A stretch of 64,000 bases of DNA from assembly GCA_015068735.1 (NCBI GenBank), contig SVJW01000002.1:11438-75437 (forward strand), given 5' to 3'. Shown here piece by piece: positions 1-64,000 of the stretch. How positions within the stretch are numbered: the stretch's first letter is position 1; each line of letters opens with the position of its first letter. The position numbers were made by a program, and so were the translations under genes. The notes under the pieces were generated by a model. The model worked only from the letters and a program-made list of their open reading frames with translations. It searched no databases and was not told the origin of the DNA. This DNA comes from Oscillospiraceae bacterium. Lineage in GTDB: Bacteria; Bacillota; Clostridia; UMGS1883.

Positions 1-40
1 CAAGCAGTTCGTATCTGCCGCCTAAAATTTTAGATTCCAT
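1..40 (-). CDS. prkC: Partial CDS (N-terminus only): Ser/Thr protein kinase PrkC-like; minus-strand ATG at 40 reads MESKILGGRYELL and runs off the window start
   Basis: rc of positions 1-40 translates MESKILGGRYELL, a typical Hanks kinase N-terminus. It is preceded by GGAGG (rc of 49-53) and sits immediately downstream of the PP2C phosphatase gene, as in the conserved stp-prkC pair. Confidence 0.4.
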   Translation of the reverse strand, partial: MESKILGGRYELL

Positions 41-68
41 TTGTATTTCCTCCATATTTCAAAACAAA

Positions 69-803
69 TCAGTTCATCGCAACGACAACGGTTATGTTGT
101 CTGTTCCCCCTGCCTCATTAGCAAGCCGCACAAGTTTTTCTGCGGATTTTTCGGGGCTTGATTCCGATGAAATAATGTTGGCAATATCTTTTTCTTCAAG
201 CATATTGGTAAGACCGTCGCTGCACATCAGGATAACATCATCCGAAGAAAGCTTCACATGGGAAACATCAGCGTTGATTTCAGCCGTTGTGCCCAAAGCC
301 TGCAAAATAATATTCTTCTGTGGATGATGCTGGGATTCTTCTCTTGTAATAGTGCCTGTTTCTATCATATATTCAACGAGAGAATGGTCCTTTGTCAGCT
401 TTGATATTGAACCGTTCTTTTTTGATATTTTATATACTCTGCTGTCACCGATGTGGGCTATGTATGCAGTGCTTTTGAAAACAAGACAAATATCGCAAGT
501 AGTTCCCATTCCGGCAAGAGAGGAATCTTTTTTTGTAAGAGCAATGATTTCACGATTTGCACTTTCCAAAGCGTCTGAAAGAAGAAGCATAATCTGTCCC
601 GGAATCATTTTTTCACTAAGCGATTCCTCAAGGAGAGATGTGACCACTTCAATAGCTTTTTTACTTGCAATTTCTCCGCCGTTATGTCCGCCCATGCCAT
701 CTGCCAGAATTAAAAGGGTGTAACCTTTAAATTCCTTGGCAAAACAGTAGTCTTCGTTGATTTCACGAAGCTTACCGCGGTCCGATATTGTATAAAACTG
801 CAT
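69..803 (-). CDS. stp: PP2C-family Ser/Thr protein phosphatase (Stp/PrpC)
   Basis: 244 aa ORF with the LADGMGGHNGGEIAS and GTDNITVVV PP2C metal-binding motifs. It lies in the conserved position between rlmN and prkC. Confidence 0.85.
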   Translation of the reverse strand: MQFYTISDRGKLREINEDYCFAKEFKGYTLLILADGMGGHNGGEIASKKAIEVVTSLLEESLSEKMIPGQIMLLLSDALESANREIIALTKKDSSLAGMGTTCDICLVFKSTAYIAHIGDSRVYKISKKNGSISKLTKDHSLVEYMIETGTITREESQHHPQKNIILQALGTTAEINADVSHVKLSSDDVILMCSDGLTNMLEEKDIANIISSESSPEKSAEKLVRLANEAGGTDNITVVVAMN

Positions 804-830
804 AATACCACCTCCATTGAGCTGTATTTT

Positions 831-1865
831 TTAAAGTTCGTTGTTTCTGAGCTGTCCGCAGGATGCATTTATATCTGCACCCAACTCCCTGCGGATAGTT
901 GCATTTATCCCGAATTTTTCAAGAGTTTTTTGGAAATTCTGGGTTTCTTTCGGGTTCGTGCGAACATTGTTGCGCTCAGTTACGGGGTTTACGGGGATGA
1001 GGTTTACATGGCAGTTTTTACCCCGAAGAAGATCTGCCAGCTTTTTTGCCTCATCATAAGAGGCATTCTGTCCTTTTACAAGTGCGTATTCAAAGGTTAT
1101 TCGCCTGTGGGTTTTTTCAAAATAATAATCGCATGCACTCATAAGCTTATCCAATGAATATGCTTTTGCCACAGGCATAAGATTTTTCCTTACTTCATCA
1201 GTAGGTGCATGGAGAGATATTGCAAGGTTAATGGGTATATCTTCATCTGCAAAATCCCGTATTCTGTCAGCCAATCCGCAGGTCGAAAGGGTAATGTGAC
1301 GATACCCCATATTAAGCCCTGCTTCGTCATTGGTATTTTTTAAAAAAGTGATAATATTATCATAGTTGTCAAAAGGCTCTCCGATTCCCATAATTACCAC
1401 ATTGCTGATTTTTTCGCCCAGATCTTTCTGAGCGCGGAGAATCTGCCCCTCAATTTCAAAAGGAGAAAGATTTCTTTCCAGCCCGTGGAGGGTAGAGGCA
1501 CAGAAACTGCAACCCATACGGCACCCTACCTGACTTGAAATACAGATGCTTTTTCCGTGGTGATAGTCCATAACAACGCTTTCAATAATGTTGCCGTCGG
1601 AAAGTTTGAAAAGATATTTTACCGTGCCGTCAAGCCTGCTTACAAGCTTTTTATATACGGTGGGAAGAAAAATTTCAAAATCTTCAGAAAGCTTCTGCCT
1701 GAGGGGAATGGGAATATCGGTCATTTCGTCGGCATTTTCAATTCCGCTGTGTATCCATTTGAAAATCTGCCCTGCACGAAAGGACTTCTGTCCCGCTTTT
1801 TCTATGTATTCTTTTAATTCAGCTTTGGTAAGGTCCCCTAAATTCATAAGGTTACTTCCTTTCAA
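831..1865 (-). CDS. rlmN: 23S rRNA (adenine2503-C2)-methyltransferase RlmN (radical SAM)
   Basis: 344 aa ORF with the GCRMGCSFCAST CX3CX2C radical-SAM motif and an RlmN/Cfr-like length. It sits in the conserved rsmB-rlmN-stp context. Confidence 0.9.
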   Translation of the reverse strand: MKGSNLMNLGDLTKAELKEYIEKAGQKSFRAGQIFKWIHSGIENADEMTDIPIPLRQKLSEDFEIFLPTVYKKLVSRLDGTVKYLFKLSDGNIIESVVMDYHHGKSICISSQVGCRMGCSFCASTLHGLERNLSPFEIEGQILRAQKDLGEKISNVVIMGIGEPFDNYDNIITFLKNTNDEAGLNMGYRHITLSTCGLADRIRDFADEDIPINLAISLHAPTDEVRKNLMPVAKAYSLDKLMSACDYYFEKTHRRITFEYALVKGQNASYDEAKKLADLLRGKNCHVNLIPVNPVTERNNVRTNPKETQNFQKTLEKFGINATIRRELGADINASCGQLRNNEL

Positions 1866-3108
1866 GTACTGCGTAAAAAAATCCGTCTGTGTTATCTTTG
1901 TCCGGAAGAAGCTGCCTTTCTTCCAAAAGGGAAAATTCCGGATGCAGAGAAAGAAATTCTTTTACTCTGTCCTCGTTTTCAATACGGTTTACCGTACAGG
2001 TGGAATACATAAGCATTCCGCCTTTTTTTACATAGAGAGCCGCATTTTCAAGAATTTTCTTCTGAATTTCTGCAAGCTCTTTGGTATCTTTTTCTGTTTT
2101 GGTTCGCTTTATATCGGGCTTTCTGCGAAGAACGCCCAGTCCGGAGCAAGGAACATCCGCCAAAACTCTGTCAAAAGCTTTTTCAAAGTTTTTGTTAAAG
2201 ACCGTTGCATCATTCAGCGTAACTTTTGTGTTTGTTACACCTTGTCTTTTAAGATTGCTTTCTATAAGCGAAAGTTTATGCTCGTGAATGTCGCAGGAAA
2301 TAATTTCCCCAGTGTTATTCATAAGCTGTGCCATATATGCCGCCTTTCCGCCGGGAGCACTGCAAAGGTCAAGAATACTCATATTCTCATCTATGCGGAA
2401 AGAGGATATTGCTTTTTGTGAAGCGCCATCCTGCACCGTGATAGCACCCTCTTCAAAAAGAGGATGATTTTCTACACCTCCGCCGCCTGTATAATTATAA
2501 CCGTGGGGAAGTGTGTCGATTTTCTGAAAACCTTCGGGAAGAGAATTGGTTTTAAGGGTGTTAAGCCTTACCGTTACGGGAGGCTCCATATTCATTGAAG
2601 CAAAGAAATTTTCTTCATACCCCTGTGATTTCCACATATCAACAAGCCACAAGGGGATAGAATATTTAATGCTTATATACTCATTACTATCTTTGTTTTC
2701 GGGCAGAAAATCTCCCGACGAAACCGATTTGCGTAAAACTGCGTTGACAAAACCTGCCGATGCGCCGTGACCGTATCTTCTTGCAAGGCGCACACATTCG
2801 TTAACCGTTGCAGAAACGGGAATTCTGTCTAAAAACCGGTTGCAGAATATCCCTATCCGGAGAATATTGTGAATCCATACGGAAAGCTTTTTAAGCTTTA
2901 TCGATGAAAGATTTTTTATAATATTATCAAGGAAAAGTATATTCTTTGTAACTCCGAAAGCAATGGTGGTGGCAAGAGCATTGTCCCTTGCATCCATTCC
3001 TGCTTCCGATAGAATTGTGCGGAGGCATATATTAAGGTACGCCCCGTCTTTTTCGCAGGAAACAAGTGCTTTAAGCGCCGCTTCTCTGGGCTTTGAAAGA
3101 TTACTCAT
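1852..3108 (-). CDS. rsmB: 16S rRNA m5C967 methyltransferase RsmB (Sun)
   Basis: 418 aa ORF with an N-terminal NusB-like region, the SAM motif LDLCSAPGGK, the catalytic DVPCSGLGV motif and the MLMYSTCT motif. It overlaps rlmN by 14 nt. Confidence 0.85.
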   Translation of the reverse strand: MSNLSKPREAALKALVSCEKDGAYLNICLRTILSEAGMDARDNALATTIAFGVTKNILFLDNIIKNLSSIKLKKLSVWIHNILRIGIFCNRFLDRIPVSATVNECVRLARRYGHGASAGFVNAVLRKSVSSGDFLPENKDSNEYISIKYSIPLWLVDMWKSQGYEENFFASMNMEPPVTVRLNTLKTNSLPEGFQKIDTLPHGYNYTGGGGVENHPLFEEGAITVQDGASQKAISSFRIDENMSILDLCSAPGGKAAYMAQLMNNTGEIISCDIHEHKLSLIESNLKRQGVTNTKVTLNDATVFNKNFEKAFDRVLADVPCSGLGVLRRKPDIKRTKTEKDTKELAEIQKKILENAALYVKKGGMLMYSTCTVNRIENEDRVKEFLSLHPEFSLLEERQLLPDKDNTDGFFYAVLERK

Positions 3109-3824
3109 CAGTCATCACGTCTTCCCACAAGCATAACAAGTCTGAGAAGCTGTGCAATAGAAACAGCGGCTGCAGCAACATAAGTCATAGCTGCCGCGCC
3201 TAAAACTTTCTTTACGGCAGGAACTTCAACGGATTCAAGGTATCCGTCATTTTCGAGGGTTGCGATGGCTCTGCTGGAAGCGTTGAATTCCACGGGAAGA
3301 GTAACAAGTTGGAATATAACTGCCAGAGAAAAGAAGATAATTCCCGCATAGGCAAGAGGGCCAGAGGACATAAGAAGACCGAGAATAACAAGGTAGGGAC
3401 CTGCCATAGAACCGATGTTTGCAACGGGAACAATGGAGTTACGAACCTGAATAGGCTTGTAGTTTGTAGCGTGCTGAACTGCATGACCTGCTTCGTGTGC
3501 GGCAACGCCTACTGCAGCAACAGATGTGGAACTGTGAACAGAGTCGGAAAGTCTGATAACATTTGCCTTGGGATCATAGTGGTCGGTAAGATTTCCGGCA
3601 ACTCTTTCTACCTTCACATGATAAAGACCGTTTGCATCAAGAATACTTCTTGCTGCTTGTTCGCCTGTAATGTTTCTGCCTGTATGCAGATTTGAATATT
3701 TCTTAAAAGTAGAATTAACTTTAAACGACGCAATAACTGACAGAATTCCGGCAATAAGCACCAGAATAATGCCGCTGTCCATATAGTAACCGTAACCAAA
3801 AAACATAATAAAACATCCTTTCAA
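3108..3824 (-). CDS. Membrane zinc metallopeptidase (HExxH; COG2738-like)
   Basis: 238 aa ORF with an N-terminal TM helix, an HEAGHAVQH zinc-binding motif and C-terminal TM segments. This family is commonly inserted between fmt and rsmB in Clostridia. Confidence 0.6.
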   Translation of the reverse strand: MKGCFIMFFGYGYYMDSGIILVLIAGILSVIASFKVNSTFKKYSNLHTGRNITGEQAARSILDANGLYHVKVERVAGNLTDHYDPKANVIRLSDSVHSSTSVAAVGVAAHEAGHAVQHATNYKPIQVRNSIVPVANIGSMAGPYLVILGLLMSSGPLAYAGIIFFSLAVIFQLVTLPVEFNASSRAIATLENDGYLESVEVPAVKKVLGAAAMTYVAAAAVSIAQLLRLVMLVGRRDD

Positions 3825-3840
3825 ATCAAAAATTTAACAA

Positions 3841-4764
3841 TTAACCTAATTTTGTTCCTTTTTCTATCTTATGTCCGCGAAGATAGTCTTCCACAGACAT
3901 TTTCTTTTTACCCTCAATTTTAATTTCCTTTATAAGAACGGACCCGTCACCGCAAGCAACTAAAATTCCGTCATTATCGGCAGAAATTACTTCTCCGGGG
4001 TTGCCACTTTGTGTGGATTTATAAACAAAATCAACCACAAAACGTTTGCCGCTTATAAAACTGAACGCTTTGGGCCAGGGATTAAGCCCCCTTACTTTAT
4101 TATAAATCTGTTCATTTGTACTATTCCAGTCAATTTCACCCTCTGCCTTGGAAAGCTGAGATGCGTAGGTAGAAAGACTGTCATCCTGCTTTTTCGGGGA
4201 AAGAGTGCCTTGTTCAAGAGCATCCAGCGTTTCAAGAAGAACTTTTCCGCCGAGAATTGCCAAAGCATCATGATATTCCCCTGCTGTTGTTTCTTCTCCT
4301 ATGGGAAGTTCTTTCTTTATGAGCATATCGCCTGTATCAAGCCCTTTCTCCATATACATGCTGGTAACACCGCTGACCTTCTTGCCATCAATTACGGCAC
4401 GTTGAATGGGAGCAGCTCCACGATATTCGGGAAGCAGGGAGCCGTGAATATTGATACATCCGTATTTGGGGAAATTAAGAATATACTCAGGAAGAATTTT
4501 TCCGTATGCTACAACAATGATAACGTCAGGCTTATATTCTTCAAGCAAGGGAAGAATAGCTTCGTCCCTGAGTGTTTCCGGCTGGTATACGGGTATGTTT
4601 TTCTCCAATGCGTAAACCTTTACCTCGGGCATTGCCATCTCGTAGCCTCTGCCCTTGGGTTTATCGGGCTGTGTGATTACGCATACAACATCCCTGTTGT
4701 CTTCTACCATTGATTTGAGAGAGACCTCCGCAAATTCGGGAGTTCCCATAAACATTATACGCAT
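3841..4764 (-). CDS. fmt: Methionyl-tRNA formyltransferase
   Basis: 307 aa ORF with an MRIMFMGTPEFA N-terminus and the HGSLLPEYRGAAPIQRA formyltransferase motif. It lies directly downstream of def. Confidence 0.9.
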   Translation of the reverse strand: MRIMFMGTPEFAEVSLKSMVEDNRDVVCVITQPDKPKGRGYEMAMPEVKVYALEKNIPVYQPETLRDEAILPLLEEYKPDVIIVVAYGKILPEYILNFPKYGCINIHGSLLPEYRGAAPIQRAVIDGKKVSGVTSMYMEKGLDTGDMLIKKELPIGEETTAGEYHDALAILGGKVLLETLDALEQGTLSPKKQDDSLSTYASQLSKAEGEIDWNSTNEQIYNKVRGLNPWPKAFSFISGKRFVVDFVYKSTQSGNPGEVISADNDGILVACGDGSVLIKEIKIEGKKKMSVEDYLRGHKIEKGTKLG

Positions 4765-4768
4765 AAAA

Positions 4769-5239
4769 TTACTCCTCTTGGTTCAGGTCAAACACCTTTT
4801 CTGCCTTTTCTACATATAAGATACCCTCAAGATGGTCACATTCGTGACAGATACAGCGAGCATAAAGTCCTTCGCCCGTAAATTCAAATTCATTGCCGTC
4901 ACGGTCAAATGCACGGACGGTAGCCTTCTCGGGACGGGTTACTTCGCCTGCTTTACCGGGCACGCTGAGGCAACCTTCCGTGTCGGTTACACTTCCCTCG
5001 GTATGGGTTATTACGGGGTTTATAAGCTCCAATATTCCATCCTCTTCACCGAGATCGATAACAACCACTCTTCTTAAAATTCCCACCTGAGGTGCGGCAA
5101 GACCGACACCGTTGGCAAGAATCATTGTATCTTGCATATCATCTAAAAGGTCGTGGAGTTTTCTGTCAAAATTTTCTACTTCACGACATTTCTTTTTAAG
5201 GCAGGAGTCTCCTATCTCTCGTATTTTTCTTATAGCCAT
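4769..5239 (-). CDS. def: Peptide deformylase
   Basis: 156 aa ORF with all three PDF motifs: GVGLAAPQVG, EGCLSVPG and HECDHLEG. Confidence 0.9.
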   Translation of the reverse strand: MAIRKIREIGDSCLKKKCREVENFDRKLHDLLDDMQDTMILANGVGLAAPQVGILRRVVVIDLGEEDGILELINPVITHTEGSVTDTEGCLSVPGKAGEVTRPEKATVRAFDRDGNEFEFTGEGLYARCICHECDHLEGILYVEKAEKVFDLNQEE

Positions 5240-5462
5240 AATTTTTTCTCCTTTTTAACTGTGTTTAAGCGTTACTTGTACAGGGGATAGTTAAGGGCCT
5301 GCCCTGACAATAAATTTCGTCAAAACCGGGGGCATGTACCTCGGTTTTGACACCTTGCAAGGGCTGATGCGGTGAGCACCGCGCGAGCGAAAGCCCTTTT
5401 CTCGAAGCGAAATATTTTCGTCAGAAACTTTTCACTTCGAAAGGATGACTTGTCATCCGTCT

Positions 5463-7895
5463 TTAATTCATGCTATACGGGTTTATGTCAGCAACTATCG
5501 ATAAATCGGAGTTGCGTTTTTGTGAGCTTTCATAGATTGCCTCACGAAGAATTTTTATAAACTCCTCGTCAGCTTTGCATTTAAGCCATAGCCTCACTCG
5601 GTGCCGTCCTTGAATGCGGCTCAGAGGTGCTGCGGCAGGTCCGTAAAATGAGCAATTATCGTATGAACGTAGTGCCACTCTCAGCTTCATTGCAATTTCA
5701 GCAGCTTTCTTTTGGGCTTCCTCTTTGTCGGAGGAAGAAACGGTTATATTTATAATGTCGCAGAATGGGGGATATAAAAACTCCCGTCTGTACATAATTT
5801 CTTCTTCATAAAATGCTTTGTAATCCTGTTTTGCCGCAAGTAGCAGCGTGGGATTTTCCGGAGAATAGGTCTGAATGACACATCTTCCTTCTTTTTCGCC
5901 TCTGCCGGCTCTTCCGCAAACTTGGGTTATAAGGTTAAATGTACGCTCCTGCGCACGGAAATCGTCAACATTGAGCGAGGCGTCCGCTGCCAGTACACCC
6001 ACAAGCGTCACATCTTCAAAATCCAGTCCCTTTGTAACCATTTGCGTTCCCAGAAGTATGTCAATATTTTCATCTGTGAATTTATCCAAAAGCTTTTCGT
6101 GACCTCTTTTTCCGCTTGTGGTATCGGCATCCATTCTGAGGATTTTTCCATCCGGAAAAATGGATTCAATCTGCTCCTCGGCTTTTTGCGTTCCCTTGCC
6201 GAAATCCCGGACCCTTGTACTTTGACAGTTGGGACATACGGCATTGACTTTTTCCCTGTGACCGCAGTAATGACAGGTAAGCACATCACCGTTTTTGTGA
6301 TAAGTAAGGGAAACATTGCAGTTGGGACAGGTAAACACAAAACCACAGTCCCTGCAGGAAATGAAAGTCGAATAACCGCGTCTGTTAAGAAACAGAATAG
6401 TTTTTTCCCTGCGATTGATGTTTTCGCGAATTTCGGTGGCAAGCAGCCTGCTGAGAACGGTTTTGTTGCCGTCTTTTAATTCCTGACGCATATCTGAAAT
6501 GAAAACATCGGGAAGAGGTTTCTTATTAAAACGGTCAAGAAGCTCAATCAATGTATAGTCGCCCTGTTTTGCTTTGTAATAGCTTTCAATTGACGGGGTT
6601 GCACTTCCCAGAATAAGCGGACAATTATGCTTTTTTGCAAGGAAATGTGCAATATCTCTGGCGTGATAACGGGGGGAGGACTCCGACTTATAGGATTGCT
6701 CGTGCTCCTCGTCGATTATTATTGCGCCCACATTGTCGCAGGGAGCAAAAATTGCACTTCGCGCACCGATTATTACGGAAGCATCTCCGCGCCTTATTCT
6801 TCTCCACTCGTCAAGGCGTTCTCCGAGAGAAAGGGCACTGTGAAGAACGGCAACTTTGTCGCCAAATCGATTATAAAAACGACTTGTCATCTGTGGAGTA
6901 AGAGAAATTTCGGGAACGAGAAGAATTATCTGTTTCCCGTTTTTTAGGGCATTTAAGGCGATTTTCATATACACTTCGGTTTTACCACTGCCGGTAACAC
7001 CGTGTATTAAAAATGTGCCTGAATTCTTTTTTAATATTGTGTCAGCCGCCATTTTCTGAGAATCTGTCAGGACAAGGGGCTCTGAATCTCCGCTTTTCTT
7101 TCCCTCTAAGGGGTTGCGGAGAATTTCCGCTTCTCTGTAGGAAACAAGTCCTTTTATGTGAAGTGCTTCAACGGCGTTTCTTGTTGCACCGGAAGCAGCC
7201 ACAATATCAGAAACGCTCAGCTCACCAAATTCTGCTACAGTTTTAAGAACTGCCGCCTGTTTGGGAGCAGATTTGGATAACTTTTCGATGTGATAAGAAA
7301 TATCTTCTTCACCTGCGTAATACGCCAATCTTACGGTTTTTTCATTTGCCCGGCGTTTGTCGGTAATGCTTTTTTCACAAATTTCTTTTTTTATGAGAGC
7401 ATTCACCGTCGCTCTGGCATTTCTGCCAAGGGTGTTTTTAATTTGCGTCATTTCGGCACTGCCTTCATTTTGCTCTAAAAGTAAAATGAGCTGTTCCTGT
7501 GCTGTGCCTTTAACAAGATTTTTCTTTTCAAAATATTTGTGACTGAGAGAAATCCATTCTTCAAATTTTGCATCTGTCCCCGGGGGAATGCATAACTGTG
7601 CCGCTTCGGAAAAAGTGCAAAAGTACCGCTTCCGCATGAAAAAGCACAATTCGATACCCTTTTTAGTGAGTACGGGGAAATTATCCGTCACAGAGCGAAT
7701 GGGTTTAAGAGAATCAAAATCGCTTTTCTCTTTAACTTCCGTCACGAACGCCTCTTTGGGCATATTTCCGCCACCGAAAGAAACCTTCACCCTCACTCCG
7801 GGCATAACCTTATCCTCCAATTCCTTGGGAACAAGATAATCGAAGGGCTTGTCGATATTCAGGTTTGTAGTATTAACATAAACCTGAGCAATCAT
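5463..7895 (-). CDS. priA: Primosomal protein N' (replication restart helicase PriA)
   Basis: 810 aa ORF with the Walker A motif GVTGSGKTEV, the DExH box IIDEEH and a Cys-rich zinc-binding insert (CRDCG...CPNC...CHYCGH). It is adjacent to rpoZ. Confidence 0.9.
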   Translation of the reverse strand: MIAQVYVNTTNLNIDKPFDYLVPKELEDKVMPGVRVKVSFGGGNMPKEAFVTEVKEKSDFDSLKPIRSVTDNFPVLTKKGIELCFFMRKRYFCTFSEAAQLCIPPGTDAKFEEWISLSHKYFEKKNLVKGTAQEQLILLLEQNEGSAEMTQIKNTLGRNARATVNALIKKEICEKSITDKRRANEKTVRLAYYAGEEDISYHIEKLSKSAPKQAAVLKTVAEFGELSVSDIVAASGATRNAVEALHIKGLVSYREAEILRNPLEGKKSGDSEPLVLTDSQKMAADTILKKNSGTFLIHGVTGSGKTEVYMKIALNALKNGKQIILLVPEISLTPQMTSRFYNRFGDKVAVLHSALSLGERLDEWRRIRRGDASVIIGARSAIFAPCDNVGAIIIDEEHEQSYKSESSPRYHARDIAHFLAKKHNCPLILGSATPSIESYYKAKQGDYTLIELLDRFNKKPLPDVFISDMRQELKDGNKTVLSRLLATEIRENINRREKTILFLNRRGYSTFISCRDCGFVFTCPNCNVSLTYHKNGDVLTCHYCGHREKVNAVCPNCQSTRVRDFGKGTQKAEEQIESIFPDGKILRMDADTTSGKRGHEKLLDKFTDENIDILLGTQMVTKGLDFEDVTLVGVLAADASLNVDDFRAQERTFNLITQVCGRAGRGEKEGRCVIQTYSPENPTLLLAAKQDYKAFYEEEIMYRREFLYPPFCDIINITVSSSDKEEAQKKAAEIAMKLRVALRSYDNCSFYGPAAAPLSRIQGRHRVRLWLKCKADEEFIKILREAIYESSQKRNSDLSIVADINPYSMN

Positions 7896-7897
7896 AA

Positions 7898-8137
7898 TTA
7901 TTCCTCAACAGTTTCTTTGCTTGCTTCATATTCAGCAACAGCATCGGAAAATCTCTGGGATGCACTGCCTTTTACACACTTGATTTTGCCGTTTGCAATT
8001 TCGTTTATTGCACGGGAAACTGTCTTATCGTTTCCGGAGTCATTCTGAAGCTGGCGTGCGCGCTTTGCTGTAAGAACAACAAGTGAATAACGGGAATCAA
8101 GTCCCTCCATAAGCTTGGAAATTTCGGGATACAACAT
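7898..8137 (-). CDS. rpoZ: DNA-directed RNA polymerase subunit omega
   Basis: 79 aa ORF between gmk and priA, with an RpoZ-like [12 protein letters not shown] core. Confidence 0.8.
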
Positions 8138-8152
8138 AATAATTACCTTCCT

Positions 8153-8761
8153 TTATTTAATAAATTCTTCTTTCAAATACTCATAATTGCGAGCCATTAC
8201 ACATTTTTCCGCTTCAATGATGCTGTGAAGCACACATACCGCATTTTCAACGGTGTCATTGGTAAGCGTATAATTATATTTATCTATGTATTTAAACTCC
8301 GCTTTTGCTCGCTGGAGCCTTTTTGCGATTACATCATCAGTTTCCGTTCCTCTTCCGCGGAGACGGTTTTCCAATTCTTCCATAGACGGAGGAATTACAA
8401 ATACGAACACCGCTTCCGGATAGTGAGAACGAACCTGAAGTGCGCCCTGTACTTCTATTTCGAGAATTACGTTCTTGCCCTCGTCAAGTTTTTCCATAAC
8501 GGCATCCTTGGGAGTTCCGTAGTAATTGTCACAAAAAACTGCATGTTCCAAAAATCCGCCTGCATCAATTTTTTTCCGAAACTCGTCATGAGAAAGGAAA
8601 AAGTAGCTGACGCCGTCCACCTCGCCTTCGCGGGGAGCACGGGTGGTGGCTGACACGGACAGAGCGCAGTCATCGTATTTACTCAGATACTCCTTGCATA
8701 TAGTTCCCTTTCCAACGCCTGAGGGACCGGAAACTACAAGCAGTAAACCTTTTTTAGTCAT
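8153..8761 (-). CDS. gmk: Guanylate kinase
   Basis: 202 aa ORF with the P-loop GPSGVGKGT and a guanylate kinase fold pattern. It lies in the conserved remA-gmk-rpoZ context. Confidence 0.9.
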
Positions 8762-9023
8762 TTATATCATCCTCTTCTGTTATTTCTGTATAGCTACCGT
8801 GACGGATAGCAATAGCGTCGGGTGTCAATGCTGACAAAACAACGTGCTCGCTGTCCATAACGATAACGCTTTTTGTTTTTCTGCCGTAAGTTGCATCTAT
8901 AAGCATTCCCTTTTCGCGGGCTTCCTGTGCAATTCTTTTCACAGGGGCGCTTTCGGGAAGAGCTATGCTTATTATTCTTTCATCGGAAACAAGATTTCCG
9001 AAGCCGATATTGATTAGTTTCAT
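8754..9023 (-). CDS. remA: DUF370 protein RemA/YlzA-like (extracellular matrix regulatory protein homologue)
   Basis: 89 aa [13 protein letters not shown]..., typical of the RemA/YlzA family, located between yloC and gmk. Confidence 0.7.
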
Positions 9024-9294
9024 AATGGTTATTCCTTTACATAAGGTCTATTCACGAGTGTATAAAAATGCACAGAACGCAAAAGCACACCAATGTTATA
9101 TTTGTAGTTACCATTAATTTCCGAAAGTTATACTTTGGTAAAAATTCGCTTGGACGAATTTTTTATTATATATGCTTTTGCTACGAACAAACTTCACCTC
9201 TCGCTGTATACGCATACAGCTTCGGGTAACCCACGGCAAGCCGTGGTTCAGTTTGTCCGTTCTGCACTATTTTTCTCCACTCTAAAGAACAGGT

Positions 9295-10173
9295 TTATTC
9301 TACATTTTGGATTTGTTCTCTAAGTTTCTCAATTTCAGCCTTAACGTCTATTACAATTCTTGCAACATCAAGGTCATTGGACTTAGAGCCGATTGTGTTA
9401 ATTTCTCTGTTCATTTCCTGAATAAGGAAATCAATCTTTCTTCCCACGCTTCCGCCCTCGTCAAGCATCTTTGTAAACTGGTCAACGTGGCTTCTGAGAC
9501 GTACGGTTTCTTCATTTACATTTACCTTATCGGAGAAAATGGCAACCTCTGTAAGAAGTCTTGTTTCATCGTATGTGGCGCTTCCTAAAATGTCGCGCAT
9601 TCTTTCTTCAATTCTCTGTCTGTATTCGGTAACAATCTGAGGAGATCTCTTTTCAACCTCCGCCGTTGCATTGGCAATAAAGGAAAGATGTTCCTTAAGG
9701 TCTGCAACAAGCTTTTCGCCCTCTGCAATACGCATTGTGTCAAAGCCGTCAAGAGCCTCGGAAAGGGCTGAAAGAATTGCGTTTGAGATAACTTCTTCAT
9801 CTACATCAGCTTTATCAACCGTAAATACATCAGGAATACGAAGAAATGTCTCTGCCGTTGCGTTTGAGGAAACTTCAAGCTCCTCAGAAAGAGTTCTGAG
9901 CCCTGCAAGATATTCACGGGCAAGAGCCGCATTTACCTTAACAACGCTGTCATCCTCACCGTTTGTTTCCACATTTACATATATGTCCACCTTGCCGCGG
10001 TTAATCCTTGCTGATGCGGTTTTTCTGATAGCATCCTCCATAAATGTATAGATGCGGGGCATCTTTATGGAAAAATCGCTGTATCTGGAATTGACCGATT
10101 TAATCTCAACGGTAAAAGTTTTTGTGCCTGCTTCCGCTTTTCCGCTGCCGTAGCCTGTCATACTTTTTATCAT
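9295..10173 (-). CDS. yloC: YicC/YloC-family stress-induced protein
   Basis: 292 aa ORF with YicC N- and C-terminal regions. It is the first gene of the conserved yloC-remA-gmk-rpoZ block. Confidence 0.8.
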   Translation of the reverse strand: MIKSMTGYGSGKAEAGTKTFTVEIKSVNSRYSDFSIKMPRIYTFMEDAIRKTASARINRGKVDIYVNVETNGEDDSVVKVNAALAREYLAGLRTLSEELEVSSNATAETFLRIPDVFTVDKADVDEEVISNAILSALSEALDGFDTMRIAEGEKLVADLKEHLSFIANATAEVEKRSPQIVTEYRQRIEERMRDILGSATYDETRLLTEVAIFSDKVNVNEETVRLRSHVDQFTKMLDEGGSVGRKIDFLIQEMNREINTIGSKSNDLDVARIVIDVKAEIEKLREQIQNVE

Positions 10174-10227
10174 AGGAAAAACTCCATTCTGTCTGTGTGT
10201 GGGTATAGCACCCCATAATTATTTTAC

Positions 10228-10257
10228 ATTATATCATATATAATGTATTTTAGTCAA
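10228..10257 (-). promoter_or_regulatory. Sigma-A-type promoter for yloC on the minus strand: -35 TTGACT (rc of 10252-10257) and -10 TATAAT (rc of 10228-10233), 18 nt spacer
   Basis: Both hexamers are consensus or near-consensus. The -35 box lies inside a perfect 11-bp inverted repeat (10252-10281). The predicted TSS is about 45 nt upstream of the yloC ATG. Confidence 0.45.
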
Positions 10258-10301
10258 CCGTTTTGTGGTGAACGGTTGACTAAAACATTTATGGAGAACA
10301 T

Positions 10302-10351
10302 AAAAGCAAAGCAGGATGCAGAAGTAATTTTCTGCATCCTGCTTTGCTTTT
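10302..10351. terminator. Bidirectional intrinsic terminator (22-bp perfect stem, 6-nt loop, A/T-tract arms) 10 nt after the malic enzyme stop
   Basis: AAAAGCAAAGCAGGATGCAGAA gtaatt TTCTGCATCCTGCTTTGCTTTT. The stem arms end in T-runs on both strands. Confidence 0.6.
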
Positions 10352-10360
10352 ACCGAATTT

Positions 10361-11533
10361 TTATATCCTTGCTACACCTGTTTTTCTTGCGGCTTCCGCA
10401 ACGGCATCGGCAACGGTTTTTCCTACCCTTTTGTCGAATGCCTTGGGAATAATGTAATCAGGTGCAAGCTCGTCGTCACTTACCAATGAAGCGATTGCAA
10501 AGGAAGCCGCCATTTTCATTTCATCATTGATATCGCTTGCTCTTACATCCAATGCACCGCGGAAAATTCCGGGGAATGCAAGAACGTTATTTATCTGATT
10601 GTCAAAATCGCTTCTGCCGGTACCTACAACTGCAGCACCTGCTTTAAGGGCAAGGTCGGGCATAATTTCAGGTGTGGGGTTTGCCATGGGGAATACGATT
10701 GCACCATCTGCCATAGATTTAACCATTTCTTCGGAAACAATTCCCGGTGCAGAAACGCCGATAAATACATCAGCATCTTTCATAGCATCGGCAAGTGTAC
10801 CCTGTTTATGCTCTTTATTGGTGATTTTTGCAAGCTCTTTATGTGCCTCGGAAAGCTCTTTCATTCCCTCGCAGATTATACCGAAACGGTCAACCATAAC
10901 AAGGTTTTTTACGCCAAGCTTCATAAGATGAAGTCCGATTGCCGTTCCTGCACTTCCTGCACCGTTAATTACAACCTGCACTTTTTCAATGTCTTTTTTT
11001 ACAACCTTAAGCGCGTTGAGCATAGCAGCTGCAACAACGATTGCAGTACCGTGCTGGTCATCGTGAAATACGGGAATATCGCAGATTTCCTTTAATCTTC
11101 TTTCTATCTCAAAGCATCTTGGTGCGGCAATGTCCTCAAGGTTGATTCCGCCGAAGCTGCCGGAAATATTGTAAATAGTCTGAACGGCTTCGTCCACATC
11201 TTTTGTCTTGATACAAAGGGGGAATGCATCAACATCTGCAAATTCTTTGAAGAGGACACATTTCCCCTCCATTACGGGCATTCCTGCCTCAGGACCGATG
11301 TCACCGAGACCGAGGACAGCCGTACCGTCTGTAATAACTGCCACAAGATTGTTCCTTCTTGTAAGTTCATATGACTTGGAAATATCTTTCTGTATTTCAA
11401 GGCATGGCTCGGCAACGCCCGGTGTGTATGCAAGGGAAAGCTCCTCGGAATTAGTTACTTTCGCCTTTGCAACAACTTGAATTTTGCCGTTCCATTCGTA
11501 ATGTTTTTTTAGTGATTCTTTTCTGATATCCAT
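10361..11533 (-). CDS. NAD(P)-dependent malic enzyme (short form, YtsJ/MaeB-like)
   Basis: 390 aa ORF with a malic enzyme N-terminal domain and the NAD-binding motif [14 protein letters not shown]. Confidence 0.85.
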
Positions 11534-11544
11534 AATTTATCCCC

Positions 11545-12627
11545 TCAGTTAATTCTTGCTACTTCTGCACACATAAGTAAGAACGCGCCTACACCGTGAA
11601 GGTCATTTGCAACGGTGGGACGTTCAATATATCCCTGATAATCCTTAACGCCTGTTCCTACGCAAACCTTATTGACATAGATTTCGTCGCCCTTCTTTTC
11701 CACGCTGTCATAAATTGCATCGAAGCATTCATTTACATAATCTGTATAGCTCTTATCCAAGATACCCATATAAATTGCCTTGGCAATTGCGGCAGTGAAA
11801 AGACAACTACAGGATGTTTCAATCCAGTTTCCTGCACAGTCGCCCTTGTCAATAACCTGATACCACATTCTCTTCTGTGCGTCTCTGTATTTAATAATGC
11901 TTGCAAGAACAGCCTTTTCAATTTCGATAAGCTTTTCTCTTCTGGGGTGATTATCAGGCATAAACTGTAAAATATCTAAAATTGCAACAACATACCAGCC
12001 CTGAGCTCTGCCCCAGACTTCAGGAGAAAGTCCTGTTGCAGGGTCTGCCCATTCAACTTCCTTTGATTCGTCCCAAGCGTGGAACATAAGTCCGGTTTTT
12101 GCATCGAGCATATTTTCGTACATAATTACTGCCTGCTCAGCAGCTTCATCCAGAAACTTTGTTTCACCGCTGAAAACAGCATATTCTGCCTGAATGGGCC
12201 CTCCCATATACAAAGAATCCAGCCACATCTGATTGGGGTGCATGTCCTTGTGCCAGAAACCGCCGGCATTGTTCTTTTTCCAGGTTCTTAATATATCAAT
12301 CAGCGTACCCAGAGCAATTTTATATTTTTCATCCTTTGTTCTCTCATAAAGAGGGAAGAGCAGGATTCCCGGCTGAATATCGTCAAGACGGGTGGGGTCA
12401 TATGTATCAATTGTACCGTCTTCCTGAATAATAGAATCAACCCACGCTTTTATATAATCGTAATATTTCTCTTCTCCTGTAAGTTTGTAATTATTCATCA
12501 TGCCGGACAAAAATACACCCTGGTGGTAATGGAATAATTTTTCCGGGGGAAGATCCTTTGCATTTTTAAAGTTACTCATCATAGTATCGCAGAGTCTGCG
12601 AGCAGTGTCTAATACTTTTTCTTTCAT
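11545..12627 (-). CDS. GH88/GH105-family unsaturated (rhamno)galacturonyl/glucuronyl hydrolase (YteR/YesR-like)
   Basis: 360 aa cytoplasmic ORF with an (alpha/alpha)6-type sequence pattern. It is paralogous to the ORF at 58836-59957, and both resemble B. subtilis YteR/YesR. Confidence 0.75.
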   Translation of the reverse strand: MKEKVLDTARRLCDTMMSNFKNAKDLPPEKLFHYHQGVFLSGMMNNYKLTGEEKYYDYIKAWVDSIIQEDGTIDTYDPTRLDDIQPGILLFPLYERTKDEKYKIALGTLIDILRTWKKNNAGGFWHKDMHPNQMWLDSLYMGGPIQAEYAVFSGETKFLDEAAEQAVIMYENMLDAKTGLMFHAWDESKEVEWADPATGLSPEVWGRAQGWYVVAILDILQFMPDNHPRREKLIEIEKAVLASIIKYRDAQKRMWYQVIDKGDCAGNWIETSCSCLFTAAIAKAIYMGILDKSYTDYVNECFDAIYDSVEKKGDEIYVNKVCVGTGVKDYQGYIERPTVANDLHGVGAFLLMCAEVARIN

Positions 12628-12827
12628 AAATAAACTCTCCCTTATGGATAATGATTGCAGGTTAATTATATATATAAGTAGGGCTTCCTGTCAATATCAT
12701 ACCAGTATTTGTCAGTGGAATTCTTGTGTTTGTCCGTTGAAATAACAGGGTGATTGATGCTATTATTAGAATGAGATTTTACACTCGATTACAACGCGGT
12801 TTTTATTTGAAAATATGAGGTGTTAAG

Positions 12828-15068
12828 ATGACTTTGCAAGGGATTAAGTCAAAAATAGGAAAATATAAGATATTATCTGTAATCATAATTTCATATGTTG
12901 TCGTTATATCTCTCTTTGTTGCTGCATTTGTTGCGATATATTTTTACTCGCAGAATGCATTTCGTTCTTATTTCGACTACAATTCAAAAATTATAGCAGA
13001 TAATATCTCCGATAAATATGAAGAAAGTATTGAAAGCATCAATACGATGGTTGTTAATTCTATTCTGAGCAACAGTAATCTTCAGAATGATATACAAGAG
13101 ATATGGGAAGGAACAAGTTCTTATGAAAGTTGCTGGAAAGTAAGAAATCAACTGGCAAAAGAATTGTATGACACAAACTACCTGACAGAGGCTCTGATCT
13201 ATGTTGAAAACAGGGATCTGATAATTTTCTCCACGGGATTTTGTTCTACAAAAACGTATTACGAGGCATATGCAAAAGACAATTTTTCTGACTATGATGA
13301 ATTTCTTTCCTTTTTAGACGGAGAAAAGATGCCGAAGAATCTGTATTCTCAAGACACTATGCAGATGTTTTCCCGTAAGCAGTATTATTTGTATGAGGAA
13401 GGCGTGGAAGTCGGTAAAATAATAGTTAAAAATGATATGGAAAGCTTACTTCATAATTTTACTGATGAAAATTCTAATGTGGTGATAGTTGAGGATGAGT
13501 ATATTCTCGCAAGTTCCGACGGAGAATTGGCATCGGAACTGTTAAAAAAGGATCTTGATAGCCGTGATACGTTTAAACTCGGCGGAAAACTTGTTTATAA
13601 AAGCAGCATAGGCGGTGGCAGGAGAAAGTGCTTCTACATTGTTGACATGGACAAAATGAATGAAGCAAATAAAACATACAGTATGTTTGTAATCGGTGTA
13701 TGTATGATTTGTTTATTGATATGTATTGCCGCTTGTACATTCTTTGTCCGTTTCCATTATATGCCCATAAAAAAATTTGTGGATTTTATCAGAGCAAAAA
13801 ATAAAGGTAGCGGAGAAAACAGTGGGTACAGAATTTTTTCAAATGCCGTAAGCTACATAGAGACCAATGAAAAAAGTGCAGAGAAAGAAATAGAGGCAAA
13901 GGAACGTAATTTAAGGGAAATCCATTTAGAACAATGGCTTTTGTATAAAAAGAGCAATTCCAAAGAAATGCTTAAGGCCGAACCACAAAAAAATTACGCA
14001 TTAGTGGTAATCAAGGCGGAAGAATATGAAAATATCTTCTTTGAAGAACTGTATGAGAAAAAGTCGGTAAAATCAGAAATGGCAAACTATATTCTTGCAA
14101 ATATTTTTGATGAGGAGCTTTGTAACAATTTTACCGATGTAATAAAGTGCAAAATAAATGATTTGTTGATATGGATGGTTGTTTTTGACGATACACCGCA
14201 ATGGAAAGACAAGATCAATGAAATTGCACAGCGGACGTTAAAACTGACAAAGGAAGAATTCAATATTTCTTTTGAGTGTTACACAAGTGATTCGTGTGAT
14301 ACTATGGAAAAGTTATCAGAGGATTTTGATTTGCTTATGGTAGAAATTAAACAGAAAAATGAAAATACAGATTTAAAACTGTTTTCGGAAAATGAAAAAG
14401 AAGAAAAAACTGTTTATTACTTCCCGGAAGCATTGAAGAAGCAGTTATACGACAGCATTGAGAACGGTAATACAAAGAGTGCAGCGGTGATTTTGGATAA
14501 CATTCTTAATCATAATGTACAGATTATGCACTCGGAACTTAACAACCTCAAAGCGTTGGCAACAGAAATTTACAATACGGTAATTCTTCGTTTGAGATGT
14601 CTGGATATTGAGGTGGAGAAGCTGTTTGAAGAAAACCGTCTGGGAAAAGACATTATTATGTGTGAACAGGCGGAAGTGCTGGAGCGTGAATTGAAAAAAT
14701 TCATAGAGTCTATGTGCGGTATCTTCTGTGCGGGAATAAACAGTACCGACAGCGTATATGCAAAAACCAGAAGAATTATATATCAACACTATAAGGACCC
14801 GCTTCTGTCCAGTACAACCATTGCAGATAAACTTGGGATAAGCCGTGACTATTTCCTCAGCGTATTCAAAAAGGAAAGCGGAATGAAAGTTGCGGACTAC
14901 ATTCATCAGATAAGAATTGAGGAAGCTTGTAAAATACTCGAAAAAACAAATTCTTCAATTGAAAAGATAGCAACGCAGGTGGGCTATTCAAACACCAAGA
15001 CATTTTCAAGAGTATTTGTGAAACTAAAAGGGGTAACTCCCGGAGTTTACCGCGACAAACTTAAATAA
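12828..15068 (+). CDS. Membrane-anchored one-component AraC-family regulator (two TM helices flanking a ~250 aa extracytoplasmic sensor region; C-terminal AraC HTH)
   Basis: 746 aa ORF. TM1 spans residues ~16-40 and TM2 ~285-308. The C-terminal ~100 aa carry the AraC HTH (IATQVGYSNTKTFSRVF). No HisKA/HATPase or receiver motifs are visible. The RBS is GAGGTG. Confidence 0.7.
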   Translation: MTLQGIKSKIGKYKILSVIIISYVVVISLFVAAFVAIYFYSQNAFRSYFDYNSKIIADNISDKYEESIESINTMVVNSILSNSNLQNDIQEIWEGTSSYESCWKVRNQLAKELYDTNYLTEALIYVENRDLIIFSTGFCSTKTYYEAYAKDNFSDYDEFLSFLDGEKMPKNLYSQDTMQMFSRKQYYLYEEGVEVGKIIVKNDMESLLHNFTDENSNVVIVEDEYILASSDGELASELLKKDLDSRDTFKLGGKLVYKSSIGGGRRKCFYIVDMDKMNEANKTYSMFVIGVCMICLLICIAACTFFVRFHYMPIKKFVDFIRAKNKGSGENSGYRIFSNAVSYIETNEKSAEKEIEAKERNLREIHLEQWLLYKKSNSKEMLKAEPQKNYALVVIKAEEYENIFFEELYEKKSVKSEMANYILANIFDEELCNNFTDVIKCKINDLLIWMVVFDDTPQWKDKINEIAQRTLKLTKEEFNISFECYTSDSCDTMEKLSEDFDLLMVEIKQKNENTDLKLFSENEKEEKTVYYFPEALKKQLYDSIENGNTKSAAVILDNILNHNVQIMHSELNNLKALATEIYNTVILRLRCLDIEVEKLFEENRLGKDIIMCEQAEVLERELKKFIESMCGIFCAGINSTDSVYAKTRRIIYQHYKDPLLSSTTIADKLGISRDYFLSVFKKESGMKVADYIHQIRIEEACKILEKTNSSIEKIATQVGYSNTKTFSRVFVKLKGVTPGVYRDKLK

Positions 15069-15207
15069 AGGGCATTGCCGTAAATGGGAGTTAAAACACG
15101 GGTTTTGTCCCTTGTGAATAAAAAAGCGTGCTGATAGAATATTATTGAGAGTTTAATTTGCTCAGTATTATGAGCGTGTATAAAAAAATTAGAAAGAAGG
15201 AAAAGAA

Positions 15208-16746
15208 ATGAAAAAAATCAAGTTGATGGCTATTGCCGGTGTTTTGTGCTTGTCTCTTATTCTGACATCTTGTGCAAGCCTCGGCCTTAGCAAAAAGGAA
15301 TCCAAACCGGAAGGAACTATTTCATACTGGATGCCTCTGTCTGCTACCGATAAGGTGGAAATCAAGGATATGGCAAAAACTCCTCTTGGCAAGGCGTTGA
15401 AAGAAAGAACAGGTATAGATGTAGAATACATCCATCCTGACAGTGATGAACAGTTCAATCTTATGCTTGCATCCGGCGACCTTCCCGACATAATCCAGAC
15501 AAACTGGGTTACAGATTATCCCGGTGGCCCCGAAAAAGCAATTCAGGAAAAGCAGATTATCACATTTGACGAAATGATGGAAGAATATGCTCCCAACCTT
15601 ACAAAGTACCTTAAGGAACATCCGGAAATCGACAAGCTTGTTACAACAAATGACGGTAAGCACTATATGTTCCCCTTCATCAGAGGTGACGAGTATCTTC
15701 TTATTTCTCACGGTCCCGTTGTAAGAAAAGACTGGCTTGATGATTTGGGAATGGAAGTTCCTGAAACAATGGATGATTGGTACAATATGCTCAAGGCATT
15801 CAAGGAAAAAGCAAGTGGCGCACCCCTTACTACATATCTTCCCCTTGTAAACGGTATCTTCTCATCCGCATACGGTGCTCCCCAGGCTTTCTTCGTTGAT
15901 AACGGAGAGATTAAATACGGTCCTATACTTGACGGATACAAAGAATGTCTTATGGAACTTAACCGTTGGTATAAAGAAGGTCTTCTTGATAACAACTTCA
16001 TGGGCCTCGACTCAAAGATGATGGATAGTGCTATTCTTACAGGCGGAAGCGGTGCAACTGTAGGTTCTGTAGGTAGCGGTATCGGTAAGTGGATGGCTGC
16101 AGCCCAGGAAGAAGGTTATGAACTTGTAGCTGCTCCCTATCCTGTACTTAACAAGGGTGAAAAAGCAATGTTTAGTGCAAGACAGAATGCTGCACCCGGC
16201 TTTGGCGCTGCTATTTCTGCAAAATGTAAGAATCCCGAAATCGCTATGCAGTTCCTCGACTACTTCTACAGCGAAGAGGGTCTGATGCTTCTTAACTTCG
16301 GTATCGAAGGCGAAAGCTATGAAATGATTGACGGTTATCCCACATATACAGAACTTATAACAAAGAATCCTAACGGTAAGTCTATGGCTGCGATGCTCGG
16401 TCAGTATGCAAGAAGTGCAACACAGGCACCTTTTGTTCAGGACAGAAGATATATGGAACAGTATGCTTCACTTCCTCAGCAGAAAGATGCAATTGAAGTT
16501 TGGGGAAATACTGATGCTGACAAACATATTCTTCCTCCGTTAGCACCCTCTGCAGAAGAAAGCAGCGAGCTTGCAAAAATTCTCGGAGACGTAAATACAC
16601 ACGTGGAAGAATACACAACAAAGTTTGTAGCAGGACAGATTTCGTTTGATGATTGGGATAAATATATTTCACAGCTCAAGACACTTAAGATTGAAAGAGC
16701 AATTGAGATTTATCAGAATGCATATGATGTATATTCCGCAAAATGA
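15208..16746 (+). CDS. ABC transporter extracellular solute-binding lipoprotein, LplA/YtcQ family (oligosaccharide)
   Basis: 512 aa ORF with a signal peptide and the lipobox LTSCAS. This is the ~500 aa family-1 SBP type associated with LplB/LplC permeases. Confidence 0.8.
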   Translation: MKKIKLMAIAGVLCLSLILTSCASLGLSKKESKPEGTISYWMPLSATDKVEIKDMAKTPLGKALKERTGIDVEYIHPDSDEQFNLMLASGDLPDIIQTNWVTDYPGGPEKAIQEKQIITFDEMMEEYAPNLTKYLKEHPEIDKLVTTNDGKHYMFPFIRGDEYLLISHGPVVRKDWLDDLGMEVPETMDDWYNMLKAFKEKASGAPLTTYLPLVNGIFSSAYGAPQAFFVDNGEIKYGPILDGYKECLMELNRWYKEGLLDNNFMGLDSKMMDSAILTGGSGATVGSVGSGIGKWMAAAQEEGYELVAAPYPVLNKGEKAMFSARQNAAPGFGAAISAKCKNPEIAMQFLDYFYSEEGLMLLNFGIEGESYEMIDGYPTYTELITKNPNGKSMAAMLGQYARSATQAPFVQDRRYMEQYASLPQQKDAIEVWGNTDADKHILPPLAPSAEESSELAKILGDVNTHVEEYTTKFVAGQISFDDWDKYISQLKTLKIERAIEIYQNAYDVYSAK

Positions 16747-16769
16747 CAGATATAGAATGAGGTTTTACA

Positions 16770-17720
16770 ATGAAAAGAAATACTTCGGTGAATAATTCAT
16801 TACATAAAAAATGTTTTATTTCTCGACTTGGCAGGGATTTGTATAAGAACAAACTGATGTATTTGATGGTTCTCCCTGCGCTTCTGTTCTACTTTATATT
16901 TGCATATAAGCCAATGTACGGTGCAATTATTGCCTTCAAGGATTACTCTCCGTCGTTGGGAATAGAAGGAAGCCCCTGGGTAGGACTTAAGCATATTGAG
17001 GAGTTCTTTAAATCATTTTACTTTGACAGAACAATAAAGAATACCATAGTTATCAGTTTGGCATCTATTTTTATCGGTTTTCCCATGCCTATCATTTTTG
17101 CACTGCTGATAAACGAATTAAGGAATAAAAAGTTTGCTAAATGTGTCCAGACTGTTTCTTACGTTCCGCACTTTATTTCAATAGTGGTAGTTTGCGGTAT
17201 GATAAAGCAGTTTACACTGGATACAGGTCTCATAAATGACATCATAGCATTTTTCGGCGGAACAAGAGTGTCGATGCTGAATGATCCGGACTACTTTGTT
17301 CCCATATATACTTTGTCAAATATTTGGCAAGGTATGGGATGGCAGTCTATTATATATCTGGCAGCACTTACCTCTGTTGATTCCAGCCTTTATGAAGCTG
17401 CGGAGGTGGATGGAGCAAGCCGACTCAGGCAGGTGTTTACAGTTACATTACCTGCCATAGCTCCTACAATCGTTACCATGTTCCTTCTCAAGATTGGTAA
17501 CATTCTGAATGTAGGCTATGAAAAGATCATTTTGCTTTATAATCCCGCAACATATGAGACGGCAGACGTAGTTTCGTCGTATGTATACAGACAGGGTCTT
17601 CTCGAATTTAACTGGAGCTATTCTGCTGCGATCGGACTCTTCAATTCTGCGATTAACTTAGTGCTTCTTATTTCGGCAAACTATTTGAGCAAAAAAGTAG
17701 CAGATACTTCACTGTGGTAA
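16770..17720 (+). CDS. ABC transporter permease, LplB/YtcP-like
   Basis: 316 aa polytopic ORF with the EAA loop YEAAEVDGAS. Confidence 0.8.
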   Translation: MKRNTSVNNSLHKKCFISRLGRDLYKNKLMYLMVLPALLFYFIFAYKPMYGAIIAFKDYSPSLGIEGSPWVGLKHIEEFFKSFYFDRTIKNTIVISLASIFIGFPMPIIFALLINELRNKKFAKCVQTVSYVPHFISIVVVCGMIKQFTLDTGLINDIIAFFGGTRVSMLNDPDYFVPIYTLSNIWQGMGWQSIIYLAALTSVDSSLYEAAEVDGASRLRQVFTVTLPAIAPTIVTMFLLKIGNILNVGYEKIILLYNPATYETADVVSSYVYRQGLLEFNWSYSAAIGLFNSAINLVLLISANYLSKKVADTSLW

Positions 17721-17732
17721 GGAGATGAGATC

Positions 17733-18602
17733 ATGAAGAAAAAAATATCAGTTTTTGACATAATAAATTTCATCATATGTGGTTTGATAGGGCTTGTTTG
17801 CGTCTATCCGTTCTACTATGTTGTTATGGCATCTTTCTCAGATCCATCCAAACTAATGGGGCACAACGGAGTTCTGCTCGCTCCGCTCGATTCAACTCTG
17901 GGCGCTTATGAAGAGATTTTCAAAAACGAATTGTTGGTAGGAAGCTTCCGTAATACTTTTCTTATCCTGTTTATCGGTGTAGCATTAAGTATGATTGTCA
18001 CAACAATGGCTGCATACTTTTTCTCAAGAAAAGATATTATGCTTCAGAAACCCTTGTTCCTTTTGGTTCTGCTTACAATGTTTGTAAGCGGTGGTTTAGT
18101 ACCTCTTTATTTAACAGTTTGTGACCTTGGTATAGACGATACTTTATGGGCTGTTATTCTTCCGACGGCAGTATCAACCTATAACCTGATAGTGCTGAGG
18201 ACAGGGTTTATGTCGGTACCTGAATCTCTGATAGAATCGGCAAAGCTTGACGGAGCCAGCGACTTCACTGTCTTTTCGAAGATAGTGCTTCCTTTGTCAA
18301 AAGCACCGCTGGCGGTTATTCTGCTTTATTATTTGGTAGAAAACTGGAACTCTTGGTTCAATGCAAGTATTTTCCTGAGAGATAAATCGCTTTATCCGTT
18401 GCAGCTTGTATTACGTCAGATTCTTCTTTCAAATAATACCGATTCTATGATGGGCGGCGCTGACGTAGGTGACTACGAAAGCTTCTCGGAAACTCTTAAG
18501 TATGCAATTATCTGTATATCTACAGTTCCGATGCTTCTCATTTATCCCTTCCTGCAGAAACATTTTGCAAAAGGCGTAATGATAGGAGCGGTCAAAGGTT
18601 AA
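17733..18602 (+). CDS. ABC transporter permease, LplC/YteP-like
   Basis: 289 aa polytopic ORF with the EAA-like loop ESAKLDGAS and the RBS AAGGAG. Confidence 0.8.
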   Translation: MKKKISVFDIINFIICGLIGLVCVYPFYYVVMASFSDPSKLMGHNGVLLAPLDSTLGAYEEIFKNELLVGSFRNTFLILFIGVALSMIVTTMAAYFFSRKDIMLQKPLFLLVLLTMFVSGGLVPLYLTVCDLGIDDTLWAVILPTAVSTYNLIVLRTGFMSVPESLIESAKLDGASDFTVFSKIVLPLSKAPLAVILLYYLVENWNSWFNASIFLRDKSLYPLQLVLRQILLSNNTDSMMGGADVGDYESFSETLKYAIICISTVPMLLIYPFLQKHFAKGVMIGAVKG

Positions 18603-18648
18603 TAATCAAAACTATAAAAATAAAAATATAAAAAAAGGAGAGATTGCG

Positions 18649-20670
18649 ATGAAAAAATTATTCAGCATTCTTCTTGCCATGGCGATGGCATTTACTCTTT
18701 TATCTTTGCCTGTAATGGCAAAACCCTATGTAGCACTTGATTCAGAACTTATGCCCGTTAAGGAAACTATTCTGAATCTTGAGTTTAATGACAGTGCAAA
18801 CAGATACTGGGGAAACTATGTCGGTGAATCCGGACTTTTCTGGAACAACGGTAGTGTTGGTGCTAACGCTGTTTCAGTAGCAGGCGGCACATTAACAAGC
18901 GGCAATTACCTCAATGTTACAGGCGAAATCTATATGCAGTTAAAGCATCCCTCCACCGGTGCAAACGGTTGGGCAGCAACTGCAGCAGAATACGATGTGG
19001 CAACAAATCCCCTTCGCGGCAGCTATGTAACAGAATTTAAGTTTATGCTTCCCTCATTGCCTACTACTGCAATGAAGAGCTTCTATACAGCTCATTCAAA
19101 CAGCGGAGAAGGCACATCCCACGGTCCCAAGCTCTGGGTAACAACAGGTGGTAGCCTTAATGCGTATACTACAAACGGCGCTGCTTTTACAGCTGCCTCA
19201 CTTACAGCAGGTACTTGGTACACACTCAAAATTGTGAACAACATTGATACTGACAGCTATGACCTTTACCTCAACGGTGTTCTTGTAGCAAACGATGCAG
19301 GATACTGTGACGGTAAGTTCTATGCAGATTCTTTCAGCAGACCTTTCATGATGAAAACTGAAGGAAACCCCGTATATATAGACGACCTTAAAATGTATAA
19401 GGAAGTTACCGGCAGACAGACTTTTGCTGCAGATGATTTCTCATCTTACAGCGCAGATGCTTCCTATAATTCTACTACAGAATTAAGAGAATTCGGTGGT
19501 TTTGCTCTTTATCCCAGAAACGGATATCAGGCAGGGGTTAAAATTGATGCAACAAACCAGCGTGCAGAATTCAGCTCCGGTGCTAACCTCTTTGCAGGCT
19601 TTGCAAAGACATGGAATCAGCCGGATAATACTCTTACAGATTCACTTATCGGTAAGAAGCAGGTTGCTGTAGAATTTGATTTCACCCCCTCAGCTGAAAC
19701 AGTAGGTGACTTTTACCAGATTACAGATGCTGTAGGAACACATTACGGTCTTATCCTTGCTGCAACAAACGGAAAAATTTCTGCAAAAATAGGTGCAGAG
19801 GGCGATGTTACTCCCGACAGCGCAAACAGAGGCGTAGACCTTGCTTCCTTTACTGCAGGAGAAACTTACAGAATTAAGGTATATGTTGACCTTGATAAGA
19901 AGTTTACACAGAATCTTATAGGAAACTCAACAGCATCTCACAACAAGGAACATACTCGTTCCGGTAAGGCAGATATATATATCGACGGTAAGCTTGTAGG
20001 TGAAGAACTTCCTCTTCGTTATAACTGTGGCAGCGCATCTAATGCAAGCTACGATATAACAAACCTGGGAAGACCTTTCGCTGCGTCCGGTGGTTCATCT
20101 GCAACATACTACATCGACAATATTGCTGTTTATACAGATGTAAGAGAAAAGGTTCTTTCATCAGCTCTTAATGCAGTTGAAAAGACTGTTTCCGAGAAGA
20201 CATTTACTCTTCCTTCCTCTACAGTTGACGGATATGCTATTACATGGGCAAGCGACAGCGACGCAATAGCAATTTCCGACAATACTGCTACAGTTACAAC
20301 AAGTGATGCAACACAGAAGGTAACCCTTACTGCAACCGTAGCTGATACGGCAGGAGAGCTTGCTGTATCAGGCAAAGTAGATGTTATCGTTTATCCCGAT
20401 TATGAAGTATTCGTAGGTATGGACGGCAATATCTTTGCCAGCACTATCTTCTACGACAACTATAATTCAGGCAAAACCGTAGATTTATATGCGGTACTTT
20501 ATAATTCCGACCTTAGTATGGAAAACTGTGTCGTAGTCGATAATGCAGTGAGCGGAAAAAGTAATCCTATTTCACTCACCCGCGGTGAAGGACAGACCAT
20601 AAGAATTTTTGTGTTCACAGACAATACTTTAGTTCCTGTGAAGTTTACCGAACTTAATTCTAAGAAATAA
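18649..20670 (+). CDS. Secreted protein with two LamG/concanavalin-like beta-sandwich modules and a C-terminal Ig-like domain; function unknown
   Basis: 673 aa ORF with a signal peptide (MKKLFSILLAMAMAFTLLSLPVMA). It carries two W-x-x-L-K-[IV]...[LI]Y-[LI]-[ND]-G LamG-like patterns and a Big-like C-terminus. The RBS is AAGGAG. Confidence 0.5.
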   Translation: MKKLFSILLAMAMAFTLLSLPVMAKPYVALDSELMPVKETILNLEFNDSANRYWGNYVGESGLFWNNGSVGANAVSVAGGTLTSGNYLNVTGEIYMQLKHPSTGANGWAATAAEYDVATNPLRGSYVTEFKFMLPSLPTTAMKSFYTAHSNSGEGTSHGPKLWVTTGGSLNAYTTNGAAFTAASLTAGTWYTLKIVNNIDTDSYDLYLNGVLVANDAGYCDGKFYADSFSRPFMMKTEGNPVYIDDLKMYKEVTGRQTFAADDFSSYSADASYNSTTELREFGGFALYPRNGYQAGVKIDATNQRAEFSSGANLFAGFAKTWNQPDNTLTDSLIGKKQVAVEFDFTPSAETVGDFYQITDAVGTHYGLILAATNGKISAKIGAEGDVTPDSANRGVDLASFTAGETYRIKVYVDLDKKFTQNLIGNSTASHNKEHTRSGKADIYIDGKLVGEELPLRYNCGSASNASYDITNLGRPFAASGGSSATYYIDNIAVYTDVREKVLSSALNAVEKTVSEKTFTLPSSTVDGYAITWASDSDAIAISDNTATVTTSDATQKVTLTATVADTAGELAVSGKVDVIVYPDYEVFVGMDGNIFASTIFYDNYNSGKTVDLYAVLYNSDLSMENCVVVDNAVSGKSNPISLTRGEGQTIRIFVFTDNTLVPVKFTELNSKK

Positions 20671-20681
20671 TTGTATCAAAC

Positions 20682-20732
20682 TATAGGGGTGACGTACGCC
20701 ACCCCTATAGCTGTAAATTAGAACAGGCTTTT
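20682..20732 (+). terminator. Candidate terminator: long hairpin (CTATAGGGGTG-N8-CACCCCTATAG) followed about 10 nt later by a T6 run
   Basis: A near-perfect 30-nt palindrome begins 12 nt after the stop of the 18649-20670 ORF. GGCTTTTTT follows at 20720-20731. Confidence 0.35.
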
Positions 20733-20758
20733 TTATGGAAGATTTTAGGAGAAAATTT

Positions 20759-21610
20759 ATGCGATACAGATTTTTAAGATTCCCCGGCGGAAAAGAAAAA
20801 GCAGTAACGCTCAGTTATGATGACGGAAAACCGGAAGATATCCGCTTTTCTGAAATCATAACAAGTTACGGTCTTAAATGTACATTCAATCTTAACTGTA
20901 AAAAACAGCGTGATGTTTTTTTGACTGATGAGCAGGTTCAGGAGCATTTTCTGAGTAAGGGTCACGAAATTGCGGTTCACGGGGCTTTGCATAAAGCAGA
21001 AGGTTGTATTCGTCCCATAGAGGGAATAACAGATATCCTTGAATGTCGGCTGGAGCTTGAAAAACGCTTTGGCAGAATTATTAAGGGTATGGCATATCCC
21101 GATACAGGCATAAATTTGTTCTCCAATAACGCTTCCTATGAATCCATAAAAAACTATTTAAAAGAGCTGGATATTGTTTATGCAAGAACAATAGACGGAG
21201 ACAATAATTCTTTTATGCTTCCCGATGATTGGTATTCTTGGACCCCCACAGCACATCACGGCAACCCCGAAATAATGGAATACATAGAAGAATTTAACTC
21301 AATCAATCTATCAAAAAGCACTTTCATGCCCGGCAGAGCCCCCAGACTTTTTTATATGTGGGGACACAGCTTCGAGTTTGAAAGAGCGAAAAACTGGGAC
21401 TTGCTCCGGAAAATTTCCGACAAGCTCGGTGGTAAAGACGATGTTTGGTACGCAACAAATATCGAGATATACGATTATGTAAATGCGTACAACAACCTTA
21501 GTTACAGTGCGGACGGCACAATGATTTATAATCCGGCATTATTTGAGATTTGGCTTGATATTGATGGTGAAACGTACAGTATCGCCCCGGGAGAAATGCT
21601 TAAATTATGA
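20759..21610 (+). CDS. Polysaccharide deacetylase (CE4 / NodB-homology domain)
   Basis: The RFPGGKEKAVTLSYDDG NodB motif 1 lies near the N-terminus. The second in-frame ATG (20759) has an AGGAG RBS; the first ATG (20735) has none. Confidence 0.6.
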   Translation: MRYRFLRFPGGKEKAVTLSYDDGKPEDIRFSEIITSYGLKCTFNLNCKKQRDVFLTDEQVQEHFLSKGHEIAVHGALHKAEGCIRPIEGITDILECRLELEKRFGRIIKGMAYPDTGINLFSNNASYESIKNYLKELDIVYARTIDGDNNSFMLPDDWYSWTPTAHHGNPEIMEYIEEFNSINLSKSTFMPGRAPRLFYMWGHSFEFERAKNWDLLRKISDKLGGKDDVWYATNIEIYDYVNAYNNLSYSADGTMIYNPALFEIWLDIDGETYSIAPGEMLKL

Positions 21611-21641
21611 GCGAGACTATATATTGACAGGAGTAAAGCTT

Positions 21642-24314
21642 ATGAAAAATAAAAGAATATTATCAATAGCGGTTTTAATGTGTTTGCTTATCAATATATG
21701 TGCATTTTCTTCAATTGTAACTGTTTCTGCAGATAATAATGCTATGGATGCCGATATTTTCAAAGGAAACAGTGAAAATGCATATGTGCTGTTGGATAAA
21801 CAGATAGAAGAAAACAAATGTGAATTTTTCGACGGAATGGAAATGGGAATTTCCGATACTGCGAATCCTTTATATAATGAAGTTTCTCAGGAAAACGGTA
21901 TAAACGGCAGAAAGTTTTACGCTGCAAATTTCTTGTCCGTAAAGCTTGATAAAAGTTTTGCATCAGCAGAAGATACTGAATTCCTTATAACAATTGTTTA
22001 TTATGACTACGGCCCGAAACAAGGTAGATTCTTTTTGGAATACTTTGACGAGTCGGGAAACCAGCAAACAAAAACTATCATAAAGCCCGGTAACATCCAG
22101 CGCTTTAATGCGGAAACTGTTTATGTAAGCAGTATGGATGTAAACAAAGCATTTGAAGATACCGGCGCTACATTGAGAATAAGAACAAACGGACAGAACC
22201 TCTTTAAAAGAGTTGAAGTTATAAACCTTTCAAAATTTAAAAGGGAAGGCAAACCTTTAAGTGAGCTTACGGCTATACCTTCCGATACTTCTCTTGACGA
22301 ATTGGTTTCATTGGGTATTGTTGATGAAACTTTGCAGAAAGAATTATCTGCAAATATGTCAGAGAATGCTACTATTGAAAAAGCATATAAACTCCTCTCA
22401 ATTATAAGTGGAGATGAAAATAAAGTCATTCCGGCAGAAGTTAACGGAAGCGATTCTATCACACAGGGAAAGATTCTTGAGTTGTATCTTGAAGCACTGG
22501 ATATAACTTCTGATGAAAAGGGCGCAGTAGAATGCGCTTTGGAAAAAGGACTTATAGATAAGTCGGATTTGTTTTTTGGCAATGATGTACCTGCTTGTAA
22601 TTACAATCTTGTAGAGCTTGTTTACAACGCTTTGTATTTTGCGAAGAGCGACGGGACATCGATGATGGAGGGGCTTCTTGCAAAGGACTTCTTCAGTGAG
22701 CAAGTTCTTAAGTCAGACGAATCTCTGATTGCCCTGACATATAAATATCCGAAAAAAGTTCCCTATCAGACAATCAGAGAAAACGAGACAGGACAATCCT
22801 ACTATTATATGAATATATGTAACATTCCCACGATAAGAACATATGTTACTGCACAAAGCTGGACAAACGACGGTAAAAGTTTTGTTTGCGGATTTCAGTC
22901 GGGAAGAATGTTCCTTTACAATACCGAAACACAGATGCTTGTATACATAGACCAGACTTCAGCATCTACTCAGTTAAATGCAGTTGTGGGTACGGACGAT
23001 TATATATATTATGTAAAAACAGATGCAGAAGGAAATCAGGGATTATGGAAAGCGAATCTAAAGGAAGCTCCCATAAAGCCTGAATTTATATGCAATTCAG
23101 TTCACAGTTACAGCCTTGGACTGGTACACATCACAAATGACTGTAAATACATTTCCGCAGAAATGTACGCTCCGGGAAATACCAGAGAAAGTATAAGCGG
23201 AAGATACAGTATTGATGAACAGAAATGGGTTACTTACAGACATCCCACATTCCCGTATTCGCCTGCAAGAACTCACGATATAATAAATCCCGAATACCCT
23301 AATATTATGGCTTTCTGTCATGAAATCACAGGTGTTGGTGCTATCAATCTTTATGACAGAATATGGCAGGTTGATTTAGACACAATGACAGCACAAAACG
23401 TGTTCAAGCAGGGTACAAGACAGGGCGCAGGCTCCATAGCTCTTCAAGGTGCAACTCACGAAATATGGTCAATAAACGGTGAATATATGTATTTCATCAC
23501 CTACGATATGCGTGAATATAATCAGGATCCCATCGGAGCCTCTCCGGCAGTTGTCAGATTTGATAAAGACGGCTCTCACAGAAAGTATTACTATACAAAA
23601 GACTCAGTTGTTCACGAAAACAAGCACTGTGCACCCAGCGGTGATGACAAGTATGTGGTTGCTGACGGTGACTATGTAGTAATTATAAGCACAGAAACAT
23701 GGGAAACATTCCCCATTTCAAGATACGAGTGGAACGGAAAGACATCACATCCCTATCATGGTCATGCGGTTATTGCAAGAAACCACTATAAGGTAAACTG
23801 GGGCGGACAGGATAAGTACGGTATGCTTGGCGTTAAATGGTTTGATTTTACCGAGCTTGTTTCCTCTCAGGCAAAAGGCGGTTACTATAACATGGGTGAA
23901 AATGTTACTCGTGCAAGCTATGAAGGATTGGAATGTGAAAGCGGAGTAACAAATATTAAAGGAAAAGAAGCAATTTATGCAAAGAGCGGAAAATCAATAT
24001 TTGTTGATATATCCGAGGACCTTATTGACACCGACAACGGAAAGATTAAGTTAAGTTTTGATTATCTTGATAACGGAACAATGCCGATAGATATTATTTA
24101 CACATCAGGTGTAAATACAGACAACGACCGTTACAGAATATTTGACAACAAGGAAAGTATTGTTCGCACAGGAACAAACAGATGGAAACATGCCGAAGTA
24201 GTGATTTACAGCGGTAACTTTGAAGATATAGGAAAGTTCAATACCGATTTGAAAATTAATGGACAGAGTGCATATGTTTATCTGTCAAATGTCAAGGCAA
24301 CTATTGTTGAGTAA
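21642..24314 (+). CDS. Large secreted protein with a beta-propeller-like repeat region (TolB/PL22-like blades); candidate polysaccharide lyase
   Basis: 891 aa ORF from the ATG with an AGGAG RBS, with a signal peptide (MKNKRILSIAVLMCLLINICAFS). Blade-like repeats occur, e.g. TNDGKSFVCGFQSGRMFLYNTETQMLVYID. It sits in the rhamnogalacturonan utilisation context. Confidence 0.45.
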   Translation: MKNKRILSIAVLMCLLINICAFSSIVTVSADNNAMDADIFKGNSENAYVLLDKQIEENKCEFFDGMEMGISDTANPLYNEVSQENGINGRKFYAANFLSVKLDKSFASAEDTEFLITIVYYDYGPKQGRFFLEYFDESGNQQTKTIIKPGNIQRFNAETVYVSSMDVNKAFEDTGATLRIRTNGQNLFKRVEVINLSKFKREGKPLSELTAIPSDTSLDELVSLGIVDETLQKELSANMSENATIEKAYKLLSIISGDENKVIPAEVNGSDSITQGKILELYLEALDITSDEKGAVECALEKGLIDKSDLFFGNDVPACNYNLVELVYNALYFAKSDGTSMMEGLLAKDFFSEQVLKSDESLIALTYKYPKKVPYQTIRENETGQSYYYMNICNIPTIRTYVTAQSWTNDGKSFVCGFQSGRMFLYNTETQMLVYIDQTSASTQLNAVVGTDDYIYYVKTDAEGNQGLWKANLKEAPIKPEFICNSVHSYSLGLVHITNDCKYISAEMYAPGNTRESISGRYSIDEQKWVTYRHPTFPYSPARTHDIINPEYPNIMAFCHEITGVGAINLYDRIWQVDLDTMTAQNVFKQGTRQGAGSIALQGATHEIWSINGEYMYFITYDMREYNQDPIGASPAVVRFDKDGSHRKYYYTKDSVVHENKHCAPSGDDKYVVADGDYVVIISTETWETFPISRYEWNGKTSHPYHGHAVIARNHYKVNWGGQDKYGMLGVKWFDFTELVSSQAKGGYYNMGENVTRASYEGLECESGVTNIKGKEAIYAKSGKSIFVDISEDLIDTDNGKIKLSFDYLDNGTMPIDIIYTSGVNTDNDRYRIFDNKESIVRTGTNRWKHAEVVIYSGNFEDIGKFNTDLKINGQSAYVYLSNVKATIVE

Positions 24315-24328
24315 AGGGTGAAAACATT

Positions 24329-26089
24329 ATGAAAAAGTATTTAAAAAGTATTATCAGCCTGATTTTGGTGGTATTGCTCCTTGCAAGTCCCGTTTATGCT
24401 TCCGGCTCGGATGACACTATGCAGGCAGACTGGCGTGGAGATTATACCAACATGAACCTTATAATAAAAGTAAAATCTCCTGTTCCTTATATACAGAATG
24501 TAACTGTAACGATGTATCCCAAGGGCGCAACCCCCGGCTTTGATACATATTGCCGTGTAGATGAGGTTACTTTTAGCGGCAGGGAGGAAAAGGAAATCAT
24601 CATCAAACTGGCGAACGACCTCAATGCACCCAACGGTGAATACACAGTTGTTCTTCAGGGAAACGGTGCTTACGATTCCGAAAAGAACCGTGCAGAGATT
24701 GATGTGTGTGTTCTTTCTCCTAACAGCGTGGGAAGTCTGCTTAATCAGATTAACAGCGTAACAGGTGACACAGACGAAAGTCTTGCAAACTTGAAAACCT
24801 ATATGCAGCAGGCTGCAGCAGCATTGAGAATTGACGGTGTTGACGCTGCCACAAACAGTCAGCTTAAGACTGTTATCAATGTGAGAAACATCGATTTCGC
24901 TACAAACGGAAGTAAGTTCTTAAGCCTTAATGATGTGGAAAACGCATGGAGAGCAACAGGTCTTATTGAATATCTTAATCAGGAAAACATTAACGGCACA
25001 CAGCTTGAAACAGAATATAAAGCGGTTGCAGGCATTATGTCCATTGATATGACTGATGATGATTATGCTAAGGTAAAAACATCGCTTTACAATAATATAA
25101 TCAGTATGAGAACAGCCTTTAACAACAATAATGGTGTTCAGACATTGAAAGATGCAGAGAAAATATTCAATCAGGCAAAGGCAGTTGCCGTCGTTAACTC
25201 CTCGTCGGTTGATGATATGGAGGATGCAATCGTAAAGTATAAAGCAACACTTGAAATAAGTGACACAACATACAACACTTTCGCAAGACATTCATCGGAC
25301 AATAGAGAGAAAATAATGAGACAGCTTGTTAATAAGAATTTCCAGACAGCAAGCGCAGTAAAAGAGGCATTCTCTACTGCTGTATCAGGCGCAGGTGAAC
25401 CCGGTGGCGGTAACGGCGGTGGCGGAGGAGGCGGCGGTTCGTCCGACGATGACGACGATTATCCCACCGAAAACCCCGGAAGCCTTGGCGGTAATCCCGA
25501 CAGTATTCCTGCCGTTCCCTCTGATACACCATCTTCAAACGGTGTATTTTCGGATGTGAACGGCAACCATTGGGCAGCAAACTACATATCTGTTCTTGAA
25601 AAAGAGGGTATAGTTTCAGGATATGCCGATGGAAGGTTCTACCCTTCAAATACAGTAAAGAGAGAAGAATTTGTAAAAATGGTAGTTCTCGCATCGGGAA
25701 TGTACACGGCAGGACAGAACTGTAATTATGATGATGTAAGAGAAGAAGAATGGTATTTCACATACATTGCTTCCGCAAGTCAGTCAGGAATTGTTAACGG
25801 TATCGGCAACGGAGTGTTCGGTATAGGAAATAATATCACAAGAGAAGATGTTTCGGTAATTGTAAACCGCATCTTACTCAGCAAAAATGTAACTCCCGCG
25901 AACCCCGGATTTCTTAAATTTACCGATAATGCACAAATCAGTGATTACGCAAAAGAGAGCATTAAGAACTTATCAGCACTTGGAATTCTCAGCGGTTTTG
26001 AGGATGGTTCTTTCAAACCGAAAGCAAACCTTACCAGAGCTGAAGCTGCCAAGATAATATTTATGCTCAAAGATCATATCAGCAGATAA
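24329..26089 (+). CDS. Cell-surface protein with three C-terminal SLH (S-layer homology) repeats
   Basis: 586 aa ORF with a signal peptide, an N-terminal Ig-like region and a Gly/Asp-rich linker (GGGNGGGGGGGGSSDDDDD). Three SLH motifs follow (FSDVNGNHWAANYISVLEKEGIVSGY..., YDDVREEEWYFTYIASASQSGIVNG..., FTDNAQISDYAKESIKNLSALGILSG...). Confidence 0.7.
   Translation: MKKYLKSIISLILVVLLLASPVYASGSDDTMQADWRGDYTNMNLIIKVKSPVPYIQNVTVTMYPKGATPGFDTYCRVDEVTFSGREEKEIIIKLANDLNAPNGEYTVVLQGNGAYDSEKNRAEIDVCVLSPNSVGSLLNQINSVTGDTDESLANLKTYMQQAAAALRIDGVDAATNSQLKTVINVRNIDFATNGSKFLSLNDVENAWRATGLIEYLNQENINGTQLETEYKAVAGIMSIDMTDDDYAKVKTSLYNNIISMRTAFNNNNGVQTLKDAEKIFNQAKAVAVVNSSSVDDMEDAIVKYKATLEISDTTYNTFARHSSDNREKIMRQLVNKNFQTASAVKEAFSTAVSGAGEPGGGNGGGGGGGGSSDDDDDYPTENPGSLGGNPDSIPAVPSDTPSSNGVFSDVNGNHWAANYISVLEKEGIVSGYADGRFYPSNTVKREEFVKMVVLASGMYTAGQNCNYDDVREEEWYFTYIASASQSGIVNGIGNGVFGIGNNITREDVSVIVNRILLSKNVTPANPGFLKFTDNAQISDYAKESIKNLSALGILSGFEDGSFKPKANLTRAEAAKIIFMLKDHISR
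25397..25460 (+). repeat. Simple-sequence GGC/GGT (poly-Gly) then GAC/GAT (poly-Asp) codon run encoding the linker of the SLH protein
   Basis: ggtggcggtaacggcggtggcggaggaggcggcggt...gacgatgacgacgat, a low-complexity nucleotide tract inside the CDS. Confidence 0.6.
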
Positions 26090-26105
26090 GTAGGAGGTAA
26101 ATAGT

Positions 26106-28757
26106 ATGAAAAATTTTATAAATAGACTGTGTACCTTGCTGCTTGTAGTAGCTCTGGTGTTATCAGGCAATGCAGCTTTTGCCGATAATACCGAAGTTGT
26201 ACCGGAAAACAGCTTTGTACCAATGACATCACAGGAATTCAGTGCACTTAAGGGAATGAATCTTCTTACTGATACATTAGTTAATGCAAGTGCAAACAGT
26301 ACAGTAACAAGAGCTGAGTTTTTAGGCGCATTGTTCAAAATCACAGGATATTCAGAGATAATAACGATGGAAGAGCCCTTTGTTGATGTAGATAGTGCTA
26401 CACCCCATTATGATGCAGTATCCTTTTTCTATAATACAGGCGTTATAAAAGGAACAAGCTCAACCACATTCAGTCCTTATAACACAATCAGCTGCCGTCA
26501 GGCGGTTACTGTTCTGATTAACTTCCTCGGATACAGGACTACAAGCCGTGTGAAGTCCAATTCCGAATCCGAATATTTGGAAACGGCTTATAAATACGGC
26601 TTGTTAAAAGGTGTCAAGGCGGATTCCTTTGACAGACCTCTTACAGCAGAAACTGCCGTAGTACTTTTATATAACTGTGCTACTGCAGATCTTGTTGAGG
26701 TTTCATCCTATAACGGAAACGGGGAGGCAACAATCCATATTGACAAAGACAGTTGCATCCTTACAGACTATCATTCGATCTATTACGGAAGAGGAATAAT
26801 AGGCGTTTCTGTTAATGGGGAACTTCAGTTAGAAGAAAAAATTTCAATAGACGGAAAGGTATATTTTACAGGAGGAAAAGACTTTTCCGAATATCTCGGA
26901 TATAAAGTAAAGTTCTTTTATAAAGCAGACGGATCTGACAGAACACTTTTGTGGGTGAATCCCGAAGCAGTCAACAGCGTTCTCACTATAGACAGCGAGG
27001 ATCTTCTGATAAATGACCGCGAGTATAACTATGATAAAATTATATACAAGGGAAAAGGCGAAAAGAGAACTGAAGCAAGGGTTAATTCCTATGCGGATAT
27101 AGTTTATAACTACGCCCTTTGCAATAATGCAACCCTGGATATGATAAAACCAAAGGTGGGTAACATCACTTTGGTGGATAATAACAACGACGCCATTTAT
27201 GATACCGTTGTTATAAGAGAGTATCAGAACTTGTTCGTTTACGGTACTTCCCTTGACGAAAACTTTATTGCGGACAGATATGGAAATCCTGTTGACCTTG
27301 ACGATTATAAGTTTGTTAAAATCATCAAAAACGGAGAAGAAATCCAGATTGGTAACATTAATAATAACTGCGTAGTTTCATACCTTGCAAGCCCCGATAA
27401 AAAGTATCTTTACCTTTATGTAAATGATGCCGGAGTGAAAGAAAAATTAGTAAGCGTAACAACAGAGCCCGATGAAACTATGTATGAATTTGAAAGCGGA
27501 GAATATTTTGTTTCCAAGACATTAGATCAGGTTATTGCTGACGGTAATTACTTCGTTCCGGAGCTTAGTCCGGGAAAAACATACTGGTACTATCTTGATG
27601 TAACAGGAAGAATTGCAGCCGTAACCGAAGCAAACGATGATACCGAGCAGTATGCTTACCTGATTGAAATACATGAGCCGGTTTCATCCAGAAGCAGAGG
27701 TAAAGTTGATCTGGAACTTGTTCTGAAGGACGGAACTCAAACATTTATAGAAACAGCAAAGGAAATAACAATTGACGGGGTTGAAGACCTGCCCGGAACA
27801 ACTCTCTCTCTTGGTGAAGTAGGTGAGGTTGTAAAGCTTTCCTTTAATAAAGACGGTGAGGTAAAATCAATTGACTTTGCCGATTCTCTTGATGAAACGG
27901 CACATCCTTTCGGCTTTGACAAGACAAACTTCACTCTTGATTATCCCGAAATAAATGAACTCTATTACCGTAATTACCTGTTTGGCAACAGATACGCAAT
28001 CGGTGCAGACACAGTTTGCTTTGCGGTATTTACAAATAAAGACGGTACAAAAGAATATGATGTTATTGCGATGAACGCTATACCGAGCAATGCAACATAT
28101 ACTAATCTTATGATGTACGATTGTGACGAATATCGTAACATTGGTGCTTTGGTTATTCCGCTTAACCGTCGTGACAGATTCTTCTCAGGACATATTCTTG
28201 TAGATAATATAAGATATGTGCTGGATGAAGAAGATGACGAATATTATACTCAGATAGTAGGTCTTGTTGGAGGCAAGGAGGTTTCATACACTGTTAAGGA
28301 CGAAGACGAAGTTCTTGAAGGAATGAGTCTTAAACGCGGTGATGTAATCCGTTGCTCCACCTACGAGAATGTAGTTTATCGCGTAGAGCTTTTATGCAGA
28401 TTAAGTAACGAGGATTCTCCGTTAATTGACACAACAATCCTTGGAAGCCAGTCTGACTCAAAAGTATTCGGATATTTGTATTCCAATGACGGTAACAACA
28501 TCGTTTTGTATAATCCTGACGGGTGGAAATACGGTGGAAAGTTATTGGTGACAAGAGCAATTACACCGCTGGCAAACTTAAGTATTTCAGTATATGACAA
28601 AAAGACAGATACTGTATATACCGGAAGTGCAAAAGATTTGTATAATACATCGGCACCGCAACTTGACGGAAGCATTTTCCTGGAAGAACATGCAACGAAA
28701 GTGTTTATATGGAGAGAAAATACAACTGTCGGTGAAATTATCGTTGCACATTATTGA
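26106..28757 (+). CDS. S-layer-type protein: signal peptide, three N-terminal SLH repeats, large uncharacterised C-terminal region
   Basis: 883 aa ORF with a strong RBS GGAGG. The N-terminal SLH repeats include FVPMTSQEFSALKGMNLL..., FVDVDSATPHYDAVSFFYNTGVIKG... and FDRPLTAETAVVLLYNCA.... Confidence 0.7.
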   Translation: MKNFINRLCTLLLVVALVLSGNAAFADNTEVVPENSFVPMTSQEFSALKGMNLLTDTLVNASANSTVTRAEFLGALFKITGYSEIITMEEPFVDVDSATPHYDAVSFFYNTGVIKGTSSTTFSPYNTISCRQAVTVLINFLGYRTTSRVKSNSESEYLETAYKYGLLKGVKADSFDRPLTAETAVVLLYNCATADLVEVSSYNGNGEATIHIDKDSCILTDYHSIYYGRGIIGVSVNGELQLEEKISIDGKVYFTGGKDFSEYLGYKVKFFYKADGSDRTLLWVNPEAVNSVLTIDSEDLLINDREYNYDKIIYKGKGEKRTEARVNSYADIVYNYALCNNATLDMIKPKVGNITLVDNNNDAIYDTVVIREYQNLFVYGTSLDENFIADRYGNPVDLDDYKFVKIIKNGEEIQIGNINNNCVVSYLASPDKKYLYLYVNDAGVKEKLVSVTTEPDETMYEFESGEYFVSKTLDQVIADGNYFVPELSPGKTYWYYLDVTGRIAAVTEANDDTEQYAYLIEIHEPVSSRSRGKVDLELVLKDGTQTFIETAKEITIDGVEDLPGTTLSLGEVGEVVKLSFNKDGEVKSIDFADSLDETAHPFGFDKTNFTLDYPEINELYYRNYLFGNRYAIGADTVCFAVFTNKDGTKEYDVIAMNAIPSNATYTNLMMYDCDEYRNIGALVIPLNRRDRFFSGHILVDNIRYVLDEEDDEYYTQIVGLVGGKEVSYTVKDEDEVLEGMSLKRGDVIRCSTYENVVYRVELLCRLSNEDSPLIDTTILGSQSDSKVFGYLYSNDGNNIVLYNPDGWKYGGKLLVTRAITPLANLSISVYDKKTDTVYTGSAKDLYNTSAPQLDGSIFLEEHATKVFIWRENTTVGEIIVAHY

Positions 28758-28794
28758 TGCAGAAAACCGAAATTGGTTATAAAAGGTGATTACT

Positions 28795-31431
28795 ATGATT
28801 AAAACAAACAGAAATTTTATGAAGACTTTGTTGCTCACGACGCTTCTTATTCTGAGTTTATCTGTTAATGTAGCAGCTGATTCCGAAAGTGATTGGAATA
28901 CTGTGTATACTCAGAATTTTGAAGGCGTGGATGACGGTCTTGTTACAGATGGAATAACTAACGAAAATGAATCCTTTTCAGCTGAGATACAAGGAGAAGC
29001 ACTGGAAATGAAATCTGACGCCCTCTGCTATTACAGAGTGCAGGATCCTGACCTTGACAGTCTTAACTGCGAAGAAAACTCCCACGGTATAGAAGTATGG
29101 ACATACGGAAACAGGTGGGTGTGTTCAGAACTTAGTGAACCTGTGAATGGGGTTTATTACTCGGGAAGTAACACTAACGCATTGCTTGTTAAAGAACAAG
29201 GCGGTCTTAATTCATTGGGAACAGTTCTTGTAAAGACAAGTTCCAGCATAGCCAGAACAAACATTATGTTCAACGTTGACAGTTCTATGTTTAAAAGCAC
29301 AGATACTGTTGCCATAAGAGTTAAGTATTATACTCCTGACGGAAAAGACAGACTGCGTATAACCTATCCAAATGCATCTTCCAGCAGTACAGGCTCTTTA
29401 TACGACACGGGAAAAAGCGGTGCAACAGGCGAGTGGCATACAGTAACCAAGACTCTTGAAGGAGCTGACTTTACAAGAAAGGCTCACTCTGACTATACTT
29501 TCAGAATTTTTGCTGACCAGACAGGTACCAATGGTGAGGGTATGGTATTTATCCACAGCGTTGAACTGTACAAGGTAGGCGAAACTGCTATTGATGAAAG
29601 TGCTGAAAATACTGTTTTTGAGCAGGAAATAGCAGAAGATCAGATTTACGGTAACGCAAGACTTACCTACGATCTTACATTCCATGCAGGAATCCCCTGT
29701 GCAGAGGGTTGCAGTCAGGATGATGAGTGTGTAGTAGCAGAATATAATACAGGAAAGAACAGAGTTTCTTTTAGCCTTGCTGATAGTAACAGCGTAGAAT
29801 TTGCTTCAATACAGTACGACCTTGACGAAACAGATGCTTCTATTTATGCTCTGTCCACCGACGAGAACGGTGATGAAGAAAGAATTCTTCTTTACAGCGG
29901 AGATATTGCTGATGCGTGTCTTACTTATACGGTTACTCTTAATATGAAAGAGAGTACCTATACTGTAGAAATAGCAGATAACGGCACTCCGCTTACTCTG
30001 GAAAATGACGGTCCAATCCCTGTTTGCAACAAGGATGAACTCGGTCTTTACTGTAATGCAAAATACATACGAATTAACCATAATCAAGCCTCACACGCGC
30101 TGCTTTACAGAGTGGACAATATTATAGTTGAGGGTCAGGTTGACGCAGATTATGAAAAAGCGGCTACAGACCTTGACAACATCACTCTTGATGAGCTTGT
30201 AAAAGATGATTTTACACTTCCTTCTGAAGGCTCTGTAAACGGAAGTGAAATCTACTGGACCTCCTCAGATTCTGCCATTGAAATCAGCGGAAATACGGCA
30301 ATTGTAAGCCGCGGAGAAGAGGATATAACCGTTACATTGCGTGCAGAAGCGACCTGTAACGGTATGACTGCAGAAAAAGAATTTTATGTTACTGTAAAAT
30401 CTTTTGAAGGGGTTTATTTTGAAGTTTCAGAATGCTCCGGAAGAATTGAAAGTGACGGTACAATTACAGCAGAAGCTACTGTAATGCATCCCGGTGTAAC
30501 AGGCGCAACTTCGGTAACTTTCGTAGTATATTCAATAGACAGCAATACCGGTAAAATCTGCAATGTGGAATATATTACAAAACCTGTTACATCCACATAC
30601 GGGGAAATGAGCTTCGGCCCTGTAACAGGAATGGCTGCAAACGGTGGAAACAGCGTAAAATGCTACTTATGGGACAATAACAACAAATCTCTTGTGAACA
30701 ACAAGCCTGGAGTAAGCGATATTAAATCCGAAAGCAAGGTAAAAGGCGCAGGTATTTCATGGAAAGGATATGACGACAATAACGCCATAGACTATTATGA
30801 AATTTTCAGAAACGGATCAAAGATTGCAGAAATTCCTGCAAACGGCGAGGAAATGAAATACCTTGACACCACAGTTACCGGAAGTAACAACACTTATTCA
30901 ATCGTACCCGTAGATACAAATATGAATAAGGGTGCTGTAGCCACAGACAGTGCAAAATGCGGAAAAATTCCCATGACATACTACCTGTCTCCGGAGGGCG
31001 AATCTGAAACTGAGATTAACGAAAACGGTAACGGTATTGAAATGCTTATCAAAACCTCCGATTCAAGTGCAGGATATACTGTATTTGATCCGGACGGAAG
31101 AAAGATTCCCTCGGGCAAATATCTTCCGCTTGTGATTTCAACCAACGCGCCCAAGAGCGATCTGGTTATACAGTTTACATACAAGGCTGCAGCAGGAACT
31201 AAATTGCAGTTCTTATACAACTATCAGGTTATGGAAAATCAGGGCGAATCATACACCGTAAAGGCATCGGATATAGGTAAAGGTTGGATGGTATTCACAG
31301 TTAAGCTTGTTGGCATTACTCTTGAATACAATAACGGAAGAATGAATAACGCTCACTTTGCACTTCAGGCGTTAAACGGTGAGATTATTGTAAATAAGAT
31401 TGAAATGATAGAAATATCCAAGTATGAGTAA
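28795..31431 (+). CDS. Large secreted protein with Ig-like and fibronectin-III-like modules; function unknown
   Basis: 878 aa ORF from the ATG with RBS AAAGGTG, with a signal peptide (MIKTNRNFMKTLLLTTLLILSLSVNVAA). It has an FN3-like segment (GISWKGYDDNNAIDYYEIFRNG...TYSIVPVD) and a Big-like segment (ITLDELVKDDFTLPSEG...SSDSAIEISGNTAIV). Confidence 0.5.
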   Translation: MIKTNRNFMKTLLLTTLLILSLSVNVAADSESDWNTVYTQNFEGVDDGLVTDGITNENESFSAEIQGEALEMKSDALCYYRVQDPDLDSLNCEENSHGIEVWTYGNRWVCSELSEPVNGVYYSGSNTNALLVKEQGGLNSLGTVLVKTSSSIARTNIMFNVDSSMFKSTDTVAIRVKYYTPDGKDRLRITYPNASSSSTGSLYDTGKSGATGEWHTVTKTLEGADFTRKAHSDYTFRIFADQTGTNGEGMVFIHSVELYKVGETAIDESAENTVFEQEIAEDQIYGNARLTYDLTFHAGIPCAEGCSQDDECVVAEYNTGKNRVSFSLADSNSVEFASIQYDLDETDASIYALSTDENGDEERILLYSGDIADACLTYTVTLNMKESTYTVEIADNGTPLTLENDGPIPVCNKDELGLYCNAKYIRINHNQASHALLYRVDNIIVEGQVDADYEKAATDLDNITLDELVKDDFTLPSEGSVNGSEIYWTSSDSAIEISGNTAIVSRGEEDITVTLRAEATCNGMTAEKEFYVTVKSFEGVYFEVSECSGRIESDGTITAEATVMHPGVTGATSVTFVVYSIDSNTGKICNVEYITKPVTSTYGEMSFGPVTGMAANGGNSVKCYLWDNNNKSLVNNKPGVSDIKSESKVKGAGISWKGYDDNNAIDYYEIFRNGSKIAEIPANGEEMKYLDTTVTGSNNTYSIVPVDTNMNKGAVATDSAKCGKIPMTYYLSPEGESETEINENGNGIEMLIKTSDSSAGYTVFDPDGRKIPSGKYLPLVISTNAPKSDLVIQFTYKAAAGTKLQFLYNYQVMENQGESYTVKASDIGKGWMVFTVKLVGITLEYNNGRMNNAHFALQALNGEIIVNKIEMIEISKYE

Positions 31432-31452
31432 TCTTTGAAAGAGGGATTATAT

Positions 31453-33870
31453 ATGAAAAAGTATTTGTTTAAAATAATGTGTGTCATTCTGGCTTTCGGT
31501 CTGATTCTGCCGATGACAGGTTTTGAAATTTCTGCCGATGCAGCAGGTACTTACTTCGGCTTTACGGAAACATTCCAGGTTGACTCTTCTTTGGTCGGAA
31601 CAGAGATCGGCAAGGGCTATAACGGTTGGGGATTAACAACTTCAAGCGGTACACAGTGGCTCGATAAGAAGATTTTCTTCAACAAAGAAAGTAACAGTGA
31701 CAACATTACAGCAAGATTCACAGCTGAAAAAGAGCATGAAACCTACGAGAATAAGGATCGTAGGAACCGTGTTCTGAATTACGACTTATCTTCTGTTTCA
31801 AATTCAGATTATTTTGAATTTATGTACAGCATTAAGTCAACAGGCGAGCCATACCTTTTCCAGGCATTGGTTAACGGTCTGCACGTGGGCGATATTGATT
31901 TCAGAAATATGAAAATCGGCGGAAAGACATATTCCGGCTCTGCTGACAGTAACGGTTGGTACAACATAAAGGTTGTTGGTAATACAACAGGTAAAATCTA
32001 CATCTTTGTAAATGATGTACTTCACCTTGAAACTACAAATGCTTCTTTGACAAGCAGAGCGTCAATTCTTCATCTCGGACTTATAAGTACCGATTGTAGC
32101 GGTGCTGATATGCAGGTTGATAATGTTGAATTCAACTTTTTAACTGAGAATGAATATCTGGAATCAGCAGGTATCGTAACAAAGGCAAACCCGAAAGTTT
32201 TTGTTATAGGTGACTCAACAGCGGCAGATTACGGTACATATTCCGAAAATGAAATTGCAGGCTGGGCACAGGTTCTTTACAACTATATGGATGATTCCTA
32301 TATGATAGAGGACTATGCAGAGCCCGGCGCAAGCTCAAAGAGTTTCTATAACTATAAATGGGCAACAGTAATCCCGAAAGTGGAAAAGGGCGACTATGTT
32401 CTTATCCAGTTCGGTCATAATGATGACAAAACCACTTCTTCCTCGGAAGACGGTGCAGCTAATGTCCCCGATCCTAACAGATACACTTCTCCCACAGGAA
32501 GTAAGGATACAGAAGACTCATATAAGTGGTATCTTAACAAGTATGTAACGGAAGTTCGAGCAAAAGGTGCACAGCCTGTATTTGTTACATCTATTGAACG
32601 CAGACTTAAAGCTATTGATAAAATTGCCAATCCTGCGATTACAGGTTCTCTTGACAGCTATATGACAGCAATGAACGAATTGGCAGTTGAACTTAATGTA
32701 CCTGTAATTGATCTTCACGCAGAAAGTATCGATTTGATTTCAGATTACGAAAAGAAATCGGCAGGCTCATCCGCAAACCTTTTCATGGTTTCTGTAGATC
32801 CTGCATCAAATGATAATACTCACCTTACACAAAAGGGTGCAATGGAGATTTCAAAAAGATTCTGTGATTTGCTCAGTGCAAGTGATGCTGAAATCCTTAC
32901 AGCATTCAAGAATCATCTTAAGGACGACCTTGACAGCGTAGTATTTGAAAAACGACTTTTCAAGGTTGAGGAAGATTTTGAAAATGCTAATCTGGTTGGC
33001 ACGAGTATTTCCAACGGTTATAACGGTTGGGCAGTAAAATATACATCTCCCCTCTGGGCAGATAAGAATATCTCATTCAGCCAGGAGGAAGACGGAAATA
33101 TTGTGGCAAGGTTTACGGCTGCTGTAGCAGACACGTCTGATGCAACGCAGATAGACAAAAACCGAAAACTTGCTACATTCAGCTATGATTTGTCATCTGT
33201 TTCAAATTCAGATTACTTCCAGATGGAATACAGCCTTAAATCCACAGGAACTGCTCAAAAAATAGAATTATATATTGGTCCGGAGATAGGCGGCGTAGAT
33301 TTCAACACTATGAAAATAGGCGGAACGGTTTACAGCGGAGCTGCAGACAACGACGGTTGGTACAATATAAAAATATATGGAGATACCACTACGGGAAAAA
33401 CATACTACTATGTTAATAATGTGTTGCACAAGACAGCGACAACAAATTGGACAGGCAGAATCGGAGCTATTCAGTTCAACCTTGTAAGAACAGTCTGCAG
33501 CGGTGCCGATATTCAGCTTGACAATGTTATGTTTAAGTTTATCTCAGAGGATGACTTCTGTGATGCAACAGGCGAAATTCCCTCAACCTTAATAGAACCT
33601 GTGAAATTTGTTAAATCAGGAAATACCATAACAGGACTTACCGTGAAGGCAGGTCATATACCCTCAGCTAACAATAAATTTATCATAGCTGTATACTCTT
33701 CTCAGGGTGAATTCAAGGGTGCAAGATTTGTTACTGTGACAGGCATTGGGGAAAATAATATTACCCTTGACAGCCCCATTGCATATGAAACAGGCGACAC
33801 AATCAATGTTTATTATTGGGATATGACTACATTAAAGCCCTTATCTCAGCCTTATAATACATTAAACTAA
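31453..33870 (+). CDS. Secreted SGNH/GDSL esterase (CE12 rhamnogalacturonan acetylesterase-like) flanked by two paralogous ~170 aa beta-sandwich modules
   Basis: The GDS block is VFVIGDSTAADYG, the GHND block is QFGHNDD and the DxxH block is DNTHLTQKG. The N- and C-terminal modules are clearly paralogous (GYNGWGLTTSSGTQWLDKK... versus GYNGWAVKYTSPLWADKN...). The signal peptide is MKKYLFKIMCVILAFGLILPMTG and the RBS is AGAGGG. Confidence 0.65.
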   Translation: MKKYLFKIMCVILAFGLILPMTGFEISADAAGTYFGFTETFQVDSSLVGTEIGKGYNGWGLTTSSGTQWLDKKIFFNKESNSDNITARFTAEKEHETYENKDRRNRVLNYDLSSVSNSDYFEFMYSIKSTGEPYLFQALVNGLHVGDIDFRNMKIGGKTYSGSADSNGWYNIKVVGNTTGKIYIFVNDVLHLETTNASLTSRASILHLGLISTDCSGADMQVDNVEFNFLTENEYLESAGIVTKANPKVFVIGDSTAADYGTYSENEIAGWAQVLYNYMDDSYMIEDYAEPGASSKSFYNYKWATVIPKVEKGDYVLIQFGHNDDKTTSSSEDGAANVPDPNRYTSPTGSKDTEDSYKWYLNKYVTEVRAKGAQPVFVTSIERRLKAIDKIANPAITGSLDSYMTAMNELAVELNVPVIDLHAESIDLISDYEKKSAGSSANLFMVSVDPASNDNTHLTQKGAMEISKRFCDLLSASDAEILTAFKNHLKDDLDSVVFEKRLFKVEEDFENANLVGTSISNGYNGWAVKYTSPLWADKNISFSQEEDGNIVARFTAAVADTSDATQIDKNRKLATFSYDLSSVSNSDYFQMEYSLKSTGTAQKIELYIGPEIGGVDFNTMKIGGTVYSGAADNDGWYNIKIYGDTTTGKTYYYVNNVLHKTATTNWTGRIGAIQFNLVRTVCSGADIQLDNVMFKFISEDDFCDATGEIPSTLIEPVKFVKSGNTITGLTVKAGHIPSANNKFIIAVYSSQGEFKGARFVTVTGIGENNITLDSPIAYETGDTINVYYWDMTTLKPLSQPYNTLN

Positions 33871-33933
33871 TATTTTGTTTGACAAGGGGGCCGTTCTTTG
33901 AACGGTCCCCAAAATAAAAACAAGGAGAAAACC

Positions 33934-34248
33934 GTGAAACGATTTATTTTATACGCAGAAATAAAGCCTGAGAAACTTCAGGAATATGTAGAACTTCATA
34001 AAAACGCGTGGCCCGAAATTTTAGAGATAATTTCGGAAAGTAATTACCATAATTATTCAATCAGTATCCGCGGAAATCAGCTGTATACTTACTACGAGTA
34101 TACGGGAAACGATTATGAAGCAGATACAAAGAAAATGAACGAAAACCCCATAATGCAGAAGTGGCATACCTTTACAAAACCTTGCTTTATCCGTGATGAA
34201 AAAGGCAATGCCTATAAAGAAATGGAAGAGATTTTCTACAGCCTGTAA
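33934..34248 (+). CDS. rhaM: L-rhamnose mutarotase (RhaM/YiiL family)
   Basis: 104 aa ORF from a GTG with an AAGGAG RBS. It matches the RhaM size and pattern (KRFILYAEIKPEKLQEYVELHKNAWPEILE...YSISIRGNQLYTYYEY). Confidence 0.65.
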   Translation: MKRFILYAEIKPEKLQEYVELHKNAWPEILEIISESNYHNYSISIRGNQLYTYYEYTGNDYEADTKKMNENPIMQKWHTFTKPCFIRDEKGNAYKEMEEIFYSL

Positions 34249-34263
34249 AGGAGATGCTTTATT

Positions 34264-37200
34264 ATGAATTTTATGGAAGCAATGAAGTCGCCTAAGCCCC
34301 AGTTCAGCCCCGCAGCGTTCTGGTTCTGGTACGGTGAGCTTAATCCCGACACTTTGCGAAAGCAGATAAATATGATGGTAGAGCAGGGTGTATATAACGG
34401 CTTTATGCACGCCCGTGCCTATCTTAAAACTCAATACCTTGAAGATGATTGGTGGAAAGCAATTTCCGCTTGTATAGATGAAGGCAAGAAAACAGGGTTT
34501 TATCCCTGGCTGTACGATGAGTATGCATGGCCCAGCGGAACAGCCGGCAGTACTTTTCAGTACGGCTATCAGAAGCCTTCCCGCACTCTCTCAAAAGGCG
34601 AGTGCAATATGGCAAAATACCTTTCTATAAAGAGCTATGCCTCAAAAGAAGAGCTTTCCAAGGAAGCTTCTTTTGAAAATCTTGTTTCGGCATTTTATAA
34701 AGACGGAGAAAACTGGGTACATACAACAAACCTTTCCGATTGGAAGGGCGAGGTAATGGCATTTTACAGAAACTTCACTCCCCGATTTGTGGATTACCTT
34801 AATCCTGAAACTGTGAAAGAATTTATAAACTGTACCCATGAAGAATATAAAAAGCGTTTTGGTGAGAATTTCGGAAATATTGTACCGGGTATTTTCTTTG
34901 ACGAAATCTTTATGGTTGGCTGGATGCCCTGGACAGAAAAATTTGCGGAAGAATTCCAAAAACGCTGCGGCTATGACATTGTTTCAAAGCTGTATGTTCT
35001 GAGAGATGCAAAAGGAAAAGACGACCTTAAAGTCCGCAATGATTACTACGAAGTTGTTGCACAGCTTTATGAAGAGGGCTTCTTTGTACAGATTTCCGAT
35101 TGGTGCAAGAAGAACAACCTTGAACTTACAGGTCATATAGAAGAACATTTTGAACGCCATCCCGGAAGACAGGGTCACTTTTTCAATAACGAAAGACATC
35201 TGGACATCCCCGGTGCAGACTGTCACGATTACAGATACCGCTTCCCCCGTAAAATCACTTACAGAGAGCCTAAATTTGCCGTATCTACCGCCCGTGCATA
35301 CGGCAAAAAGCGTATGATGTCGGAAGCATTCGGCGGTGCAGGTTGGGGATGTTCCCTTCAGCAGTATAAACGCGGAATGAATACTCTCGGTGCAATGGGT
35401 ATCAATATGGTTACTCTGCACGGATTTTATACCGAGTGTGTCAGTCAGGGAGAACAGGCGGACTGGCCCTGCAGTTTCTTCTTCCAGAACCCTTACTGGA
35501 GATATTTCAAGCACCTTGCAAATTACATGAACAGAATTTGCTATATGAACACACAAGGAACTCCCGTTGTGGAAGTAGGCTTATATTATCCTATTGAGGA
35601 AATGAGAAAGCTGACCGTTGACGGATTGTTTTTCAACGGTTGTGAAACGCTTAATGACGCGTGGAACAACGCAATGAATTCCCTTCTTGAACACCAGATA
35701 GATGTGGATATAATTGACGAAGTATCACTTCTCAGAGCGACTGTTAAAGACGGAACTATCAGCGTTGGCTCGCAGAACTTTAAAGTACTGGTATTCCCCG
35801 ATATAGCAGAATTTTCTGATGAACTCAGGGAAAAACTTGACGAATTCCAAAAATCAGGCGGAAAAGTAATATATTATGCTTGCGAAGACGGCAAAGACGG
35901 TGCGGTTAAGACCGAAATGCTGCCTAAGGCGGTAAACAACGTACTTACACCCGATGTGGGAGTTCTTTTCGGTGAACGGGACAATTTATTTGTAAATCAC
36001 CGCAAAATCGAAGATAAGGAAGTATATTTCATCGGCAGCAGTACACCGAGAAAGAGAAGTCTTATCCTTAATCTCCGGGAAAAGGGCTCCGTACAAAAGC
36101 TCAGCCCCGATAACGGGGAATTATCTGATGTTTATTCCCGCATAACCGAAAACGGCACCGAGGTGCGCCTTTCTCTTGAAGAGGACGAGGCGTGCTGGCT
36201 TATTGTGGATGCAAACAGAGCGGAAAAAACTCTGCCGGAAGAATATGTTGCAGAAGAGTTTGTCGTAGCAGGAAAATGGGAATTTCTCCCCATAGATTCT
36301 GCAATTAAAGATGAAAAACAGCTGGAAATCAATGCTACTGAGCTGGATATACCTCTTGCTGCATTTTCTTCCGAGCCTCATCCTGACGGCAGACAGATAA
36401 GAATTAAAAATACAGAAAATGAAGACGGCTTCTGCGGAAGACACCTCAGCCTTTGGAAAGCAAACTGGATAACACGCAGATTTGACTGGGTAGATATTTC
36501 GATGAAAGAAAACCTTTACTGCAGAAAAGAATTTGTCCTTGATGAAAAGCCTGAATCTGCACGCATTTGCCTTGCAGCGGTAAATGAATGGACCATGTGG
36601 ATTAACGGACAAAAGGTTGCAGAGTCAGAAGATGCGAGAACTGCTTCATTTGTAGACATTACCGAATTTTTGACAGCAGGAAAAAACCTTATAGCAATCA
36701 GCGTCAGAAATAAAACTACCATGGAACATTTCAATCTGCTTTCTCTGGAATACCTTCGTCCCGAGGAAATGATTTCCCTTATTGCACAGGCAGAAATCAA
36801 GGTTGGTGACGAATTCATCACAATCGCAACAGATGAGTCGTGGCAGGTAAATGAAGCGTATATTGAGGGTTGGCAGCAGGTTTCATACTGCCCCGAAGTA
36901 CACTACAGATATTCCACAAATACACCTGAATTCGGAGATGGCGATGACAAATGGAGCCAGGCTTGGAAACGAGGCTGTCCTCCAATGCTTCCCTGGGGTG
37001 ATATGCCCCTCTTTGGCGAAACTGTAACCTATCCGCAGAAAATCAGTTACAGTATAGTGCTTCCTGCAGGAACTTCCAAGATATATTATCCCGATATGTC
37101 GGGACGCGACATTAAAGTTACGGTTGACGGTATGGCGATGCCTTGGAAAAACGGAGAATGTTTTATAAAGCCCGACGGAAATACTCACCAGATGCAGATT

Positions 37201-37671
37201 TCAATGGTTGCAGAAAACGGCAAAGACGGACTTCACAGTAATATTAAGGTACAGGTAATTCCTTTCCGTCACGCTCTTTGTGACTGGAGACTTCACGGAC
37301 TTAAATGGTATGCCGGATTTACTCGCTACCGCAATACAATGAATTTGAAGAAAAAGCCCGGCCGCTATATTCTTAACCTTGGCAAGGTTTCTTTCCAGAC
37401 AGAGGTTTGGGTAAACGGTGTGAAAGCCGGCGAAAAAGTATGGGAACCCTATCAGCTTGATATAACAGATTTTTTAAGAGACGGAGAAAACGATATTGTT
37501 GTAATCGTCTCAAACTCAGCCGCAGTTGAAAGACAGTATATGCTGGTTGACGAGGGAATGGCTCTCGGCTGGAACAGATATTGGAACGACGATAATATCC
37601 AGCGCGAGGGTGAAAATCTGGTGTCGGGTCTTCAGGGGCCCATAATGCTCGACAGACGAAGCGAGATTTAA
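34264..37671 (+). CDS. Large cytoplasmic glycoside hydrolase, GH106-like (putative alpha-L-rhamnosidase) with C-terminal GH2-type sugar-binding beta-sandwich domains
   Basis: 1135 aa ORF with no signal peptide. The N-terminal signature PQFSPAAFWFWYGELNPDTLRKQINMMVEQGVYNGF resembles the GH106 N-terminus. C-terminal jelly-roll repeats occur (…LNLGKVSFQTEVWVNGVKAGEK…). It is next to rhaM. Confidence 0.45.
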   Translation: MNFMEAMKSPKPQFSPAAFWFWYGELNPDTLRKQINMMVEQGVYNGFMHARAYLKTQYLEDDWWKAISACIDEGKKTGFYPWLYDEYAWPSGTAGSTFQYGYQKPSRTLSKGECNMAKYLSIKSYASKEELSKEASFENLVSAFYKDGENWVHTTNLSDWKGEVMAFYRNFTPRFVDYLNPETVKEFINCTHEEYKKRFGENFGNIVPGIFFDEIFMVGWMPWTEKFAEEFQKRCGYDIVSKLYVLRDAKGKDDLKVRNDYYEVVAQLYEEGFFVQISDWCKKNNLELTGHIEEHFERHPGRQGHFFNNERHLDIPGADCHDYRYRFPRKITYREPKFAVSTARAYGKKRMMSEAFGGAGWGCSLQQYKRGMNTLGAMGINMVTLHGFYTECVSQGEQADWPCSFFFQNPYWRYFKHLANYMNRICYMNTQGTPVVEVGLYYPIEEMRKLTVDGLFFNGCETLNDAWNNAMNSLLEHQIDVDIIDEVSLLRATVKDGTISVGSQNFKVLVFPDIAEFSDELREKLDEFQKSGGKVIYYACEDGKDGAVKTEMLPKAVNNVLTPDVGVLFGERDNLFVNHRKIEDKEVYFIGSSTPRKRSLILNLREKGSVQKLSPDNGELSDVYSRITENGTEVRLSLEEDEACWLIVDANRAEKTLPEEYVAEEFVVAGKWEFLPIDSAIKDEKQLEINATELDIPLAAFSSEPHPDGRQIRIKNTENEDGFCGRHLSLWKANWITRRFDWVDISMKENLYCRKEFVLDEKPESARICLAAVNEWTMWINGQKVAESEDARTASFVDITEFLTAGKNLIAISVRNKTTMEHFNLLSLEYLRPEEMISLIAQAEIKVGDEFITIATDESWQVNEAYIEGWQQVSYCPEVHYRYSTNTPEFGDGDDKWSQAWKRGCPPMLPWGDMPLFGETVTYPQKISYSIVLPAGTSKIYYPDMSGRDIKVTVDGMAMPWKNGECFIKPDGNTHQMQISMVAENGKDGLHSNIKVQVIPFRHALCDWRLHGLKWYAGFTRYRNTMNLKKKPGRYILNLGKVSFQTEVWVNGVKAGEKVWEPYQLDITDFLRDGENDIVVIVSNSAAVERQYMLVDEGMALGWNRYWNDDNIQREGENLVSGLQGPIMLDRRSEI

Positions 37672-37687
37672 AGGAGAATTTATATTT

Positions 37688-39811
37688 ATGATAAAAGAAC
37701 AGCGATATGAGTTTAAAAAAGACCTTTTACAGATTCATAAGAAGGACAGAAGGGATTTTTCTTTAAAGCCCGAAGAAAATGAATTTACAGTACCGGAGGG
37801 GCTTTGTATAGTCCTTCCGGAAAAATACGATTCCGTTGTGGAAACTGCTGCATGGGATTTTGCTGACTATATGTTAAAATCTATGGATCAGGCGGCAATG
37901 GTTACGAAAAAAGCTTCTTCGGAAGCGTGTCTGAAACTCTCTTATAACAAAGACCTTGGCGATGCTTCGGGATATATGGGTTATCGCATTACCGTTACTG
38001 ACAGCGGTATAACACTGGAGGGTTACGACAGCGTAGGAATTGCACAGGGACTTTACTTTTTAGAGGATTTAATGAATTTAAGACGTGCGCCTTTCCTTGA
38101 AAAGAAAATAACTCAGAAAAAGGCGCTGTTCTCACCACGTTTTGCTCAGTCACCCTTTGGTATGTTTGAATACAATGACGAATGCCTTTCTTATATGGCA
38201 CATCTTGGGTATGATGCAATTATGCTGTGGATAGACGGATTAAATATCAATCACCGTGGCGAATACATTGATATGTATCTTCTGTGCGAACGGGCAGAAC
38301 GCTACGGAATAAATGTTTATATCCAACTTTACAGAGATCACAGCGCTCATCCCGATGATCCCGGTGCAGAAGAGTTTTACGATAATCTCTACGGAAAAAT
38401 CTTCAAAGCCTGCCCTAAAATCAAGGGCGTGGAGCTTGTAGGCGAAGCAAACCATTTTCATAGCAAGGACCCCGATTCCAGAATAGGAAAAGCTCCCTTG
38501 TCGGCTAATTTTGAGGATAATATTCCCACGGGTAAAGTTACACCCGGATTCTGGCCCTGCCGCGACTATCCTCAGTGGATATCATTGATTAAAAAATGTA
38601 TTTCCAAATACCGTCCCGATGTGGATATTGTATTTTGTACATATAACTGGAGCTGGGCTCCGGAGGAAGAAAGACTGCGTCTGATAGAAAATCTTCCCAC
38701 AGATATTACTCTTCTTTCCGCTTGGGATGTATGCCAGCAGTTTGATATAGGAAAAGCAAAAGGCGATACAACAGACTATTCACTTCGCCAGACAGAGGCA
38801 AGTGACTACTTTGCAAGTGAGGCGCGTGCTGCTAAAAAACGCGGAATAAAAGTGTATGCAAATACCGAAACAGCAGGTCTTACATGGGACTTCGGTGTAA
38901 TTCCTTACGAGCCTATGCCGTACCAATGGCTTAAGCGTTTTGAAAGCATCGTAAAATCTCACCAAGAGTGGGGCGTATGCGGGCTTCTGGAATGTATACA
39001 TTACGGATTCTATCCGTCATTCATCAGCGACCTTGAAAAATGGGCGTTCTTCACTCATGAAGAAAACCTTACAGATGTACTTCATCGCATATTGAAGAGG
39101 GATTTCGGTGAGAACAGTTTTGATAAAGTAAATGAGGCTATGTTAAAATGGAGCGAAGCTATCTCTCACGCCACAGCAAGTAACGAAGATCAGTACGGTG
39201 CCTTCCGTGTAGGACCTTCCTATCCCTTGTGGGTGGCTGATCCCAGAACCGATATATTCGGCGGTTATCCGGAAAGCGGACGCATTCCTACGGAAAACAA
39301 TGCAATGTTCGGTAACATGATTTATAATCCTGCGTACACTCCCGACATGGGCTTTAACAGAAATAACTCTATGCCAGGGCTCAGATTGTATGAGGAAATG
39401 AAAGAAATTGAAATAATGCGCGACTTACTTTCCGAGGGTATAAATCTTTTAGAGAGCGTTCCCAATCCCAACGAAAAACTGTTGCGTGTACTCAATATAG
39501 GAAAGTTTATGTACAGATCCTGCATAACAGGAATAAATGTTAAAAAACTCTTTGTTATGAGCCAGGAGCTTAACATTGCTTCCGATGCACAAAAGATGCT
39601 TGATATTATTGATAATATGGAGAAACTTCTTCTTGAAGAAAAGAAGAATGTTGAAGAAACTATCCCTGTAGTACAGGCGGATTCCAGACTCGGTTGGGAA
39701 CCCAGTATGGAGTATCAGGGGGATGAAAAATGTCTCAGATGGAAATTAAGACAGCTTGACTACGACCTTAACTACACACTTAAAAAACACCGTGAGAGTT
39801 GTAAACTGTAA
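37688..39811 (+). CDS. Hypothetical cytoplasmic protein (707 aa), possibly a TIM-barrel glycoside hydrolase-like enzyme; no confident family assignment
   Basis: Long ORF with an RBS, coding periodicity and no TM segment or signal peptide. The region containing DAIMLWIDG and GINVYIQL is weakly suggestive of a (beta/alpha)8 barrel. Confidence 0.4.
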   Translation: MIKEQRYEFKKDLLQIHKKDRRDFSLKPEENEFTVPEGLCIVLPEKYDSVVETAAWDFADYMLKSMDQAAMVTKKASSEACLKLSYNKDLGDASGYMGYRITVTDSGITLEGYDSVGIAQGLYFLEDLMNLRRAPFLEKKITQKKALFSPRFAQSPFGMFEYNDECLSYMAHLGYDAIMLWIDGLNINHRGEYIDMYLLCERAERYGINVYIQLYRDHSAHPDDPGAEEFYDNLYGKIFKACPKIKGVELVGEANHFHSKDPDSRIGKAPLSANFEDNIPTGKVTPGFWPCRDYPQWISLIKKCISKYRPDVDIVFCTYNWSWAPEEERLRLIENLPTDITLLSAWDVCQQFDIGKAKGDTTDYSLRQTEASDYFASEARAAKKRGIKVYANTETAGLTWDFGVIPYEPMPYQWLKRFESIVKSHQEWGVCGLLECIHYGFYPSFISDLEKWAFFTHEENLTDVLHRILKRDFGENSFDKVNEAMLKWSEAISHATASNEDQYGAFRVGPSYPLWVADPRTDIFGGYPESGRIPTENNAMFGNMIYNPAYTPDMGFNRNNSMPGLRLYEEMKEIEIMRDLLSEGINLLESVPNPNEKLLRVLNIGKFMYRSCITGINVKKLFVMSQELNIASDAQKMLDIIDNMEKLLLEEKKNVEETIPVVQADSRLGWEPSMEYQGDEKCLRWKLRQLDYDLNYTLKKHRESCKL

Positions 39812-39839
39812 AAGCAATATCAGAAAGGACAAAAGCACA

Positions 39840-41252
39840 ATGAAAATAGTTATAGGCTCGCTTCAGTGCGAGGGAAATACTCTGACACCAATCAAAACCA
39901 CATTTGAGGATTTTGATTATGCATCGGGAGAAAAAATGTATGAAAAACTTAAGGATGTAACCGCATACTTTAAAAGCCATGAATGTGACCTTGTGCCTAC
40001 AGTTTATGCTCGTGCCCTCCCGGGAGGAACGGTTGTTCTCAGGGACTTTTTAAGGCTTGCAAATGAGCTTGTTGATGCAATTCCCAAGGGAGGAATTGAC
40101 GGCGTATGGTTATATCTTCACGGAGCAATGCACGTGGAGGAAATTGGCTCAGGTGAGGAATATGTACTTAAAAAAGTTCGCGAAAAAGTAGGATACAACA
40201 TTCCTATCGGTCTTGCTATGGATTTTCATGCGAATAATTCAAATAATATTGCACGTCTTGTGAACTGTGTCGCAGGCTACAGAACTGCGCCTCACAGTGA
40301 CCGTGAAGAAACACAGATAAGGGCGGCAGAAATGCTTTTAAACTGTATTGATAAAAAGATTATGCCCAGACCTCAGATGACCCGTGCCGACGTGGTGATT
40401 TGCGGTGATGCGGTACAGACAGCCGTAGAGCCGTTAAAGGGTATTCTTGATATGGCAAGGGAAATGGAAAGAACTATCCCAGGCCTTATGTGTGCGGAAG
40501 TATTTAACGGTCAGTCCTGGGTTGATGAGCCTTATATGGGCCCCAGCTTCATTGCTACTCACGAAACCGATCCTGAGATTGCATTAGAGTGTGCAGAAAA
40601 ACTTGCAAAGGAATTTTACGAAAAAAGATATGACTTTGTTATTCCTCATGTAGAAGTTGAGGAGGGAATAAAACTTGCTATGGAGGCAACTGAGCCGCAG
40701 GTATTCTTATCCGATGCCGGTGACAACACAACGGCAGGGGCGACCGGTGATAATGCCTATGTGCTTAACCGACTTATGAAAGCAGGGGCAAAAGATGTCC
40801 TCCTCGCAGGAATTACCGATGCTGAAGCGGTGGACATTTGCTATAACGCACAAATCGGTGATGAGCTGACGCTTACAGTCGGCGGAAAGTTGGAGGAGAA
40901 AAGCGAATCGGCTACAATTACCGGAAAGCTTATCCATAAAGGCGATATGGTAAATTATACAGGCGGTGCACCCATTCCGTCTGCAACTGTGGACTGTGGC
41001 GATATAACGGTTATTATAACAAAGGACCGTGCGCCCTTGTGCCGTCCTGATATATTGGATTCCATCGATTCAAACTGGAGAAAGTTTAAAATCGTTGCAA
41101 TAAAACTCGGTTTCCTGTTCCCTGAACTTGCAAAAGAAGCGGAGAGGGTAATTCTCACATTTTCTCCGGGAAATTCAACACCAAGACTTCAGGATATGGG
41201 AATGAAAAACATCAGAAGACCCATGTTTCCTCTGGACGATAATTTTATGTAA
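39840..41252 (+). CDS. M81-family metallopeptidase, MlrC-like (DUF1485 + MlrC C-terminal domain)
   Basis: 471 aa ORF from ATG 39840 (MKIVIGSLQCEGNTL...). The N-terminus and overall pattern match MlrC/DUF1485 proteins. The track ORF start at 39756 overlaps the upstream gene. Confidence 0.55.
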   Translation: MKIVIGSLQCEGNTLTPIKTTFEDFDYASGEKMYEKLKDVTAYFKSHECDLVPTVYARALPGGTVVLRDFLRLANELVDAIPKGGIDGVWLYLHGAMHVEEIGSGEEYVLKKVREKVGYNIPIGLAMDFHANNSNNIARLVNCVAGYRTAPHSDREETQIRAAEMLLNCIDKKIMPRPQMTRADVVICGDAVQTAVEPLKGILDMAREMERTIPGLMCAEVFNGQSWVDEPYMGPSFIATHETDPEIALECAEKLAKEFYEKRYDFVIPHVEVEEGIKLAMEATEPQVFLSDAGDNTTAGATGDNAYVLNRLMKAGAKDVLLAGITDAEAVDICYNAQIGDELTLTVGGKLEEKSESATITGKLIHKGDMVNYTGGAPIPSATVDCGDITVIITKDRAPLCRPDILDSIDSNWRKFKIVAIKLGFLFPELAKEAERVILTFSPGNSTPRLQDMGMKNIRRPMFPLDDNFM

Positions 41253-41267
41253 AAGGGAAGAATTTGT

Positions 41268-42407
41268 ATGATAAAAGCACTTGTTAATACAAATATAGTT
41301 CTTGAAAACGGTATCCTCTGGGACGGAATTATTTTAATATCCGAAGACAGAATTTTAAAAATAGGTAAACCTGAGGATGTAGAAATTCCGCAGGATGCTG
41401 AAATAACAGATTGTGGCGGTGCATACGCAGGGCCGGGATTTGTAGATATTCATGTTCACGAGGGCGGTGGATTTTCCACTTGTTTTGAACCTGAACGTGC
41501 GGCTGAGCACTTTCTCCGCCACGGTGAAACTACGATTCTTGCAACTCCGTCATACGACCTGAATTTTGACGAAATGGTAAGAGCAATCAGAACTATCAAG
41601 GAAGCAATGCCCAAAGCACCCACAATAAAAGGAATGTATATGGAAGGACCTTATATGAATCCGAAGTACGGCTCTCACGCATACCAAAACCCGTGGAGAC
41701 ATCCAATCTGTGAAGAAGAGTTTAAAACGTTGGTTGACGAAGCCGGAGAAGATGCTAAAATCTGGGCAATTGCACCTGAAAGGGAGGGAATACTTCCTTT
41801 CCTTGAATATGCAAGAAAAGTCAATCTCGATACGGTTTTCGCAGTAGGACACAGCGAAGCACTTCCATCGCAGATTCGTGGGTTGGGAAAATACCGCCCC
41901 ACACTTCAGACACATTCAATGAATGCTACGGGAAGGCTTCCTGTAAGCGGCGGTACACGCAGTTTTGGTCCTGATGAATACTGCTTTAAAGAGCCTGATG
42001 TTTACTGTGAGCTGATAAGTGATTCTTTTGGAATTCATGTTAATTCTGAAATGCAACAGCTATTATTACATACAAAAGGCATACACAGGATAGTCCTGAT
42101 AACAGACTCAACAGTGTATGACGAGCCTGTTCCGGAGAAGTTTGCCCATGTGACCGACCTGAATTTTGATGCGGAGGGCGGCATAGCAGGAAGTAAACTT
42201 ACTATGGATATAGCTTGCCGCAATATAATGACACATACTAATTGCGGTATTGCACAGGCGTTTATTATGGCTTCTTTAAATCCTGCAAAAGTAATAGGTA
42301 TGGATGATGAAATAGGCTCTCTGGAAGTTGGAAAAAGAGCTGACATTGTACTTGTGGATGACAGATTTAATGTGAAGCAGGTCTTTCTGGGAGGAAAATT
42401 GGTATGA
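41268..42407 (+). CDS. Amidohydrolase-superfamily enzyme, NagA-like (N-acetyl-amino-sugar-6-phosphate deacetylase family)
   Basis: 379 aa ORF with the metal-binding motif FVDIHVHEGGG. It has the small N-terminal beta-sandwich and TIM barrel pattern of NagA and an NagA-like length. Confidence 0.55.
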   Translation: MIKALVNTNIVLENGILWDGIILISEDRILKIGKPEDVEIPQDAEITDCGGAYAGPGFVDIHVHEGGGFSTCFEPERAAEHFLRHGETTILATPSYDLNFDEMVRAIRTIKEAMPKAPTIKGMYMEGPYMNPKYGSHAYQNPWRHPICEEEFKTLVDEAGEDAKIWAIAPEREGILPFLEYARKVNLDTVFAVGHSEALPSQIRGLGKYRPTLQTHSMNATGRLPVSGGTRSFGPDEYCFKEPDVYCELISDSFGIHVNSEMQQLLLHTKGIHRIVLITDSTVYDEPVPEKFAHVTDLNFDAEGGIAGSKLTMDIACRNIMTHTNCGIAQAFIMASLNPAKVIGMDDEIGSLEVGKRADIVLVDDRFNVKQVFLGGKLV

Positions 42408-43768
42408 ATAAATTAAATGTCGGATTTTCAAAAGCAAATGTAAATCCGCCCTTAGGTATAGGCGTCAGCGGATATTATATTCCAAGATTTGCAAAAGGCT
42501 TTTTAGACGATCTTGAAGTGAGAACACTTGCATTTTCTTCGGCTGATAAAAAGATATTGATGATAAGTCTTCCTGTTTGTTTAATAAGCAAAGAAAAGTG
42601 CTTGGAATATGCAGGAATAATTGAAGAAAAAACAGGCGTTCCCAAGGAAAATATATTTATATCTGCAACGCATACGCATAATGGAGGACTTCTTGAAGTG
42701 ACAGATGCGTTTGAAGCAGATGAAACCCTAATAAACTCATATTCCGAATTAATGGGAAGCAGAGTTGTCGATAGCGCCGTTATGGCACTATCTGACCTTG
42801 CTCCTGCAAAAATGGGATATATTACAGGTTATGCTCCCGAGAGGGTTGCGTACATAAGAAGATATAAAATGAAGGACGGGTCTACGCTTACCTGTCCGCC
42901 AATTAACGATCCGAATATCGACTATCCCATAGGCGAGCTTGATCAACGAGTTCATATTCTTCGCTTTGACCGTGAAAACAAAAAAAGCGTAGTTCTGGTA
43001 AACTACGGACTTCACGCAGACACAATCAACGGAGAAATGCTCTCCTCCGACTGGCCTCATTGGATGTACAAAACGATAGACGCGGCGCTTGACGGTGTGG
43101 AAAGTATCTTCTTCAACGGTGCAGAAGGCGATGTGGGAAGTACACACGTATTCCCCGAAGGCGGAGACATGAACGATACAGAGATAAGCTTCGATAACGA
43201 AATGAAAAGCCCCGGAATGGCTCGTTTTGTAGGTCGTGCTATTGCAGGTACTGTATTACAGGTGTATGATAAAGTTCATTACATAGACGTTGACAGTATA
43301 GATATTATAAGGAAGACCGTTTCAGTTTCTGCAAATGTACCTTCTCCCGAGGACCTTCCTCTCGCAAAAAAGTACAAGGAACTTCACGAATCGGGAAGAG
43401 ACAACGAAATTCCGTATACGGCTATGCAGCTTACCACCGTTGTAGCAGAGGCTCTGCGTATGTGCAATATGGAAAACAGCCCCAAAGAGATTCAGCTTGA
43501 TATTACAGGCGTAAGGATTGGTGACGTTGCATTTGTCGGTATTCCCGGAGAGCCTTTTACAGAGATAGGCGTTGAGATTAAAAAAGCCGACGGATACAAA
43601 ATGATTATGCCCTGCGGTCTGACAAACGACTATGCAGGATACTTCCCTGTAAAAGAGGCCTTTGATGAGGGCGGATACGAAGCTCGCACATCCAAGTACA
43701 AGGGCGATGTGGCGGAAAAAATCATTGAAGGCGGAAAGGCAGTTTTAAAAGAACTTTTAAAAGGTTGA
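42404..43768 (+). CDS. Neutral/alkaline ceramidase-like hydrolase (cytoplasmic)
   Basis: 454 aa ORF whose N-terminal region matches ceramidase_alk, including the conserved zinc-site motif SATHTHNGG (family consensus SATHTHSGP). It overlaps the upstream gene by 4 nt (ATGA). Confidence 0.5.
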   Translation: MNKLNVGFSKANVNPPLGIGVSGYYIPRFAKGFLDDLEVRTLAFSSADKKILMISLPVCLISKEKCLEYAGIIEEKTGVPKENIFISATHTHNGGLLEVTDAFEADETLINSYSELMGSRVVDSAVMALSDLAPAKMGYITGYAPERVAYIRRYKMKDGSTLTCPPINDPNIDYPIGELDQRVHILRFDRENKKSVVLVNYGLHADTINGEMLSSDWPHWMYKTIDAALDGVESIFFNGAEGDVGSTHVFPEGGDMNDTEISFDNEMKSPGMARFVGRAIAGTVLQVYDKVHYIDVDSIDIIRKTVSVSANVPSPEDLPLAKKYKELHESGRDNEIPYTAMQLTTVVAEALRMCNMENSPKEIQLDITGVRIGDVAFVGIPGEPFTEIGVEIKKADGYKMIMPCGLTNDYAGYFPVKEAFDEGGYEARTSKYKGDVAEKIIEGGKAVLKELLKG

Positions 43769-43778
43769 TAATCAGCAT

Positions 43779-44648
43779 ATGAAAAAAATAGCATTGATAC
43801 AAATTATATTGGCAAGCATATTGTGGGGAACATCAGGAATTTTTGTTCACTATCTGGCACCTTACGGGTTCACTTCGTTGCAGATGACCTTTTTCAGAAG
43901 TGTGGTTTCCTGTATATGTTTGGCTTTATACATTTTAATTTTCAATAAAAAATTATTTAAGGTAACATTAAAACAATTACTGCTCTTTACAGGAAGCGGT
44001 TTGTCGTTCTTTCTTACGGCGACCTGTTACTTTTATTCCATGCAGGCTACATCAATCTCAACAGCTGTTGTTCTGATGTATACAGCTCCAATATTTGTAA
44101 TGATATATTCGGTAATGTTTTTAGGGGAGAAACTTAATCCCAAAAAAGCTGTTGCCGTTTTGACTATGTTTGTGGGATGCGGACTGGTATCGGGGATAAT
44201 AGGTGGGCTCAAATTTGATGCAATGGGCATTGTAATAGGATTTATGTCGGGAATAGCGTACAGCGCATATAATATTCTGACAAAAATCGAGATGAAAGGC
44301 AACAGTAACCCATTGTCAGCAACGCTGTATTGCTTTTTATTTGCCACATTGATAGGGGCTTTCACCTGTGGCATTGGGGACATACCGCAAAGTATAGGAA
44401 AAGCTCCTCAAATCACTGTGCCGCTTGTTATAGGAATGGGGCTTGCGACTTGTATATCACCTTATTTCTTATACACTCTGGCAATGAGGAAAATTCCTGC
44501 AGGAACGGCATCCTCCCTTGGAATTATAGAGCCCATGGCAGCTACTCTTTTCAGTGTTATAATATTTGGAGAAACATTGTCGGTAGCTTCTGTCAGCGGA
44601 ATTGTGTTGATACTCGGTGCAGTATTTTTGCTTAGCAAAAGTGATTAA
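43779..44648 (+). CDS. EamA/DMT-family transporter (10 TM)
   Basis: 289 aa ORF with ten hydrophobic helices arranged as two EamA repeats. Confidence 0.75.
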   Translation: MKKIALIQIILASILWGTSGIFVHYLAPYGFTSLQMTFFRSVVSCICLALYILIFNKKLFKVTLKQLLLFTGSGLSFFLTATCYFYSMQATSISTAVVLMYTAPIFVMIYSVMFLGEKLNPKKAVAVLTMFVGCGLVSGIIGGLKFDAMGIVIGFMSGIAYSAYNILTKIEMKGNSNPLSATLYCFLFATLIGAFTCGIGDIPQSIGKAPQITVPLVIGMGLATCISPYFLYTLAMRKIPAGTASSLGIIEPMAATLFSVIIFGETLSVASVSGIVLILGAVFLLSKSD

Positions 44649-44686
44649 AAAAGGTCGTTTAACCGCAAGGTTAAACGACCTTTTTT
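44647..44686. terminator. Bidirectional intrinsic terminator shared by the convergent EamA and MATE genes
   Basis: AAAAAA GGTCGTTTAACC gcaa GGTTAAACGACC TTTTTT is a perfect 12-bp stem with an A-run on one side and a T-run on the other. The MATE stop codon lies inside the stem. Confidence 0.75.
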
Positions 44687-46035
44687 AGTTTCGATATAGC
44701 AGGTATGTATGTAATAAATAAAGTTATGATTGACAGAATCCATCCGATGGGCCATACAAGATAAAGGAATGTGAGATTGGGGAAGAGCGGAAAAATTACA
44801 TATACCCATATAAATCTTAATATACACATATACACGAGTGTCGCAATTGTGGGGATAATCGGTTTTCCCATCCCCCTCAGAGTTCCGCACATTACTTCAT
44901 TTATACCGCAAATAAAATATGTACTTGAAATAATAATCATTTTTTGCCTTGAATACTCGATGACAGCAGGTGTGGATGACATAATAGAGGATAGTTGCCT
45001 TGAAAAGATTGCAGAAAATGCACCGAAAGTTCCACCGAAAAGCGCGGTAATCATTATAGCATTCCATACAACCTGCTTTACTCTTTGTATGTTTTTTGCA
45101 CAGATATTCTGTGCCACATATGGCGTTACGGCAAGTGCCGGAGCGTAAGAGATCTGATATAAAATTCCGTCAAACTGGTTGGCTATGGATATTCCCGTGG
45201 TAGCATCGGCACCAAACCCGTTAACTGCTGTGGTGATTACTACATTTGCCAGGGAATATAACGAACTTTGCAGTCCTGCAGGAACTCCGATAAATAAAAT
45301 TTCTTTAAGCTCCCGCGCTGAAAAACGGAGCTTCTTAAATTCAAAAGAAAAAGTATTTTTGTTTTTAAGTAATGCCCTGAATGCGAGAAAGGAAGAAACC
45401 AGATTTGCAATAATCGTGGAAAGTGCAACACCTTCTACCGTCATATCAAGCTGTGAAACAAAAATAACAGTGAATACGACTTTTATTACTCCGCCAAGGA
45501 GCAGGTAGTACATAGGCCTTTTCGTATCTCCCGTGGCACGGAGTATGGCGGCACAGAAGTTATACATCATCATCAGAGGGATGCCGTAAAAATATATTTT
45601 AAAGTATACCGTAGCATCCCGTAAAAGATCATGGGGGCAGTTTGTCATTCTCAAAAATTTTTCCGAAAATGTGACACCTACCGCCATCAGAATCAATCCG
45701 CCTGTTATAGCAAGTAATATAGATGTCATAACTGCTTTGTTGGCAAGGGCTTTATTGCCTGCGCCCAGTCTTTTTGCAACAACTACGTTTGCACCGGCAG
45801 AAATTCCTATAAGCAGACTGGTGAAAAGCGTTATAAGCATTCCGCAAGCTCCTACAGCACCGACAGCCCTGTCGTTGGAAAACCACTTAAGAGCCGTCAT
45901 ATCCATAATATTAAATAATGTCTGCGCAACGTTCATAATCATAATAGGGATTGACATTGCAAGCAGTCCTTTAAAAATTGAGCCGGACAGCATATTTGTT
46001 GTGCTTTTTCTCATTGTAATCGCCCCTTTATGCAA
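44671..46035 (-). CDS. MATE-family efflux transporter
   Basis: 454 aa ORF with 12 TM helices and a MatE repeat pattern. Confidence 0.8.
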   Translation of the reverse strand: MHKGAITMRKSTTNMLSGSIFKGLLAMSIPIMIMNVAQTLFNIMDMTALKWFSNDRAVGAVGACGMLITLFTSLLIGISAGANVVVAKRLGAGNKALANKAVMTSILLAITGGLILMAVGVTFSEKFLRMTNCPHDLLRDATVYFKIYFYGIPLMMMYNFCAAILRATGDTKRPMYYLLLGGVIKVVFTVIFVSQLDMTVEGVALSTIIANLVSSFLAFRALLKNKNTFSFEFKKLRFSARELKEILFIGVPAGLQSSLYSLANVVITTAVNGFGADATTGISIANQFDGILYQISYAPALAVTPYVAQNICAKNIQRVKQVVWNAIMITALFGGTFGAFSAIFSRQLSSIMSSTPAVIEYSRQKMIIISSTYFICGINEVMCGTLRGMGKPIIPTIATLVYMCILRFIWVYVIFPLFPNLTFLYLVWPIGWILSIITLFITYIPAISKLKKVV

Positions 46036-46121
46036 ATAATTGCATTATTCATAGAATTATAACATAATATTTTTAGAATATAATACGCTTTTTCATAGAA
46101 ATACTTGCATAAAAGATAGAA

Positions 46122-46865
46122 TTGATATATTATGATGTTGGTGATAGTATGAATTATTCAATTAACAGCGTAATCACAGGAAGTCATCCGCATTACCATA
46201 CAGGATATGAGGTTATTGTCGGCATAAAGGGAAACGGCACTTTTTTTATTGAAAATAAGAAAATAGACTTTTATCCCGGAATAATTGTAATTGTTCCGCC
46301 AAATACTCCGCATAGCTCAGTTTTTGAGGGGGAGAATGAGAGAATCTATGTAAACGGAGAATTTGGTCATGTTTTTAACGCGCGTTCGCCCATTGTTATT
46401 TATGATAATTCGCAGAAGGAGGGTATTACGCTTGCAAAAATGATTTTCCGAAACCGATATGCCAAAAACGAGTATTTATCTGCTTTGATTACGGCATTTG
46501 CGCATTTTTTGATGCAAAATCTGAAAAACGACAGTGAAATAAACCTTGCGGTAAAAGAAATAGTAAATGAAATTACGGATTCTTTTTTTGAAAGCACTTT
46601 GGATTTAAAATACCTTCTTAATAAAAGCGGTTATGCAGAAGACTACATGAGAGCAAAATTCAGGGAAGTTACAGGGTATACCCCTGTTGAGTTTTTAACG
46701 AAGGTAAGAATAAATCAGGCGTGTAGCCTTATTGATATGTACGGAAATTCGCTTTCGCTTTCAGAAATAGCGGAAAGATGCGGATACACCGATTATGTGT
46801 ATTTCTCCAGAAAATTCAAGATGATAACAGGTGTGTCCCCAAGAGAATTTATGAAGTTGAAGTGA
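46122..46865 (+). CDS. AraC-family transcriptional regulator (cupin + HTH)
   Basis: The N-terminal cupin resembles AraC_binding. The C-terminal HTH is IAERCGYTDYVYFSRKFKMITGVSPREF. An alternative start at 46149 is possible. Confidence 0.75.
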   Translation: MIYYDVGDSMNYSINSVITGSHPHYHTGYEVIVGIKGNGTFFIENKKIDFYPGIIVIVPPNTPHSSVFEGENERIYVNGEFGHVFNARSPIVIYDNSQKEGITLAKMIFRNRYAKNEYLSALITAFAHFLMQNLKNDSEINLAVKEIVNEITDSFFESTLDLKYLLNKSGYAEDYMRAKFREVTGYTPVEFLTKVRINQACSLIDMYGNSLSLSEIAERCGYTDYVYFSRKFKMITGVSPREFMKLK

Positions 46866-47507
46866 AAGAAAAAGAAATGCACCCAATAAAGGCGGTTTAT
46901 CCCTAAGACCAACCGCCTAATATGAGTGCGTTCTTTTTAGACGAAGTTGCCCTCTCAGGGTTCGTAGTGCAATAACAGGGAGTTTATCTCTCTTCTTTTT
47001 ATTTTATTTTTTGCCAAACAAAATCCGAACAAATGCCTATATTAAGGGAAACAATGTGTTTTTGCCTTTAGTTTTCATTTATGCACGCCATTTTTTGAAG
47101 AGAATGAAATTTTGTAATACGTTCTGTAAGATAACAATTTATCTCTTTGAGTTCTATAGAGAGCGTCAAATATCGTTAAAAAACGCCCGAAAACGCCTAA
47201 AACAGTAGGTTTTGTAAATCTTACTGTTTATTTTTTTGCCATAACGTGTGGAAAATGTGTAACTTCCTATATAGTGTTGTGGCAAATTTGTGGCAAGTTT
47301 TTACATATCAACATCAGTTTCATCGTCAATGATGGGAGAAGGACTAATAGCCTCACATAAAGTCATACTGCTATCTATTATTAAAAGTCAAGTTTCGTAA
47401 ATGATGCTCTTTTATACAATCAACTATAAATCAACGAACAAACCCCTTATTTATAGCCGTTTTAAGATCAATTTTGGGATCCCAGTCAACTATGAGTCAA
47501 GTAAAAA

Positions 47508-48971
47508 TCAAGCCCAGAAAGGAAGATATTTTCTGTTTTTATCCGATGTGGAATCCGGAGATGTTTTAATTAAACCTATTTCGCATGTTTCGTTAAGCAA
47601 CCTGGAAATCATAGAACTATTTTTACTATCAATATTAAATCTTTCTCTTAGTGATGCGTTTGTCATAACATCTCTATTTACGCGTTTAATACAAGCATGG
47701 AGATAGCAAGCTCTATATCTATCTTCTTTTGTCATCTTAGCATACTCTTTATGTGCATATAGAATTACTTTTGTATGATCATTGTAAATTTCGATTTCTG
47801 GAGCAGGTAATTGATAATATTCTGTCTGGAATACAACTTTATCATATCCGCTACCTCTTTCTTCACACACGCCAATTCTTCTCATAAAAGATGCTAGTTT
47901 TTCGTTTCTTGAAACAGGGGGATGGTCAACAAAGCGAGCCGTATCTATTAACGGAAGTCCAGGATTTGTTATTTCAAGTCTATCCTCAAATATTTCAATC
48001 ATGGGACTTGTTCCCTGCATAAAAAAGTTTTGATGTATTATTGCATTTGCTACAAGTTCTCTGATTGCAATTTCAGGATACATGGGCACAACTTTACGAA
48101 TTGCTTTGCCCAAGATTTCGTTGTTAGGCAATAGATTGCTTATATAATCAATCAATCCGGTGAAACCATTTGCATAACCTTTCGTTCCGACTTGTTCTTT
48201 GCTTGCAGAACTAACTCGGTCTGTTCCTTCATATTTAATCACTCTTACAGATTTTCGTTCTAGCGAAGGGAAATCGGAGAGCCTTTTTGCGAATAGAATA
48301 GCACCTAAATTTGTTATATTATAGTTTCCGGTTTCGCATTCGGAAATCATCCCATCATTCAGCAAGGCTTCTATAATACGATCTCTATCGCTTGGTAAAT
48401 CTAAGGATAACATGTCAAAATATGCTGAATAGTCAAGTTCTCTGAGCAAAAATTCGCCTGATACATTTTCCATTGCGATCATAGTTTCAAATGGCTTTTT
48501 TGAAAAAACAGCCCATAACTCGCGCTCTGTGTCAGGAAAATCTTTTAATTTTTTCTTATAGGAGTCAATTCTTATATAGTCGATTGACTTGAATTTAACA
48601 GGACTTGAAAAAGCTCGGCTTATTTCCAAAAGCACCACTTTCTTCTCATTGATTTGAGTCGTATGAAAATAGAATTGAACCTGTGGATCCAATTGCGTAC
48701 TTATCCATAGATCTAGACCTTGGTTTCCGATTTTTTCGGATTGAGGATCAAATGATGTACCAACGACATCGTGTGTTTTGTCATCTATGCCCCAAATCAT
48801 AAAAGCATGTTCCTGATTGAACAATGCTGCGGTATTGGATAAAGCGCTGATATATTCGCCTATCTCTTGTGGATTACAATTATTAGTTTTGAATTCAATC
48901 CAGGGCGATTCGTATTTATGTTCTCTTGCTTCGTTAATTATTAAATCAATCATATTAACATTGTAGGGCAT
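47508..48971 (-). CDS. AlbA_2 (Schlafen-like 'divergent AAA') + HATPase_c_4 ATP-binding protein; candidate abortive-infection/defence or regulatory protein
   Basis: The N-terminal ESPWIEFKTN motif is the AlbA_2 ESxxxE[FY]K signature. The C-terminal region (IRELVANAIIHQNF...) is HATPase_c_4-like. The second ATG (MPYNV...) has a GGAGG RBS. Confidence 0.6.
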   Translation of the reverse strand: MPYNVNMIDLIINEAREHKYESPWIEFKTNNCNPQEIGEYISALSNTAALFNQEHAFMIWGIDDKTHDVVGTSFDPQSEKIGNQGLDLWISTQLDPQVQFYFHTTQINEKKVVLLEISRAFSSPVKFKSIDYIRIDSYKKKLKDFPDTERELWAVFSKKPFETMIAMENVSGEFLLRELDYSAYFDMLSLDLPSDRDRIIEALLNDGMISECETGNYNITNLGAILFAKRLSDFPSLERKSVRVIKYEGTDRVSSASKEQVGTKGYANGFTGLIDYISNLLPNNEILGKAIRKVVPMYPEIAIRELVANAIIHQNFFMQGTSPMIEIFEDRLEITNPGLPLIDTARFVDHPPVSRNEKLASFMRRIGVCEERGSGYDKVVFQTEYYQLPAPEIEIYNDHTKVILYAHKEYAKMTKEDRYRACYLHACIKRVNRDVMTNASLRERFNIDSKNSSMISRLLNETCEIGLIKTSPDSTSDKNRKYLPFWA

Positions 48972-49172
48972 AACATCAACCTCCATCGACTATACAATAA
49001 CATATTTTTTTAAAACAGTCAATATTATTATATCTTTCAATCAAGTAAATTATACTGGATTATTGGGAGTTTGAAGAAAACTGTGTTAAAATTTGCATTT
49101 AATTTCTATTTGCAGTCAAGTAAATATTAAATAAATAATCAAACGTTCTTTGTTTCCGATAAAAAACAGAAT

Positions 49173-50249
49173 TCAACACCAATCCTCATACAATTCCAAT
49201 GGTGTAGGAATATAACCTTGGTCAAACAGTTTAGCTGCTTTGCTTGTTGCGGTTACATAGTTGGTTTCTATATTGGATAGCATCCAAATCATACGGTTCA
49301 CTGCCTTTTTATCCATCCATTTTTTATATGTTGAAATTGCTCCAGCGACGCTTCTCGTATTGTTAGCATATTCTATAAACTCTTTTAAAAGTTCTGTGTT
49401 ATCGGGTTTGTATTCTCCCATATCGATTCTTTTCAAAGCTTCTGAAAGTGTGCAGATTTTTCCATCATTACATATCCTTGATAGATAGTATCGGAATAAA
49501 TAGTCTCCTATTTGCTGGGAAGAATCCATAAAGTCTTGAATGCTCTTCAATTTGAATTTCTTCTTTAATTCGCTGACTTTACCCTCCATACAGCGAATCT
49601 CTATACGAACTATTTTCTCTGTACGCTCTATTTCGGATGCGGGAAATATAGCTTTATTTTTGCCCTTTTGTTCTTTAATCATTTGTCGCTGTTTGTTATA
49701 TATTGAAACCGCTATATAGTTATCGTTGTATACTGTAAAATCATCTTTCATGGGTTTTGTTCGTTTTGACTTTTCATTATATACTTCATAAAGCATAAGG
49801 TGAGGAGGGATATTTGCTCTTTTCATTGTTTTTATATATGCTTTGACTTGCTCCTGGTTTGCAAGTTCTGCGTTAATACAGAAATCGATTCTTCGCATTT
49901 TGCAATCTTCAAGCAGGGGGAGAAGCTTGCATTTATTATGAAGAATGAAGTTCACCTCTTTTTCAAGTAGATCATAATCGTTTGTATCAAAAAGCCCGAC
50001 AAAATCATGATTATCCATGACTCGTCGGGCTGAAATTCTATATATAATATGGTAGGCGTAATAGCCTTTCTTTTTGTTTTTGGTTATAAACATTTTTATT
50101 ATGATCCCCTGTTTGGAAAGCCCCCAGTAACTCATTCCGTTTGATTCTTTTTTCCACTTGTCGGGATCTTTTGTTTTAAGTGTATCTTGAATTAATTTAA
50201 AATCATCACCGCAAAGGGTGTGGCTTACTTCAAATGTATGTATTGTCAT
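49173..50249 (-). CDS. Rep_trans-like replication initiator/relaxase (rolling-circle type), putative
   Basis: 358 aa from the ATG with a GGAGGA RBS (MTIHTFEV...). The motifs RIDFCINAE, VSIYNKQ and IVRIEIRCMEG resemble the Rep_trans RxDxxxD, YDK and RxExR blocks. This assignment was made from memory of the family motifs. Confidence 0.35.
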   Translation of the reverse strand: MTIHTFEVSHTLCGDDFKLIQDTLKTKDPDKWKKESNGMSYWGLSKQGIIIKMFITKNKKKGYYAYHIIYRISARRVMDNHDFVGLFDTNDYDLLEKEVNFILHNKCKLLPLLEDCKMRRIDFCINAELANQEQVKAYIKTMKRANIPPHLMLYEVYNEKSKRTKPMKDDFTVYNDNYIAVSIYNKQRQMIKEQKGKNKAIFPASEIERTEKIVRIEIRCMEGKVSELKKKFKLKSIQDFMDSSQQIGDYLFRYYLSRICNDGKICTLSEALKRIDMGEYKPDNTELLKEFIEYANNTRSVAGAISTYKKWMDKKAVNRMIWMLSNIETNYVTATSKAAKLFDQGYIPTPLELYEDWC

Positions 50250-50372
50250 TGTAAATTCCTCCATAAGTATATTTATATAAATACGCATTTTTATATATGT
50301 AATAATATGATTTATAGCTAGTAATTTAATGCTATAAACTGTAATTATTATTGCATTATCCATCCCCTCCCA

Positions 50373-50391
50373 AGCTTATATAGCTTATATA
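50373..50391. repeat. Tandem 9-bp direct repeat AGCTTATAT x2 about 130 bp upstream of the Rep_trans-like gene (possible iteron or origin remnant)
   Basis: agcttatat agcttatat aaa is seen directly in the sequence. It is flanked by a partial inverted repeat CCTCCC...GGGGAGG. Confidence 0.3.
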
Positions 50392-50477
50392 AACATTATC
50401 CTACCGTGGGGAGGATTGTGAATCATTATTATAAATATGTTATGAAGTTTTGAAATTAAATTTTATTCTAAATAAAG

Positions 50478-50510
50478 GCGTTGCGGAAAATGCCGCAACG
50501 CTCTTTTTTC
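50478..50510 (+). terminator. Orphan rho-independent terminator on the plus strand (GCGTTGCGG-aaaatg-CCGCAACGC followed by TCTTTTTT) with no obvious upstream plus-strand gene
   Basis: A 9-bp GC-rich stem and a T6 run. The sequence upstream contains only an 11-codon ORF. Confidence 0.5.
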
Positions 50511-50919
50511 TATGCGCCGGAAACATTATTGTTAAAAAAGGGTAAAGCATACAATGATTATATGGATTTGAGTCTTGCTGTGCCGATAATATTAGTAAAA
50601 TATATGCTCTTATTAAGTTGCTGCTGTACACACAGTTAGTAGTATTAAATTTAATTATTGAGCACTCAAACACACGAATTGTAGTGCTTTTATTGGTTTA
50701 AAACATATAAACAAAAACCCAACTAAATTGTGGTAAATTTTTGGAAATTATTTTTGTTTTATCTCGTTATTAACAAGAAATTTGGCGTTGAAGGGCAACT
50801 CTGGGTTTCCATATTGATGAAACACGAAAAGTCTATATTTTATAAAAAAAAGACAGTATTAACTAAAGCAATTTATGAGCGTAGGTTTTATAATGATATT
50901 ACAAGGAGGGGTGGATCTA

Positions 50920-51858
50920 ATGATAAGAATTGGTGTAGTAAACATTGACGTCTCTCATCCTCTTGCGTTTGCAAGCATACTAAACAACGGAAACAGGGCA
51001 AAATATGTAGCTGTTTTTAATGATGGTTTTCGCGGAGAGGACGAGGTTAATAACTTTGTTAAGACACAGGGGCTTGAAAAAATTTGCACCAGCATTGAAG
51101 AACTGGCAGATTATGTAGATGTTGGTTTTGTACAGGGATGTAATTGGGATAAGCATTTAGAATATGCCATGGCATTTATCAGCAGAAACAAACCTGTATT
51201 TATTGATAAACCAATTGTGGGTAATGTTGAGGAATGCCGGAAACTGATAGAATTAGAAGAAAATGGTGCGATTATCTTAGGATCATCTTCAGCAAGATAT
51301 TGTAACGAAGTAAGATATTTTTTAACGCTTCCTGAAAGCGAAAGAGGTAAAGTTTTACATATAGATATAACCGTTGGGGTTGATGAATTCAATTATGCGA
51401 TTCATGCGGTTGAAGCAATGTGCGCATTGGCGCAGGCAAAGCCGCTTTCTGTTAAATATGTTGGGACTTCCCATAAAGATAATCAGTCTTGTGAAACATA
51501 CTTTGTGGAATTTGAAGGTGGAACAACGGCGTGCTACCATTGCGTTGAAGGTAATTATGTGAAATTCAATATAATTATATTAACAACCACGAACAGCTAC
51601 TGTATGACCGTGGACAACAATGCTTTGTACGGTGCTTTGCTGGATGAAGTCCTCAATAAACTTGAAGGCAAAAAAAACGCACTTGCAAATATGGAAGAAA
51701 TTACTGACAGTATTAAAGTATCTCTTGCAGGAAAGTGCTCGAAGGAAAACGCCGGAAAGGTTGTGGAAATAAATTCTTCAGAGCTTAAAACAGTTCACTT
51801 TGACGGTTATAAGTTTGAAAAAGAATATGCTGCTAAAGCACAACCGATATATTTGTGA
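50920..51858 (+). CDS. Gfo/Idh/MocA-like protein with a degenerate dinucleotide-binding motif (possible non-canonical or pseudo-oxidoreductase)
   Basis: 312 aa ORF from the ATG with an AAGGAGG RBS. MIRIGVVNIDVSHPLAF replaces the usual GxGxxG motif. A VFIDKPI motif sits in the position of the family EKP motif. The C-terminal alpha/beta domain has a GFO_IDH_MocA_C-like pattern. Confidence 0.4.
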   Translation: MIRIGVVNIDVSHPLAFASILNNGNRAKYVAVFNDGFRGEDEVNNFVKTQGLEKICTSIEELADYVDVGFVQGCNWDKHLEYAMAFISRNKPVFIDKPIVGNVEECRKLIELEENGAIILGSSSARYCNEVRYFLTLPESERGKVLHIDITVGVDEFNYAIHAVEAMCALAQAKPLSVKYVGTSHKDNQSCETYFVEFEGGTTACYHCVEGNYVKFNIIILTTTNSYCMTVDNNALYGALLDEVLNKLEGKKNALANMEEITDSIKVSLAGKCSKENAGKVVEINSSELKTVHFDGYKFEKEYAAKAQPIYL

Positions 51859-51879
51859 TATTAAAGGACAAGTGATACT

Positions 51880-53172
51880 ATGGCATCAAAATTTCGAATT
51901 TGCAAAGCAAGTTGTTGTTATGAAAAAGAACCTCTGAAAACGGCATTCGGATTTAAAGGTAGTGCGCTAACGTGTCTTTGGCAAACAGTTGTAAGGCTTG
52001 AGACGGACAACAATATCGGTATCGGACTTGGCGTACAGAGTGTTTTGTGGTCTGATGCAACTGTTTTTCATGCACTTGGAGAAGAAGAGGGAAATCGCGC
52101 AATGTTTAAGCTTACCAAATATGCCGTAAGCCTTTGCGAGGGAATGGAGATTGAAACTCCTTTTGAGGCGATAGATACTCTTTTTCCAATGGTTTATTCC
52201 TATGCAAAGGATATAACCGGTTGTGAAAATTTGCGAACAACCTTTGTTCTCAATGCGCTTGTTCCTCTTGATTTTGCACTATGGCAATTATGGAGCAGGG
52301 AAAACGGAAAGACTAACTTTGACGAAATCAGTCTGTTCGACGGAAAAAGGCAGAGCAAGCTTGCAAATATTCCGCTGATTACATACAATACGCCGATTGA
52401 AACGGTAAAGGATATGGCTCGGAACGGAACGGCCCTCTTTAAAATTAAAATCGGTTCAGACCCACTAAAGAACAATGATCTGGATGCAATGCTTTCCTGG
52501 GATAAAAATCGGCTTTTAGAAATTCACAATGCGGTTAAGGATATTAAAACTCCCTATACAAAGACAGGCGGCGTATTATATTATTTGGATGCGAACGGGC
52601 GATATGATACGAAGGAAAGGCTGAAGGCACTACTCGATTTTGCAGAGGAAAACGGCATTTTAGAAAGAATTGTTCTTTTGGAAGAACCGTTTGATGAGCA
52701 GAATAAAATTAATGTGGGTGATTTGCCCGTTACTGTTGCGGCAGATGAAAGCGCTCACAGCCTTGAAGATGTAAAGGAACGTTTCGAACTTGGCTACAAA
52801 GCGTTGACGCTTAAGCCGATTGCAAAAACCTTAAGCGTGACGATCAACATGGCAGATTATGCGCGTAAGCACGGTATGGTTTGCTTCTGCGCTGATTTAA
52901 CTGTAAATCCGATTATGGTTTCGTGGAATCAGTGCGTTGCCGCGCGGCTTCATACTTTACCGCAAATGAATATCGGTGTTATGGAGTCTAATGGGGAGCA
53001 GAATTACATAAACTGGGAGAACATGCACAAACTTCATCCTTTTTATAATGAAAGCTTTACAAAATGCGAAAATGGTATTTTTAATTTAAATAATATCTTT
53101 TATGCTAAAAACGGTGGCATATTTGAACTGCCAAGGCATTTTGATATTTTAACGCTGAAGGAGGGGGAGTAA
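51880..53172 (+). CDS. Enolase-superfamily enzyme (mandelate racemase/muconate lactonizing enzyme family; probable acid-sugar dehydratase or epimerase)
   Basis: The N-terminal capping domain pattern is LKTAFGFKGSALTCLWQTVVRLETDNNIGIGLG. The KxK block is FKIKIGS, and the metal ligands are YYLDANGRY, LEEPF and AADES. Confidence 0.65.
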   Translation: MASKFRICKASCCYEKEPLKTAFGFKGSALTCLWQTVVRLETDNNIGIGLGVQSVLWSDATVFHALGEEEGNRAMFKLTKYAVSLCEGMEIETPFEAIDTLFPMVYSYAKDITGCENLRTTFVLNALVPLDFALWQLWSRENGKTNFDEISLFDGKRQSKLANIPLITYNTPIETVKDMARNGTALFKIKIGSDPLKNNDLDAMLSWDKNRLLEIHNAVKDIKTPYTKTGGVLYYLDANGRYDTKERLKALLDFAEENGILERIVLLEEPFDEQNKINVGDLPVTVAADESAHSLEDVKERFELGYKALTLKPIAKTLSVTINMADYARKHGMVCFCADLTVNPIMVSWNQCVAARLHTLPQMNIGVMESNGEQNYINWENMHKLHPFYNESFTKCENGIFNLNNIFYAKNGGIFELPRHFDILTLKEGE

Positions 53173-54195
53173 TTGAGCGACTTCAGGTTTGGTATATGGG
53201 GCTGCGGCTTGATTTCTAAATTTCACGCCGAAGCGATAGAACAGCTAAGTGGTGCTGTTATAGCGGGTGCATTTGATATCAACGAAGCATCGCGTGATAA
53301 ATTTTGTGAAACGTACGGTGCGAAGCCCTTTATGAGCGAAGAGGAGTTTGCCTCTTCCAACGAGATAGACGCTATTTGCATTTGCTTGCCGAGTGGTCTT
53401 CATTACGATGCCGCTATGCTGTGTATCAGGAATAAAAAACACGTTGTTATTGAAAAACCCATAGCGCTTACTTCAAGCCAGGCTGGCGATATTGTAAAGG
53501 CAGCTGATGAAAACGGCGTTTTCGTTTCGGTTATTTCGCAGCTTCGCTACTCTGATGCGGTAAAAGAGGTTAAGCGCATAGTAGACAGCGGAAAGCTGGG
53601 AACGATTACAATAGGAAATGCTATTATGAAATACTGGCGCAGCCCGGAGTACTACAAAACAGGCTCGTGGCGTGGAACATGGGAAATGGACGGCGGTGGA
53701 GCACTTATGAATCAGGGCATTCACGGCGTTGACTTATTACAGTATTTTATGGGTAAAGTGGTGGCAGTTTCTGCTTTTGCAAAAACACTGGTACACGATA
53801 TTCAGACAGAAGATACGCTGACGGCTGTCTTAGAATACGAAAACGGTGCCATCGGAACCATTCAGGCAACGACATCTGTTGCACCGGGTTATGGTCGTCG
53901 GATAGAGATTTGCGGTTCAAAGGGAAGTATTGTTCTGTGTGAGGATACAATTGAAATATGTGATGTTGAAGGGGAAAACAAGCCTATTTCTGATTTAAAG
54001 AAAGGCCATGCATCCGCCAGCAGACCTGACGGTATAGACTCTTCTCTTCACGCATTGCAATTGCGGGACTTTATAAAGGCTGTACAAATGGGCGAAAAGC
54101 CCTGGATAGATGCCAATGAAGGCAAAAAGTCTGTAGATATTATTTGTGCGATTTATGAATCGGCACGAAGTGGAAAGAAAGTATATTTAGATTGA
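53173..54195 (+). CDS. Gfo/Idh/MocA-family NAD(P)-dependent oxidoreductase
   Basis: The Rossmann motif FRFGIWGCGLIS, the EKP motif VIEKPIALT and the C-terminal domain are present. Its start overlaps the stop of the enolase-family gene. Confidence 0.8.
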   Translation: MSDFRFGIWGCGLISKFHAEAIEQLSGAVIAGAFDINEASRDKFCETYGAKPFMSEEEFASSNEIDAICICLPSGLHYDAAMLCIRNKKHVVIEKPIALTSSQAGDIVKAADENGVFVSVISQLRYSDAVKEVKRIVDSGKLGTITIGNAIMKYWRSPEYYKTGSWRGTWEMDGGGALMNQGIHGVDLLQYFMGKVVAVSAFAKTLVHDIQTEDTLTAVLEYENGAIGTIQATTSVAPGYGRRIEICGSKGSIVLCEDTIEICDVEGENKPISDLKKGHASASRPDGIDSSLHALQLRDFIKAVQMGEKPWIDANEGKKSVDIICAIYESARSGKKVYLD

Positions 54196-54234
54196 TAAAA
54201 ATTATTTATATATAAAATTTCAGGAGGAATTATT

Positions 54235-55248
54235 ATGTCAAAAAAAGTGAGATTAGGTATTATTGGTGCAGGCGGTATGGCTACAAACATCCACGTTCCC
54301 AGTATTATGGAAATTGAAGAATGTGAAATTGTTGCTATTTGTGACTTGTACGAAGAAAAGGCTAAGGCCCTTGCCGAAAAATACGGCATAAAGAAAACAT
54401 ATGCACTTCATCATGAAATGATAGCAAATGAAGAATTAGACGGCGTGGTTATTTTGGTTAATCCTGACCGTACTTATTGGGTTGCGGATACATGCTTGAA
54501 AGCAGGTCTCCATGTGTTAATGGAAAAACCTGCAGGACTTAATGCTTATCAGGCTCATTCTATGGCAAGAACTGCTGAAAAAATGGGCAAAATTGCCGCA
54601 GTTGCTATGAACAGAAGACATATTCCTATGGTTCAAGAGGTATTGAAGAAAATAAAAGCTGTTACAGAAATTACACAGATTGACAGCCGCTTTATGAAAT
54701 ATTCCGATATACATAATGACTGGCATTATGCAAGTGCATACAATTGTGATATTGTACACGCACTTGACCTGCTTCGTTATGCTGCAGGCTCTGAACCGAA
54801 GGATGCGGCTACAGTAGTTCAGCGTTTTGATTCTCCTGTAGATAATGCTTGGAGCAGTATCGTGCGTTTTGAAAACGGAATTACAGGAACCCTGCGTGCT
54901 AATTATCGTAGTGCGGCTCGTTTCCACGATTTTGAAATCCACGGTCCTGGTGCAAGCGCATACATCAACCTCGGTTTCGGTGATACAAAATGTAGCGCAC
55001 AGATTCATTATAATGAAGGTGGATCTATGTACTCGGCAGCGTCTGCAGGTGTAAGAGAATCAGACGTTGAATATTTAGATGCTGTTGAACTTGCCGGAAG
55101 TGATAAGTACTCTCACTATTACGGCTACAAGGCAGAAAATGTTGATTTCGTTAATTGTATTCTTAACGGCACAAAGCCCCTTTGCACTATAGAAGATGCG
55201 GCTAAATCCATGGATATGGTAGAGCTTTTGCTTGAAAAGAGAATCTAA
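54235..55248 (+). CDS. Gfo/Idh/MocA-family NAD(P)-dependent oxidoreductase
   Basis: The Rossmann motif VRLGIIGAGGMATNIH, the EKP motif MEKPAG and an AGGAGG RBS are present. Confidence 0.8.
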   Translation: MSKKVRLGIIGAGGMATNIHVPSIMEIEECEIVAICDLYEEKAKALAEKYGIKKTYALHHEMIANEELDGVVILVNPDRTYWVADTCLKAGLHVLMEKPAGLNAYQAHSMARTAEKMGKIAAVAMNRRHIPMVQEVLKKIKAVTEITQIDSRFMKYSDIHNDWHYASAYNCDIVHALDLLRYAAGSEPKDAATVVQRFDSPVDNAWSSIVRFENGITGTLRANYRSAARFHDFEIHGPGASAYINLGFGDTKCSAQIHYNEGGSMYSAASAGVRESDVEYLDAVELAGSDKYSHYYGYKAENVDFVNCILNGTKPLCTIEDAAKSMDMVELLLEKRI

Positions 55249-55350
55249 AAAATAAAGAAATCTTCTGTCAAATCCGGCTTTCACAGGTCTGATTTGACAG
55301 AAGATTGATATATCAAGTTGATAAGACAAACGGTCAGGGGGGTATAGGTT

Positions 55351-56298
55351 GTGGCTAATCTTGTTACATTAAGCACCATTGGGGCTAAGGAAGCTGACTT
55401 TAGCTCTTTGCCGAAGAATTTTACGGTATATGAGAAAGAAATTAAGGCTAAGCTAAAAAGACAAATTGATGAGGTTTTACCGAGTAATCCAGATTTGATT
55501 GTGTTCCCGGAATGTGCAAACCGTTACGTGCCGAATACAAGACTGGAACTGAAGGAATACTATAAGCACCTTGGGGATAGCATTGAAGAATTTTTAAAGC
55601 CAATAGCTATTGAAAATAATACAAACATAGCATACAGTGCAGTACGCTATGCAGATCCGTCTGATATTAAACCTTTCCGTAACTCCACCGTGTATATAAA
55701 CAGGAAAGGCGAAGTGAACGGAATTTATGATAAAAACCATTTGATAGTTGAAGAAAATACCCAGGGTGATGTGCGATACGGCACACAGGCAGAGCTTGTT
55801 GAACTGGACTTTGGAAAGGCAGCATCAGTGATTTGCTTTGATTTAAATTTTGACGAGCTATTATATAAATATAAACCGCAAAACCCTGACTTGATTGTTT
55901 TTTGTTCAATGTTTCACGGTGGGCTAATGCGACAAGCTCAGTGGGCATATACATGCCGCAGCTACTTCGTTGGCGCAGTTTGTGATAATCCGTGTTATAT
56001 TTTGAATCCTTACGGCGATATTATTGCTTCTTCTACTAATTATACAAAGCATGTCAGCGCTAAAGTAAATCTTGATTATGCGCTATGTCATTTAGACTAT
56101 AATTGGGATAAATTTACAGCGGCAAAAAAGAAATACAAAGATGCTCTTACTGTGTATGATCCCGGATTTGTAGGTTCGGTTATGCTTACCTGCGAAATTC
56201 CCGATATGACAGTATGGGACATTATATCGGAATTTGAAATTGAGCCTCTCGATGATTATTTGGAAAGAGTGCGGGCGCATCGCTTGACAAATTTATAA
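55351..56298 (+). CDS. Carbon-nitrogen hydrolase (nitrilase-superfamily) protein, putative amidase
   Basis: 315 aa ORF from a GTG. The catalytic-triad-like blocks LIVFPE (Glu) and ASVICFDLNFDE (Cys) and a nitrilase-like alpha-beta-beta-alpha pattern are present. The start is uncertain. Confidence 0.5.
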   Translation: MANLVTLSTIGAKEADFSSLPKNFTVYEKEIKAKLKRQIDEVLPSNPDLIVFPECANRYVPNTRLELKEYYKHLGDSIEEFLKPIAIENNTNIAYSAVRYADPSDIKPFRNSTVYINRKGEVNGIYDKNHLIVEENTQGDVRYGTQAELVELDFGKAASVICFDLNFDELLYKYKPQNPDLIVFCSMFHGGLMRQAQWAYTCRSYFVGAVCDNPCYILNPYGDIIASSTNYTKHVSAKVNLDYALCHLDYNWDKFTAAKKKYKDALTVYDPGFVGSVMLTCEIPDMTVWDIISEFEIEPLDDYLERVRAHRLTNL

Positions 56299-56334
56299 TT
56301 TCGTAGGAGTGTATAACAAGGGGAGGGTTGGTTT

Positions 56335-57138
56335 ATGAATTTAAGTAATTTTGATATTCTTTGGATAGAATCTTGTACGTATCTGAGTGAAACCGGAATT
56401 CCTAAGCATAAACACGAGTTTTTTCACTTTATTTATGTCGATATCGGCGTAGGTGAAATAACAATCGGCGAAACAAGGTACGCTATGAACCCTGGAAACA
56501 TTTATTTGGTTTCTTCCTTTGTTGACCATACTTTTTTTAATACAGATAAAACTCCTTTAAAAACTCTTGAGATAAAGTTTAGTTTAAATGATGAAGAAAC
56601 GGTAGATTTAATAAGAAGGTTACCAGTATGTGTAAATGTAAAGAGCTACCCGATCAAAAATATTCTGTTAACTATTCTCAATGAATCTTTAAAAGAGCTT
56701 CCGATGTCTGAGAATGTTATCAGTCTAAATTTTCAGTTGATGTTGACTTATTTGTTACGTTGTTATGAAAGTCTTCCAGGAAATTCTAAGTACAATAACA
56801 GCAGAAAGAAATTTTCTCCTGAAATTGATAAGGTCATAAATTATATATATGAAAATCTCACGGAAGATATTTCTTTAGAAAAATTAGCCAACATTGCAGG
56901 TTTTGAAAAAAACTACTTTTTAAGAAAGTTTAAAAGACAAACAAAACGTACACCTATGATTTTCATCAGAGATAAACGAATAGAAAAAGCAAAGGAGCTT
57001 CTGCGCTATTCGGATATGAATATTTCGCAAATAGCTCTTGCAACAGGTTTTAAAAGTATTCACTATTTTTCAAAGGTTTTCTTTGAATGTATGGGTATGA
57101 GACCTCTTAGCTACAGAGATAAAAACAATATTAAATAA
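56335..57138 (+). CDS. AraC-family transcriptional regulator (cupin + HTH)
   Basis: The C-terminal HTH is IALATGFKSIHYFSKVFFECMGMRPLSY. The N-terminus is a cupin-type effector domain. Confidence 0.75.
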   Translation: MNLSNFDILWIESCTYLSETGIPKHKHEFFHFIYVDIGVGEITIGETRYAMNPGNIYLVSSFVDHTFFNTDKTPLKTLEIKFSLNDEETVDLIRRLPVCVNVKSYPIKNILLTILNESLKELPMSENVISLNFQLMLTYLLRCYESLPGNSKYNNSRKKFSPEIDKVINYIYENLTEDISLEKLANIAGFEKNYFLRKFKRQTKRTPMIFIRDKRIEKAKELLRYSDMNISQIALATGFKSIHYFSKVFFECMGMRPLSYRDKNNIK

Positions 57139-57171
57139 GACTTGCAGATAACTACCCGGAGGAGGATAATG

Positions 57172-58029
57172 ATGCGCTTAGGAGTTATTACGGATGAGGT
57201 TTCTCAAGATTTCAGGGAAGCACTTGAGTTTGCGAAAAAATTTGAACTTGATTGTGTAGAGTTACGCTCTGCTTGGGAAAAGGGACCGTTTGACTATATC
57301 TGTGAAGACATTATAAAACTGAAAGCTATTTCCGATGAATACGGGATTCCGATTACAGCAGTTTCTTCACCAATATTTAAATGTGACTATAATGCGGAAA
57401 ACATAATGAGCCATCAGGAACATTTCAAGAGATTGCTTGAATATGTCTGCATTTTAGGGGCAAATAAAATCAGATGCTTTGATTTTATAAAAAGTGACAA
57501 TGTAACGCGTGACATGATAATAGAAGCATATCAGATTCCCTATGAGCTTTGTGAAAAGGCGGGTGTGACGATTGCGATTGAGTCAGAGCCTACCACAAAT
57601 TCCTCTTGTTGCAGGGACATCGCAGAGCTTGTCAGAGCTTTTAATAAACCTTATTTTAAAGCCCTCTATGACCCCGGTAACAACATTTATTGTACAGAAG
57701 AGATCCCTTACCCTGATGGGTTTGAGTTTATAAAGGATGTATTTTGTCATGTACATATAAAAGATGCAGTAAGAACTCCCGGCGGAACAATCGGAGAATG
57801 TGTGGGAAAAGGCAGTGTAAATTACGATGGGCTTTTCAAAAGGCTTCATACAATAGGATATGACGGAGACGTAATGCTTGAAACACATTATCGTATACCG
57901 GGTACGGTAAAAATTGATGATGCTACATTGGCTAATCCAAAAGGAAGCGCTATTTCAGAAAACGGTTACGAGGCAAGCTGTATATGTATGGAGCAACTCA
58001 AAGAAATCGTTAAAAGGTCGATGTACTGA
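57172..58029 (+). CDS. Sugar phosphate isomerase/epimerase (xylose isomerase-like TIM barrel)
   Basis: MMRLGVITDEVSQDFREALEFAKKFELDCVELRS is typical of AP_endonuc_2/TIM barrel sugar isomerases. It starts at the second ATG, with a GGAGGA RBS. Confidence 0.7.
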   Translation: MRLGVITDEVSQDFREALEFAKKFELDCVELRSAWEKGPFDYICEDIIKLKAISDEYGIPITAVSSPIFKCDYNAENIMSHQEHFKRLLEYVCILGANKIRCFDFIKSDNVTRDMIIEAYQIPYELCEKAGVTIAIESEPTTNSSCCRDIAELVRAFNKPYFKALYDPGNNIYCTEEIPYPDGFEFIKDVFCHVHIKDAVRTPGGTIGECVGKGSVNYDGLFKRLHTIGYDGDVMLETHYRIPGTVKIDDATLANPKGSAISENGYEASCICMEQLKEIVKRSMY

Positions 58030-58041
58030 AGGAGACGTAAA

Positions 58042-58806
58042 ATGCTTAAAGAATTACAAAAAGATAAGTTAAATGTTTTGATTTTTGAAACACGCGAAGA
58101 AATGGGAAAAAAGGCAGGAAGTGACGCCGCAGAGTGTATAAAAAAGCTACTTTCCGAAAAGGAAGAGGTTAATATGATTTTTGCGGCAGCACCCTCGCAG
58201 AATGAAACACTTGCTTCACTTATAGCCGCGCAGGGTATTGACTGGAGCAGGGTAAATGCATTCCATATGGATGAATACATAGGTCTTTCACCGGATGCAC
58301 CGCAGGGCTTTGGGAACTTCTTGAAAAATGCAATTTTCAAGAGACTCCCATTTAAAAGTGTTAACTATATTTATGCAGAGGGAGAAACTGCAGAGGAAAC
58401 CTGCGCACGCTACACAAAACTTATAGGGGAAAATCCTATTGATGTAGTGTGCCTCGGTATAGGTGAAAACGGCCACATTGCATTTAACGACCCATGGGTA
58501 GCAGATTTTAAAGACGGTAAGGTTATAAAGAGGGTTGAACTTGACGAGGTTTGTCGTCAGCAACAGGTAAATGACCGATGCTTCAGCAAACTTGATGATG
58601 TGCCAAAGTATGCACTTACCTTGACCGTTCCAACACTCTTTAATGCAGACTATCTTTTCTGTACAGTCCCTGCACCAACAAAGGCAGATGCAGTCTATAA
58701 GACGGTAAATAACGATATAAATGAAGAATTACCGGCAACTATAATGCGAAAGCACAATAATGCGATTATGTACTGTGATAAAGACAGTGGTGCAAAGCTT
58801 TTGTGA
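58042..58806 (+). CDS. Glucosamine-6-phosphate deaminase/6-phosphogluconolactonase-family protein (NagB-like)
   Basis: 254 aa ORF with the FHMDEYIGL motif (NagB fnlDEY block) and a Glucosamine_iso fold pattern. Confidence 0.65.
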   Translation: MLKELQKDKLNVLIFETREEMGKKAGSDAAECIKKLLSEKEEVNMIFAAAPSQNETLASLIAAQGIDWSRVNAFHMDEYIGLSPDAPQGFGNFLKNAIFKRLPFKSVNYIYAEGETAEETCARYTKLIGENPIDVVCLGIGENGHIAFNDPWVADFKDGKVIKRVELDEVCRQQQVNDRCFSKLDDVPKYALTLTVPTLFNADYLFCTVPAPTKADAVYKTVNNDINEELPATIMRKHNNAIMYCDKDSGAKLL

Positions 58807-58835
58807 TCACGAAAATATAAAAGGAGATAAAGTGT

Positions 58836-59957
58836 ATGATTGTGCACCCTTTAGAGCTTTCAAAACGTGTGTGTGATAATCTTATCGAAACATTTGAACC
58901 AAATGAACTGGAACCTGTGAATAGACCATGGTTTTATGCTCACGGATTATTTATGTGCGGTTTGCAATGCTTGTATGAACTGACAGAAGATCAAAGGTAT
59001 CTTGAATATACGAAAAAATGGGCAGATTCCAAAATTGATGAAAACGGTGAATTCTATTTTAAGAATTCTTTCATCGAAGGTAGCGACCAACCGTGTTTTT
59101 GTCCTCAGTTAGATGCAGTTCAGCCCGGCTTACCTTTCTTTAAATTATATAGGATTTACGGTGATGAAAAATATAAACACGCTATAGAAGTTCTGTTTGA
59201 TTTTTTGAAAAATGCAGACAAAACCAGCGAGGGTGGATATTTCCACTACTGGTATAAAAATCTCTTTCCGTTTCAGATGTGGCTTGATGGCCTTTATATG
59301 GCGGAACCGTTTACTATGGAGTATTACTTGCTGACCAAAAAAGAAGAATGTCTGGATATGATATGGAATCAGTTCAGGCTTATAACAGAGCATACCCGTG
59401 ATGAAAAAACCGGGTTGTTGTTCCACGGTTGGGACGAAACGAAAGAGGCAGCCTGGGCAGATAAAGAAACCGGACATTCGAGTGAATTCTGGGGACGTTC
59501 AATAGGTTGGTACGGTGTTGCTTTGGCAGATATTTTAGAACATTTCCCAAAAGAACGTCCTGAGTATGAAAAAATGAAGAAAATGCTGCTTGATGTGATA
59601 GAGGCAGTTCTTAAATATCAGGATGAAAGCGGACTTTGGTATCAAGTGTTAGATAAGGGCGATAGGGAAGATAACTGGCTCGAAAGCTCTTGTACGTGCT
59701 TGTATCTGTATACATTGTCCAAGTGTATCAGGCTTGGATTTTTGTCAAAAGATTATAAGAAACAAGCAGATAACGCATATCTGGGTATTCTAAAAATGCT
59801 CAAAGAGGATAACGGGCGTATTCTTATGGAAAACATATCAAAGGGCTTAAATGTTGGTGATTACGAGTATTATGTTGGAGTAAAAAAATCAAATAGTGAT
59901 TTGCATGGTATCGGGGCATTGGTTTTGGGCATTACCGAGTATGCAAAGATTTACTGA
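58836..59957 (+). CDS. GH88/GH105-family unsaturated (rhamno)galacturonyl/glucuronyl hydrolase (second paralogue)
   Basis: 373 aa ORF alignable by eye to the ORF at 11545-12627 (YAHGLFMCGLQCLYELTEDQRYLEYTKKWADS versus YHQGVFLSGMMNNYKLTGEEKYYDYIKAWVDS). Confidence 0.75.
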   Translation: MIVHPLELSKRVCDNLIETFEPNELEPVNRPWFYAHGLFMCGLQCLYELTEDQRYLEYTKKWADSKIDENGEFYFKNSFIEGSDQPCFCPQLDAVQPGLPFFKLYRIYGDEKYKHAIEVLFDFLKNADKTSEGGYFHYWYKNLFPFQMWLDGLYMAEPFTMEYYLLTKKEECLDMIWNQFRLITEHTRDEKTGLLFHGWDETKEAAWADKETGHSSEFWGRSIGWYGVALADILEHFPKERPEYEKMKKMLLDVIEAVLKYQDESGLWYQVLDKGDREDNWLESSCTCLYLYTLSKCIRLGFLSKDYKKQADNAYLGILKMLKEDNGRILMENISKGLNVGDYEYYVGVKKSNSDLHGIGALVLGITEYAKIY

Positions 59958-59995
59958 GTTTTACACGAAGAAGACTATGTATGGAGGGATTTTAT

Positions 59996-60949
59996 ATGAA
60001 AAAAGGGAAATCGGAATATCATTCCGTAAAGAATAAAGCGCCGCTTTTGAAAAGATTAAAAAAAGATGTTTTTTCAAATTACGAGCTTTATCTTATGTTA
60101 CTTCCGGTTGTGGCGTTTTATATTATATTTCATTATGCACCAATGTATGGTGTTTTGATGGGATTTCAAGATTACAAGCCGATGCTTGGTATAGAAGGCA
60201 GCCCATGGGTTGGATTTCAACATTTTACTGACTTTTTTAATAGCCCCTATTTTTTCAGGGTAATTAAAAACACATTGACTATCAGCTTGTCGCAGCTCTT
60301 TTTCAGCTTCCCTATGCCAATAATTCTGGCACTGCTTTTAAATGAGGTCAAAACCCGATGGTTCGGACGTACAATTCAGACGGTGACTTACATACCGCAT
60401 TTTATATCCTTAGTGGTTGTGTGTGCGTTGGTACGCGATTTTACATCAGATACAGGTATTATTACTTCAATATTTAAGTTTTTTGGCTATGATGGACGTA
60501 CAATGCTGACTAAACCGGATTTATTCGTTCCGATATATGTTACTTCCGGAATATGGCAGGAGATTGGTTGGAACTCCATTATTTATCTGGCCGCTCTTTC
60601 TGCTGTAGATGCACAGCTTTATGAGGCTGCAGCGATTGATGGTGCAGGTAAATGGAGACAGACAATTCACATTACTCTTCCAAGTATTCTGCCGACCATT
60701 ATTATTTTGCTTATTCTGAAAATGGGCACCCTGTTGAGTGTCGGATATGAAAAAGTGTTGCTTCTTTATAACCCCGGTATCTACGACACGGCAGATGTTA
60801 TATCAACATATGTATATCGCTTAGGTTTTGAAAGTGCCAGCTACAGCGCAAGTACCGCAATTGGTCTTTTTAATTCGCTGGTAAATATTATATTGGTTGT
60901 AATGGCAAATACGTTGAGTAAAAAATTCAGTGAGACATCATTGTTCTAA
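59996..60949 (+). CDS. ABC transporter permease, LplB-like (paralogue of 16770-17720)
   Basis: The EAA loop is YEAAAIDGAGKWRQ. It starts at the second ATG, with a GGAGGG RBS. Confidence 0.8.
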   Translation: MKKGKSEYHSVKNKAPLLKRLKKDVFSNYELYLMLLPVVAFYIIFHYAPMYGVLMGFQDYKPMLGIEGSPWVGFQHFTDFFNSPYFFRVIKNTLTISLSQLFFSFPMPIILALLLNEVKTRWFGRTIQTVTYIPHFISLVVVCALVRDFTSDTGIITSIFKFFGYDGRTMLTKPDLFVPIYVTSGIWQEIGWNSIIYLAALSAVDAQLYEAAAIDGAGKWRQTIHITLPSILPTIIILLILKMGTLLSVGYEKVLLLYNPGIYDTADVISTYVYRLGFESASYSASTAIGLFNSLVNIILVVMANTLSKKFSETSLF

Positions 60950-60963
60950 AGGAGGGATGTAGT

Positions 60964-61845
60964 ATGAAAATTAAAGAAAGTTTGGGTATGAAAGTTTTTC
61001 GCTTTATTAACGGTATAATTTTAACAGCACTGGCTATTGCTTGTGTTTACCCTATGTATCACGTTATTATGGCATCTTTTTCAGATGGCTACAGTCTTCT
61101 TGGTCACAGCGGAGCTTTGATAACTCCATTGAATTTTAATCTTGACGGATATGAAAAACTATTTGAATATCCAATTTTGCTTAAAAGCTACGGTAACACG
61201 CTTTTTATATGCGTTGTACAGCTTGTCTTGAATGTGATTTTAACTTCCTTTGCGGCTTATGCTTTAACAAGAAAGGAACTGCATATACGTCGCTATGTAA
61301 TGTTGTTTATACTGTTTACAATGTACTTTAACGGCGGTATGGTGCCAACATATATGCTTATCAGGGATTTAGGGCTTTTAAATTCGCTCTGGTCTATTAT
61401 TCTTCCGAGTGCATTGACAACTTATAATTTGATTGTGTTGAGAACTGCATTTGCAGCTGTTCCGGAAAGCTTGTATGAATCGGCACGGTTGGATGGTGCA
61501 GGACATTTTCAGATTTTATTTAAAATTTACTTGCCACTGACAAAAGCATCACTTGCAGTTGTAGTGCTTTATTATCTTGTGGCAGCATGGAGCAGCTGGT
61601 TTTCTGCATCTCTTTATTTGGATGATCGTGAAAAATATCCTCTGCAACTACTTCTCCGTGAGATTTTGATTGAGAACGATGCCGGAGAAATGAGTGCAGG
61701 TGTATCGGACTCAGAGAAACAGGCAGTAAGCGAAACACTCAAATACTCAGCCATTGTGATTTCTACTATTCCGATTTTATGTGTGTACCCTTTCTTGCAG
61801 AAATATTTTGCAAAGGGCGTTATGATTGGCGCGGTAAAAGGTTAA
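60964..61845 (+). CDS. ABC transporter permease, LplC-like (paralogue of 17733-18602)
   Basis: The EAA-like loop is ESARLDGAGHF. The C-terminal motif KGVMIGAVKG is identical to that of the first copy. Confidence 0.8.
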   Translation: MKIKESLGMKVFRFINGIILTALAIACVYPMYHVIMASFSDGYSLLGHSGALITPLNFNLDGYEKLFEYPILLKSYGNTLFICVVQLVLNVILTSFAAYALTRKELHIRRYVMLFILFTMYFNGGMVPTYMLIRDLGLLNSLWSIILPSALTTYNLIVLRTAFAAVPESLYESARLDGAGHFQILFKIYLPLTKASLAVVVLYYLVAAWSSWFSASLYLDDREKYPLQLLLREILIENDAGEMSAGVSDSEKQAVSETLKYSAIVISTIPILCVYPFLQKYFAKGVMIGAVKG

Positions 61846-61876
61846 TTTTAATATAAAAAAATAGGAGGAAATGAAT

Positions 61877-63454
61877 ATGAAAAAATTTAAAAAGCTTTTA
61901 GCATTGGCTATGTCACTTGCCTTGGTTGCAGGATGTAGCGGGAAGAAGACTGTAGGAAAAGTCGAGATAGGTGAGGCAAAATACGGTGATACCTATCCCA
62001 TTGAGTCAGAGGTTAAATTAACCCATTGGATGCCTATGAATGCAAAAATTTCTGTAAGTGCTTCAAACTTCGGTGACCTTCCCGTTGCAAAAGAACTTGC
62101 GGAAAGAACAGGTGTTAAGGTTGAATACATTCACCCGTCTCTTACAAATGCAACAGAAAAATTTAATATGATGATTGCCAGTGGTGAACTTCCGGATATT
62201 ATCACATATAACTGGGAGAGTTATCCCGGCGGTCCTGCTAAAGCAATTGAAGACGGTATTATATTGCCGCTTAATGATCTTATTGACGCGTATGCACCTA
62301 ATTTAAAAGCTTTCTATGAAGAAAACCCGGAGTTAGCAGCAGAATGCCGTACAGCAAATGGTGATTATTATTCGGCAGGTATGTTTATGGGCGACAGAAA
62401 GCTTCAGACATCAGCAGGTGTTATAATCAGACAGGACTGGCTTGATGAGTTAGGATTAGAAATGCCTGAAACAATTGAAGAATGGGAAGTTGTACTTCGC
62501 GCTTTTAAAGAAAAGAAGGGGGCAACTGCGCCTTTATCACTGACATTGTCAGCTGTATCAAACGGTGCTTTTACAGGTGCTTTTGGAGTAACAACCAGTT
62601 ATTACCACATAGGAGATACCGTACATTTTGGCCCTATGGAAGATGGCTATAAAGAATTTTTGGAGACAATGCACAGATGGTATAAAGAAGGACTTCTTGA
62701 TCCAAACTTCTCTACTACTGATTCAGCAACAATTACATCAAACATGCTTAATGGTAAAACAGGAGCAATGAATGGAGCTTTAAGCGGCGGTATCGGTTCT
62801 CTGATTAAAGCGTCAACTAATCCTTCAGCTAAGTATGCTGGGGCTCCATATCCCACTCACAAGAAGGGCGAAACACCGATGTTCGGACAGCTTGTTTCGA
62901 ATACACTTCCTCATGCTGCCATTACTACTCAGTGTAAGGATATTGAACTTGCAATGCGCCTTCTTGACTATGGTTACAGCGAAGATGGGCACATGTTTTT
63001 CAACTTCGGTACAGAGGGAGAAACCTACAATATGGTTGACGGCTACCCCACTTATACAGATTTAATTAAGAACAATCCTGATGGTCTTTCTATGGCTCAG
63101 GCAATGACAAAGTATACCATGAACGGTGACAGAAACAGCTTTGTTCAGGACGTACGCTATTTGGAACAGTACGCAGGTCTTCCTGAACAGCAGCAAGCAT
63201 GGGAAACTTGGTGTAATACCGATGCCGTTAAATATGTATTGCCAAATCTGTATATCCCTGAGAATAAAAGCTCAGAATATGCAACTAAATCAACAGCTAT
63301 AAGTTCCTACGTGGATGAAATGTATGTAAAGTTTATTACCGGAACAGAGCCGATTGAGAATTTTGATAAATATGTTAAACAGTTGAAAAAGTTAGGCATT
63401 GAAGATGTCCTTAAGATAAAACAGGAAGCTTATGATGCATACTTGAAACAGTAA
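61877..63454 (+). CDS. ABC transporter solute-binding lipoprotein, LplA family (paralogue of 15208-16746)
   Basis: The lipobox is LVAGCSG. It is about 45% identical to the first SBP by eye. It starts at the second ATG, with an AGGAGG RBS. Confidence 0.8.
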   Translation: MKKFKKLLALAMSLALVAGCSGKKTVGKVEIGEAKYGDTYPIESEVKLTHWMPMNAKISVSASNFGDLPVAKELAERTGVKVEYIHPSLTNATEKFNMMIASGELPDIITYNWESYPGGPAKAIEDGIILPLNDLIDAYAPNLKAFYEENPELAAECRTANGDYYSAGMFMGDRKLQTSAGVIIRQDWLDELGLEMPETIEEWEVVLRAFKEKKGATAPLSLTLSAVSNGAFTGAFGVTTSYYHIGDTVHFGPMEDGYKEFLETMHRWYKEGLLDPNFSTTDSATITSNMLNGKTGAMNGALSGGIGSLIKASTNPSAKYAGAPYPTHKKGETPMFGQLVSNTLPHAAITTQCKDIELAMRLLDYGYSEDGHMFFNFGTEGETYNMVDGYPTYTDLIKNNPDGLSMAQAMTKYTMNGDRNSFVQDVRYLEQYAGLPEQQQAWETWCNTDAVKYVLPNLYIPENKSSEYATKSTAISSYVDEMYVKFITGTEPIENFDKYVKQLKKLGIEDVLKIKQEAYDAYLKQ

Positions 63455-63491
63455 TAAATAAGAAAGAATTTTGTAAAACCAGGTGATTAAT

Positions 63492-64000
63492 ATGAAACAG
63501 CTTACAGCCATTGTATTAGGTTATGGTTTAAGAGGGCAGGCTTATACTGAATATGCCATAAGAAACCCTCAGGAATTAAAGATTGTGGCAGTTGCAGATA
63601 AAGAAGAGTCAAAACGTAACTTTGCAAGGGAGCGTCACAATTTGCCTGATGATATGATGTTTGATGATTGGAAAAATCTTGCGGCACTTCCTAAAATGGC
63701 AGATTTTGCAATTATTACAACCCAGGACAAGATGCATGTAGAGCCCGCACTCGCGTGCATAGAAAAAGGTTATAACCTGCTGCTTGAGAAGCCGATTGCG
63801 CCTACTGCAGAGGAGTGTAAAAAAATCACTTTGGCAGCCGAAAAGAAAGGTGTTAAGGTAATTGTATGTCATGTACTCAGATTTACTGCGCTGTTTCAAA
63901 TAATAAAAGATATTATTGACCGTGGTGAGATTGGTGATGTTACATCTATAATACATACGGAAAATGTGGGTAATTTACACTACAGTCACAGCTATGTGCG
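63492..64000 (+). CDS. Partial CDS (N-terminal 169 aa): Gfo/Idh/MocA-family oxidoreductase, continues beyond window
   Basis: The Rossmann motif is AIVLGYGLRGQAY and the EKP motif is LLLEKPIAPT. Confidence 0.7.
   Translation, partial: MKQLTAIVLGYGLRGQAYTEYAIRNPQELKIVAVADKEESKRNFARERHNLPDDMMFDDWKNLAALPKMADFAIITTQDKMHVEPALACIEKGYNLLLEKPIAPTAEECKKITLAAEKKGVKVIVCHVLRFTALFQIIKDIIDRGEIGDVTSIIHTENVGNLHYSHSYV

Follow-up and report, generated by a model that had tools for sequence, protein, structure and literature searches.

Within a 64-kb stretch of DNA (the window), a short AT-rich islet that carries a predicted initiator gene and a Schlafen-like gene raises three questions: (i) whether it is foreign, mobile DNA; (ii) whether the Schlafen gene is its cargo and serves in defence; and (iii) whether it is an old, decayed insertion, as an earlier note on this sequence had proposed, or a form that is still maintained.

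The islet and its initiator

The islet (46866–50874) has a GC content of 33.3%, as compared with 40.1% for the whole window, and a coding density of 63%, which agrees with the low values first noted for it. It is the 4-kb stretch of lowest GC in the window, equally low values being reached in 0.3% of sliding windows, and it contains two intact genes, both on the minus strand. It is not, however, the sole region of opposite polarity, as had been claimed: the MATE gene at 44671–46035 and all genes in 69–12627 are also on the minus strand. The absence of an integrase was confirmed, as three tyrosine integrases used as tblastn queries revealed neither a gene nor a remnant in the 64 kb (E > 0.1 throughout); nor does the window contain an excisionase, a coupling protein or a clear att pair, the only candidate being a 17/20 repeat (O') described below. 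There is no defence island around the islet, and no defence genes neighbour it. Just outside the element, positions 46959–46964 form the junction of a 301-bp strain polymorphism with tRNA-3'-end-like repeats.

The first of the two genes, Rep (49173–50249, minus strand), encodes a 358-aa protein that its motifs, its AF2 fold and the HMM matches of its relatives place among the nicking/joining proteins of the Rep_trans/Phage_CRI (G2P) superfamily. A longer, 396-aa reading frame is an upstream extension that is absent from the homologs (347–365 aa). The blocks RIDFCINAE, SIYNK and RIEIRC are present, with key residues invariant in 41 homologs (R120, D122, C124, N126, R215, E217, R219 and C220, in the motifs RxDxCxN, SxYxK and RxExRC); Tyr184 within SIYNK is the candidate catalytic residue. 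Searched alone against Pfam, the protein has no match that passes the cut-off, the best being Phage_CRI (E=0.045, 13.9 bits; cut-off 21.7), and the Rep_trans HMM does not match it. Among the 41 relatives, 36 match Phage_CRI (PF05144) and one matches Rep_trans (PF02486), and the AF2 model (pLDDT 95.3) has the Rep_trans initiator RepSTK1 (4cij) as its best PDB match (probability 1.0, E 1.3e-4). Hence, the Rep_trans-like character ascribed to this protein stands with respect to motif blocks, superfamily and fold, but not with respect to the Rep_trans HMM: the initiator is not a member of Pfam Rep_trans but of a divergent family intermediate between it and Phage_CRI, and the assignment holds only at the superfamily level, via relatives and fold. 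The family comprises 1065 clusters at 50% identity, none of its members was matched in PLSDB, INPHARED or IMG/VR, and Rep is intact in all copies and under purifying selection (dN/dS 0.09–0.14).

Upstream of Rep lies a 5' control region (50250–50475, minus strand), a candidate double-strand origin or oriT with promoter, as judged from the conservation of its tandem and box. It includes the GGAGG ribosome-binding site of Rep, a AAAATGCGTA box (50282–50291), a purine tract GGGAGGGG (50364–50371), the family-wide tandem TATAAGCTATATAAGC (50374–50389), a promoter-like site TTCACA-16-GATAAT (50395–50422) and a hairpin ATCCTCCCCACGGTAGGAT (50398–50416). The 9-bp tandem previously noticed here (AGCTTATAT x2.1, 50373–50391) turned out to be shared by the entire Rep family: in all but one of the 17 distinct Rep loci (16 of 17), TATAAGCTATATAAGC or a closely similar 16-mer precedes the start codon by 110–160 nt and thus cannot be attributed to chance, and the tandem and the AAAATGCGTA box are kept from 100% down to 45% Rep protein identity. 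A bidirectional intrinsic-terminator hairpin (50477–50502; 10 pairs, 7 G-C, T-runs on both strands) marks the outer edge of the conserved region, and homology to the related loci L090, L109 and L110 ends at about 50461–50475.

Related loci, cargo slot and 3' module

The Rep–Schlafen unit recurs in a second MAG (L090; 82% nucleotide identity over window positions 47125–50475), where its chromosomal site is unrelated to that in the window, and relatives of Rep are found in recombinase-bearing elements. These findings support the proposed origin of the islet as foreign mobile DNA that was horizontally acquired. Its close clade consists of seven copies (Rep amino acid identity 74–79% by pairwise alignment) in seven unrelated contexts. 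The family backbone comprises (i) the 5' control region; (ii) Rep; (iii) a cargo slot; and (iv) a 3' module of ~390 bp, in which a promoter and a small acidic ORF are combined with hairpins and an 11-bp tandem (O). Some relatives encode recombinases: a tyrosine integrase in L005, which adjoins rpsI; an integrase beside Rep and two HTH_17 genes in L111; Tn916-type Int and Xis in L006; and serine recombinases in L112. Conversely, four fully resolved copies at unrelated chromosomal sites (window, L090, L109 and L110) are integrase-less, with no recombinase within 8–10 kb and no space for remnants, and two further copies lack an integrase on the resolved side. The minimal copy (L109) measures ~1.85 kb. 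No flanking repeats were found in L090, L109 or L110, and no circular or plasmid form among the contigs examined.

The upstream border of the cargo slot (48972–49172, minus strand) contains TTTACTTGA(C/T)T motifs (49116–49124 and 49041–49049) and a promoter-like site for the cargo, TTGACT-17-TG-TATTGT (48994–49022). In L109, where the slot is empty, homology to the window ends at 49114 and restarts at 47505. Across the related loci, the slot holds Schlafen, RhuM, HicAB, a HigBA-like pair (Gp49/HTH_3) or nothing, and L110 retains a relic of the Schlafen 3' end. This swapping bears out the suggestion of a defence-type cargo on a mobile element: the Schlafen gene is therefore cargo, of the defence/addiction type.

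In the proximal part of the 3' module (47297–47507, minus strand), operator-like repeats TTGACTCATAGTTGACT (47484–47500) and TTGATTTATAGTTGATT (47418–47434) accompany the -35 element of a promoter that relatives keep intact (TTGACT-17-TATAAT), and a 5'-truncated relic (47301–47381) of the small acidic ORF, which has 41–46 aa in L109, L110 and L115. The exact tandem O, TTGCCACAAAT-TTGCCACAA (47277–47296, minus strand), is a candidate recombinase (att/arm-type) or Rep binding site; it is invariant in the window, L090, L110, L115/L116 and L005, and has one mismatch in L109. A conserved terminal block of ~160–170 bp follows (47118–47276, minus strand), with CTCTCTATAGAACTCAAAGAGATAA (47139–47163) and a hairpin AAACAGTAAG...CCTACTGTTT (47200–47229) that is predicted to be an intrinsic terminator on the plus strand. 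The terminator-like end hairpin of L090, L109, L110, L005 and L116 is absent from the window copy. On the other side, 250 bp beyond the edge of the conserved control region of Rep, O' (50728–50747, minus strand) is a degenerate copy of O in the same orientation and a candidate left att or arm-type site. Only three O-like matches with up to five mismatches occur in the 64 kb, and exact O and O' bracket the islet. In L005, two exact copies of O bracket the integrase-bearing element, as part of a 34-bp repeat, the only significant flanking direct repeat (score 44 versus a shuffle maximum of 33).

The Schlafen gene

The cargo gene (47508–48971, minus strand) encodes a 487-aa protein with the SLFN_AlbA_2 (2e-16) and HATPase_c_4 (1.2e-21) domains that the earlier note had proposed, both above the Pfam gathering score, and a C-terminal tail, in which a helix-turn-helix was looked for and not confirmed. 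Its start is at 48971; an ATG at 48986 overlaps the GGAGG ribosome-binding site of the true start. The Ex4ExK nuclease motif is intact (E21-x4-E26-x-K28) and, like the GHKL-type ATP-binding motifs (E305...N309, NPG 336–338, GSG 373–375), invariant. With a dN/dS of 0.03, and 81% amino acid identity where synonymous sites are saturated, conservation is extreme. By its domains, the protein is of the 'Schlatpase' or pSlfn-HisKinase(-HTH) architecture, which, far from being poorly characterised as had been stated, is the type most often met among prokaryotic Schlafens (Nat Microbiol, PMC13056530; bioRxiv 10.64898/2026.05.29.728809; 2026).

For this member of a family that recent work has tied to phage defence, a defence function is put forward here as a hypothesis, because those HisKinase-type pSlfns that were assayed in E. 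coli did not protect against phages (PMC13056530) and PADLOC, which had been suggested as a check, returned weak, partial matches (that to pAgo covers residues 40–415) and no significant full-length model. There are precedents for a mechanism: tRNA is cut by SLFN-pAgo, Cash and RorSlfn5, and it is the GHKL domain that drives tetramerisation (PMC13056530; bioRxiv 10.64898/2026.05.29.728809). By analogy, in the cargo, which is a stand-alone Schlafen-GHKL ATPase, assembly of a metal-dependent SLFN nuclease would lead to tRNA cleavage and translation arrest, and thereby either to defence by abortive infection or to an addiction-type function, to the advantage of element and host.

That the protein is instead a DNA-binding regulator or housekeeping factor (COG2865, 'transcriptional regulator'), carried by chance or regulating genes of the element or host, appears unlikely to us. 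Source records annotate it as 'putative DNA binding domain-containing protein', a relative in L096 stands alone between housekeeping-type genes, and the lack of a significant PADLOC family, of adjoining defence genes and of phage protection by tested members fits a regulator as well. However, the invariant nuclease and ATP-binding motifs and the homology of the family to the effector module of SLFN-pAgo argue against it, as do the toxin–antitoxin pairs and RhuM that occupy the slot elsewhere, and the presence of the gene in a second, unrelated integrase-bearing element (L091–L095). Moreover, the Schlafen gene is replaceable and therefore not a backbone regulator.

Mobility of the islet and comparison with known systems

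We consider it probable that the islet was acquired horizontally and belongs, as a copy without an integrase, to a family of small, modular mobile elements in Clostridia of the gut and rumen. Rep would introduce a single-strand nick within or close to the conserved tandem TATAAGCTATATAAGC, by analogy with MobT-type relaxases and rolling-circle initiators in ICEs and IMEs, and initiate rolling-circle replication and/or conjugative mobilisation of an excised circle. Excision and integration would be carried out, presumably at the O-type repeats, by recombinases of the tyrosine or serine type, for which complete relatives have genes; lacking these, the window copy would be stranded or, at most, rely on functions provided in trans.

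A quite unlikely alternative is that the unit from origin to 3' module is an autonomous, integrase-free element, either a rolling-circle (IS91/ISCR/Helitron-like) transposon with Rep as transposase or a small rolling-circle plasmid that integrates by Rep-mediated strand transfer. Replication would run from the tandem through rep and cargo and end in the 3' block or hairpin, so that recombinase genes, upstream of the nick, would lie outside the unit. The recombinase-free copies, the small size of L109, the intact Rep under purifying selection, the conserved non-coding modules that bound the unit, and the lack of terminal inverted repeats and of direct repeats of at least 11 bp are consistent with this. 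However, we know of no Rep_trans or G2P-family protein that transposes, and neither circular contigs nor plasmid records turned up. L006 and L112, in which Rep lies inside larger elements, share the 'sharp' left boundary, which thus marks a region with a function and need not be a terminus. O repeats that bracket L005, and weakly the window copy, point to recombinase-type sites. Still more remote is a filamentous (inovirus-like) prophage remnant, as Phage_CRI, the replication protein G2P of such phages, matches relatives of Rep but none of ~20 related loci has morphogenesis (Zot-like) or coat genes, IMG/VR and INPHARED contain no Rep relative, and PHROG gives no significant match for Rep.

Under the preferred reading of an integrase-less copy, the truncated small ORF, the missing terminal hairpin and the degenerate O' agree with the proposed old, decayed insertion, but the intact Rep under purifying selection does not, and simple decay is doubtful. 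Four fully resolved, unrelated sites show this integrase-less layout, which may therefore be a maintained, possibly mobile form. Four clean, independent losses of a recombinase module would be surprising, which counts against the preferred reading.

Among known systems, IS91, ISCR and Helitrons are a functional analogy only: they share a single Rep-type tyrosine nuclease gene, conserved dissimilar ends, adjacent cargo and the absence of inverted repeats and long target duplications, but use HUH Y1/Y2 enzymes, whereas the islet has a Rep_trans-type protein and candidate ends only. Rep_trans initiators (pT181 RepC/RepD, RepSTK1 4cij) are the closest structural match, and, with phage G2P, share the RxD...YxK...RxE pattern with its invariant tyrosine and the HMMs that match relatives of Rep; a conserved non-coding repeat and hairpin upstream of rep also resemble their double-strand origin. 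In contrast, TM-scores are only 0.3–0.4 at 11–12% identity, Rep has an extra C-terminal helical domain of ~100 aa, and rep is chromosomal here, with none on PLSDB plasmids or INPHARED phages.

Firmicutes IMEs with RCR-initiator-like relaxases (MobT/Rel_PF02486, Rel_PHA00330; Coluzzi et al. 2017, PMC5357655) are likewise small and chromosomal; in both groups, a Rep-like nicking protein goes together with accessory cargo and exchangeable recombinase modules, which in L005, L006, L111 and L112 are of the tyrosine or serine type. Unlike these, the window copy and most close-clade copies lack a recombinase, a coupling protein (TcpA) and a clear att pair, and the Rep family, mostly below Pfam thresholds, is distinct from streptococcal MobT. 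rpsI-targeting IMEs such as IMESag-rpsI (PMC5090054) recall L005, which sits directly after rpsI, although the IMESag-rpsI relaxase is MOBV.

The cargo shares with prokaryotic Schlafens of the Schlatpase/pSlfn-HisKinase-HTH type the order of PF04326 and PF13749, the Ex4(E/D)xK motif and an association with mobile elements, and its size and tail are those usual in the majority class. In contrast, it has no fused sensor (pAgo, Csx15, Ig-like or DUF262), and for stand-alone prokaryotic Schlafens neither a trigger nor a defence phenotype has been demonstrated. Compared with other prokaryotic Schlafens, its subfamily is unusually conserved: identity is 79% or higher across more than 120 clusters formed at 90% identity.

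Position and gene content of the islet

The AT-rich islet comprises 4009 bp, carries two minus-strand open reading frames (ORFs), and lies between two plus-strand genes, an AraC-family gene (46122-46865) and a GFO/IDH/MocA oxidoreductase gene (50875-51858). Consistent with the AT-richness and low coding density claimed in the earlier note, a GC profile gave 33.3% for the islet versus 40.1% for the window, in which no other 4-kb stretch lies lower (0.3 percentile); the coding share of the islet is 63%. It is not, however, the sole region of opposite polarity, as had been stated, since the minus strand also carries a MATE gene (44671-46035) and all genes of 69-12627.

The first ORF spans 47508-48986, but as its first ATG overlaps the Shine-Dalgarno sequence (GGAGG) of an ATG at 48971, and as close homologs all have 487 residues, we place the cargo gene at 47508-48971. 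Similarly, the second ORF (49173-50363) would encode 396 residues, while homologs have 347-365 and begin with MTIHTFE after a GGAGG; the gene for Rep was therefore assigned to 49173-50249, in agreement with the 358 residues originally proposed. The 38-codon in-frame extension that yields the 396-residue ORF (50363-50250) comes after a GGGAGGGG tract and is probably non-coding. At L090, a related locus, the ATG equivalent to the start of the longer ORF opens a separate 29-codon upstream ORF, and the feature is not kept at a second one, L110. No Rfam family matched in 46500-51200, and no tRNA genes were found in the window or near the elements in related loci.

A divergent Rep family

The 358-residue protein had been described as a Rep_trans-like initiator, a view that holds at the level of the superfamily but not for the Rep_trans HMM itself, which does not match the window protein. 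In Pfam, this protein has no match at E < 0.01, and none to Rep_trans (PF02486); its best match is to Phage_CRI (PF05144; E 0.045, 13.9 bits versus a cut-off of 21.7), and it reaches the gathering threshold of neither family. A database search returned 126 homologs. Among 41 aligned relatives, 36 match PF05144 (best 2.8e-8) and one matches PF02486, linking the protein by way of its homologs to the Rep_trans/Phage_CRI superfamily. When 1.84 billion representatives were searched with a profile, 1065 Rep clusters (at 50% identity) of about 350-400 residues were identified, 572 of them at 1e-10 or better; the remoter members match Phage_CRI, Rep_trans or neither. Querying PDB sequences with either Rep or its profile gave nothing meaningful. 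The AF2 model (pLDDT 95.3) has as its sole significant PDB fold matches RepSTK1 (4cij; E 1.3e-4, probability 1.0, TM 0.31-0.41), a Rep_trans rolling-circle initiator, which places the fold in the same superfamily. Given the HMM matches of the relatives, the fold, and the sub-threshold score of the protein itself, Rep is a divergent family within the Rep_trans/G2P superfamily, outside Pfam Rep_trans.

Three blocks are invariant in the 41 sequences: R120, D122, C124 and N126 (RIDFCIN); S182, Y184 and K186 (SIYNK); and R215, E217, R219 and C220 (RIEIRC). Y184, R120/D122 and R215/E217/R219 are candidates for the counterparts of the RepD/RepC active site, on a comparison of motifs rather than a residue-level superposition. 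The dN/dS of Rep is 0.09-0.14 against six relatives. Neither tblastn against PLSDB plasmids and INPHARED phages nor a scan of IMG/VR detected relatives, and a metagenome scan yielded 10 loci only, mostly short. The searched libraries hold no description of this family or of the origin-like motif conserved in it.

Conserved backbone and exchangeable cargo

The 5' control region of the Rep gene (50250-50475) contains a promoter-like site, a short hairpin, the tandem TATAAGCTATATAAGC (50374-50389), a purine tract and a AAAATGCGTA box. The tandem is the 9-bp repeat reported earlier upstream of the gene, and it proved to be real: of 17 distinct Rep loci, reaching down to 45% Rep identity, 16 have this 16-mer or a close variant of it 110-160 nt 5' of the start, L005 being the one exception. 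As this conservation is far above that of the Rep protein, we infer a cis-acting site, for which a double-strand origin or oriT would be the natural candidate. All 87 matches to the 16-mer in IMG/VR appear to be fortuitous, since neither Rep nor a AAAATGCG box lies close to any of them. RNAalifold gave no consensus structure for the region upstream of Rep, and single-sequence DNA folds and duplex tests found a long-range pyrimidine/purine stem around the tandem significant in two of 15 loci.

Beyond the cargo slot lies a second conserved block, the 3' module (47118-47505, about 390 bp), which comprises operator-like repeats, a TTGACT-17-TATAAT promoter, a small acidic ORF, an invariant 11-bp tandem termed O (47277-47296) and a hairpin-bearing block of about 160-170 bp, to which relatives add a terminator-like terminal hairpin. 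With regard to a possible single-strand origin, folds of this block are of moderate stability (z -1.1 to -3.6). The window copy has decayed locally, the -10 element, ribosome-binding site and start of the small ORF being deleted and the terminal hairpin absent.

The small acidic ORF, which has its own TTGACT-17-TATAAT promoter, encodes 41-46 residues (M..[LV]IIDS[SG]M[NS]LC, then a D/E-rich tail) in L109 (9316-9450), L110 (10863-10988) and L115 (9226-9366), and survives in the window as a 5'-truncated relic (47301-47381); that its product is a DNA mimic or a regulator would be a guess. At 47200-47245 on the plus strand, a conserved hairpin of the terminal block forms a canonical intrinsic terminator opposite the Rep strand (stem plus TTATTTTTTT), and its variants in relatives stay paired through G-U on the plus strand only, a pattern suggesting that it either insulates the element from transcription entering from outside or ends a short antisense RNA. 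On either side of the cargo slot, its borders carry the motif TTTACTTGA(C/T)T (49116-49124, 49041-49049 and 47497-47505), which may mark cassette-exchange or operator sites.

Four metagenome contigs carry identical copies whose neighbours match those in the window. The seven close-clade copies have mutually unrelated flanks, and the slot between Rep and the 3' module differs in content among them. In the following, Rep identities to the window are from pairwise alignments; the database search puts the same proteins at 75-80%. L090 (Rep 79%) has the Rep-Schlafen pair (Schlafen 96%) between Sialidase-CBM genes and GH88. In L109 (77%) the slot is empty, Rep being followed directly by the 3' module, so that homology leaps from window 49114 to 47505. 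L110 (77%) carries Gp49/HTH_3 (HigBA-like) and a 153-aa gene, L115/L116 (79%) a small ORF and RhuM, and L117/L118 (74%) HicB/HicA. The first three of these loci have no recombinase, and the last two have none on the resolved side. Conversely, L005 (75%) reads rpsI, DUF5677, tyrosine integrase, 61 aa, 118 aa, Rep, RhuM. In the distant clade, L111 has Rep, two HTH_17 genes and a tyrosine integrase, and in L006 and L112 DUF960, Rep and HTH_17 belong to larger elements with Tn916-type Int/Xis and serine recombinases, respectively. The three tyrosine integrases are only 27-30% identical to one another.

In the comparison of the window with L090, Rep has a dS of 1.49 and the cargo one of 0.58, indicating different histories of backbone and cargo. 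Moreover, L110 retains at 10654-10670, before the 3' module and beside its Gp49/HTH_3 cargo, the last 17 or so nucleotides of the Schlafen gene (window 47508-47524); this footprint is direct evidence of cargo replacement. The analysis supports the earlier note in that the islet is mobile, has a Rep of rolling-circle type at its core and carries the Schlafen gene as cargo. This cargo is exchangeable and of the defence or addiction type; in relatives the same slot holds RhuM, HicB/HicA or Gp49/HTH_3.

A distant copy of the Rep element (L112 10091-17071; L113 4529-11509) adjoins a restriction or BREX-like cluster of methyltransferase, MmeI-like enzyme and PLD-SNF2 helicase genes, which indicates that the broader Rep family can lie alongside defence genes.

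Both domains proposed for the 487-residue cargo protein were recovered above the Pfam cut-offs: SLFN_AlbA_2 (PF04326, 2e-16) and, after it, HATPase_c_4 (PF13749, 1.2e-21; residues 325-409 of the 492-aa ORF). Invariant in 28 relatives are E21-SPWI-E26-F-K28, which conforms to the Ex4(E/D)xK nuclease motif defined for prokaryotic Schlafens (PMC13056530), and the Bergerat-type motifs R304-E305-x3-N309, N336-P-G338 and G373-S-G375. PADLOC-DB 2.0 was less forthcoming as to defence, returning weak partial matches (Aga_SIR2-PNTD 1.7e-6, pAgo 3.7e-5, PDC-S50 1.8e-3), no significant full-length defence model for the cargo, and no match at all for Rep. One partial match aligns cargo residues 40-415 with the N-terminal part of the pAgo model, in agreement with the SLFN-GHKL 'Schlatpase' supradomain of SLFN-pAgos (bioRxiv 10.64898/2026.05.29.728809).

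Schlatpase proteins number 60,692 in that survey, are mostly small, and usually have a C-terminal HTH. No Pfam HTH was found in the last 87 residues of the cargo protein; its predicted C-terminal helices are not diagnostic of one, and the AF2 model is poor (pLDDT 55) owing to a shallow alignment. Of pSlfns, 34% are pSlfn-HisKinase and 19% HisKinase-HTH, and when HisKinase fusions were tested in E. coli, protection came only from DUF262 and Ig-like fusions (PMC13056530). The Schlafen gene is one more member of a known, recently described class. Judging from characterised relatives, it may have a putative role in tRNA-cleaving, ATP-switched abortive infection or addiction; a regulatory role strikes us as unlikely.

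The cargo is highly conserved: among 8000 database matches, more than 120 clusters are at least 79% identical and nearly all exactly 487 residues long, dN/dS is 0.03 against L090, and amino acid identity to L091 and L096 is 81% despite saturated synonymous sites. The gene stands by itself in L096. Another type of small integrative element (L091-L095, e.g., L093 919-6561) bears the same Schlafen subfamily (82% amino acid identity) in the order 106 aa, 60 aa, Schlafen, 156 aa, IstB/DnaC-like ATPase, Tn916-type Xis, tyrosine integrase.

Mobility and relation to known elements

As noted previously, no integrase is present; neither integrase nor excisionase was found throughout the 64-kb window, whereas L005, L006, L111 and L112 have recombinases. 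In L005, O lies within a 34-bp direct repeat bracketing the integrase-bearing element. The window has a degenerate copy of O (O', 17/20) in the same orientation at 50728-50747, and L110 has a second copy beyond the 3' block. Unbiased alignment of the window flanks gave no score above shuffles, the only clear flanking repeat being that of L005, and no other terminal repeats of at least 11 bp, direct or inverted, were found. There is no encoded coupling protein, and Rep and the conserved tandem are only candidates for a relaxase and its oriT. None of 24 complete contigs is circular. An IMEX/dif arrangement was rejected, O being a direct and not a dyad repeat and the GC-skew trend lacking a terminus at the islet. 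In a scan of GTDB species representatives with the right-flank protein, relatives have the sugar operon at no more than 76% amino acid identity, with upstream synteny broken.

L002, a metagenome strain variant (99.4% identical), has 301 extra bp at window 46959-46964 (region 46910-46982; L002 4341-4720), consisting of two 99-bp direct repeats (97% identical), each with a tRNA-3'-end-like piece (GGTTCGAATCC), a bidirectional terminator and, on the minus strand, a T-arm, acceptor and CCA. The window differs from it by a clean deletion between two GGTTCG. ARAGORN called no tRNA; the site may be a former tRNA-type attachment hotspot adjoining the islet.

The local losses in the small ORF and hairpin fit the earlier description of a decayed, old insertion. 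A simple decayed remnant fits badly, however, since four fully resolved copies at unrelated sites are all cleanly without recombinase and Rep is under selection. The reading that we favour, with reasonable though limited confidence, is that Rep would start rolling-circle replication and/or mobilisation once the element is excised as a circle, that integration would be carried out by recombinases such as the complete relatives encode, and that the window copy would be an integrase-less derivative.

The clean copies also bear on the main rival account, which we consider unlikely: the unit made up of double-strand origin, Rep, cargo and 3' module would itself be mobile, either as a rolling-circle transposon driven by Rep or as a plasmid that integrates. 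Slightly more doubtful still is its specific form, in which a tyrosine nuclease of the Rep_trans/G2P superfamily would by itself mobilise an integrase-free element of 1.9-3.6 kb, moving swappable cargo between chromosomes of gut Clostridia by a rolling-circle or single-strand 'peel and paste' route, with TATAAGCTATATAAGC as origin and the terminus in the 3' block; jointly with this, the shuttled cargo would be defence or addiction genes (Schlafen-ATPase, RhuM, HicAB, HigBA-like). If true, this would constitute a transposon class with a non-HUH Rep. The Phage_CRI matches notwithstanding, a filamentous-prophage remnant is very improbable, as morphogenesis and coat genes are absent from the window and all related loci and Rep has no relatives in IMG/VR or INPHARED.

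Although the cargo has nothing unusual about it within its class, the largest among prokaryotic Schlafens, that class is without a demonstrated trigger or phenotype, and a natural, highly conserved two-gene cassette that moves between elements offers a handy way to study it. Of more use is the element family itself: a compact module, based on an uncharacterised Rep family of about 1000 clusters at 50% identity, which has a candidate origin of striking conservation and a slot exchanging Schlafen, RhuM and toxin-antitoxin genes, and which recurs without any recombinase. If Rep alone moves the element, a new enzyme family would join the rolling-circle transposons; if not, the family shows IME modules stranded yet selected, probably through host benefit of the cargo, Rep or both.

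Compared with IMEs that have RCR-like relaxases (PMC5357655), the family is alike in that the complete relatives join the Rep module to unrelated recombinases, and the L005 copy lies at rpsI, a known IME target (PMC5090054). The window copy differs in having no integrase or excisionase of its own, and the recurrent integrase-less layout of Rep plus slot is a variant of the IME/RCR theme.

Follow-up and report, generated by a model that had tools for sequence, protein, structure and literature searches.

A mosaic operon joins a conserved enolase-superfamily module, tentatively assigned to an acidic amino sugar, to a YteR-type pectin-sugar block

Which sugar is handled by an operon that combines an enolase-superfamily enzyme, several Gfo/Idh/MocA proteins and a GH105 gene? 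The operon lies in a 64,000-nucleotide stretch of Oscillospiraceae DNA (the window). A preliminary description of positions 50920–59957 saw there an uncharacterised catabolic pathway, coupled to GH105 and an oligosaccharide importer, that would offer an alternative to KduI/KduD for the unsaturated uronate released by GH105. Every gene then listed for 50920–59957 is present at its position on the + strand and the importer genes follow in the same cluster; the gene set is real and the operon uncharacterised. The features are as follows.

50477–50502, no strand assigned: bidirectional intrinsic-terminator-like hairpin (10-pair stem with 7 G-C pairs, T-runs on both strands)
50920–51858, + strand: GfoN, Gfo/Idh/MocA-like protein of 312 aa (PF01408 N-terminal domain only, E 3e-10)
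51880–53172, + strand: ENOL, enolase superfamily, muconate-lactonizing-enzyme (MLE) subgroup, 430 aa (PF13378, only 35 bits)
53173–54195, + strand: GfoB, full Gfo/Idh/MocA dehydrogenase of 340 aa (Pfam N- and C-terminal domains)
54235–55248, + strand: GfoC, second complete Gfo/Idh/MocA oxidoreductase, 337 aa (PF01408, 79 bits; PF22725)
55351–56298, + strand: C-N hydrolase of the nitrilase superfamily, 315 aa (PF00795, 63 bits)
56335–57138, + strand: AraC-family regulator inside the operon, with cupin sensor and helix-turn-helix domains (Pfam)
57142–58029, + strand: xylose-isomerase-like TIM barrel (PF01261, 92 bits)
58042–58806, + strand: NagB-like deaminase/isomerase of 254 aa (TIGR00502, 134.5 bits, below the cut-off of 236.9)
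58836–59957, + strand: GH105, unsaturated rhamnogalacturonyl-hydrolase homologue of the YteR type (PF07470, E 1e-105)
59981–60949, + strand: ABC sugar permease, LplB/YteP type (PF00528)
60964–61845, + strand: ABC sugar permease, LplC/YtcP type (PF00528)
61871–63454, + strand: lipoprotein solute-binding protein, LplA/YtcQ type, with DUF3502 C-terminal domain (PF13416 and PF12010)
63492–64000, + strand: fourth Gfo/Idh/MocA protein, at least 169 aa, cut by the window end (GYGLRG loop, LLEKP motif)

The cluster is co-directional from 50920 to the end of the window, ending neither at 59957 nor at 63454, and its intergenic gaps are 0–102 bp. An intergenic hairpin search found no intrinsic terminator between the genes of 50920–63454, and GH105 starts only 29 bp 3′ of the NagB-like gene. 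The hairpin at 50477–50502 is predicted to be a strong terminator that closes the upstream region and sets the 5′ boundary of the cluster. GfoN has a ribosome-binding site (AGGAGG) 5′ of its ATG at 50920, and the fourth Gfo begins with an ATG at 63492, 37 bp past the binding-protein gene. In relatives the TIM-barrel gene encodes 285 aa, and that of the window probably begins at the ATG of 57169/57172, which would yield a product of about the same length. The operon is mosaic, made up of two separable modules, A (50920–58806) and B (58836 to beyond 64000), and the coupling of module A to an unsaturated uronate appears to be lineage-specific, because the GH105–ABC block is found alone at another locus (L089) and ENOL loci occur without GH105.

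Module B (GH105, two permeases, the binding protein and a YteT-like Gfo) has the appearance of an ordinary YteR-type pectin-sugar block. GH105 aligns over its full length with Bacillus subtilis YteR (1nc5; E 2e-97, 42% identity), and its closest relatives lie in lyase, rhamnosidase and SLH-protein loci or in the stand-alone GH105–ABC block. In L089 the GH105–permease–permease–binding-protein block occurs without module A at 68–78% identity (78% for the permease at 59981–60949, 77% for that at 60964–61845 and 70–74% for the binding protein, whose translation in the window contains a lipobox-like LVAGC), and it adjoins a divergent AraC regulator 45% identical to that of the window. The fourth Gfo resembles Gfo genes found beside GH105 blocks elsewhere, with 27% identity to the one adjoining GH105 in L091. 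Such a block would import an unsaturated oligosaccharide made extracellularly by a lyase, and in the cytoplasm GH105 would then cleave off the 4,5-unsaturated uronate.

We compared 81 ENOL-related loci from many phyla (some counts refer to about 80), which contribute 231 operon neighbour genes. Gfo/Idh/MocA genes make up 81 of the 231 neighbours (35%). A GfoB/GfoC-type gene is present in 44/80 loci, GfoB being the most frequent ENOL partner, and GfoN orthologues occur in 27–31 of about 80. Orthologues of GfoC come after GfoB in L001, L007–L009, L011, L022, L085 and L087, and AraC orthologues occupy the same position in L001, L007–L009, L022 and L085. This suggests that module A is a widespread, conserved cytoplasmic sugar-conversion module with a constant core of ENOL and Gfo dehydrogenases, in which ENOL would be the anchor and GfoN a specific partner of the enolase-family gene. 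The nucleotide loop of GfoN is non-canonical (G-x-V-x-I-D-V-S-H-P instead of GxGxxG), with the DKP and DEFNYxIH motifs kept.

Neither GH105 nor GH88 is found in any of the 81 related loci, and no Glyco_hydro_88 gene is among the 231 neighbours; GH105 is kept beside the ENOL module only in the 96%-identical relative L085. The glycosidase at this place varies by locus (GH20, GH36-like, GH95, GH109 with GH28, GH4, GH38), and an 83%-identical relative carries a GH36-like enzyme, NagA and an MFS transporter in place of GH105. NagA-like, NagB-like, C-N hydrolase, ceramidase-like, DegT, GH20 or GH109 genes lie near ENOL in 32 of the 81 loci (the C-N hydrolase in 15), which fits the earlier suggestion that the substrate may be aminated or N-acylated. 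The amide/amine link may extend to the rest of the window, where NagA-like, ceramidase-like, M81 peptidase and CE4 genes lie at 20735–43768 and an SLH-domain protein is homologous to SLH proteins directly flanking the ENOL modules of L087 and L010.

ENOL itself keeps the MLE-type catalytic set (K188-x-K190, D237, E268, D289 and K312). The KIK at 188–190, D237, E268/E269, D289/E290 and K312/K316 do not vary across 17 homologues, bearing out the KxK and D/E/D ligands described previously, and the predicted chemistry is Mg2+-assisted removal, by the Lys/Lys pair, of a proton next to a carboxylate. The sequence has no match better than E 0.05 among PDB sequences, and the best match of the family profile reaches E 5.5e-4. 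An AlphaFold2 model (pLDDT 94) confirms an enolase-type fold at the level of prediction, with dipeptide epimerases, N-succinylamino-acid racemase/o-succinylbenzoate synthase and MLE as the best Foldseek matches (13–21% identity). ENOL scores 24.9 bits against the o-succinylbenzoate synthase model (cut-off 200) and matches the N-acetyl-D-Glu racemase DgcA weakly. The family comprises 421 clusters at 50% identity among 1.84 billion representatives and is sharply set apart from the remaining enolase superfamily. The family is small, isolated and genuinely uncharacterised, and ENOL shares no more than 21% identity with any solved structure.

The closest characterised relative of GfoB is WlbA, a UDP-GlcNAcA 3-dehydrogenase (3q2k, E 1.3e-48; 3q2i, E 3.2e-46; 31–33% identity and TM 0.87 by Foldseek, entry titles confirmed), followed among solved Gfo proteins by the P2B11 glucuronide 3-dehydrogenase (8tdi; E 8e-29, 24% identity). 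Homologues of GfoB at 51–53% identity are named 'UDP-N-acetyl-2-amino-2-deoxyglucuronate dehydrogenase' by JGI. GfoC, with its GAGGMA loop and MEKP motif, is proposed to be the reducing partner for a keto intermediate. The C-N hydrolase has an intact E54/K128/C162 triad, conserved in 13 orthologues, and yeast Nit2 as best PDB match (E 2e-7); it is predicted to be an amidase or deacylase. The TIM barrel, which matches ketose 3-epimerases weakly, is a predicted keto-sugar epimerase, isomerase or eliminase. The NagB-like protein aligns with B. subtilis NagB (2bkv; E 1e-27) and keeps the catalytic Asp and His (MDEY, GHIAFND) and two anion-binding residues (equivalents of R172 and K208), with E148 changed to D and the TGGTP loop replaced by AAAPS.

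With gene content, catalytic motifs, mosaic structure and ENOL–Gfo linkage observed directly, we infer the substrate and the role of each module A enzyme. The best explanation, to which we assign a probability of roughly 0.4, is that module A, within this mosaic structure, funnels an N-acylated amino sugar with a carboxylate towards a common or central metabolite; a hexosaminuronic acid would be the likeliest substrate. GfoB would oxidise C3 to give a keto sugar, which the TIM barrel and GfoC would epimerise and re-reduce. ENOL would take the proton next to the carboxylate, leading to C5 epimerisation or 4,5-elimination, and the C-N hydrolase would strip the N-acyl or amide group, relatives also carrying NagA-like or ceramidase-like amidases. 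The NagB-like protein, its anion site holding the carboxylate, would deaminate and isomerise the product to a keto-uronate. The invariant residues and fold of ENOL argue for carboxylate chemistry, and a uronate-type amino sugar is suggested by the relatives of GfoB, by the retained Arg and Lys of the NagB-like protein together with the lack of a kinase in most loci, and by L001, where NagB, NagA, UxuA, a short-chain reductase and RbsD directly follow the module. For this lineage we consider it probable that module A acts on the sugar that remains after GH105, or that it shares a regulator with module B; action on the unsaturated uronate itself is less likely.

Several observations weigh against a hexosaminuronate. 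Only 2/81 loci have neighbours typical of classic uronate pathways (UxuA, GH28, GH105), only about 10% have NagA-like and NagB-like genes, and the nearest structural relatives of ENOL act on N-acyl α-amino acids, not uronates. Some loci carry kinases (BadF-type in L043, FGGY in 3 loci, APH in L003), so phosphorylated substrates are possible, and the closeness of GH105 to the NagB-like gene makes a direct metabolic link possible in this organism.

A C1-oxidative, non-phosphorylative amino-sugar route would accommodate the structural relatives of ENOL. A Gfo would oxidise C1 of an N-acetylhexosamine to the lactone and on to N-acetylhexosaminate, chemically an N-acyl α-amino acid; ENOL would epimerise C2 or eliminate the 3-OH, and amidases would free acetate and ammonia, giving a 2-keto-3-deoxy acid for 2-hydroxyacid dehydrogenases or further Gfo enzymes. 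The weak DgcA match agrees with this, the D-2-hydroxyacid dehydrogenases (22 loci) and Amidohydro_2 pairs (6 loci; the family includes sugar lactonases) fit an aldonate equally well or better than a hexosaminuronate, and a DHDPS-family gene is present in 3 loci. The Gfo family includes aldose 1-dehydrogenases, GfoB scoring 67 bits against a Haloferax xylose 1-dehydrogenase model, and the GH20 and GH109 neighbours would release N-acetylhexosamines. We nevertheless regard this route as doubtful: GfoB is clearly nearest to an enzyme that dehydrogenates an N-acetylhexosaminuronate at C3, a C1 carboxylate would leave a NagB-type aldose–ketose deaminase without a substrate, and the known pathway for C1-oxidised GlcNAc runs on unrelated enzymes, OngB and OngC (PMC9537276).

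The preliminary description points to a KduI/KduD-independent route. Spelled out for module A, the TIM barrel would isomerise 4-deoxy-L-threo-5-hexosulose uronate and a Gfo would reduce the product to 2-keto-3-deoxygluconate, while the C-N hydrolase, the NagB-like protein and ENOL would deal with an aminated variant. Chemically, an aldose–ketose isomerase and then a reductase would suffice, and the reported lack of KduI and KduD agrees with the absence of KduI-type or short-chain-reductase (KduD-type) Pfam matches among the window ORFs scanned (all but a few short ones of the housekeeping region). The junction of the NagB-like gene and GH105, free of a terminator, is retained in L085, and Gfo genes also lie beside GH105 in L089, in L091 and at 63492 in the window. 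However, the Gfo genes beside GH105 elsewhere (387–400 aa, 26–31% identical to those of the window) are of another type than GfoB and GfoC, related ENOL loci lack GH105, and the 83%-identical relative has already swapped it. The C-N hydrolase and NagB-like protein would also be left without a role, because the uronate from GH105 contains no nitrogen, and kduI and kduD may well be present elsewhere in the genome. We consider this route unlikely; a KduI/KduD replacement is chemically possible in this one organism, but on the neighbourhood data it cannot be the conserved function of module A. What stands of the original interpretation is the uncharacterised enzyme family in a sugar context and the N-acyl/amino hint, not the KduI/KduD replacement, for which the compared loci offer no support.

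A little less probable again is non-Koshland glycoside cleavage via 3-keto intermediates, like that of the BT2156–2160 and P2B11 clusters, in which GfoB would oxidise uronides or amino-uronides at C3, the TIM barrel would eliminate the aglycone and rehydrate, GfoC would reduce, and ENOL and the amidases would be accessories for the released sugar. GfoB does match the P2B11 dehydrogenase, and the window module resembles P2B11 in combining two or more Gfo proteins with a TIM-barrel protein. The TIM barrel, however, is present in only 14/81 ENOL loci, the constant pair being ENOL and Gfo, the window lacks a second TIM barrel and a DUF1080 protein, and this scheme overlaps the hexosaminuronate reading rather than competing with it. 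That ENOL is an L-Ala-D/L-Glu epimerase for cell-wall peptide recycling in a coincidental sugar-gene context is very improbable: automatic NCBI and JGI names of some homologues ('L-alanine-DL-glutamate epimerase'), the nearest folds and an M81 (MlrC-type) peptidase gene at 39756–41252 favour it, but ENOL scores 18.5 bits against the dipeptide epimerase model PRK15129 (cut-off 343), is only 13–21% identical to solved epimerases and belongs to a sharply separated family, and its recurrent neighbours are sugar dehydrogenases, with no recurring peptidoglycan-recycling genes among the 231.

The most likely substrate of module A is an acidic amino sugar, not what GH105 releases. Among Gfo proteins of known structure, WlbA, whose structure contains bound UDP-GlcNAcA, is by far the nearest to GfoB. 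The P2B11 cluster, from a Gram-positive gut bacterium, consists of four genes for two Gfo and two TIM-barrel proteins and cleaves α- and β-glucuronides via 3-keto intermediates, as well as 6-phospho and 6-sulfo glycosides; it has two TIM barrels, whereas the window module has one.

The region first described is the front part of one longer co-directional gene cluster, which starts directly after a strong bidirectional terminator (50477-50502). Neighbouring genes of the cluster are separated by 0-102 bp, with no terminator detected between any of them. The gene order, derived from Pfam and NCBIfam scans together with the ORF table, bears out the genes previously listed for 50920-59957. A fourth gene of the Gfo/Idh/MocA (Gfo) family, at 63492, had been missed, and the operon is thus longer than first reported. 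We refer to the eight genes from 50920 to 58806 as module A and to those from 58836 to beyond 64000 as module B.

Genes of the cluster (coordinates in the window, strand, product)
50920-51858, +, GfoN, degenerate Gfo-like protein
51880-53172, +, ENOL, enolase-superfamily protein
53173-54195, +, GfoB, complete Gfo/Idh/MocA protein
54235-55248, +, GfoC, complete Gfo/Idh/MocA protein
55351-56298, +, C-N hydrolase of the nitrilase superfamily
56335-57138, +, AraC regulator
57142-58029, +, xylose-isomerase-like TIM barrel
58042-58806, +, NagB-like protein, deaminase/isomerase-like
58836-59957, +, GH105 of the YteR type
59981-60949 and 60964-61845, +, two ABC importer permeases
61871-63454, +, binding protein of the LplA type
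63492-64000 (cut by the window end), +, fourth Gfo/Idh/MocA protein, with its ATG 37 bp past the binding-protein gene

The TIM-barrel ORF as listed begins with TTG; the corresponding gene of relatives encodes 285 aa, and the true start is probably the ATG at 57169 or 57172. The flank upstream of the cluster is variable, because a 96%-identical relative (locus L085) has different genes there. In the window this flank contains a Schlafen/AlbA_2 plus HATPase_c_4 protein (47508-48986, - strand) as well as an ORF of 396 aa that matches nothing in Pfam (49173-50363, - strand). GC content falls to 0.34 between 46000 and 52000, compared with about 0.40-0.43, and the flank is possibly mobile or defence-related.

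Pfam recognizes only the C-terminal domain of ENOL, and that weakly (35 bits). The AlphaFold2 model (pLDDT 94, pTM 0.92) has two domains, an alpha+beta capping domain and a modified TIM barrel, and its top Foldseek matches in the PDB all belong to the muconate-lactonizing enzyme (MLE) subgroup (probability 1.00, TM 0.55-0.80, 13-21% identity). These fold neighbours are dipeptide epimerases, N-succinylamino-acid racemase/o-succinylbenzoate synthase and muconate cycloisomerases. Only the fold comparison is informative here, because a single-sequence search of the PDB gave no match better than E 0.05 and a family-profile search returned only 4gfi (E 5.5e-4). The catalytic residues quoted in the preliminary description are upheld by a 17-sequence alignment, in which the other members are 53-83% identical to ENOL, and by the predicted strands. 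The metal ligands D237, E268 and D289 are invariant and lie at the ends of strands 233-237, 264-268 and 286-288 (barrel strands 3, 4 and 5). Also invariant are the three lysines, with K188-I-K190 on strand 186-190 and K312 right after strand 308-311. The predicted fold, the metal ligands, and the KxK motif with its second lysine place ENOL in the MLE subgroup of the enolase superfamily.

Within that subgroup ENOL scores 10 to 20 times under the cut-offs of the curated family models. It reaches 18.5 bits with the dipeptide epimerase model PRK15129 (cut-off 343), 24.9 bits with the o-succinylbenzoate synthase/N-succinylamino-acid racemase model TIGR01928 (cut-off 200.65) and 24.3 bits with the model for DgcA, an N-acetyl-D-Glu racemase (cut-off 400). 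Identity to solved dipeptide epimerases is 13-19%. The scores thus support neither an L-Ala-D/L-Glu epimerase nor an o-succinylbenzoate synthase/N-succinylamino-acid racemase assignment, the former in agreement with the earlier view that the protein is not a dipeptide epimerase. Public annotation names some ENOL homologues 'L-alanine-DL-glutamate epimerase', a name that the family-model scores do not support.

An exhaustive search of 1.84 billion cluster representatives with ENOL gave only 421 matches with E ≤ 0.001, including 85 that reach E ≤ 1e-30; many are fragments. The ENOL clade is compact, well separated and orphan. ENOL is encoded in at least 591 species-level genomes, from gut and rumen Clostridia, Paenibacillus, Cohnella, Planctomycetota, Verrucomicrobiota, Kiritimatiellota, Lentisphaerae, Bacteroidales, Armatimonadota and Omnitrophota. 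The genome representatives lack the species of the window, and the best match there is 79% identical. Identity across phyla is 46-52%, suggesting one conserved function, and the loci are always sugar-utilization contexts. Paenibacillus sp. MBLB4367 carries two tandem ENOL paralogues (locus L064, 9968-11263 and 11367-12656). Carriers available in culture include Murimonas intestini DSM 26524, Paenibacillus mesophilus, Cohnella silvisoli and Kiritimatiellaeota B1221.

For comparative context, ORFs were called in 80 genome loci and several metagenome loci and compared with the window proteins; the non-redundant related loci number 81, and 231 operon neighbours of ENOL were scanned against Pfam. 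The Gfo family is the dominant partner (81 of the 231 neighbours): 44 of 80 loci have a GfoB/GfoC-type gene, and 27-31 have GfoN. A D-2-hydroxyacid dehydrogenase is found near ENOL in 22 loci, the C-N hydrolase in 15 and the TIM barrel in 14. NagA-like, NagB-like and GH109-like proteins occur in 8 loci each, a ceramidase-like amidase in 7, and Amidohydro_2 and DegT aminotransferase proteins in 6 each. The earlier suggestion of an aminated or N-acylated substrate is made plausible by the amide- or amine-handling neighbours in 32/81 loci. A minimal module recurs in gut Clostridia (L023, L024, L031, L076, L017, L030, L039 and other loci), comprising GfoN, a D-2-hydroxyacid dehydrogenase, GfoB and ENOL, sometimes with an Amidohydro_2 pair and without the C-N hydrolase, TIM barrel and NagB-like protein. 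This suggests that the conserved chemistry may be simpler than the window operon implies.

GH105 is absent from all 81 related ENOL loci and from all 231 operon neighbours, and the exact gene order of the window is kept only in L085. An 83%-identical relative (L087) has SLH proteins, GfoN, a GH36-like protein, the C-N hydrolase, ENOL, GfoB, GfoC, the TIM barrel, an MFS transporter, NagB, NagA and a SASA esterase, and a 75%-identical relative (L001) ends in NagB-NagA-UxuA-reductase-RbsD. Elsewhere the glycosidase beside the ENOL module is a GH20, a GH95, a GH109 with a GH28, a GH4, a GH38 or a GHL10 protein. Conversely, locus L089 has the GH105-permease-permease-binding-protein block alone (68-78% identity), with a divergent AraC gene adjoining and no ENOL module. 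The occurrence of ENOL loci without GH105 and of the GH105 block on its own indicates that the cluster consists of two modules joined in the lineage of the window.

GfoB and GfoC match both Pfam Gfo domains above the cut-offs and carry the motifs GCGLIS and IEKP (GfoB) and GAGGMA and MEKP (GfoC). The best solved relative of GfoB, by a wide margin, is WlbA, solved with NADH and UDP-GlcNAcA (E 1e-48, compared with 8e-29 or weaker for other solved Gfo proteins, 31-33% identity, TM 0.87; the WlbA identity of PDB 3Q2K and 3Q2I is taken from the Foldseek entry titles), an identity at which the substrate of WlbA is not transferable to GfoB. The JGI pipeline labels GfoB homologues 'UDP-N-acetyl-2-amino-2-deoxyglucuronate dehydrogenase', and no nucleotide-sugar genes were found near GfoB. 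The next-closest solved protein is the P2B11 glucuronide 3-dehydrogenase (8tdi, E 8e-29). GfoN matches the N-terminal Gfo domain alone (41 bits), and has a conserved GxVxIDVSHP in place of GxGxxG and DKP in place of EKP. It forms a conserved family of its own, with orthologues in about 30 loci and the motifs GxVxIDVSHP, CNWDKH, KPVFIDKP and GVDEFNYxIH, and it may partner GfoB or ENOL in a non-redox or non-catalytic role. The partial fourth Gfo protein has a GYGLRG loop and an LLEKP motif, and similar genes adjoin GH105 in L089 and in a further comparison locus, L091.

The C-N hydrolase matches PF00795 with 62.8 bits (cut-off 23.2) and is a member of the nitrilase superfamily, as first described: the E54/K128/C162 triad is intact and conserved in 13 orthologues. 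The NagB-like protein scores 134.5 bits with TIGR00502 (cut-off 236.9) and keeps the equivalents of D72, H143, R172 and K208, with E148 replaced by Asp and the TGGTP loop by AAAPS. PF01182 also covers 6-phosphogluconolactonase, and a lactonase function is not favoured, given 56 versus 134 bits and the retained deaminase catalytic residues. A kinase or PTS system is absent next to module A in the window and in most relatives.

Enolase-superfamily chemistry needs a carboxylate with a neighbouring proton. From this need, the likeness of GfoB to WlbA, the residues of the NagB-like protein and the amide- and amine-handling neighbours, we infer that module A acts on an N-acylated amino sugar with a carboxylate group, in the simplest case a hexosaminuronic acid. 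GfoB, GfoC and the TIM barrel would then invert stereocentres by way of a keto intermediate, ENOL would act on the carbon adjoining the carboxylate, and the amidases would take off acyl groups. The NagB-like protein, whose anion site could hold a carboxylate, would yield a keto-uronate usable by standard Uxu enzymes; Uxu-type enzymes are attached directly to the module in L001. However, uronate-pathway neighbours are rare (2/81 loci), and the NagA-like and NagB-like proteins occur in only about 10% of loci. We give a probability of roughly one in four to the proposal that the ENOL-Gfo module represents an unrecognized catabolism of hexosaminuronic acids, comprising GlcNAcA, ManNAcA, GalNAcA, their L-series C5 epimers and 2,3-diacetamido forms. 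Bacterial capsules, O-antigens and teichuronic acids contain hexosaminuronic acids, as do archaeal glycans and pseudomurein. We know of no degradation route for them, and found no catabolic route for acidic amino sugars or hexosaminuronic acids in the literature. If the proposal is correct, ENOL would work on C5 of a free aminouronate, either as epimerase or as 4,5-eliminase, which would be a first for the enolase superfamily; the WlbA-like Gfo enzymes would run biosynthetic 3-keto chemistry backwards, and the NagB-like protein would use the C6 carboxylate instead of a phosphate, leading to fructuronate.

A competing explanation is an oxidative route starting at C1 and passing through an N-acetylhexosaminate. 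It fits the frequent 2-hydroxyacid dehydrogenase and Amidohydro_2 partners, and N-acetylhexosaminate is chemically an N-acyl amino acid, as are the substrates of the structural neighbours of ENOL. The described pathway for C1-oxidized GlcNAc uses OngB and OngC (PMC9537276); we considered this pathway as a model for module A and rejected it as a homologue, the enzymes being unrelated.

A further explanation is that module A would cleave glycosides by way of 3-keto intermediates, as in the BT2156-2160, Alistipes AL and P2B11 clusters. P2B11, a Gram-positive gut cluster with two Gfo and two TIM-barrel proteins, cleaves glucuronides in this way (bioRxiv 10.1101/2024.03.25.586180). All three clusters, like the window, combine Gfo dehydrogenases with xylose-isomerase-like TIM barrels, but unlike the window they have no enolase-superfamily enzyme, C-N hydrolase or NagB-like protein. 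A single TIM barrel is present in the window, which lacks the DUF1080 protein of the Bacteroides-type 3-keto clusters, and its proteins score 25-40 bits with the NCBIfam BT_2158 and BT_2159 models, compared with cut-offs of 650-750.

The preliminary description took module A to replace KduI/KduD in processing the unsaturated uronate released by GH105. The glycosidase itself is, by its sequence matches, a genuine YteR-type GH105 and not a GH88, matching YteR (1nc5) over residues 4-370 with E 1.9e-97 and 42% identity to the B. subtilis protein, compared with E 1e-10 or weaker for GH88-annotated entries. The YteR catalytic Asp presumably corresponds to D151 in the MWLDG motif. The 4,5-unsaturated uronate would be expected to pass through KduI/KduD and then KdgK and KdgA, but, as first described, no KduI-type cupin and no KduD-type reductase turned up in the window ORFs that were scanned. 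GH105 starts 29 bp after the NagB-like gene, a spacing that makes a direct link to module A possible in the organism of the window. Across relatives, however, the proposed replacement, which we retain as a rival reading, does not stand: the module is accompanied by many other glycosidases, and by GH105 only in one near-identical relative. The second GH105 product, the sugar that carried the unsaturated uronate, is a no less likely compound to enter module A. Next after L089, the closest GH105 relatives are surrounded by SLH-anchored Pectate_lyase_2 proteins, GH78 rhamnosidases and GDSL esterases, and a different Gfo gene often adjoins them. MurNAc lactyl-ether, pyruvyl-ketal, sialic-acid and Amadori/opine substrates were dismissed, because no supporting neighbours recur (no MurQ, NanA or FrlB-type proteins).

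The window contains a second YteR-type GH105 (11545-12627, - strand; 38% identical to the copy at 58836; 1nc5, E 1e-98), which diverges from an adjoining 746-aa AraC-type regulator at 12828. A large glycan-utilization locus extends from 12828 to 43768 on the + strand and encodes the long AraC regulator, a binding protein, permeases, a CE4 protein, two SLH-domain proteins, an aBig_2 protein, a GDSL esterase, a GH106-like rhamnosidase, an M81/MlrC peptidase, a NagA-like amidohydrolase and a ceramidase-like protein. Also encoded there are three large proteins that match nothing in Pfam (18649-20670, 21543-24314 and 37688-39811) and could be new glycan-active enzymes. The 883-aa SLH protein at 26106-28757 is 24-25% identical to SLH proteins that directly flank ENOL modules in L087 (3023-5767) and in another comparison locus, L010 (6780-9971), a hint that both window loci work on the same glycan.

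Sugar-acid operons that pair dehydrogenases with enolase-superfamily enzymes are a known kind. We found no description in the literature of the ENOL family, its strict Gfo partnership or the set of amidase and deaminase genes, in keeping with the operon having been called uncharacterized. The ENOL-Gfo module is a good target for function discovery with a hypothetical substrate, and not categorically new. Assigning the function of ENOL would extend a well-studied model superfamily by a new reaction family, correct the widespread 'L-Ala-D/L-Glu epimerase' mis-annotation and explain a recurrent polysaccharide-utilization block in glycan degraders of the gut and the environment. Many microbial cell envelopes contain acidic amino sugars. 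The cluster also illustrates a limit of single-locus inference, as adjacency to GH105 suggested an unsaturated-uronate route that the comparative context did not support.

Several parts of the cluster can be set beside known systems. Module B resembles the B. subtilis yte/ytc operon, which encodes the GH105 YteR, an ABC importer (YtcQ/YtcP/YteP) and YteT, a member of the Gfo family. In the window, too, genes for two LplB/LplC-type permeases, a binding protein of the LplA type and a Gfo protein come after GH105, but the block is fused downstream of the eight-gene module A, which is absent from the B. subtilis operon. GfoB shares its fold and EKP motif with WlbA/WbpB, the UDP-GlcNAcA 3-dehydrogenase of 2,3-diacetamido-2,3-dideoxy-mannuronic acid biosynthesis. 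Whereas WlbA is biosynthetic, acts on a UDP-sugar and is encoded in O-antigen clusters, GfoB is found in catabolic-looking operons with importers and glycosidases. With the NagA/NagB route for amino-sugar 6-phosphates the NagB-like protein has in common the catalytic Asp and His and the anion-binding Arg and Lys, but it falls under the equivalog cut-off and its phosphate-loop motif is replaced; NagA-like amidohydrolases accompany the module in 8 loci, and the window has a copy at 41268-42407. In their role, the analogues of ENOL are galactarolactone cycloisomerase and 3,6-anhydrogalactonate cycloisomerase, enolase-type enzymes of sugar-acid pathways. With YcjG/YkfB, N-succinylamino-acid racemase/o-succinylbenzoate synthase and muconate cycloisomerase ENOL shares the two-domain fold, the KxK motif, the Asp/Glu/Asp ligands and the second catalytic Lys. 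It differs from these MLE-subgroup enzymes in its length, about 430 aa compared with 320-370 aa, and in its partnership with Gfo proteins, which is undescribed for them.
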